From the IMG/VR virus record IMGVR_UViG_3300044513_000078, positions 1 through 32,483 of that record: a stretch of 32,483 nucleotides of DNA. The stretch is one strand, 5' to 3'. A program made the position numbers and the translations under genes. The notes under the pieces are model-generated. The model did not search any database and was not told the origin of the DNA. It saw only the letters and a list, made by a program, of their open reading frames with translations. The first letter of the stretch is position 1, and each line of letters opens with the position of its first letter. The stretch is from a virus (lineage: Duplodnaviria > Caudoviricetes). Positions 1 through 32,483 of this stretch are shown in pieces.

Positions 1-2459
1 TTAAAAGTTACATTGTCAGTAGTTGCTACTGCCTGTCCTATACTAAATTCTCCAGAAGCAGATAAAGTAACACCTGTTCCTCCAGATAAGTAGGACTGAA
101 CATCTGCATCTGAGTATTGAGTTATAGTTGTAGCTATAACACCAGCACCAGAAATTGTAATTCCAGTTCCACCACTAATGTGGGCTAAAACTTCAGCTTG
201 ACTTGGTCCAGTATAAGTAATAACACCTGTTGCATTATTGTAACTTAGTGAACCATCTCCACCGCTATCTGTTACTGATAAATCAGTTAAATCTATAAAG
301 TTGCTGTCATTTGTAAGGGTGGATATATTATCGCCTGGTTGTACTGCACTGTCAGCTAATGTTCCTTGAGCAGCTGTAGCAAATCCTGTGCTGTCAATAC
401 CATCTAAGGTATCTGCATCTACATTGAGAGCATCAACAAAAGATTTAGTTACTCTTGCATCTATATCAGTATTAGCTCTTGTAGTTGTATAGTAGAGATT
501 AGAACCTTCTGTGACATCGTCTGTTGTTTTACCAGATAAACTACTATCAAATCTGGCTTCGGTATAGAAAATATTTGTTGTACCTTCTACTACATCATCT
601 GTATCAAATTCTGTAAAATCTATTGCTAATGTAGGTGTTTGTCCTTCACCTGAAGTAACATCAATAGATATTCCTGTTCCACCAGTTATACTTTGTACAT
701 AATCACCGATAGTATCTGTAGATAAATTAACAGGGTCATTAATCCAAACACTTCCGTTATATCTTAAAAAGTCACCATTAGCAACGTTAGTAAGAGTAAC
801 ATCGTTCATCTCACTTAATTCATTTTCAGAAGCTACAGCACTATCTACATAGGTTTCAGTAGCATAACTATTTGTTGTCAGGTAAGTTCCAACCCTTGTG
901 TCGGTGTAGTATAAATTAGTAGAGCCCTCTGATAAATCATCAGTATCGGCAGCTGCCATTTTTGTGTCCCAACGAGCAGTTGTGTAATATAAATTAGTTG
1001 AGCCTTCAACTATGTCGTCAGTATTATGATTACTTACATCAGATACAGTACCTGTTACATTTCCTGTTAAATTACCAATAAATGTTGAAGCAACGAAGTC
1101 GTATGAACCTACTGTCCATCTATCATTACTTTCATCCCAAAGAAGAGTAACATTTGTATCGTCACCTCTCTCAATTTCAATACCACCATCTTCTGTAGCA
1201 GAACCAGTAGCATTGGAATTAAGAGTTATTGTATTGTCAGCTAAGTTGATTGTTTCTGTATTAACAGTAGTAGTAGTTCCTGATACAGTTAAGTCACCAG
1301 AAACAATTAAGTCATTAAAGGTTACATCACTTGATGTAGATACTGCCTGTCCTATGCTTATTTCACCAGATGATACTGTAACTCCAGTTCCACCACTAAG
1401 GTAGCTATCAATTTCTGTGTCAACTCTTGCATTTGTAAAATATAAATTTGTAGAACCTTCGGATAAGTTGTCTGTGTCCTTTGTAGCTAGACGAGTATCG
1501 AAGTCTGTATTCGCTCTAGCAGTTGTGTAATAAAGATTTGTACTACCTTCTGTTAGGTCGTCAGTGTCTTTTGTAGAGAGTTGTGTATCAAATCTAGCGT
1601 TTGTATAATAAAGGTTAGTTGAACCCTCACCAATATCATCTGTATCTAATGTTAAGCTACCACCTAAAGAAAGTGAATTTGTATTAATTGTTACGCTATC
1701 ATTAGAAAGCATTGCATTTGTAATACCACTTGCTTTTACCTGTAATGTGTCTGAACTTATTTCAATAGAACTATCATCTACATTTACAGACAATGTAGGT
1801 GTTTGTTGTTCTCCTGATGAAATATCAATTCCTAAACCAGAACCAGCAGTAATGCTTTCAACATAGTCACCTTCTGTGTCTGTTCCTAGATTTAAAGGTT
1901 CATTTACCCAAGCACTACCATCATATCTAATTATGTCACCAGTTGACAATGTTCCAAATGTTACATCAGTAAGTTCTGATAGTTCATTAGCTGTTTCTAC
2001 TTGTGCTGTAACATAATCAATAACAGAAGCTGTTGTAGGTAAAGATGTATCATTATCGTTGGAAGTAAATGTTTCTGTAGATGTAACTATTGTTGATACA
2101 TTGACACTGTCTAAAGCAAGAATTGATAAGTTAACACCATTAAATGTAGGATTATCACTAGAACCTAAACCAAGAGAAGCTCTTGCTGTTGCACCACTTT
2201 CTACAGTCCATGCAGAACCGTTAGAAACAATAAAAGCACCATCTGTATGAGATAGTCCTGCTATTGTTGCTAAGTCTGTATCATAGGCTTGAATGTCTGT
2301 GCCAATGGAAAGACCTAATGCAGTTCTTGCACCTGAAGCTGTAATAGCACCAGTACCACCATCATCTATTCCTATAAACTCAGTAGATTGTAATTCAGCA
2401 AATCCAATGGCATTACCATTACCGTCATAATTAACTCTTACTGGTGTTTTTTCTGCCAT
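1..2459 (-). CDS. Large repeat-rich tail fibre / virion structural protein (3' truncated, at least 819 aa; missing from the ORF track)
   Basis: ATG at 2459 overlaps the upstream TAA (TAATG). Hand translation MAEKTPVRVNYDGNGNAIGFAELQSTEFIGIDDGGTGA... stays open to the window edge. T/S/D/G-rich, with TDDxxEGSTNLYYTxAR repeats and fibre-type motifs (GDLTVSGTTTTVNTETINLADN, GGIEIERG). Confidence 0.88.
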   Translation of the reverse strand, partial: MAEKTPVRVNYDGNGNAIGFAELQSTEFIGIDDGGTGAITASGARTALGLSIGTDIQAYDTDLATIAGLSHTDGAFIVSNGSAWTVESGATARASLGLGSSDNPTFNGVNLSILALDSVNVSTIVTSTETFTSNDNDTSLPTTASVIDYVTAQVETANELSELTDVTFGTLSTGDIIRYDGSAWVNEPLNLGTDTEGDYVESITAGSGLGIDISSGEQQTPTLSVNVDDSSIEISSDTLQVKASGITNAMLSNDSVTINTNSLSLGGSLTLDTDDIGEGSTNLYYTNARFDTQLSTKDTDDLTEGSTNLYYTTARANTDFDTRLATKDTDNLSEGSTNLYFTNARVDTEIDSYLSGGTGVTVSSGEISIGQAVSTSSDVTFNDLIVSGDLTVSGTTTTVNTETINLADNTITLNSNATGSATEDGGIEIERGDDTNVTLLWDESNDRWTVGSYDFVASTFIGNLTGNVTGTVSDVSNHNTDDIVEGSTNLYYTTARWDTKMAAADTDDLSEGSTNLYYTDTRVGTYLTTNSYATETYVDSAVASENELSEMNDVTLTNVANGDFLRYNGSVWINDPVNLSTDTIGDYVQSITGGTGISIDVTSGEGQTPTLAIDFTEFDTDDVVEGTTNIFYTEARFDSSLSGKTTDDVTEGSNLYYTTTRANTDIDARVTKSFVDALNVDADTLDGIDSTGFATAAQGTLADSAVQPGDNISTLTNDSNFIDLTDLSVTDSGGDGSLSYNNATGVITYTGPSQAEVLAHISGGTGITISGAGVIATTITQYSDADVQSYLSGGTGVTLSASGEFSIGQAVATTDNVTF
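470..1645 (-). repeat. Seven copies of a ~20-aa TDD(L/I/V)xEG(S/T)TNLYYTxxR peptide repeat inside the fibre gene
   Basis: Copies at about 1590-1645, 1510-1570, 1420-1480, 970-1025, 890-950, 545-605 and 470-525, in clusters of 3+2+2. Confidence 0.9.
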
Positions 2460-3655
2460 TATTCAGCTACTTCCATATCGATAATATCATTTGTACCTGA
2501 GCTATCTACATAAGTCAGCTGTAGTGTTGAGTTGTCTGATTTAGCAGGCATAAGAACATCTAAAGTAGTTCCTGATGATTGTAGCAAAGGAATACTTCTT
2601 GTACTAACACCTACATACCCTCCACCTCCAGAAACGGCATCTGATGTGGCTACATTAAAAAACTTATTTCTTAAAGGCACTCCAGAGTTTTCTCCTAATT
2701 TGGTGACTACAGGCACTTTACCAACCATAGATAAAGTCTTAGGTACTTTACTGTTTACTTTAACAGTTTTTGTTGAAGTGTCGGTTATTATATCTATCTG
2801 GTCACGGTCAGACTTATACCTATTATCTAAAGTACTTTCTTCATCAGAATCAATTGTTAAAGTATCACTTTCAGCATTAGCTAGTATTGTATTTTGATTA
2901 GTAGATGCTATTTGAGTAAAAGCATTTTGGTTAGCATCTCCACTAGTATTTGCAGCAATAGTAATTTGGTCTGTTGTTGAATTAGATGTTATAGAAACAT
3001 TTGAACCTGCAATAAGTTCTACTGTATCTGTTGCACTGTCTGCAACAATATTGTTACCACCAGCAGTAATAGTTTTAAAAGCATTAGATGCACCTCCACC
3101 AGTTGAAGATATTGTTATACTGTCGGTACTACCATTTGTATCAAGTGTTATGCCTGTACCTGCAACAAATGTAAGAGTATCTCCTGTTTGGTCAGCTTGT
3201 ATAGTATCATCACCAGATACAATAATATTTCCAAAAGCTTGTTGTTGTGTAGGTAAATCTGTCCAAGATATGTTTCCATAACCATCTGTTTTTAATACCT
3301 GATTAGCTGCACCAGTATTTCCATTTATTTTTAACTTTGCAGATTTTAAATCTAAATAACCATCAGTAGTAAATTCTGCACGAATTGTAGAGTCTGTAGC
3401 AAATATTAATTTTTGACTTGCAACTGTACCTACAACGAATGGACCATCTGATATAACTGTTTGACCATCAAGGTATAAGTTATAACCAATTTCATCACCA
3501 TTGCTATCAACAGTTGTGTCATCAACGTGAACTATTGCATTAGATACTTGAAAACCATGTGGATTACCATTGGAATCTAAACTAAAAATATGGTCATCGT
3601 AATCAGAAGAACCAGCTATTCGCTGGGAAGCATCAAAAGTTGTATCAATCGCCAT
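2459..3655 (-). CDS. Tail fibre-like structural protein (398 aa) with three AFxxI...ADxxxDT(L/V) repeats
   Basis: GAANQVLKTDGYGNISW fibre motif; repeats beginning QAFGNIIVSG, NAFKTITAGG and NAFTQIASTN; located in the fibre cluster. Confidence 0.7.
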   Translation of the reverse strand: MAIDTTFDASQRIAGSSDYDDHIFSLDSNGNPHGFQVSNAIVHVDDTTVDSNGDEIGYNLYLDGQTVISDGPFVVGTVASQKLIFATDSTIRAEFTTDGYLDLKSAKLKINGNTGAANQVLKTDGYGNISWTDLPTQQQAFGNIIVSGDDTIQADQTGDTLTFVAGTGITLDTNGSTDSITISSTGGGASNAFKTITAGGNNIVADSATDTVELIAGSNVSITSNSTTDQITIAANTSGDANQNAFTQIASTNQNTILANAESDTLTIDSDEESTLDNRYKSDRDQIDIITDTSTKTVKVNSKVPKTLSMVGKVPVVTKLGENSGVPLRNKFFNVATSDAVSGGGGYVGVSTRSIPLLQSSGTTLDVLMPAKSDNSTLQLTYVDSSGTNDIIDMEVAE

Positions 3656-3917
3656 TTAGCACATCATCCTGTATAACAGGTAGTTCACTACCTAATGTGC
3701 CTCCATATTGCTTGTATAAGTAACGCAATCTTTCTATTTCTTTAGTTAATTGAGTTATTGTGTCTAACCAGTTATCGTAATCACTATGACTTTCATCTAA
3801 TTTGTCTATCATTAACTCAAAATGTAATTGTTCTGCTTCTGCCATTCTTGCAATTAGATACTGCCTTTTTGCTTCATGGTCCATAAATAAATATTGAGTA
3901 TCGTATGAATTAGCCAT
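3645..3917 (-). CDS. Small helical protein (90 aa), possible fibre assembly/accessory factor
   Basis: TAATG-coupled to the fibre gene and overlaps the next gene by 11 nt; amphipathic helical pattern. Function inferred from position only. Confidence 0.6.
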   Translation of the reverse strand: MANSYDTQYLFMDHEAKRQYLIARMAEAEQLHFELMIDKLDESHSDYDNWLDTITQLTKEIERLRYLYKQYGGTLGSELPVIQDDVLNGD

Positions 3918-5488
3918 TATCCCTCCAATGCTTCCACTCTAGCAGTTAAATCTGAAATCTGTGTGCTTAGTTCTTGTACTGCTTTTATCAAAGGGGATAT
4001 AAGTTCTGTATATGCAATAGACTTAGTTTCATCTCCTTCGCCTCTTACTAAGTTCCAATTAGTGTCAGATGGTTGCAATGCTTCTACATCTTGTGCAATT
4101 AATCCATAAGATATAGCATTTTCTTCTATTCCTGTAACATCTGTCCATATAACATTACAATCAGTATCTTCATCACAAGAATTACACTCTGCATCTTCTT
4201 CACCTACTATTTCTTCAGTATTAGAACACACCCATCCATATTGTCTTATGTATGTAAATTTCTTTGGTTGTAAATCATTAATAAAATTTAAACCTAAATC
4301 TGTTACTTCAATATTTTCTTTAAGTCTTTCATCAGAGCTAACATTTGTATTAAACTGTGCATACAAAAGTAACCACCTATAAGTAGAATCACCTAACCCG
4401 TAGTTTGCATTAGAAGAAGCTGGTCTTAATTTTACAGAGCTAACACCACTTCTTGTAAACCTTACTGTCTGTGTATCTTGACTTATTGTATCAAAAAAAC
4501 CAGAACCTGTACCAGAAACAGATATAGCACCCTTCATTCCAGAACCACCAGAAGAAATAGATGTTACTGCTGTAGAAGAACTTACAAATGTTCCGTGACT
4601 ACCGTGAGAAGTTGAAGTTAAATACCTTTGGTCTCCTTCAGTTTCAGTTAAGTATTCCGCAGGTATAGAAGTTAAAAATCCACTGTGGCTATGCCCAGTT
4701 ACATCTCCTATAGGATGAGTATGAGTTGAGTCAGCAAAGCTTGTATGGTCACTATCTGCGTGTGAACCACCAGCATTAGCCCATTGAACACCAGTTGCAG
4801 TACTTTGTAATACTTGACCAGCGTCTCCTAGTGACCCACCTGCTTGTAGTCCTCCACCTAGAACTAATCTATTTGGAACAGTAAAGTAATCTGTAAAATC
4901 GTCCCAAGAAGCAACATTATCAGTACCGTTAGTGATTTGCATTCTATTTCGCCCAGCTACAGGAACATCAATAAAAAATCCCATTGTTGAAAATTGACCA
5001 TCTATAGCTATAGAAGGATTATCCTCATCACCATCTGGTAAAACTAATAATGATTTTGTTGTAACTAAAGAGCTAGTACCACTTACATCTCTGTTAAATA
5101 AAACTGCATCACCAATTTTTATCCTGTCATTTGCTGCTGTTGTAGGTGTACCAGAACCTGTATCTTTTCCTAGAGTAATAATAGGATTATTTATAGTAAC
5201 ACTGTTAAAGAAAGCATCTCCATCTGCACTTATTTTCCAACCTGAAGTTCCAGATACAAAATTTCCTGCGATAGTTCCATCATTGTTTAAATATATATAT
5301 TGACCACTAGAGTTTTCTGAACGCAAATAATTACTTGCTAATTCCCAACCACCAATTTGACCTGATGTTGCTCTAATTACACCATCTTTTGTTACAGAAA
5401 ATACAGGTGTATAAGTTAAATCATCAAACTCAGTAGTGCCAGTAGCACCAAAATAAAAATTACCATCAGTATCTATATGTATTGCCAT
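3917..5488 (-). CDS. Tail fibre/spike with C-terminal intramolecular chaperone (peptidase S74-type), 523 aa
   Basis: SSDERLKENI autocleavage motif, LQPKKFTY, YGLIAQDVE, and YTELISPLIKAVQEL followed by a terminal coiled coil; HxH motifs; N-terminal beta-repeats like the end of the upstream gene. Confidence 0.9.
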   Translation of the reverse strand: MAIHIDTDGNFYFGATGTTEFDDLTYTPVFSVTKDGVIRATSGQIGGWELASNYLRSENSSGQYIYLNNDGTIAGNFVSGTSGWKISADGDAFFNSVTINNPIITLGKDTGSGTPTTAANDRIKIGDAVLFNRDVSGTSSLVTTKSLLVLPDGDEDNPSIAIDGQFSTMGFFIDVPVAGRNRMQITNGTDNVASWDDFTDYFTVPNRLVLGGGLQAGGSLGDAGQVLQSTATGVQWANAGGSHADSDHTSFADSTHTHPIGDVTGHSHSGFLTSIPAEYLTETEGDQRYLTSTSHGSHGTFVSSSTAVTSISSGGSGMKGAISVSGTGSGFFDTISQDTQTVRFTRSGVSSVKLRPASSNANYGLGDSTYRWLLLYAQFNTNVSSDERLKENIEVTDLGLNFINDLQPKKFTYIRQYGWVCSNTEEIVGEEDAECNSCDEDTDCNVIWTDVTGIEENAISYGLIAQDVEALQPSDTNWNLVRGEGDETKSIAYTELISPLIKAVQELSTQISDLTARVEALEG

Positions 5489-5491
5489 AAA

Positions 5492-8400
5492 TTATCCTAT
5501 ATGTACCGAGCCTGCATTTATTGTCATTGTACCAGTAATTGTCGCACCACTAGCAAATAAAACACCTGAATTAGAAACAGTGAATGGAGCATCACCATAA
5601 TTTGCGTGACCAAGCCACATGTTTCCATTGCTGTCAACATTAAATACTGCGTTACCAGAACCAATACTAATTGTACCTGCTGATAGGTCACCTCTAAATG
5701 TTCCATCATTAAACTCTACTGAACCATCTGCATTTAATTTAAAACCTGCACTTCCTGCTGTATAATTTGCTTGTATATAAGCATTTGCACCATCTATTTC
5801 CATAGAGTTTGAATTACCATCATCTGCCGACAACTTATCACTAGCAATTGTCCAACCACCAATATCACCAGATGTTGCAGTTATGTTACCTCTAAAAACT
5901 GCATCATTAAATTCTGCATAACCATTTGGATAACCAGTATCTTGTTTTCTAATTGTCCAACCAGATGTTCCTAATGAATAGTTATCTGATTCAATAAGGT
6001 TTCCTATTTTTGCATTAGTAATGGCAGCATTAGCTATTTTTGCAGTATCTACTGATAAGTTTCTTATTTTTGCAGTAGTAATAGCAGCATCATCTATATT
6101 TTCAGTTAAAACTAAATTAGCACTTTTCTGTTGTTCAGGAGAAGCATCAGACTCATTACCAGCTAAATCTACAGCAGTAAATCTAAAAAACATAGTATCT
6201 GCACTATCTAAACTATCTCCTTTAAGAGTAGTGACAGCAGGTATTCCTAATCTAAGCATTGATGCATCTGCTGGTACTTTACCTATTAAACTACTTTCTC
6301 CAACAGTAAAACCTGAAGTTGTAGAACCATATACATTTAAATGTGACAAGTCTGATGGAAGAGTGAAATCGACCACTGTAGCAAGTGGATTACCTTGTGC
6401 ATCAGTAGCAGCACCTAATCTATGTATAACTTGAATAGCACCTTGTAAGGAAGCAAGTGTTGTTGCTTCATCAGGTGTAGGGGGTGTTCCTGTATCAACT
6501 GCTGTAGTTATTGTTTCATATACGAAACCACTAGAAGCACCAGTAGTTATAGCTTGTACACCTACTTTGTAATCTGTAGCTTGTAATAAATCTTGAATAG
6601 TAAATGTTGTATTTCCCCAATTTATAAAATAATGTTCTGTACCACCTAGTACAGGGTTTACTGGTTGAACTGTAATTTCGTATTGTAAACCATTGGTTAT
6701 TAATGTTTCATCACTGTTTCTAGGAACTAACCACTCTAAAAATATAATTGACCTTTGTGTTCCTAGTGCATCAGTTTCAAATCCAGTTGTTAATCTTATA
6801 CCCTCATTAGCTGGGTCATCAGGGTCTATAACTTTATTTGGTTTATACATTTTATCACCAGTTGCAGCACCTGATATTTGTGAAGAAAATCTTAAGTCAT
6901 CTCCTATTTGTTTACCTATCTCTCCAACTTCTAATTGAGTATTTCCTGCTTCAAACTCTATATAATCATTTAAGTCATAATATCTAACTACAAAAGGACT
7001 AGCTGATACTACTTTTCTTAGATAAACACCAAATGTTTCTTCTATAGGATAAGTTATACCAACAATTCGTATTTTTTCTGGATTGATAAACTGACCTTGC
7101 CATATTTGTTCATAAGGCTCTGACCTACCATCTGCAACTGCTTTTGTAGGTGTATCAACAAAACCTATCTCAGGGTCATAAACGAATATATTATCTCCTA
7201 CTTCAAAATCACCTTTTACATCGTAATATTCCAAAGACAAAGACAAAGATTTTTTAATTCTTGTAAATTCTTCTAAAAATGCTTCAGCTCTTTTAGGTGC
7301 CATGTTGCTTGAAACTTCAGTTTCTGCTACATAAGCAACTCTCTCTAAAGGATTTCCAAATAAATCATAATAAGGAACTTCTGTTAAAAATCTTTCATAT
7401 AAATCAATATTTTCTCCATCAGAACCTGCATTTTCTATATACTCTACACCTGCTACCCAATCTTCTGCCTCAAATTGTGTAGTCAATGCATCTGGGTTTA
7501 AACCAGTTATACCAGGGTCTTCACCTTGACTATCTCTTACAATAATTGCAGTTGGCGTATCGGTTCCATGACCCACGAACACATTTTCTGGTAATCCAGC
7601 ATCTAATGTACCATTTGTGTTAATTCTGTATTCTGTTTCTAATTGTGACATAACTTTTTTAATTGCAGAAAAAGCACTTTCTAAGTTATGGTTACCTTTA
7701 TATAAATTAGCAGTTTGGTCAATTGTAGGTGCACTTGTTGGAACATCAAAATCAGCATCATATAATGATTCTCCTTTTGTAAACTTTAATCCATCTATGT
7801 AACCTTTAAAATAATCTGCTTGCTGACCTCTACCAATTGATAAATGCAATGATGCTTTGGAGTCTGTACCACCTGTCTTAGCATCTCTAGTTACTCTCTT
7901 TACAGTTGTTTCAGAGTTCCATTCACTTACCTTTACACCATTTTCCCAAGTTTTCCATGTGTTACCTTTTCTTGTAATTGCTCTATGAACCCACTGACCA
8001 TTAGCTCTATCACCTAATTTAATACCTTCAGCAATATCATATATTGTGTCATCAACTCTAGTAATAGGGTCAATATTGCTCTCTGCATAATTACTTGTAA
8101 TCCATACTTGTAGTTCACCCTCACCATTATCTAAACCTAATATGAATGGGGGAACTGCACCATCACCCTGAGCCACTATTGCAGCACCATTTGTTGATGA
8201 AGGTCTAATTGCTAAGTATGTTTGATTACCCTCATACCAACGATTGTTTAATTGCCATAAAGCAGAATAATACTTTTGATAAAATGGGTCTTCTTCCCAA
8301 TAATTAGCATTTCCAGGGTCTGTGTCATAAATAGATGCATCACCAGTGTAATACAAAGGTATTTCATCTTCTCTTCCTTGTTCTAATAATTCTAAAATGG

Positions 8401-9556
8401 TATTAGCTACAATACCTGTTGGTAATGTTGAATATACAATATCTACCCAAGCAGGTGCATTTGGTCTTGCCATAAAGAAGTCTTCAGGTATTGGCTCACC
8501 TTGATACCACTGAGAATTTTTTCTTGGGTCTAATGGTGCATTAACCCACTGAGCTAATTGTGCATCATAGTACCATTGCAAGTCATTATTAGGTTCTAAA
8601 AGTTCTTCTATATCCCCCTGCCTTGCTTTTACCATTGCATCATCCCATAAAAGTTTTGACTTCCAAGTTACTTTTACACCATTAACAACGATTGGGTTAT
8701 AAACTACTTTTAAGTTATTTGGGTCAACACCTGATGGATAATCAGCAGGAGATGGTTTAGAACCAAGAAACATAAGAGCATATCCTGCATTATTGTAAGC
8801 ATCTAAATCTGCTTCGCTTGTAACAGCAGTACCATCTACTTGCTTGTATTGGTAAACAAAATAACTAGCATCAAATGCTTCTTTTCCTATTTGATAGCAA
8901 ACTAAAACCATCATATCAAAATGTTGTTGAGCTAAATCAGTATCATATGGGAAACAATCAGCATAAAGTAAATTGCCATCATCATCTTCATCATCAAATA
9001 TTGCTATTACTTTGTTTACATAACCTACAACATCTTCAGCAAGTAATGTGCTAGCAAGAGACTCAGAAAATCTCATATTGCTATTAGAACTATCATTACC
9101 TGTATAAGCAATTCTTATACCACTTGTTTGAACATCTCCATTTCCATCTACCCAATTACCACCACTATCTGATGTAGCATATGTATCACCTCTTTGAATT
9201 GGGAAACTGTAATCTACATTGTTAATCCGAAAAGTATCATTAGAATAATGACCATAAAAATCCCAAAACAATGATTCAGAACCTCTATGTATAGAACCCT
9301 CATTGTTATATGTATGACCATAACCTACTACTAAGTTACCTCTTACACCATCATGAAAGTCAGGGTCAAATGGTACACGACCACCAACACTCTCTGCAAA
9401 AATTGTTGAACCACTAGGTACAGGGTCATTGTCCACATAAACACCTAATACTGGATAACCAGTATCGTAAACGAAAGGAACAAAACCTATCCTATCTTTA
9501 ATTGCCTGTAAACCATCGGCACTTAGGTTTGCGTTACGAATATCAAACTGAGGCAT
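5492..9556 (-). CDS. Tail tip/central fibre protein (1354 aa): degenerate lysozyme-like N-terminus, half of a LamG domain, hub C-part, FN3 domains, lambda-J-like C-terminus
   Basis: Start placed at ATG 9556 (TAATG overlap) rather than GTG 9580. Motifs: VGYGHT and QQHFDMMVLVCYQIG (GH24-like); GQWVHRAITRKG and FKGYIDGLKFTKG (LamG); LEWLVP...LLQATDYKVGVQA and TAVDLAGNES (FN3); ITTAKI/ITNAKIGNLIESDNY..GTSGW (J-like C-terminus). Confidence 0.85.
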   Translation of the reverse strand: MPQFDIRNANLSADGLQAIKDRIGFVPFVYDTGYPVLGVYVDNDPVPSGSTIFAESVGGRVPFDPDFHDGVRGNLVVGYGHTYNNEGSIHRGSESLFWDFYGHYSNDTFRINNVDYSFPIQRGDTYATSDSGGNWVDGNGDVQTSGIRIAYTGNDSSNSNMRFSESLASTLLAEDVVGYVNKVIAIFDDEDDDGNLLYADCFPYDTDLAQQHFDMMVLVCYQIGKEAFDASYFVYQYKQVDGTAVTSEADLDAYNNAGYALMFLGSKPSPADYPSGVDPNNLKVVYNPIVVNGVKVTWKSKLLWDDAMVKARQGDIEELLEPNNDLQWYYDAQLAQWVNAPLDPRKNSQWYQGEPIPEDFFMARPNAPAWVDIVYSTLPTGIVANTILELLEQGREDEIPLYYTGDASIYDTDPGNANYWEEDPFYQKYYSALWQLNNRWYEGNQTYLAIRPSSTNGAAIVAQGDGAVPPFILGLDNGEGELQVWITSNYAESNIDPITRVDDTIYDIAEGIKLGDRANGQWVHRAITRKGNTWKTWENGVKVSEWNSETTVKRVTRDAKTGGTDSKASLHLSIGRGQQADYFKGYIDGLKFTKGESLYDADFDVPTSAPTIDQTANLYKGNHNLESAFSAIKKVMSQLETEYRINTNGTLDAGLPENVFVGHGTDTPTAIIVRDSQGEDPGITGLNPDALTTQFEAEDWVAGVEYIENAGSDGENIDLYERFLTEVPYYDLFGNPLERVAYVAETEVSSNMAPKRAEAFLEEFTRIKKSLSLSLEYYDVKGDFEVGDNIFVYDPEIGFVDTPTKAVADGRSEPYEQIWQGQFINPEKIRIVGITYPIEETFGVYLRKVVSASPFVVRYYDLNDYIEFEAGNTQLEVGEIGKQIGDDLRFSSQISGAATGDKMYKPNKVIDPDDPANEGIRLTTGFETDALGTQRSIIFLEWLVPRNSDETLITNGLQYEITVQPVNPVLGGTEHYFINWGNTTFTIQDLLQATDYKVGVQAITTGASSGFVYETITTAVDTGTPPTPDEATTLASLQGAIQVIHRLGAATDAQGNPLATVVDFTLPSDLSHLNVYGSTTSGFTVGESSLIGKVPADASMLRLGIPAVTTLKGDSLDSADTMFFRFTAVDLAGNESDASPEQQKSANLVLTENIDDAAITTAKIRNLSVDTAKIANAAITNAKIGNLIESDNYSLGTSGWTIRKQDTGYPNGYAEFNDAVFRGNITATSGDIGGWTIASDKLSADDGNSNSMEIDGANAYIQANYTAGSAGFKLNADGSVEFNDGTFRGDLSAGTISIGSGNAVFNVDSNGNMWLGHANYGDAPFTVSNSGVLFASGATITGTMTINAGSVHIG

Positions 9557-10248
9557 TACTCCACCCTGTATTCCCACCACTCAATAGTAAAATCTTGTGC
9601 TTCTAATTGAAAGTGATAAGAATAATCTACTTCCACATACGACCTTTCACCATCAAGGTATAAACTTGTATTTCCAAATTTTGCTTGGTCTGAGCTTAAT
9701 TCAGCACCACCATAAAACTTAACTGTATGGTCTCTCTTAGTTGCATCTGTAGTTTCTTTGTCACCATCATTACCATCAAAATTTAATAATAAATCTGTAC
9801 TTTCTTTGCTTGGGTTTGTTATTGTTCCAGCTCTTATTGCTCTTTTACCACCATCGTTACCATCTCTTAGTAATCCATAAGGTGTGCCATCTTCAAAATT
9901 ATCTAGTACATAATTTAAACTTTTATTGACATACTTTCTCATATTAGAGATACCACCTTGGTCAGAAACAGGCAATCCTCTTGATTCTGTATCTCCTAAA
10001 TAAGTACCTAGACCTGCACCCTCTATTTCTATTGCATCATCACCTAATGCTAATCCTGTAATGACACCAACATAATCAGCACTATTAAGCATTGCTGTAT
10101 CGTTTAATTCATTTTCTTCAACTCTTTGTGGAACTATAACAATATTATCCCAAGCATCAATAGTATTTATTATTGAGTTTGGGGTTTTGTTATAATCTAG
10201 CTTTAAATTAAAACTTCCTTGAGCCATTAATTTTTCTGTAACTGACAT
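9556..10248 (-). CDS. Tail tip hub N-terminal part plus the first half of a LamG domain (230 aa)
   Basis: Follows the distal tail gene; ends in LLLNFDG...AELSSDQAKFGNTSLYLDG...QDFTIEWWEY, the usual opening of phage LamG/ConA-like domains. Confidence 0.8.
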   Translation of the reverse strand: MSVTEKLMAQGSFNLKLDYNKTPNSIINTIDAWDNIVIVPQRVEENELNDTAMLNSADYVGVITGLALGDDAIEIEGAGLGTYLGDTESRGLPVSDQGGISNMRKYVNKSLNYVLDNFEDGTPYGLLRDGNDGGKRAIRAGTITNPSKESTDLLLNFDGNDGDKETTDATKRDHTVKFYGGAELSSDQAKFGNTSLYLDGERSYVEVDYSYHFQLEAQDFTIEWWEYRVE

Positions 10249-11594
10249 TATGCTTTTATCAACTTCTGGTATTCGTATACATTATCAAAATATTGGTCTC
10301 TAATATCCACTGCGTCATCTGCATCATTGATAGAACTATCTTCTTGTGCTAGTTCATATCCTAAAAATGCTTTCATAACAGCACCACTTTTGTACATCAT
10401 TTCTCTTTCAACATCATATTCTAATGAACTTGAATTACTCTCAGGACTTCCTAAAATCCATTTATTACCATCTTCTGGTGAGCTTGAGCCATCAATTATA
10501 TAGCCTGTTCCAGTAGAAGCGTTTGTTCCTGATGCTGTCTCTAATGATAAATTAAATCTACTTGCAGTAAATTGGTTTGCAACTATAGAAACATGATGTG
10601 CACCTCTTCTTAATGTAAAGTCCAGAACTAATCTCCCATCTTTTGAATCAGCATTTAAATAGCTAGTAAGCCTTACAGTAGCACACTCAGGTTGATTTTT
10701 TAAGATTTGCATTGTTCTCCAACCTTGCCACTCATTGGCTAATTGGTCACTACCAGTTGGCTGACCTCTTGAAAAAGCCCAAGTTTTTCCTGATTGATAA
10801 TCACTTACATCAAATATATAAGTATCAAATAATGCTTGAGTTGTTGAATTACTAAATTCAATTCTAATTAGACCATTTTCTAAAACTAATTCAGTAGGTT
10901 TGTTTTTAGAGAATAAACCATTTCTTACTTCTAATTTTGTTTCATCAAATGTCTTTACCCCATTAGTTTTAGTAAAACCAGTGTCATATGTACCAGTTGA
11001 TATTCTTACAGCACCTTTATAATAATCTTCAGGTTCAACATGATAAGTTGCATTACTATCTCTTAAATTACTATCTGTTTTAAGTCTAAGAGTATTGGTT
11101 GCACCAGTAACAGTAGAAGTTAAATCTTTACATAATCTTGTATTATCTTCAGGTTGACCTGCGTGATAATAATTATAATGATTAACTGGTGGTGAGTGAT
11201 ATTGCATAGTTGTTGTTGTTACATTATGGTCATTATCTAGCATTGCACCAGTAAATCTTGATTCAAATTGTATCTCTCCACTTCTCCCTAAATATTCAAA
11301 TTGAATGTTATAAGAAAATCCACCTAAAGTATATCTAGTAGTATTTACACTGCTTGTTCTAACTTTTACATATCCATCATAAGTGTCATCACCATCATAT
11401 CTTAAAGGAACGACCAAACCATATGATGCCATTGAAACTAATTCATCTCTTATGTATTTAATATGGTCTAGTGTGACTGCACTACCACCAACACTACCAT
11501 TTACAATTAAATCTCTACCACCATCTGTAGCTTGAAAGTTTACAGTTTGTGGTGATGTAATACTTAATCTTCCAATATGTAATTGATTAGCCAT
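10248..11594 (-). CDS. Minor tail protein, distal tail (Dit) position, 448 aa
   Basis: Immediately downstream of the tape measure with TAATG coupling; beta-rich; LENGLIRI and GRLVLDFTLRRG motifs recall actinobacterial prophage minor tail proteins. Confidence 0.7.
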   Translation of the reverse strand: MANQLHIGRLSITSPQTVNFQATDGGRDLIVNGSVGGSAVTLDHIKYIRDELVSMASYGLVVPLRYDGDDTYDGYVKVRTSSVNTTRYTLGGFSYNIQFEYLGRSGEIQFESRFTGAMLDNDHNVTTTTMQYHSPPVNHYNYYHAGQPEDNTRLCKDLTSTVTGATNTLRLKTDSNLRDSNATYHVEPEDYYKGAVRISTGTYDTGFTKTNGVKTFDETKLEVRNGLFSKNKPTELVLENGLIRIEFSNSTTQALFDTYIFDVSDYQSGKTWAFSRGQPTGSDQLANEWQGWRTMQILKNQPECATVRLTSYLNADSKDGRLVLDFTLRRGAHHVSIVANQFTASRFNLSLETASGTNASTGTGYIIDGSSSPEDGNKWILGSPESNSSSLEYDVEREMMYKSGAVMKAFLGYELAQEDSSINDADDAVDIRDQYFDNVYEYQKLIKA

Positions 11595-14500
11595 TAATTT
11601 CTCCTAAGACCTGTTCCTGATGAACCCTCTTTGCCAAGTTGTACTAAAGCTCTTTGTATCTGTTGTGCTGCTTTTCTTGCTTGTATTGGGTCTGATGGTA
11701 CACCAGTTACTTGTACATTTAAGTTGTCAATATTTATACTAGCACCTCTTCCACCTTCAGGTTGTACCCTTAAACCACCACCTGGAACTGATGTTACCAT
11801 TTCTGGTCCATACTCACCAACTAATGCTCTTTGGAAAGGCTTCATATAACCACCATATTTAAACCCTCTAAGTACATTGTAATTTGTTAGACCTAAGTCA
11901 TCTAATTTACTTTGAAGTTTTTTAGCAAGGCTGTCAAAATATCCATATGTAGCTTTAGTTTCTTTAGGTGACAATTGTTGACCTTGCTCTATTGCTTGTT
12001 GTTGTTGCATATACTTTGCATACATTGATGGGTCAAGACCTAAGTACTGTAACATGTCTGTTAGATTTCTAAGATTCCTCTGGTTTTGACCAGTTTTTGG
12101 ATTTACCATAGGTATAAAGTTCAATAGATTTTGTAACTCATTAGCAAACAATTCTATAGATGGTCCTAATTGTGTATTTACAATGCTAGGTATATATCCT
12201 GCTGTTCTAGTTCCAGACTCTACATTTCTTGAATAATCACCTGCTTCTGCTTCAGCTAATTTTTTAGAAGTGTCATAAATCTGAACACCTGCATCTAATA
12301 ATGATGGTGCAAGGTGAGATAGTTCTTTTGCTTGCAAGGCTTCGTATGAAGTAGCTAATTGACCACTATCAAACATACTTATTGGTATACCTAAAAATCC
12401 TTCAACTGCTCTAATAAATTCAAATTGTGCACCCTCATCATTTGCATAATCTCCAGACATAACTCTTTTGGCTGCAACAGATGCTAAGTTCATTTCTTCA
12501 TCATCTTTAAATTGACCAGCACTACCTCTACCTGTAATACCTAAATTACCTTGACCCATATTTTTCATAATTTCTGTATATGTTGAAGAATTAGCACCAA
12601 ATCTATCTTGTAAGAATGTCTTAAAACTTGGGTATTCCTTTTGAGCTAGTTGTGTTCCTAAAGAATCTGTACCAGGCGTATCAATCATTCTGTGTTGCTC
12701 TGCTAAAGCTAATGCATCTAAATAACCTCTTACAGACTCTGCAGCATTTTCCATTTGGACTTTAGTAGTTGTAGCAAAAGTTTTTGTCTTATTGATTATT
12801 CCTTGTAGTGTTGTACCCATACTTCCATAACCTGCAACTAGCTTAGCAAATATTTCTTCACCTGCACCATCAGCAAAGTCTTTAAATCTTTCTCTAGCTT
12901 GTTCATATTTTAATTCAGTGGTATATACATTTTCGACAGCAGCATCATAATTGTCATACGCTGTTTCTAACTCATAGTATTGATTTGCTGCTTCATCTAA
13001 ATATTGAGAGTGTCTTTCTCTGATTGATAGTAATTCCTCTTCAGTTTTTATTGCGTCATCTTCGGTTCTTTGAAGTTGTTTTTCTGCTTCTGATAATTCG
13101 AGAATAGCAATTTTTTGTTCATCTTGAGATAAATTAGTACCTTTCATTTCATCTAGTGCTTCTTGTGCTGCTTCAACTTCAAGTGCAGTAACTATTCCTG
13201 CTTCAGCTGCTAATGTAAGTTTTTCTAACTCTTCTTCAGCATTAGCTATTGCAAGTCTTTCTTGAGCACTAAATTCACCTTTAGCTCTTTTTAATTTATC
13301 TTCCAGAGCAACTTTTTGTTTTAGTATGTCTAATTGTTCAGAACCAGTAATATTTCCTTTTCTACCCTCTTGCTCTAATCTAGCAAGGTCAATCATATGC
13401 TCTAGGTATCTATCATTAAAACTAGCTTGTTGTCTTCTAGTAGACATAAGTGCTTGCTCTGCTTTTTGAACAGAATAGTGAGCTTGTAATAAGTCTCTTT
13501 CAGCTTGTGTAAATGAAAACAGTACATCTAAGGCTTCTTCTACTTCTGACAGAGCTTGTTCATATGTTGCATATAGATACTTAACTTGGTCATCAACTAA
13601 TTTTACTGCTTGATTTACAGCTCCACCAACACTTTGTGCAATTATGCTTGCTGCTTTATTTTTATCAGCAAAAGGAGAAATAATACCCTCAAGTAATGGA
13701 ATACCAATAAGGTCTCTAGTTTTTCTTGATGGAGAACCTGTATCAGCACCATCTGGACCTGCAGCATCAAATATTGCTTGGTTAATCAAATTTACCATTG
13801 CACTAGGCAATGAAATGGCACCTCTGTTATGCAATCCTATTAGTAAACCATCAGCAAGTGAACTACCTATTTCTATAGCTTGGTTTTGAAATTTATCTAC
13901 CATATCTTGTTCTATACCGATTTCTGCTGCAAATTCAGGTATAGTTTGCATTAATGCACCCTCGGCCACAAAAGATGCAGTTCTATCATTTAAGAAATCT
14001 TGTGTAAGTTGCATTGCTGCTACGCCTTGCTTTGATAGTTGTTCAGCTAGTAATGGTGCGTTTTGAGCTAACCTCTTTATCATATTTTCAAAGTTTTTTT
14101 GCATTGCTTGTTTAACAATAAGTTCTTCCACAATCTTCTTCATACTCTTCTTGATTTGAGTAGGAACTGCTGAAAATACATCCATTACTGTTTGTGCAGA
14201 GTTAACTAAATTATTCTTCATTGTTTCGCTAAACTTACTTGCTGCGAAATCTGCTAGATTTAATTCATCTCTAAGCTGTTTAGCTTTCTCGACCTCTGCT
14301 TCTCTAGCCACTTCTCTAGCAAAAGCTAATTGTTGTTCTGCTTTAGCTCTGTTTACTTTAGGGTCTAGTATTTTGTCTATAATTCCTTGGTTTTGAAATT
14401 GTCTTAACTCAGACATTAGAGCTTGGTCTTGCATTTCTTTAATTACACTTTGACCACTATCCATCTTTGTAAGGCTTTGGTCAACAACATTTTTACCTAA

Positions 14501-17500
14501 AACAAGTAACGATGTTATTTCTTTTTTAAATTGTTCTGGGTCAGATGATGCAAAACCAAGTGCAGTCATCATCATTTGTTGTGCTGCTGCTTGTCTATCT
14601 CTTGTGTTAAATCTTTTTTCTAATACTTCTGGGTCTAACCCATCAACAAATTTTTGGAAAAATTCTTGGTCAATAGTGGCTAATGTTTCTTGTCTAAAGC
14701 CATTTAATTTAGACCTGCTTAATGTTATAAATCCTGATGGGTCAACTTCAATATTAAAATTATCAAATCTTGAATCCATATTATTTTTAAATCTCTCATT
14801 GAAATCAGCACCTGTAATAGTTTCTGTAAATCTGTCGGCAAGTTTCATTTGAGAATTTGGGTCTGAGCCTAAAATAACACCCTCACCAAATATTTCGCCT
14901 AAGTCACCTTGTTCTTGGAAAAATTGTATTAATTCTTTTTGTCTTATTTTAAAGTAGTTTTCATATGGTATTTTAGGGTCATATACTAAAGTACTGTCAT
15001 CTTCAAATGTCTCAAGCAAAGCACCAAATATATCTTGAGATGCTTGGCTAAAGCTAGATATATCAGTAAAACCTTCTAATAAATCTCTAGGACTAGCATC
15101 AACTGTTGACTCAGATATTTCTTTACCAATTGCATTAGTAATACTATCTATTAAAAGTTCAGCATCTGCACCAATAAATTCAGCTATTGCTGGCAGTCTT
15201 TTTTCTAAGTCTCCTATCTTGTCATCAACAGTTGTATCAAATAGTAATGTAGAACCAATTTCTGCCATTTGCTCTTCAAATACATTGTTAGCTTCTCTTA
15301 AAGAGTTTTTAGTATCTTCTAGTCTTGTTTCTATTGCTTTGACAACATTGTCAAACTCAGGACCTTTTTGCTCATATTCTTCGAGTAATTTTTCTAATTC
15401 TGATTGTTGTGCTTTTAACCCTTCTCTAGTTTGAGCATCTTCAAATAAACCATCAAGGGCATCTCTAACAGCTTCTATTGCAGTTTCACTCTTAGATAAA
15501 TTTTCAAATACTTTAAACCCAGTACTCATAACTGCCATAAAAGCAGCCATTGCACCCATATTTGCTATTAAACCTTTAACAGCCATACCAACACCATTAA
15601 TTACTTTGGTAAGCCTTAAAAATGAGTTCCTAACTCTTCCAGTTATTTTGTCATTTTTAGACATTTGAATTTCAAGGTTTCTTAATTCTTTTTGCCTCAA
15701 CAAACCAAAAGATTGTATTATTTTAGCAATTTGTTTTTGGAAAGGTATAAATGCTTTATTTTGAGTTCTTACTCTATTTCCAAGACCAACTAATCCAGTA
15801 TCTACTTCTCTTATTTCAGTTTTTAATTGAGCATAAGATTCTCTAGTAGCTTTAGATACTTTTGGCATTCTAAATCTTTGCTTCTTTTTCGTTAATACAT
15901 CAGTGTCAAGTACATCACCAGGTCTTAATTGCTCGCCAGTTGGACTTAATCCACCTATTGCAAATTCCTCATTCAACTGTTTAATGAATGACTCAGCTTG
16001 AGCTTCGCTAATGTCTCCTTTTTTGATACCTTTTTCTAGTGTATCATTTATATTTTCAAGTAATTCCTGTTTGTTTTTTAACTGGTCAACGTCTGTTTTA
16101 CCTAGGTCAAGTAAATCATTTTCTTTTTCAAATAACTCGTTTACTAAATTAACTTCATTTTCTAAACCACGAGCAGTTTCAAGAGCTTTACTTTCTTCCA
16201 GACTAAGTTGGTCACGAATACTTTGATTAATTTTATCTTTTAATTTTTCTTGCTCGACATCAATATCTATAGTTTGCGATTTGACATCTTTAATCATTTT
16301 TTCTCTATGTTCAATACCTTCAGTAGCACCATCAATGTCTTTAGAAAGTTTTTTTCTTTCAGCTTCTAATTCAAGAATGTTTTTGTTATTTACATTAGCC
16401 GCATCTGCTGCTTTGTTAAATTTACCTTCTTGTGCTGTAATTAAATTATTTTGGTCTACTAATTCTTCGGTAACATCTTTAAGTCTTGATTGTAAGTCAA
16501 GTTTTTCTGCTTGTTTTTTAACTAATAATTTTTCAGCTTCTATTTTATTATGCTTGCCAGCAGTGTTTAAATTTTTCTTAAGTTGGACTTCTTCTTTTGC
16601 AAGAGAACGAAGTCTACTCTTAACTATACTTTGATTATCTTCAAGAAGCCTTTTCCTTTTTTGCATTTCATCAAGAGTTGTAAATTCTTCAACAAGTTTT
16701 CTTCCACTTTCTGACTTTGGGTCAACTTTTTTTTCTAAATCTGCTTGTGAGAGTATTAAATTTTCTTCTCTAAGTTTTTTAATTTCTTCATCAATTACCC
16801 CAATTCTTTCCTGCCTAGATTTTTTTTCAGCATCTATAGCACTTATTTCATTTTCTATATTTTCAACAGTAGTATTAATTACCTTATTCATGGTTTCAGC
16901 TCTCTCAATCATTACATCTTGAGAAGTGCTAGTAAAATCATTTACTTTCTTTTTTAATTCTACAAAACCATTACCATAATCTTCTAAAACTCTGATATTA
17001 GCTTCCATATCAGAAATATTTTGGTTAAGTTCAACTCTTTGGTCTTTAAGATTAATAAGCTCTTCTTCTTGTTTAGGTGTAATTCTTGCATCTGATTTTT
17101 CTTTTTCTAGTCCAGCAATCTTTGCTTGTACTTCATTTAATGAAGCTTCATAAGATTTTAAACTACCTTGTGCTTCATTTAGTAACTTAATATTATTTGA
17201 AAGCATAGCATCAACATTGCTTAAGAACCTACTAAACACTTGTCTTTTACCACTTGTTAAATCGCCATAAGCAACTTCCTTTTTCATTATTGTTTGCATT
17301 GCTTCTAGTTCTTGTTTTGACCTTCTAGCCATATCTGGGTCTGCACCTCTTTCTCTATAAATATCCATCATAGTTTTTTCTTCTTTAAGAAGTGCAATTC
17401 TGTCTTCAAGAACTTTAAGACCATCATTTTCTGCTTTTATTCTTTCTTTTAAGTCAATTGTTTGTTCTGCAAAACCTATTTGGTCTCCAGCTTCAACAAA

Positions 17501-19492
17501 TTGTTTTTCTCTACTTTGTAAATCATCTAACTGAGTATTTAACATTGATATTCTGTCTGATGCGACTGTTGCTTCATCAGATAAAATTTCTAAATGTCTT
17601 TCAGCAGCGGCTCGTGTACCTCTTTGACCTTCTTGTAAAGATGCAATATCATCTTCAATTTCTAATTTTTTTAATAATGTATCGTTTAATCTATCTTCAA
17701 CATTTACTTGTGACCTTATTTCATCAGTAAGTTGTTCTCTTACTTGTAGTAATCTCTGCTCTTTCTCAGTTAAATTTTCAATATTATCTGCATCTATTGT
17801 TGTTCCAAATACATCAAGACCCTCTAGTGCAGCTTGGTCTAATATTGCTTCAATTTGTGATGTGTCAAAACCTTGGCTTTGTAAAGAAGCAGCAAATAAA
17901 TCATTTGACATATTCATAGGAATTTGTGTTTGATTTAAGAAATCAGTACCTTGTTTAGCAGCATCTAAAGTGCTTTGTACATACTTATCAAATGCCTCTA
18001 ATTGATATGGGTCTGTTTTTTCAAGTTCAACTCTGTATCTAGCATATTCATCTGCAATTGTTTTTGAATATTCAGCTCTAGCTTTTTCTATTTGTGCTAA
18101 AGCTCTAGGACCAGCCATTGATTCTACACTTAAAATGTCTCCAAATATAGCACTACCACCAGTTGGTGATGTTCCTGCTATCTTGGAAAAATCTTCAATA
18201 ATATTTTTAATAGCTGCCCTACCAGTAGCAAGTCCAGCTAAAGCAAGACCAATTCTCTTTATTCCATTTGTTATATCATCACTTTCAACAGCTTTAGACA
18301 TTGTTGTAAATCCATCAATAACTCTGTTTAATACAGGCAATGTATTTTCACCAAGTTCAAGACCTATATCTTGTATATTGTTTCTTAGTATTCCTAATTG
18401 AGATGTAGTAGTTTCAAATCTTTTTTCAGCTTCTGTAAGTAAAGCAGTATTGAGAGCAAACTCTTCGTTAGCAGTTGATAAAGCTCTTTCTACTTCATCA
18501 GATGCAAAAGCTAATGCTCTAAGAGCTCTAACTGTTCTTTGTTGCTGTAGTCCTAATTCTTTTAGTATTGATACAGTATCAGCACCTTGGCTACCTAAAC
18601 TTCTAAGACCATCTAAAAATCTTAAAAATGCACGAGCTGGGTCAACTTGTGCCAATTCTCTAAAGGCAGTAGTTGTCATTCCTGCTAATTTAGCAAACAA
18701 GGATAACTCTCTACCACCTGCGGCTACAGCAGAACCTAATTTATCTAAAGTTCTCTGAACAGCAGTTGCACCAGATTGAGACTGAACACCAACTGCTTTT
18801 AATGCAGTAGATAAAGCTAGAGAATCTACAGCAGCATTACTAAATTCACTTTCTAATGATTCCATTGCTGTTGCAATTCCAAGTGATGTGTTTATAATTT
18901 CACTTTCAGTAGCAGCAAATTCGTTACCTAATCTAACAAGGACAGATGCTAAATTGTCTATATCATCTTCTGCTGTATTTGTAATATTTGCTAGTCTTGA
19001 AATTGCAAAAGCAGCATCTTCTGCACCCATAGTTGTTGCTACAGTTAGCTTTGATATAGTATCAATAAAAGAACCAATATTGCTAGCTTGTATACCTAAT
19101 TGTCCACCAATTTCACCAATTTTATTTAATTCATTAGTTGCAATAGGTGTAGTTTTTGCAATGTTTCTGATTTCGTTTGAAAGGTTTTTAAATCTTTTTT
19201 CAGCAGATACTGTTGCAGTTTCTGTGAAGTTAAGTGTTTTCTTTATACCAGCAAAGGTGTCTTCAAATTGAACTGCTGAAGAAATAGCAAATCTATAAGC
19301 AGAAAAAGCAGCTGCACCAGTAGCAGCAAATGCAGGTATAATTGCACCCATTTGTTTACCAACAGATGCAGACCTTCTTTGAAGCTGTACTAATTGACTT
19401 TCAATTTGTTTAGTTGCTTTACCAAGAGATTGACCCTTAGCTACGAAATCTAAACCAATTACAACTTTAGCTGCGTCTTTATCAACTGCCAT
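11594..19492 (-). CDS. Tail tape measure protein (TP901-family core), 2632 aa
   Basis: AVQFEDTFAGIKKT, GEIGGQLGI and RLGNEFAATESEI core; long coiled coils; C-terminal FKYGG...LVGEYGPE motif; GGAG RBS; follows the chaperone genes. Confidence 0.97.
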   Translation of the reverse strand: MAVDKDAAKVVIGLDFVAKGQSLGKATKQIESQLVQLQRRSASVGKQMGAIIPAFAATGAAAFSAYRFAISSAVQFEDTFAGIKKTLNFTETATVSAEKRFKNLSNEIRNIAKTTPIATNELNKIGEIGGQLGIQASNIGSFIDTISKLTVATTMGAEDAAFAISRLANITNTAEDDIDNLASVLVRLGNEFAATESEIINTSLGIATAMESLESEFSNAAVDSLALSTALKAVGVQSQSGATAVQRTLDKLGSAVAAGGRELSLFAKLAGMTTTAFRELAQVDPARAFLRFLDGLRSLGSQGADTVSILKELGLQQQRTVRALRALAFASDEVERALSTANEEFALNTALLTEAEKRFETTTSQLGILRNNIQDIGLELGENTLPVLNRVIDGFTTMSKAVESDDITNGIKRIGLALAGLATGRAAIKNIIEDFSKIAGTSPTGGSAIFGDILSVESMAGPRALAQIEKARAEYSKTIADEYARYRVELEKTDPYQLEAFDKYVQSTLDAAKQGTDFLNQTQIPMNMSNDLFAASLQSQGFDTSQIEAILDQAALEGLDVFGTTIDADNIENLTEKEQRLLQVREQLTDEIRSQVNVEDRLNDTLLKKLEIEDDIASLQEGQRGTRAAAERHLEILSDEATVASDRISMLNTQLDDLQSREKQFVEAGDQIGFAEQTIDLKERIKAENDGLKVLEDRIALLKEEKTMMDIYRERGADPDMARRSKQELEAMQTIMKKEVAYGDLTSGKRQVFSRFLSNVDAMLSNNIKLLNEAQGSLKSYEASLNEVQAKIAGLEKEKSDARITPKQEEELINLKDQRVELNQNISDMEANIRVLEDYGNGFVELKKKVNDFTSTSQDVMIERAETMNKVINTTVENIENEISAIDAEKKSRQERIGVIDEEIKKLREENLILSQADLEKKVDPKSESGRKLVEEFTTLDEMQKRKRLLEDNQSIVKSRLRSLAKEEVQLKKNLNTAGKHNKIEAEKLLVKKQAEKLDLQSRLKDVTEELVDQNNLITAQEGKFNKAADAANVNNKNILELEAERKKLSKDIDGATEGIEHREKMIKDVKSQTIDIDVEQEKLKDKINQSIRDQLSLEESKALETARGLENEVNLVNELFEKENDLLDLGKTDVDQLKNKQELLENINDTLEKGIKKGDISEAQAESFIKQLNEEFAIGGLSPTGEQLRPGDVLDTDVLTKKKQRFRMPKVSKATRESYAQLKTEIREVDTGLVGLGNRVRTQNKAFIPFQKQIAKIIQSFGLLRQKELRNLEIQMSKNDKITGRVRNSFLRLTKVINGVGMAVKGLIANMGAMAAFMAVMSTGFKVFENLSKSETAIEAVRDALDGLFEDAQTREGLKAQQSELEKLLEEYEQKGPEFDNVVKAIETRLEDTKNSLREANNVFEEQMAEIGSTLLFDTTVDDKIGDLEKRLPAIAEFIGADAELLIDSITNAIGKEISESTVDASPRDLLEGFTDISSFSQASQDIFGALLETFEDDSTLVYDPKIPYENYFKIRQKELIQFFQEQGDLGEIFGEGVILGSDPNSQMKLADRFTETITGADFNERFKNNMDSRFDNFNIEVDPSGFITLSRSKLNGFRQETLATIDQEFFQKFVDGLDPEVLEKRFNTRDRQAAAQQMMMTALGFASSDPEQFKKEITSLLVLGKNVVDQSLTKMDSGQSVIKEMQDQALMSELRQFQNQGIIDKILDPKVNRAKAEQQLAFAREVAREAEVEKAKQLRDELNLADFAASKFSETMKNNLVNSAQTVMDVFSAVPTQIKKSMKKIVEELIVKQAMQKNFENMIKRLAQNAPLLAEQLSKQGVAAMQLTQDFLNDRTASFVAEGALMQTIPEFAAEIGIEQDMVDKFQNQAIEIGSSLADGLLIGLHNRGAISLPSAMVNLINQAIFDAAGPDGADTGSPSRKTRDLIGIPLLEGIISPFADKNKAASIIAQSVGGAVNQAVKLVDDQVKYLYATYEQALSEVEEALDVLFSFTQAERDLLQAHYSVQKAEQALMSTRRQQASFNDRYLEHMIDLARLEQEGRKGNITGSEQLDILKQKVALEDKLKRAKGEFSAQERLAIANAEEELEKLTLAAEAGIVTALEVEAAQEALDEMKGTNLSQDEQKIAILELSEAEKQLQRTEDDAIKTEEELLSIRERHSQYLDEAANQYYELETAYDNYDAAVENVYTTELKYEQARERFKDFADGAGEEIFAKLVAGYGSMGTTLQGIINKTKTFATTTKVQMENAAESVRGYLDALALAEQHRMIDTPGTDSLGTQLAQKEYPSFKTFLQDRFGANSSTYTEIMKNMGQGNLGITGRGSAGQFKDDEEMNLASVAAKRVMSGDYANDEGAQFEFIRAVEGFLGIPISMFDSGQLATSYEALQAKELSHLAPSLLDAGVQIYDTSKKLAEAEAGDYSRNVESGTRTAGYIPSIVNTQLGPSIELFANELQNLLNFIPMVNPKTGQNQRNLRNLTDMLQYLGLDPSMYAKYMQQQQAIEQGQQLSPKETKATYGYFDSLAKKLQSKLDDLGLTNYNVLRGFKYGGYMKPFQRALVGEYGPEMVTSVPGGGLRVQPEGGRGASINIDNLNVQVTGVPSDPIQARKAAQQIQRALVQLGKEGSSGTGLRRN

Positions 19493-19512
19493 TTATATAG
19501 TTCTCCATATTA

Positions 19513-20228
19513 TTACTTAACCCTCTTTCTTTTACTAGAAGCATCAGAAACAAATTCATCAAGAGAAACTGTTTGCCTTGGTCTATTACGACCTCTTTTT
19601 TTATCAAGTTCTTTTTTCCACCAGCCTTTAGGTGGATTGTTAACATCAACTATATTTTCTTCAGCACCTTGATAGGTTTCACCCTCTACATAAGAAGAAT
19701 AGTGGGGTGCATAGAAATTAGAAGTATCTATAGGTAGGTTGGTAAGCAGTATCATAAACTTTCTCCAAGTTATATTTAATGGTTCACTAATTGTATAGTG
19801 TCGTTGAAAGTCTGATTCTACAGCAGCCCAGCGTAGCCATATCTCACTGAGCTTAAAGACTATTTTGGGGAGCCATCCTCTTCATCGGTTTCAGCTTCTA
19901 CTTCTGTATCAGCATCATCCTGAGCTAAATTATATTGCTCAAGCAAATAAGTTAGCAAATCTTCAAGTTGGTTCCATGTAGCACCATTATCGAGCATTTC
20001 ATCAAGTTTTTCTTGACCTACGATTGATGCTAACCACTCTGGAATAGCTTGAGTAGGCATACTTCCTGTCTCATCCATCCAACGCATTTGTGCAAGAACA
20101 GTTCTTGCTGGTAAAGCATGTGGGAAAGTGTAAACAACCCCAGCAATTTTTACTACTATTGACTTCTCTTCTGCTTCTTCCAAAGCTAAGTCAAAGTCTT
20201 TAACTTCTTTTAATTTTTTGTCAGCCAC
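19513..20228 (-). CDS. Tail assembly chaperone, long form (G-T type) via -1 frameshift, ~238 aa
   Basis: The -1 frame after C CCA AAA reads IVFKLSEIWLRWAAVESDFQRHYTISEPLNITWRKFMILLTNLP... and is continuous with the 80-aa ORF 19513..19755. Confidence 0.9.
19860..20228 (-). CDS. Tail assembly chaperone, short form (G type), 122 aa
   Basis: GTG start with AGGAGG RBS; position after the major tail gene; acidic C-terminus ending in the slippery site. Confidence 0.9.
   Translation of the reverse strand: MADKKLKEVKDFDLALEEAEEKSIVVKIAGVVYTFPHALPARTVLAQMRWMDETGSMPTQAIPEWLASIVGQEKLDEMLDNGATWNQLEDLLTYLLEQYNLAQDDADTEVEAETDEEDGSPK
19863..19869 (-). other. Programmed -1 ribosomal frameshift slippery heptamer C CCA AAA
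   Basis: X XXY YYZ in the correct frame, immediately before the TAG of the chaperone gene, between the major tail and tape measure genes. Confidence 0.9.
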
Positions 20229-20268
20229 ACTGACCTCCTATCACTATCATTATTATTTTTTAACCTTA

Positions 20269-20916
20269 TTAGTTAATGTCGAATACATCGCTATCGTTTG
20301 TATTATCAATAATTCTAAACAATTCAAGGAATTGATTTGTTGATTGTACAGACTTTGGCTTAAGTACTTTGAACTCAGTTGCAACAACAACCTTCTGAGG
20401 TGCTTTTTGGTGAGCCATTGAAAAAGCTCCAACATTGATAGCACGAGGAATTTCCACATGTCTATCAGCACCAGCAGGACCATCAACAATTAACAATAAT
20501 GATTTCTCATCATAGTCGTCTGTTGAAGGTGGTTTTAAGCTGTCGTATCCTGATGCATAATCAGTATCATCTTCTGTGAAAGTACCACCAGCAAGAGCAA
20601 CTTGTAAGTTACTCATAGATGCCTGTGCTAATTCACCAGTTAATCTAACTTCTTGTGCAGTTTTGAATGTTGCAATTGGGTCAATTTCTTCAGCGACCAT
20701 AATGTCTTCAAATGTTTTATCCATTTCAAGAGTCCAGCCGTCTTCGGAATACCCAACGTCGACCCAGTCTGCAGCAGGGTCAGCCCATGCTCCAGTGTTG
20801 TCTCCAGGAAAAGCTACATAGTCTCCAGTAGCGTTACCATCATTGGATATTGCTGCAACATAAAGTACACCAGTACCAACAATAACTTCAGATATTGTAC
20901 CATTTGTGTTTGGCAT
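20269..20916 (-). CDS. Major tail (tube) protein, 215 aa
   Basis: GTGVLYVA...WVDVGYSEDGWTLE...ELAQASMSNLQVALAGG pattern of siphovirus tube proteins; AGGAG RBS; position. Confidence 0.92.
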   Translation of the reverse strand: MPNTNGTISEVIVGTGVLYVAAISNDGNATGDYVAFPGDNTGAWADPAADWVDVGYSEDGWTLEMDKTFEDIMVAEEIDPIATFKTAQEVRLTGELAQASMSNLQVALAGGTFTEDDTDYASGYDSLKPPSTDDYDEKSLLLIVDGPAGADRHVEIPRAINVGAFSMAHQKAPQKVVVATEFKVLKPKSVQSTNQFLELFRIIDNTNDSDVFDIN

Positions 20917-20930
20917 AATTTATCTCCTAA

Positions 20931-21257
20931 TTATTCTTCTTCTACTTCAGTATCTTGCAAGACACTGCCATTATCGGCAAAGTCTTCAATGTCTTTATCC
21001 ACATAGTCCTCTGAAGCGTCATTGTCTTCTTCTTCAGTGACTTCCTCATCAACTTCAATAAGCAAAGGATATGCTTTACCATCTAAGGTCCAGCTTTTTT
21101 CCTTTAGCCTATTCCAGTCTTCGGACTCAATTTCCACCCATTCTCCTGTCTGAAAAGTTTTTCCAGACACGACATCTCTTGCTGAGTTTGCTTTATTAAA
21201 TAGAGGGTTAAGTTTAACTTTTACCATCTTATTCTCTTGTTCTTTGTTACTAAACAT
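20931..21257 (-). CDS. Small protein with acidic C-terminal tail (108 aa), unknown function
   Basis: Start moved to ATG 21257 (MFSNKEQ), which is preceded by AGGAG; D/E-rich last ~40 aa. Confidence 0.75.
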   Translation of the reverse strand: MFSNKEQENKMVKVKLNPLFNKANSARDVVSGKTFQTGEWVEIESEDWNRLKEKSWTLDGKAYPLLIEVDEEVTEEEDNDASEDYVDKDIEDFADNGSVLQDTEVEEE

Positions 21258-21264
21258 AATTCTC

Positions 21265-21744
21265 CTAGCTTGCATCTCTATATGTCATAGATAACGCTAT
21301 AGCATATCTTCCTAAACCAGTGGTGGTCTCCTCAATCCTTGTTGGCATTTGTATAATGTCAAAACTATAGATTTTGGCTTTTAGACCATCACTACTTTGT
21401 ATATACCCATTACTATAATTGAAAGCTGACTGGATTATGGTATTTGCAAGGTTCATTGCTTCACCATAATCAGGAACAGCAGTATCATCATTACCACCCC
21501 AACGACCTGCATAGCATTCCATAGGTAAAAGAGCATTTTGTATATGAGCTTCACTTCTAGGATTTAACAAAGAACCACCACTTCTAAATAATACTAAAAA
21601 AGGCATACCAGCATCTCTAGGTAATCTTGTAGCAATTCTTGTACCTACTATGTCTGTAATTGCAGTTTGTTCTAAAGACCAAGCTCTAGCAATAATTTCT
21701 GCATCAGGTGGTACTTTTTGATTTGTATTTCTTGTATTAGGCAT
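21265..21744 (-). CDS. Tail terminator protein (DUF3168/gp17-like), 159 aa
   Basis: PDAE...ITDIVGTRIATRLP...PFLVLFRSGG...ECYA pattern; located upstream of the major tail gene. Confidence 0.82.
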   Translation of the reverse strand: MPNTRNTNQKVPPDAEIIARAWSLEQTAITDIVGTRIATRLPRDAGMPFLVLFRSGGSLLNPRSEAHIQNALLPMECYAGRWGGNDDTAVPDYGEAMNLANTIIQSAFNYSNGYIQSSDGLKAKIYSFDIIQMPTRIEETTTGLGRYAIALSMTYRDAS

Positions 21745-21775
21745 ATCTGTATTCTATACTTGCAAAATAAAATTA
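21745..21775 (-). promoter_or_regulatory. Putative leaderless promoter: TAATTTTATTTT-N7-TAGAAT-N6-ATG
   Basis: No SD upstream of ATG 21744; TANNNT hexamer 6 nt upstream; motif shared with 25864-25894 and 27485-27516. Confidence 0.55.
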
Positions 21776-24700
21776 GAAGTATCTTTTACCAAGGAAGTCT
21801 CTAATTTTTTTTCTTTGTTCAGTCAAGTCACCAGAATATTTTCTTTCTAATGAATTAACTATTTCTAATACTTGACCTCTTGTTGTAGGACTTATAACTT
21901 TTAGATTAAGTATCTCTTCCCCAGTTGCTTGCCTAGATAAAAGTGAAAGAATTATATTTGTAAATTTACTATCTCCAGTAGCAAAAAACATAACGCCTAA
22001 AGCTGTAATTGACTGAGGGTCTTCAGCTTCAAATGATAAATTTTCTAATTCTCTTCTAAATTCAGAGCCTTTTGAAAAATCTAACCTTTTTTTTCTTTTA
22101 GTATCTATCAAAGCATTTTCTGTATCCATGATGTCGCCTTGTATTTTAACTTTGTTCATACCTGCATTTATATATAATCTTCTTACTTTATTAAAAGAAG
22201 TAATTAGAGATGCATCAACAGTTTGTATAAATTGTTCAAATGTGCTGTCAGGTGTCACACCTCTATCTGCATATGAGCCAGCAATTGTTTTACCACCTGC
22301 AACATCACTAGGAATATCTTCAAGATAGTTGACACCACTGTCAGGGTCTTCAAAATAACTAAAGACCACTTCTCTATAATCGTAATCACCATCTAGTGGC
22401 ACTTGTGCTTCAGCTTGTATTAATCGAGCTTCTAATTGACCAGTAGAAGTAAAAGAAAAATCTATACCTTGAGCCCTTAATTCACTTTCCATTTCACTAT
22501 AAAGTCTTCGTTCAAAATCTTTAAACTCTTCTAGTTGTCTAATTTTGGAAACTGGTAATCCAGTTTTTTCTTTTAATTCATTAATTTTTTGAGCAATAGC
22601 CAGTTTGTTGCTAGCGTTATATGCATCAGCTTGTGCTTGATGAGATGTTCTTGGAAGTTTTTGAGTAGTACCAGTACCTGAAGTAAATACCTCAACAGCT
22701 TTTTGAGTACCACTTTTTGAAGTTTTTTGTATAGCTTTATATCTTTCTTCAATAGACGTAATTGTTTCTTCTGCTGCAATTTCTAAAAATCTACTATCAT
22801 CAATTTTTGCAACCTCTGCTTTAAATTCTATCTGTCTCTGTTGTTCTAATAATTCAGTTCTTTTTAATACTTCATTAGAAATCCAGTTGTCTCTTTCTTC
22901 TAAAGACAAATTAGTAAGGTTTGCACCTTCTGATTTAACAATATCAGGTATTTTCTTAGCTGCTTTTTCGTACTGTTCCATAGAAGAATCATGAATTAAT
23001 GTATAAGAAGTAATTCTTAACTCATCAGCTTTGTAGATAACTGCATCTATAATTGTTGCATTATCTTGTATTCCAGTTCCATGAAATATATTTGCAGGAA
23101 ATCTTGTCATAAATATTTTTTCCATATTTCCATCTTGAATGTCTGTGATAGTTATGGGTCCTAATTGAAAGTTTTTATTAGTTCTAATATAATTTTGTAA
23201 ATATTTTAAAACTCTACCACCTGCATCTGCACCATATTTACCAATTGCATCTTCAACTTTGTCTTGATAGTTATTAAATTGATTATCAGGTTCTGGGTCA
23301 TCAATCATTTTCATAGTAAAGACTTTTTCCTTACCCTCTTCGTCAACCCCAACCATTTGTATTCTGTCACCTGGTCTTTGCAAGTTTTTAATTGCTGCTG
23401 CTTTTTTTCTATCTACCATTGAATCTGCATATTTTCTTTCTCCCATAGGGTCATCAAATAATGATTTCAATGCTTTTTTTTGAACATCAGCATTGTTAAT
23501 TCCTCTAACATTTGTAGCTTCTATTTCAGAAGTCATTAAATCCTTTAACCTTCTGTCCATTAGCATTGTGAAACCTTTTTGCTTTTCAGTAGGTTTTATA
23601 CCACCTTTAATATTTATTCCATCAATTAGTTTTGTAGGTGTTCTAAAGTTTGCATTAATTCCTACAGCTTTTAGAGCTTTGTTACCAGCTTTATTCATAA
23701 ACAAAGTTCTATTGTAAATAAAGTTATCAGCTCTATTGCCTATTTTGAATTGTTTATCTTTTGACCTAGATTTACGCCAATCCATACTGTTAGTAGCTGG
23801 TCCACCAAACTCTATTTGCTGGGCATCAGAAATTGCATCAGCAAATTTAGAACGAGGTGTTTTACCACCAAAGCTAATTGAAAAATTCATAAATGCATCT
23901 GACTTATATTCATCATCAATATGTATTGCTTTTTGTATTTGAAATCTACTAGGTATATAGTTAGGGTCATTTGGATTATTGCTAGATTTTATAACTTTAT
24001 AATTTACTCTTTTATCATCTATTCTTCCATTTTGTTTATTTCCAACAATTGTAGACATTTCGTTATAGTCACTTAAATCTGCTGTTCCTAAAATTGATGA
24101 AAGAATTTCTTTTGCTGCTTTTTGATGACTAAAACCACCACCCTCTGCACCAACCATATTCTTAGAAACTAATCTAACAAATCTCATAGCATTATCAACA
24201 TATGGTCCTGTTTCAGTTCCTCTTGCAATAGATTTAGCCCATGATTTAGCAACAATTCTTCTACCATTATATCTAGGAACTTTAATGCTGTCTCCCCATG
24301 TATTTCTTTTTCTACTTATTTCACCAACTTCTCTACCTAAGTTCCATAAAATATTGTATCTTTTACCAATGCTCTCATTTTCATCTACAGGTCCAAACTT
24401 TGAACTTAATTGACCATAACCTAAAATACCATCTACAAATTCATCAATTTCATCATCACTATGTTGTGATAAAAAATCTCTTAGGTCAGATTTGTCTTTA
24501 TCAGTACCAAAACCAAAGTTGTCATATTTTCGAGATGGTATTGAAATATCTTCTCCTCTTTCATTTTGAACAATTCTTGTTCCTGTAATTTCAAAATCAC
24601 CTTTAGCTCTTCTGTCGTCATACATGGTTGTTAATTTATTACCTTTATCCAAAGTCTGTTTTTCTAAATCGTTCAACACATCATCAATAGGTCTCATTCT

Positions 24701-25516
24701 TCCTGTATTTCCATTAACTAACATTTCGCCACTTCTTTTTCTAGCAACATGTCTTCTGTAATTATCAAGTAAAGCGTTTGGATTATTGCCAGTTGATAAA
24801 TACTTCATATAGTGTTTAGCTTCTGCTGGGTTAGCACCTTGAGTTACTAAGTTTATAAATGTGTCAGAATTTTTTAAGACTGATTGATTGCTTTCAAAAT
24901 CAAAACCATCCATACTTCTTTTTTTGTTTCCACCCATAATTTTCTGTGCTTGACTATATGGGTCTGGTGCACCTGATACAGCAAAAGCAGATGCAGTTAA
25001 AGCCCATTTTCTACCTAATCCAGCACCTTGTGCTAATTGATTTTTTATTTGTCTTTCCATAGATTTAACATTTACAATTGTAAATTCACTGGTAACAAAT
25101 AAATTTGCAGAAACACCTGCAAGTATTTTTTTAGATTGCCTACCAGCTTGAACACGCATCAAACGACTTAAAGGTCCAAATCCACTTGGAACAACTTTGT
25201 TTTGTGCATTTGCTAAAAATTTACCACCTTTAGTCCACATATAACGAGCTGCTAATGATTTAAGTAAATTGTCTGTGACAAAAAATGCTTGTATGTCGTT
25301 GACCATTTGAAGGAAGCCATAAGATGCATTGGTTAAATAATTGGTAGCTTGTGTTTGAGCACCCATTGACTTAGCCCATAACATTGACCTGTTTATTCTA
25401 TATAATCTAGCTTCTTGCCTTTTTTTTAAAATTACATCTTTTCTGTTTTCAGATATAAAAGAGTGCCTTTCAACGAATACTCTTTCTCCGACTTGAGTGT
25501 CTAATCGTTTAGGCAT
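21773..25516 (-). CDS. Giant protein (1247 aa) in the HK97-gp10/tail-completion slot, with dispersed gp10-like motifs
   Basis: Lies between head closure and tail terminator; motifs AVSGAP, SRFQIQKAI, SISFGG, DAQQIEFGG and RTLFMNKA recall gp10 AP..TG.LR.SI / YA..VEFGT / PF.RPA. Confidence 0.6.
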   Translation of the reverse strand: MPKRLDTQVGERVFVERHSFISENRKDVILKKRQEARLYRINRSMLWAKSMGAQTQATNYLTNASYGFLQMVNDIQAFFVTDNLLKSLAARYMWTKGGKFLANAQNKVVPSGFGPLSRLMRVQAGRQSKKILAGVSANLFVTSEFTIVNVKSMERQIKNQLAQGAGLGRKWALTASAFAVSGAPDPYSQAQKIMGGNKKRSMDGFDFESNQSVLKNSDTFINLVTQGANPAEAKHYMKYLSTGNNPNALLDNYRRHVARKRSGEMLVNGNTGRMRPIDDVLNDLEKQTLDKGNKLTTMYDDRRAKGDFEITGTRIVQNERGEDISIPSRKYDNFGFGTDKDKSDLRDFLSQHSDDEIDEFVDGILGYGQLSSKFGPVDENESIGKRYNILWNLGREVGEISRKRNTWGDSIKVPRYNGRRIVAKSWAKSIARGTETGPYVDNAMRFVRLVSKNMVGAEGGGFSHQKAAKEILSSILGTADLSDYNEMSTIVGNKQNGRIDDKRVNYKVIKSSNNPNDPNYIPSRFQIQKAIHIDDEYKSDAFMNFSISFGGKTPRSKFADAISDAQQIEFGGPATNSMDWRKSRSKDKQFKIGNRADNFIYNRTLFMNKAGNKALKAVGINANFRTPTKLIDGINIKGGIKPTEKQKGFTMLMDRRLKDLMTSEIEATNVRGINNADVQKKALKSLFDDPMGERKYADSMVDRKKAAAIKNLQRPGDRIQMVGVDEEGKEKVFTMKMIDDPEPDNQFNNYQDKVEDAIGKYGADAGGRVLKYLQNYIRTNKNFQLGPITITDIQDGNMEKIFMTRFPANIFHGTGIQDNATIIDAVIYKADELRITSYTLIHDSSMEQYEKAAKKIPDIVKSEGANLTNLSLEERDNWISNEVLKRTELLEQQRQIEFKAEVAKIDDSRFLEIAAEETITSIEERYKAIQKTSKSGTQKAVEVFTSGTGTTQKLPRTSHQAQADAYNASNKLAIAQKINELKEKTGLPVSKIRQLEEFKDFERRLYSEMESELRAQGIDFSFTSTGQLEARLIQAEAQVPLDGDYDYREVVFSYFEDPDSGVNYLEDIPSDVAGGKTIAGSYADRGVTPDSTFEQFIQTVDASLITSFNKVRRLYINAGMNKVKIQGDIMDTENALIDTKRKKRLDFSKGSEFRRELENLSFEAEDPQSITALGVMFFATGDSKFTNIILSLLSRQATGEEILNLKVISPTTRGQVLEIVNSLERKYSGDLTEQRKKIRDFLGKRYF

Positions 25517-25863
25517 TATTCTCTATAAAGTAAACTTAAAACCTTAACTATACTTCTACCAACTCTGTTGTTTGAAACACTTACATTATCTATTTCAAAA
25601 TATCTACCTGTACTTGGTTCGTATAATCTGTCAGATGCTTTTATGTCTACAGTTCCTTGAAAAAAACCTGTCCAACTTTGCACAATAGTATTTCTACCAC
25701 CTCTGTTTTCTGTTTCGTTATTAAAAACTAATCTGCATTTAACATTTTCTGTACTATTAGACCATTGTGTGGATTGTAGACCACGAGAATCTACATCAGT
25801 ACTAGATACTCTTTGAATGTGTACTGTGTTAATTAATAATCGTTCTGGATACTTACCTGCCAT
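25516..25863 (-). CDS. Head closure / head-tail joining protein (115 aa)
   Basis: LLINTVHIQR...DSRG...W...VKCRL...DIKASDRL...YFEI pattern of SPP1 gp16-like proteins; start placed at ATG 25863 rather than the TTG at 25884. Confidence 0.85.
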   Translation of the reverse strand: MAGKYPERLLINTVHIQRVSSTDVDSRGLQSTQWSNSTENVKCRLVFNNETENRGGRNTIVQSWTGFFQGTVDIKASDRLYEPSTGRYFEIDNVSVSNNRVGRSIVKVLSLLYRE

Positions 25864-25894
25864 ACCATAAATATAGTATGGCAAAGTAAAATTT
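25864..25894 (-). promoter_or_regulatory. Putative leaderless promoter: AAATTTTACTTT-N7-TATATT-N6-ATG
   Basis: Same spacing as the element at 21745-21775; no SD before ATG 25863. Confidence 0.5.
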
Positions 25895-25905
25895 CTGTCT
25901 TTATA

Positions 25906-26544
25906 TTAAATGCCTAGATTTTCGTTAATTCTTCTAGTCTTTCTTCTTTCTTTCGATTTACAAGTTTTACAAAACAATGACAGACCATCTCTAAACTTTG
26001 AATTGCTATCAAAAGAACTCGGTGAAAGACTTTGTTTACATAACATACAAGTTTTCTTATCTAGCTTGACAGAGTTTTCTTTAATTTTTGAATGGCAGTC
26101 TTTACAATACCTGTTGTATCCATCTTTATACTTAGCTGATTTTTCATATTCATTAATAGATTTATTAATAGAGCATTTGTAACATACTTTTTCTGTAGGA
26201 TTATACGAAGAATTTAAAAAATTATTTCTGGCCTGTTCTGCCTGTTTTGCTAGTTCTATATCTTTTATACACCAAGTTCTAAATTTATCATATCCAACTG
26301 GTAAACCTTCATAAGTTTTTCTAGTTGTTATAGTTCCTATGCCAGATTGTATTCTTTGAATTACTTGTTCTGCTATTTTGTAATCTATTTCATTGCCAAT
26401 AGATAATCCAGCTTCTACTTTAAGTTGTCTTACCCTTTCTACTGAAACACCCCATTCTTTAGACCATTCCTTAAGTAATTTATTAGGATTTCCTATAAAA
26501 AGCTCTTTTGCATCCTCAACACTCGGTGCTTTTTTATTAGGCAT
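25906..26544 (-). CDS. Putative DNA-binding protein (212 aa): N-terminal HTH, TerS-like helical segment, two Cys4 zinc fingers
   Basis: WGVSVERVRQL HTH; two KxCxxC-x17-DG-x4-CKxC units; basic C-terminus; no HNH motif. Confidence 0.7.
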   Translation of the reverse strand: MPNKKAPSVEDAKELFIGNPNKLLKEWSKEWGVSVERVRQLKVEAGLSIGNEIDYKIAEQVIQRIQSGIGTITTRKTYEGLPVGYDKFRTWCIKDIELAKQAEQARNNFLNSSYNPTEKVCYKCSINKSINEYEKSAKYKDGYNRYCKDCHSKIKENSVKLDKKTCMLCKQSLSPSSFDSNSKFRDGLSLFCKTCKSKERRKTRRINENLGI

Positions 26545-26547
26545 AAT

Positions 26548-27210
26548 CTACACGAAAAATGATTTCCTATAAGGTGACAACAAGGTTCTATCAGATTGTG
26601 ATAATGGTGGCATAGATAAAGCATCTAAACCAATATCATAATTAGCTGAGTAGTCACCAATTCTTTCTGATGTTGTTAAGTTAAAATTACCTGCTGTGCC
26701 AGCAGATGTATTTTGGTCTGTAATTTCAGATGGTTCTTGTTGTGATGATACAACTAATACTGCTTCTAATAATCTAGCTGAAGCTCTTGCAGAAACCATT
26801 TTAAATACTGAGGGTAAATCTGTAGAAAGTCCACCACCATGAGCTGTGTAACCAGCATTATAAGTTACTACAATATTTTGCTCTCTAGCATAAGACCATC
26901 TAATACCTATTCTACGAAGTCTTCCATTAGGATAAAATACATAATCAGCACTTGCCCCCTCAGTTAATGTAAAATCATCTTCTACAACAGAAGTTACAGA
27001 CCTAACAGGCATATGTGTTAAAAAGATTTCTTTAGTTTGGTCACCTGTAAATGTTTCAACTTGTTCTTTATATTCAACATCATATCCAACAAATTGAACA
27101 ATTGCTTCATCTACAAATGGTATTAAATTGTTTGTTAAATGTGTCTCTAAATCCGTATCAAAATCAATACGAGTATAAGCCTCCACATCGGCTGCGGTTG
27201 AGAAAGCCAT
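26548..27210 (-). CDS. Head-tail adaptor/connector (gp6/gp15-like), 220 aa
   Basis: FSTAADVEAY...PVRSVTSV...IVVTYNAGY...SERIGDYSANY...LLSPYR; GGAGG RBS; position. Confidence 0.88.
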   Translation of the reverse strand: MAFSTAADVEAYTRIDFDTDLETHLTNNLIPFVDEAIVQFVGYDVEYKEQVETFTGDQTKEIFLTHMPVRSVTSVVEDDFTLTEGASADYVFYPNGRLRRIGIRWSYAREQNIVVTYNAGYTAHGGGLSTDLPSVFKMVSARASARLLEAVLVVSSQQEPSEITDQNTSAGTAGNFNLTTSERIGDYSANYDIGLDALSMPPLSQSDRTLLSPYRKSFFV

Positions 27211-27220
27211 TTAGACCTCC

Positions 27221-27484
27221 TTACTTATCTTCGGTATCGAAATCTTTTAGAGCTTTATCTTCTACTTCTGATTTTTTAACTGCTTTGGCTGGTTTTTTTG
27301 CTGCTTTTTTCTTAGCAGGCTTGTCTTTTTTACCCCAACCTTGCTCTTTGAGCCAGTCAGTTGGATATTCTTTACCAGCTTTAGCAATTAGGTCAGCTTG
27401 TGAAGTTGGCACATCTACTGGGTCACCTTCCCATAACTTTCCATCAGGTAGCTTATAAATATTTTTTTCTGGAATTGTATACAT
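27221..27484 (-). CDS. Small Lys-rich protein downstream of the capsid gene (87-89 aa)
   Basis: PAKKKAAKKPAK low-complexity tail; usual slot for a small head-associated protein; ATG at 27484 or 27490. Confidence 0.75.
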   Translation of the reverse strand: MYTIPEKNIYKLPDGKLWEGDPVDVPTSQADLIAKAGKEYPTDWLKEQGWGKKDKPAKKKAAKKPAKAVKKSEVEDKALKDFDTEDK

Positions 27485-27516
27485 AATCATTAATCCTAAC
27501 TTATAAAATAAAATTA
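27485..27516 (-). promoter_or_regulatory. Putative promoter directly after the capsid terminator: TAATTTTATTTT-N6-TAGGAT-N8-ATG
   Basis: 12-nt block identical to that at 21764-21775; TANNNT hexamer; positioned to restart transcription after the terminator. Confidence 0.5.
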
Positions 27517-27524
27517 CTTGGTAT

Positions 27525-27552
27525 TAGAAAAGCCCTCCGAAGAGGGCTCTTC
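27525..27552 (-). terminator. Intrinsic terminator after the major capsid gene
   Basis: Minus strand AGCCCTC-TTCG-GAGGGCT-TTTCT: 7-bp stem, cUUCGg tetraloop, short U tract, ~25 nt after the stop. Confidence 0.85.
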
Positions 27553-27573
27553 ACACTATCGTCTAAATCAAAC

Positions 27574-28821
27574 TTAGAAGTTTGTTATAGAACAGAAAGC
27601 TGTTGGTTTATAGACCACAAAGCCCATTCTCATGGTTAATCTGATAGCTAGTTGATTCTTCGCAAAGAAGTCACTATGGCTGTCAGATACGGCAAGGTCA
27701 ACACCTTCCCTCATGACAATTTGAGCAGCATCGCCACCACCGAATTTACCGACTAATGCGGTACCTTCTGCGATTGCTGTGCTCGGAACTACTTTAAGAC
27801 CCCAGAGTCTTGCAGCAACGTCTCCACCAAAGCCACCAGCGGCGACTATTAATGGGTTTTTGCTTGCATAACCTGCTGAGGATGTTCCTGCTTGGTCTGT
27901 AACTGCTGTTACAATTTGATACCAGTCACTTGGGTGCATAACTACTGTATCAGGTTCGACGAAAGCGTCTTTTCTGATTTCTGTAATTGCTTGATACACT
28001 TGTCCAAGTCTGCTTAATTCTCCAGAATATGAAGAATAGTCAAATGTGTTAATACCAGATTTTTGTAATACACCAGTCAAGTTTGGAGCGGAACCATTAC
28101 CATTTAGTAATTGGTTGTCCATTCTTAATCTCATCATTGTTGTGAGACGTGAATTAACATATCCTTGGATACCAGAAACGTCAGCCAACAATTCATCTGT
28201 CACAGGCAAGAAAGTAGCAATCTTACGAATGCTCTCTGTTCTTTCTGTGAAAGCCAATGCTGATTCGTTTGCACTGGAGATGTCTCCAGATTCTGCAATT
28301 TCACCTGCATTGTTTGTGAATGTTGTCTCTTCAAGATATACAAATGCGTTTTGGGATGTTTGAATTTGGTCAAACAATCCAATAACAGCATTAGGGTCTC
28401 TTAAAGCTGTCTCTAATATTCCAGGTGCTCTTAACGACTCTGGTGGATAACCTGTGGTATTTAATGTTGTTTTAAATTCTGCTTGAGAATCTACGCCTTT
28501 AACACCATTGCTCATGTATTTTGCATAAGCGTCAGTATTTGTGAATTGCTCACCTATTGATTTAACGCCAGCTGGAGCTTCTTCAACTACAGGAAGTTCA
28601 TTAACAACTTCGTTGCTAACTTCCATAGCTTTTTCATTAGCAGCTTTAGATTCTTCAATCTTTAGCTCGTCTAATGAACCAGCAAGTTCCTCATTAAGAC
28701 CTTTGATTTTCTCTTTTTGGTCATTAGAGTACTTGCCTTCTTCAGCTGGAGCATCAAATACAGATTTAAGTTCTTCACGAGACTTAGCAATATTTTCTCT
28801 AAGCTCTTGTACTTTACTCAC
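27574..28821 (-). CDS. Major capsid protein, HK97 fold with N-terminal delta domain, 415 aa
   Basis: N-terminal coiled coil; IRKIATFLPVTDELLAD, QLLNGNG..PNLTG, VVMHPSDW, LWGLKVV, FAKNQLAIR...P.AF; GTG start with AGGAG. Confidence 0.97.
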   Translation of the reverse strand: MSKVQELRENIAKSREELKSVFDAPAEEGKYSNDQKEKIKGLNEELAGSLDELKIEESKAANEKAMEVSNEVVNELPVVEEAPAGVKSIGEQFTNTDAYAKYMSNGVKGVDSQAEFKTTLNTTGYPPESLRAPGILETALRDPNAVIGLFDQIQTSQNAFVYLEETTFTNNAGEIAESGDISSANESALAFTERTESIRKIATFLPVTDELLADVSGIQGYVNSRLTTMMRLRMDNQLLNGNGSAPNLTGVLQKSGINTFDYSSYSGELSRLGQVYQAITEIRKDAFVEPDTVVMHPSDWYQIVTAVTDQAGTSSAGYASKNPLIVAAGGFGGDVAARLWGLKVVPSTAIAEGTALVGKFGGGDAAQIVMREGVDLAVSDSHSDFFAKNQLAIRLTMRMGFVVYKPTAFCSITNF

Positions 28822-28846
28822 TGTAAATTATCTCCTATTAGATTAC

Positions 28847-30028
28847 TTATACTTCGTTGTCGGTTGCTTCTACATCAATAGCTTCTGCTATTAATCTTTG
28901 GCTTTCTATCCACACATCATCTTCCAAGTCATCACTATCAACTGATTCAGTGTTATCTACTGGAACTTCTTCAGTAACTACTTCTTCTACTTCATCAGAT
29001 TCTTCAGGATTCTCTGTATCTTCTTCTGGTTCGACAGCTACTTCTTCAGTATCGACTGTATCTGTTGGTTCTTCAACAACATCTACAGGCTCTTCAGCTT
29101 GTTCTTCCTCTAAGTCAACATTTAAAGCTTCTTCGGTTCCAACCTCAGAGATAAATGAATCTATTTCAGTCCATGCATCTATAAGGTCTTCCTGAACTGC
29201 CCTTAAAGCCTCAGTTGCCTTGGTTCCTATTTTTCTCCCATCCTTGGCACGCAACATCGCAATGGCGTTAGCTCGTGTCATTAAGTTATTTAATGCGGCA
29301 AGCACATCTTTAACTTCTTCTGAGAAAGATTTTTTTTCTTCCTCTGAAACTTCATCAATGTCAGCAGATTTTTTCATCTCTTTTGCACATTTACCTGTTT
29401 TGTCATAGTCACAAGAACCATATCCTTTACTACAACATTCACAGTGTTTTGCATTTGCATCATGAGCAACAATTTCTTCTGCTGGTTTTTCTTCTGGCTC
29501 TTTTTCTATAAAAGAATCTGAACTTAAAGTATCTTTTGTAAGTTCTTCTAGTAATTCCTTATTAGATTTAATAGCCATTGTGTATGTATCTTGGTTTGCA
29601 CCTACAAGTACAGGTGATACCTCATATACTGATAAATCTTTTAAGTATCTAGCATCAACTTCTTTATCACTGCTTTTGAATTTACCTCTTTCGCTATCGT
29701 TAACTCTGTAACCAAATGACCATTGTTGTAAGTCACCCATAGCTTTTACTAAGTTGTATGCTTCTTTTCCAGACTCGGTATCCATAAAGAATGAACCTTC
29801 AAAAGTAGCTTTATCACCATCTTGTTTGATTTCACCTTTACCAATTGGCATATCCCATTTATGAGCCCATACCATTGGAACTGAACCTGATTTAAATCCT
29901 GATTTGATAGCTTCTGGAACGACAACATCACCATCGCTATCTAATGTATTGAAAACTGAGAAAACAGCAGAAACTTTACCTTCACCGTCTGCTTTAAATT
30001 CTAAGTCGATATTTTTAATTTCACTCAC
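28847..30028 (-). CDS. HK97-family prohead protease with acidic C-terminal extension, 393 aa
   Basis: SVFNTLDSDGDVV, MVWAH, WSFGY and YEVSPVLVGAN catalytic motifs; GTG start with AGGAG. Confidence 0.95.
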   Translation of the reverse strand: MSEIKNIDLEFKADGEGKVSAVFSVFNTLDSDGDVVVPEAIKSGFKSGSVPMVWAHKWDMPIGKGEIKQDGDKATFEGSFFMDTESGKEAYNLVKAMGDLQQWSFGYRVNDSERGKFKSSDKEVDARYLKDLSVYEVSPVLVGANQDTYTMAIKSNKELLEELTKDTLSSDSFIEKEPEEKPAEEIVAHDANAKHCECCSKGYGSCDYDKTGKCAKEMKKSADIDEVSEEEKKSFSEEVKDVLAALNNLMTRANAIAMLRAKDGRKIGTKATEALRAVQEDLIDAWTEIDSFISEVGTEEALNVDLEEEQAEEPVDVVEEPTDTVDTEEVAVEPEEDTENPEESDEVEEVVTEEVPVDNTESVDSDDLEDDVWIESQRLIAEAIDVEATDNEV

Positions 30029-30031
30029 GAG

Positions 30032-30098
30032 TGCATCTCCTATATAAACTGTTAACAGATTTATTTAGGTGCATATAGTATAAACATTAACAAAAGTC
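30032..30098 (-). promoter_or_regulatory. Possible promoter (TACTAT at 30075-30080) and imperfect inverted repeat overlapping the protease RBS
   Basis: TGCA-CCTA-a-ATAAA-t-CTGTTAACAG-TTTAT-a-TAGG-aga-TGCA in the 92-nt intergenic gap. Confidence 0.4.
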
Positions 30099-30120
30099 TC
30101 TAAAATGCGTGGTATTTATC

Positions 30121-32483
30121 TTAAGGTGTGTCTGGGTTCTCTACTTTATTATCTACTTCAGCCATCTGTTTTTTAGATGAGAGTGGATGGCTTGAAGGCA
30201 ATAAATCAGTATCGTATGGCTTTCTCTTAAACTTCTCGTTTTTCAAAGCAAACAAGAACCCATTAACTCGTGCTAATCCCCATTGTTCTTCTGAATTAAC
30301 ACTTGGTCTTACTGAACTAGGGTTAGTTCTATAAGCACCTACACCCCTGTTAAAAACTGATACTAACATTCTCTTTGTTGCCTTATGTTTTGGATTACTA
30401 GAATTATGGTCTTCGACTTTTTTATCTAGTGCTTTAGAGATTGCAGAAGTAACAGCTTTAGAACTTACTTCATCAGCAATTTTTATTGCTAGTTTTCTAG
30501 CTTCTTTTCTTCTAGCATTAACAACTTTTTTTTGGTCACTAATAACTTTTTTCATTGCAGGAACTCCCATGTTAAGAACACCACCCCATTTAATCGCGGC
30601 AACAACACCAGCTAATCTGTTATTGTTTTGATGTCTTCCCATAAAGCGTTCTCTTCTACGAACCCAGCTAAGTACTGATTCACTTCTATCTCCAGATTGA
30701 TATTTACTCCATCTGTTAAAAGCATCATTACCTGTAAATGAGGTTGGTGGGTTACCACCATTACCACCTCTTCTCCATATTTCTGGGTAATCTTCTTTTA
30801 AACTTTTAGCATAACCAAAAGGAAATTGTTTATATTTAGAATTAGAAATAGATACTTGTTGGTCATCACCAGGGCTTGGAAAATTTGTCCTATCTTTCAT
30901 AGGTTTTTCTTTCTTAATATTTTCTGAAGCTTTACCTTCGTTTTCTGGTTTACTCATTGCTTCTTCAAATTGTTCATGTGTTGAACAATCCATGTAATAT
31001 GTTTGACCATTCAATTCATATTCGTGTGCACCTTCACATCCTAAAACTTTAGCTCTTTCTTCTGCTTCTTTTCTAGTATCAAAAATTTCTGGTAAGACTT
31101 GGGCTTTCTCTTCTGTCATTTCACCTATCTCAAATTCCTGTTCAAATAAAACTTCAGCTTCTTCTAATGAAACTTTTAACTCTTCAACAATACCATCGAT
31201 GTATGATTTTTTTGTCCTTTCAAAACTCTCATGAGAACTACAAGGCATATAGTAAGTCATATCTTCTATCTTATGAGTATGAAAACCTGAACAACCAATT
31301 TGTTCTGCTCTTCTTTCAGCAGCTTCCTGTGTTGTAAACATCCACATATTTCTTGATGGTGTAAATGTTACAGCTTGTCTTGTGGTTTCAGGAACTGCAT
31401 CTACAGTGTCCATCTTTGCATCAAATAATTTTCTTAATAATTTAGCTTCGTAACTAGCTTCACTATCAGCAGCTTCAACTAATTGTCCAGCTTGTGGGTC
31501 GTTATTTCTAGTATTTTCTTGTTCTTGTGTAGGTTGTGGTGCCTCACCATCTACAGGAACTTGTAACATATTCATTGGTCTTAAATAAACATTATGATTT
31601 TCATCTACATCTAGTCCGACTACTTTTCTTGCTTCACCAATAGTTATCCAACCACCAGCTACACCCATGTTTACTCTTTTATACAAATCATCCATGTCGG
31701 TTTGTAAAGCTCTTACATTTTGAATGTCATAATCACAAGTTTGACCAGTATCTCCAAAATCAGGAATTAATAGTTGATGTGTTAATTCATTAGCAACTGT
31801 TTTCCATAATGGAACCAATCTCTGTTCAGTAAAGAACTCTCTTAGTTCAGCAGTATTGTTATAGGTAGCAGCATCAAGACCAGCACCGAGTCCAGCCAAT
31901 ATTGCTGGAACACCAAGAACAGCAGAAACTCTTTCTTCTGGAAGTTTTCTTAATTCAGTCAACTTCATTTGGTCAGGAGAAAAAGAAACAACTTCAACAT
32001 TCATTGAGCCAGATAACACCATTGGTGCACCTCTGTTTTTACCACCAAACTTTTGTTTATAAAGTTCAGCAATAGCTTCTGCTTCTTCTCTAGTTGGTCC
32101 ACCCATTGCATCATTTCTTGGAGAGAGAACTACACCTGGAACAGCTAAGTTTGTTAATAATGCAGTTGTATATTGACCTGCTGCTTCATCACCTAATAAT
32201 TCACGAAGAATAGATTTAAGTGGTGCATGACCTCTTCTATGGTCATTTGGGTCAATTCCTTGTCGGATATGAATAATATCTTTAGGGTCAATTTTTACTG
32301 GCTCTCCAGAGGTTGCATTTTTTTGTGATGCATAATATTCGTAATGTGTAATTAATTTAGAAGTATTACCTCTTACATCTACAAGTCCTGGCATTAAAGG
32401 AACAAGTGAAACTACTTTACCATTGGCATTTCTGTTTTTAAATATAAATGCATCACCATGAGCATTTAGTGAGAGAACAATAT
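30121..32483 (-). CDS. Portal protein, HK97 family (5' truncated), with ~480-aa multi-domain C-terminal extension
   Basis: Frame is open to the window end (IVLSLNAHGDAFIFKNRNANGKVVSLVPLMP); IIHIR, G.APL, VLGVPAILAG, TYNN and GWITIGEARK portal motifs. Confidence 0.95.
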   Translation of the reverse strand, partial: IVLSLNAHGDAFIFKNRNANGKVVSLVPLMPGLVDVRGNTSKLITHYEYYASQKNATSGEPVKIDPKDIIHIRQGIDPNDHRRGHAPLKSILRELLGDEAAGQYTTALLTNLAVPGVVLSPRNDAMGGPTREEAEAIAELYKQKFGGKNRGAPMVLSGSMNVEVVSFSPDQMKLTELRKLPEERVSAVLGVPAILAGLGAGLDAATYNNTAELREFFTEQRLVPLWKTVANELTHQLLIPDFGDTGQTCDYDIQNVRALQTDMDDLYKRVNMGVAGGWITIGEARKVVGLDVDENHNVYLRPMNMLQVPVDGEAPQPTQEQENTRNNDPQAGQLVEAADSEASYEAKLLRKLFDAKMDTVDAVPETTRQAVTFTPSRNMWMFTTQEAAERRAEQIGCSGFHTHKIEDMTYYMPCSSHESFERTKKSYIDGIVEELKVSLEEAEVLFEQEFEIGEMTEEKAQVLPEIFDTRKEAEERAKVLGCEGAHEYELNGQTYYMDCSTHEQFEEAMSKPENEGKASENIKKEKPMKDRTNFPSPGDDQQVSISNSKYKQFPFGYAKSLKEDYPEIWRRGGNGGNPPTSFTGNDAFNRWSKYQSGDRSESVLSWVRRRERFMGRHQNNNRLAGVVAAIKWGGVLNMGVPAMKKVISDQKKVVNARRKEARKLAIKIADEVSSKAVTSAISKALDKKVEDHNSSNPKHKATKRMLVSVFNRGVGAYRTNPSSVRPSVNSEEQWGLARVNGFLFALKNEKFKRKPYDTDLLPSSHPLSSKKQMAEVDNKVENPDTP

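Follow-up and report, generated by a model that had tools for sequence, protein, structure and literature searches.

The tail-tip hubs of lambda and RcGTA consist of two chains with a gene between them, whereas those of T5 and many others consist of one chain, and the change from one chain to two has so far been inferred only from distant structures. Lambda gpK and RcGTA gp14 are NlpC/P60-type hydrolases. In both lambda and RcGTA, two proteins each contribute part of the HDII-insertion domain, and another gene lies between theirs (PMC10721106). In single-chain hubs, variable decoration follows the first hub domain and precedes the remaining ones, and it has been called a focus of hypervariability near the cell wall (PMC13243795).

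Here we describe a group of aquatic phages in which a lysozyme-type gene sits inside a lectin-like domain of a likely tail-tip hub gene. The sequence examined (hereafter ‘the window’) is a 32,483-nucleotide stretch comprising positions 1-32,483 of IMGVR_UViG_3300044513_000078, from a virus of the Caudoviricetes (Duplodnaviria). The literature searched, largely open-access main texts, contained no published description of this arrangement. On the evidence of the sequences, the hub gene was probably cut inside its LamG/ConA domain by a lysozyme-fold module with its own start, and the two resulting proteins likely re-form the domain non-covalently at tail-tip assembly, because both halves stay conserved.

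Gene layout and the divided LamG domain

The features considered in this study are as follows.

11594..19492, minus strand: tape measure protein (TMP), context (phrog_13339, E 2e-67)
10248..11594, minus strand: Dit-position gene, 448 aa, context (Dit label from synteny only)
9556..10248, minus strand: gene 1, 230 aa, hub N-terminal part plus LamG N-half
9811..10248, minus strand: hub N-terminal part, gene 1 aa 1-146, likely HDI-equivalent
9565..9810, minus strand: LamG N-half, gene 1 aa 147-228 (phrog_24074 profile 410-492)
9554..9567, minus strand: junction, Shine-Dalgarno-like AGGGTGGAG, then overlapping TAATG stop/start
5492..9556, minus strand: gene 2, 1354 aa from the ATG of TAATG
8591..9556, minus strand: predicted GH24 (phage lysozyme) fold with long loop insertions, gene 2 aa 1-322
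8204..8590, minus strand: linker of about 130 aa, gene 2 aa 323-451 (model confidence mostly low)
7703..8203, minus strand: LamG C-half, gene 2 aa 452-618 (PF13385 model 37-140, E 3.5e-6)
6857..7702, minus strand: C-terminal hub part, gene 2 aa 619-900 (collinear with relative P0003)
6539..6754, minus strand: fibronectin type III (FN3) domain, gene 2 aa 935-1006 (PF00041, E 2e-5)
5864..6049, minus strand: Phage_Tail_Tip domain, gene 2 aa 1170-1231 (PF09327, E 1e-10)

Synteny, the FN3 and Phage_Tail_Tip domains, and Atlas features together suggest that the split gene pair is likely the tail-tip hub. The pair follows the TMP gene and the Dit-position gene, which also lies between TMP and hub in relatives and whose 448-aa product matched no family in profile searches. 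Gene 2 is arranged in the order lysozyme, linker, LamG C-half, remaining hub, FN3 and tail-tip fibre domain. The hub N-terminal part shares approximately 50% identity with the corresponding segment (aa 1-147) in single-chain relatives that have no LamG, and the Atlas features of one such relative match Prophage_tail/Sipho_Gp37 (PF06605/PF14594) clusters at 0.96 (160-171 shared features). The C-terminal hub part of gene 2 is recognized by its collinearity with P0003, a single-chain relative (36% over 792 columns). In the intact relative, matches to minor tail proteins of Streptomyces phages (about 34%) fall in the C-terminal third, and they are the sole pointer to an actinobacterial link. A structural model of the intact relative has a mean pLDDT of 50, with hub parts mostly below 50, and yields only LamG-type Foldseek matches.

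The initial annotation had proposed that a LamG domain is cut across two genes in differing frames, and this proposal is borne out by profile searches. Positions 410-492 of phrog_24074 match gene 1 aa 146-228 (E 5e-17) and positions 544-629 match window positions 8206-7697 (E 4e-8), while phrog_3545 likewise matches both halves (profile 733-827 and 882-975). The halves reside 1361 nt apart in different reading frames, and profile coverage of the whole LamG domain is reached once both parts are counted. In the uninterrupted relative P0003, the matches to PF13385 (5-140) and phrog_24074 (408-624) are unbroken. In the recommended check of each half against LamG profiles, PF13385 model positions 26-140 match gene 2 aa 451-592, and gene 1 matched phrog_24074 but gave no PF13385 match.

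Gene 2 aa 454-618 aligns to ConA-like domains in the predicted structure (VIA Z 7.3-8.3). The split C-half model receives weak Foldseek scores (best E 5e-3), and the intact LamG domain model reaches E 1.7e-8 over 188 columns, with matches to AbnA domain 4, PAPP-A and the ConA-like subdomains of clostridial neurotoxin binding domains. At 10-16% identity, these model-based matches indicate a common fold only. In a comparison with 11 other LamGs, each half clusters with the LamG domains from intact hubs (SH-aLRT 89 and 91, both unstarred).

Three hub architectures and their junctions

We looked at 160 loci (the window and L041-L199), a redundant set in which one relative, L171, has local assembly duplications. 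For the trees, loci L001-L040 were left out as largely the same contigs, 56 of the 160 loci were dropped (truncated, without hub-N or failing motifs), and removal of identical rows then reduced 104 rows to 73. Three states occur among the relatives: a LamG-free hub, an intact LamG in a single ORF (19 loci), and a split LamG with lysozyme (100 loci, 61 distinct gene-1 sequences). The 19 intact loci are the uninterrupted versions for which an alignment search had been advised. In addition, LamG-free relatives read KGTITEP(S/T)xxYTGKHYTES, which agrees with the view in the initial annotation that the IRAGTITNP and YKGNH segments are normally adjacent.

The motif DFxxEWWEYR appears in 120 of the 160 loci. 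A stop follows 2-5 residues later in 100 of these, and 20 continue, including an unrelated LamG protein (L118). In this phage, gene 1 ends with DFTIEWWEYR, two further residues and the stop. A start of the form M[PA][QLVI]F[DN] follows in 100 of 100 split loci, and the cut is placed directly after WWEYR in all split forms. Among near-length homologues, 75 of 88 end 2-10 residues after WWEYR, and the remaining 13 are without the motif. Split forms occupy one side of a branch in a quick hub-C tree (40 of 73 rows, SH-aLRT 99) and also in the hub-N tree (SH-aLRT 97). However, 16 LamG-free hubs adjoin the split group in the hub-C tree (92, unstarred), away from the intact-LamG hubs, and therefore LamG loss or recombination is needed.

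The split is real and not an artefact. Contigs from two other runs (X10 and X13) extend across both junctions, free of gaps and with 0 differences, and a third (X11) crosses 9556 only; the recommended check for an indel or mis-assembly at 9556 and 8204 thus returned identical sequence. These contigs, together with the 61 distinct gene-1 sequences split alike, uphold the view that the split evolved and is not a sequencing error. The TAATG coupling offered in its favour is a weak argument because junction geometry varies: overlap occurs in only 17 of 100 split loci, and in the remainder +1 to +11 nt separate the two genes. The observed values (-1, +1, +4, +6, +8 or +11 nt) also rule out -1 frameshift fusion as a general mechanism. 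The RNA run X20 covers 10252-10400 only.

Gene 2 appears to carry its own ribosome-binding site. The SD-like duplex energy with an anti-SD motif is -7.9 kcal/mol in this phage. Of 35 distinct junctions, 89% show pairing of -4 kcal/mol or lower ahead of gene 2; the figure for 970 random coding windows is 27%. The codon for the Arg that precedes the cut is AGG in 39 of 45 distinct split junctions versus 0 of 13 intact ones, and AGG makes up 42 of the 375 Arg codons in ten window genes. This AGG stands 8-26 nt from the gene 2 start, and the ribosome-binding site accounts for its excess only in part. A second Arg, Arg451, is found at the linker end on the border to the LamG C-half. A target-site duplication of Arg is unsupported, as alignment by eye puts the second Arg in the column of the residue that follows EYR in other LamGs.

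Both LamG halves are under purifying selection. Among 66 close pairs, dN/dS is 0.127 for LamG-N, 0.120 for LamG-C, 0.078 for hub-N, 0.129 for the lysozyme and 0.142 for the linker. Modal frequencies are 0.66 and 0.65 for the LamG halves and 0.67 for hub-N, which is an equal level of conservation.

The lysozyme insert and explanations for the split

The N-terminal part of gene 2 is predicted to have a T4-type lysozyme (GH24) fold. Its predicted structure aligns with 7m5i at VIA Z 13.0 (rmsd 2.5, 155 of 160 residues) and gives a Foldseek E of 4.6e-5. The PF00959 match in the window falls under the cut-off (E 4e-4), E<=0.01 is reached in 22 of 46 rows, and the Atlas provided no usable match for the insert. 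This fold, along with the LamG-free, intact and split relatives, favours the proposed nesting of lysozyme within LamG within hub, plus gene fission. A 162-aa free endolysin (P0032) shares the pattern EGFVPxxYDD...LTIGYG.T.

The catalytic motif of T4 lysozyme is Glu/Asp/Thr. From this motif, rather than by superposition, we take gene 2 aa 23, 32 and 76 to be the putative catalytic Glu, Asp and Thr columns. All three residues are present in 29 of 46 relatives. The putative Glu and Thr are lost together in 17 of 46, which form two separate groups and include this phage, where Ile23, Thr32 and Val76 are found instead.

Database searches covered other contexts of these sequences. A search of 1.84 billion proteins gave 21 matches; the six long ones (297+ aa, E < 1e-98) match from residue 1, and none of these six carries hub-N ahead of the insert. 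A search for longer homologues found no fused forms, but this silence is weak evidence because the search also missed intact-LamG hubs found by locus searches. Only three unrelated LamG proteins matched in GTDB genomes, no annotated phage record matches the insert or covers 80% of the intact hub, and PDB sequence searches with alignments produced nothing useful.

We propose that an endolysin-derived gene landed once in a hub that was still a single chain and already bore the LamG, entering a loop immediately behind the strand DFTIEWWEYR. The inserted gene would have merged with the LamG C-half on losing its own stop, and the N-half would have gained a stop. Gene 1 would then act as lambda gpL and gene 2 as gpJ, with the two held together by the hub itself and by LamG strand complementation. 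The lysozyme would project sideways from the tip, close to the cell wall. It may be able to cut peptidoglycan in the Glu/Asp/Thr lineages, and might have a binding or structural role in this phage.

The halves could instead be kept without forming a single sandwich, each taking a new role by packing against the hub, the lysozyme/linker or an adjacent subunit of the trimer. We consider this unlikely, even though the C-half alone is modelled at pLDDT 82-91 over aa 471-550 and bears small clade-specific insertions, and the linker end is conserved, aromatic-rich and modelled with a pair of short strands (aa 440-447). On both sides of the cut, the motifs of the intact domain persist, the cut never shifts, and none of the 100 split loci has a gene 1 without its LamG half. 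Moreover, the inserted region does not resemble the LamG N-half (hhalign probability 0.2%) and ConA-like matches in the gene 2 model start only at aa 454; therefore, the insert does not stand in for the missing half.

There is also a slim chance that the halves complement but that cleavage near Arg451 removes the lysozyme and linker in the course of assembly. The LamG would then be nicked but close to its ancestral form, and the lysozyme free or only loosely attached. T4 gp5, for comparison, is cleaved. Arg451 lies exactly at the border and is conserved in 51 of 53 rows, model confidence for the linker is largely low, and gpK was not found in lambda virions (PMC10721106). However, Pro replaces Arg451 in the other two rows, neither a protease nor a site has been identified, and non-hub LamGs carry another residue at the matching place (by eye), such that Arg451 may simply be structural.

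Restoration by recoding or splicing, a possibility raised in the initial annotation, would remove the insert as a self-splicing intron or let the ribosome skip it. Either route would restore an undivided hub of ancestral type, and the two genes read separately would give an alternative product. The fixed cut site, the Arg on both flanks and the AGG excess at split junctions are features that such a process might produce. However, we regard it as very improbable because synonymous conservation is flat (0.50-0.64 in all 40-codon bins), no Rfam match comes near any gathering score in 7000-11000, junction DNA is variable, and gene 2 has its own SD signal. The insert codes for protein throughout and ranges from 1270 to 1778 nt among relatives in all three phases, and the codon at the 3ʹ border is AGA, AGG, CGA, CCA or CCT with free flanks. 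By the Rfam, junction and synonymous-conservation results, neither the ribozyme core nor the conserved splice-site nucleotides of a group I or II intron are present. Similarly, a split intein is rejected: gene 1 has no intein-like tail, only 2-5 residues after WWEYR, gene 2 opens with the lysozyme fold, and no intein family is among the Pfam matches. Finally, an assembly error or a dead, freshly broken gene, suggested only by the odd layout and the duplications in L171, is refuted by the identical contigs, the 61 distinct split gene-1 sequences and dN/dS of 0.08-0.14, and can be dismissed for practical purposes.

If non-covalent re-formation of the domain is correct, a lectin-like domain has been selected as two halves in two genes, which constitutes a natural fragment-complementation pair. 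The repeated paired loss of putative catalytic residues may likewise allow active virion lysozymes to be compared with inactive ones within the group itself. Genes of this type will be called fragments or pseudogenes by gene callers. It is possible, though short of probable, that LamG/ConA sandwiches are natural split domains: a cut after the central DFTIEWW strand would leave halves serving as a non-covalent clasp between two virion proteins, letting whole genes enter tail-tip genes without killing them, and the clade would be a traceable replay of the origin of the lambda-type L-K-J hub as well as a natural split-tag pair.

Comparison with known systems

Single-chain hubs or Tals, such as T5 pb3 and LSH1 gp25, resemble this hub in their place after TMP and Dit and in their variable decoration past the first hub domain, and lysins and CBMs are common on Tal (PMC13243795, PMC7291167). 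However, the Tal lysins described are C-terminal extensions of one chain, whereas the lysozyme here is N-terminal on the second chain and nested in a CBM-like domain. The predicted lysozyme resembles GH24 enzymes over the whole fold (FAHEc1 endolysin 7m5i, the SpmX muramidase domain 6h9d and P22 lysozyme 2anv; Z 11.9-13.0, 146-155 residues), but loop insertions make this insert twice as long, and the putative catalytic Glu/Thr are missing from some rows. Fractured genes that carry split inteins and a free-standing endonuclease also represent a conserved phage gene broken by a foreign gene (PMC2677866). By comparison, the present case has no intein halves, no endonuclease and no apparent covalent rejoining, and it affects a structural protein rather than an enzyme.

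The closest parallels are lambda gpL/gpK/gpI/gpJ and RcGTA gp13/gp14/gp15, in which a short N-terminal chain (gpL 232 aa; gene 1 230 aa) is combined with a long chain bearing the other hub domains, FN3 and fibre (PMC10721106). All have one domain common to two chains and an extra gene at the cut. However, the shared domain there is HDII-insertion and here a LamG/ConA sandwich, and the intervening gene is free there, whereas here the GH24 lysozyme is fused in frame to the second chain. The cut lies in a module inserted after aa 146, and the equivalence to HDI and HDII-insertion is putative. Gene 1 has no Cys and therefore no Fe-S cluster. With the lambda-type four-cysteine Fe-S site missing, the split hub is best read as a convergent version of lambda gpL/gpJ and RcGTA gp13/gp15, not as a member by descent. 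Because LamG-free, intact-LamG and split hubs all occur in close relatives, the transition from one chain to two is directly testable, and because single-chain relatives survive at 43-54% identity, the origin of this two-chain hub is traceable.

A LamG domain divided within the tail operon

The minus strand of the 32.5-kb virus record encodes a siphophage-type morphogenesis operon, with the following gene order:

Minus strand: portal, head protease, major head protein, head-tail adaptors, major tail protein, tail assembly chaperone, tape measure protein
Minus strand, after the tape measure protein: 448-aa gene in the Dit position
9556..10248, minus strand: gene 1, 230 aa
5492..9556, minus strand: gene 2, 1354 aa
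Minus strand: tail fibres

Two further genes lie among the head-tail genes. A basic, largely helical-looking ORF of 1247 aa without a PHROG or Pfam match (21773-25516, minus strand) separates the head-tail adaptor from the tail-completion region; the usual occupant of this slot measures ~130 aa (minor capsid or tail-completion type). A 212-aa gene with two endonuclease VII/HNH-like repeats (25906-26544, minus strand) is flanked by two head-tail adaptor genes and is possibly a mobile endonuclease.

Gene 1 ends in ...DFTIEWWEYRVE*; its stop overlaps the start codon of gene 2 in the sequence TAATG. The initial annotation held that a LamG domain is cut across these genes with its second half in a different frame, and both points are borne out. 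The profile phrog_24074 matches both sides in order: gene 1 covers its positions 410-492, and window 8206-7697 corresponds to 544-629. The halves are 1361 nt apart and so lie in different frames. The same profile runs unbroken (408-624) through P0003, a single-ORF relative in which the LamG family PF13385 is matched over model positions 5-140. Relative to its closest relatives, gene 2 of the window phage carries two short private insertions on the minus strand (8960-8990 and 8550-8580), one an acidic DEDDDG stretch and the other containing WYYDAQLAQW.

An assembly error is ruled out, because contigs from two other sequencing runs (X10 and X13) span both junctions with 0 differences and 0 gaps, and gene 1 of the related locus L120 matches at 100% identity. 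The stretch is present in 20 runs, several of which may themselves be its source, labelled estuary (14/20, including one RNA run), marine (2/20; X9 and X18) or otherwise soil metagenome. Coverage by the RNA run is confined to 10252-10400.

Relatives were taken from viral and metagenome contigs, giving 160 loci (the window plus L041-L199) that are redundant between collections. The strand DFxxEWWEYR occurs in 120 of them, followed by a stop 2-5 residues on in 100 and read through in 20. Since one read-through locus (L118) encodes an unrelated LamG protein, 19 single-chain hubs (about 998 aa or more) remain whose LamG is intact; they represent the uninterrupted versions for which alignment with homologues had been proposed. 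A further set consists of single-chain hubs that lack LamG and read GTITEP...YTGKHYTES, and 25 such loci entered the tree set. The second gene opens with the same start motif, M[PA][QLVI]F[DN], in 100/100 split loci, which comprise 61 distinct gene-1 sequences down to ~43% identity. An independent protein search returned 88 near-length homologues, which end 2-10 residues past WWEYR in 75 cases and lack the motif in 13. The split evolved and is no sequencing error, as the initial annotation had argued: a lysozyme module has cut a likely hub gene within its LamG domain, in a fission that is genuine, conserved and apparently of single origin.

Other boundaries shift as well. Several relatives fuse the hub chain to the downstream fibre gene (L039:6001-11394; L066, L199), yielding 1660-1800 aa in split forms and 1381-1522 aa in intact forms, and one subgroup has an additional 251-aa gene between the fibre gene and a 398-aa gene (L004:10712-11467, L005, L006). 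Short local duplications with frame changes in L171:4950-7700 are most likely assembly artefacts, and this locus was excluded from junction counts requiring the C-half.

The lysozyme insert and the history of the split

The proposed lysozyme-like nesting is supported by AlphaFold2: modelled from 46 sequences (mean pLDDT 71), gene 2 aa 1-618 show a complete GH24 lysozyme at aa 3-322 (Z 13.0, rmsd 2.5, 155/160 residues of FAHEc1 endolysin; Foldseek E 4.6e-5). The subsequent linker (aa 323-451) is modelled mostly at low confidence and has a conserved aromatic end. Columns that we take to be the catalytic Glu, Asp and Thr, by the T4 lysozyme motif, carry all three residues in 29/46 rows, and both Glu and Thr are missing in 17/46. 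Thirteen of these 17 belong to the window's group and four (L064, L172, L188, L189) to another group with starred branch support, whose remaining members retain Glu; at least two losses of the putative catalytic residues are therefore indicated, and the window's lysozyme is predicted to be inactive. The domain is under selection, with a dN/dS of 0.129 for pooled pairs that combine active and inactive rows.

Searching 1.84 billion representatives with the insert profile gave 21 matches, some of them visibly chimeric or truncated records. All six long, strong matches align from residue 1, and thus this search revealed no lysozyme fused behind hub-N. The sole match outside the family, the free 162-aa endolysin P0032 (E 1.5e-4; hhalign 94.6%), likely shows the donor type.

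Split forms fall on one side of a branch both in a quick tree of the hub C-part (40/73 rows, SH-aLRT 99) and in the hub N-part tree (support 97), which is consistent with one origin. When 11 other LamGs are included, both LamG halves cluster with those of intact hubs (support 89 and 91, unstarred). For the C-half, mean identity alone gives no separation, at 0.34 to intact hubs versus 0.36-0.37 to two unrelated LamGs. In the hub-C tree, 16 LamG-free hubs adjoin the split group (92), a point at which the hub-N tree is unresolved, and this placement speaks against a simple ladder and requires LamG loss or recombination. The hub may have gained LamG first and lysozyme later.

Do the two halves act together?

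Across 66 close pairs, LamG-N has a dN/dS of 0.127 and LamG-C one of 0.120, and column conservation in both halves equals that of hub-N. In jelly-roll sandwiches early and late strands interleave, and therefore an 82-residue LamG half should not fold alone. ConA-like alignments on the gene 2 model begin only at aa 454 and span 122-138 residues (Foldseek E 5e-3 or worse), compared with E 1.7e-8 over 188 columns for an intact LamG domain, and the insert does not resemble the half that is missing (probability 0.2%). LamG probably re-assembles in trans from two chains.

The initial annotation also allowed that the domain might be restored by recoding or splicing. This option would fit the Arg codon preceding the cut (window 9565-9567), which is AGG in 39/45 distinct split junctions versus 0/13 intact ones, a bias for which shared ancestry and SD pairing may be only a partial explanation. 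Rejoining is nevertheless disfavoured: no Rfam family comes close to its threshold within 7000-11000, insert lengths (1270-1778 nt) represent all three phases, and the 3' border is kept as an amino acid (Arg in 51/53) but not as DNA. Along gene 2 the same-codon probability stays level (0.50-0.64 per 40 codons), leaving no room for a ribozyme core, and an SD-like signal precedes gene 2 in 89% of 35 junctions versus 27% of random coding windows. Many junctions also carry GG-TTAAC/TTAGC/TTGAC-N-CCGTGA beside the stop, a weak possible hairpin.

Comparison with known split hubs

Because structure prediction for the hub parts is poor, their identification as hub relies on gene order, the FN3 and Phage_Tail_Tip domains, and protein-feature (Atlas) results, in which a LamG-free relative scores 0.96 to Prophage_tail and Sipho_Gp37 clusters. 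Gene 1 aa 1-146 are presumably the equivalent of hub domain HDI. A search of open-access text found no description of a LamG split over two genes of a phage. Fractured genes rejoined via split inteins are reported in PMC2677866, whereas split inteins are absent from this locus. According to PMC10721106, lambda gpL contains HDI together with the initial portion of the HDII-insertion domain and gpJ the remainder, with genes K and I in between; gpK was not found in virions, and RcGTA gp13/gp15 are divided in the same way. Our locus would work like this lambda-type arrangement, yet it is not one by descent, since gene 1 has 0 cysteines. Lysin and carbohydrate-binding extensions of Tal proteins are described in PMC7291167, and PMC13243795 calls this hub position, near the cell wall, a "focus of hypervariability".
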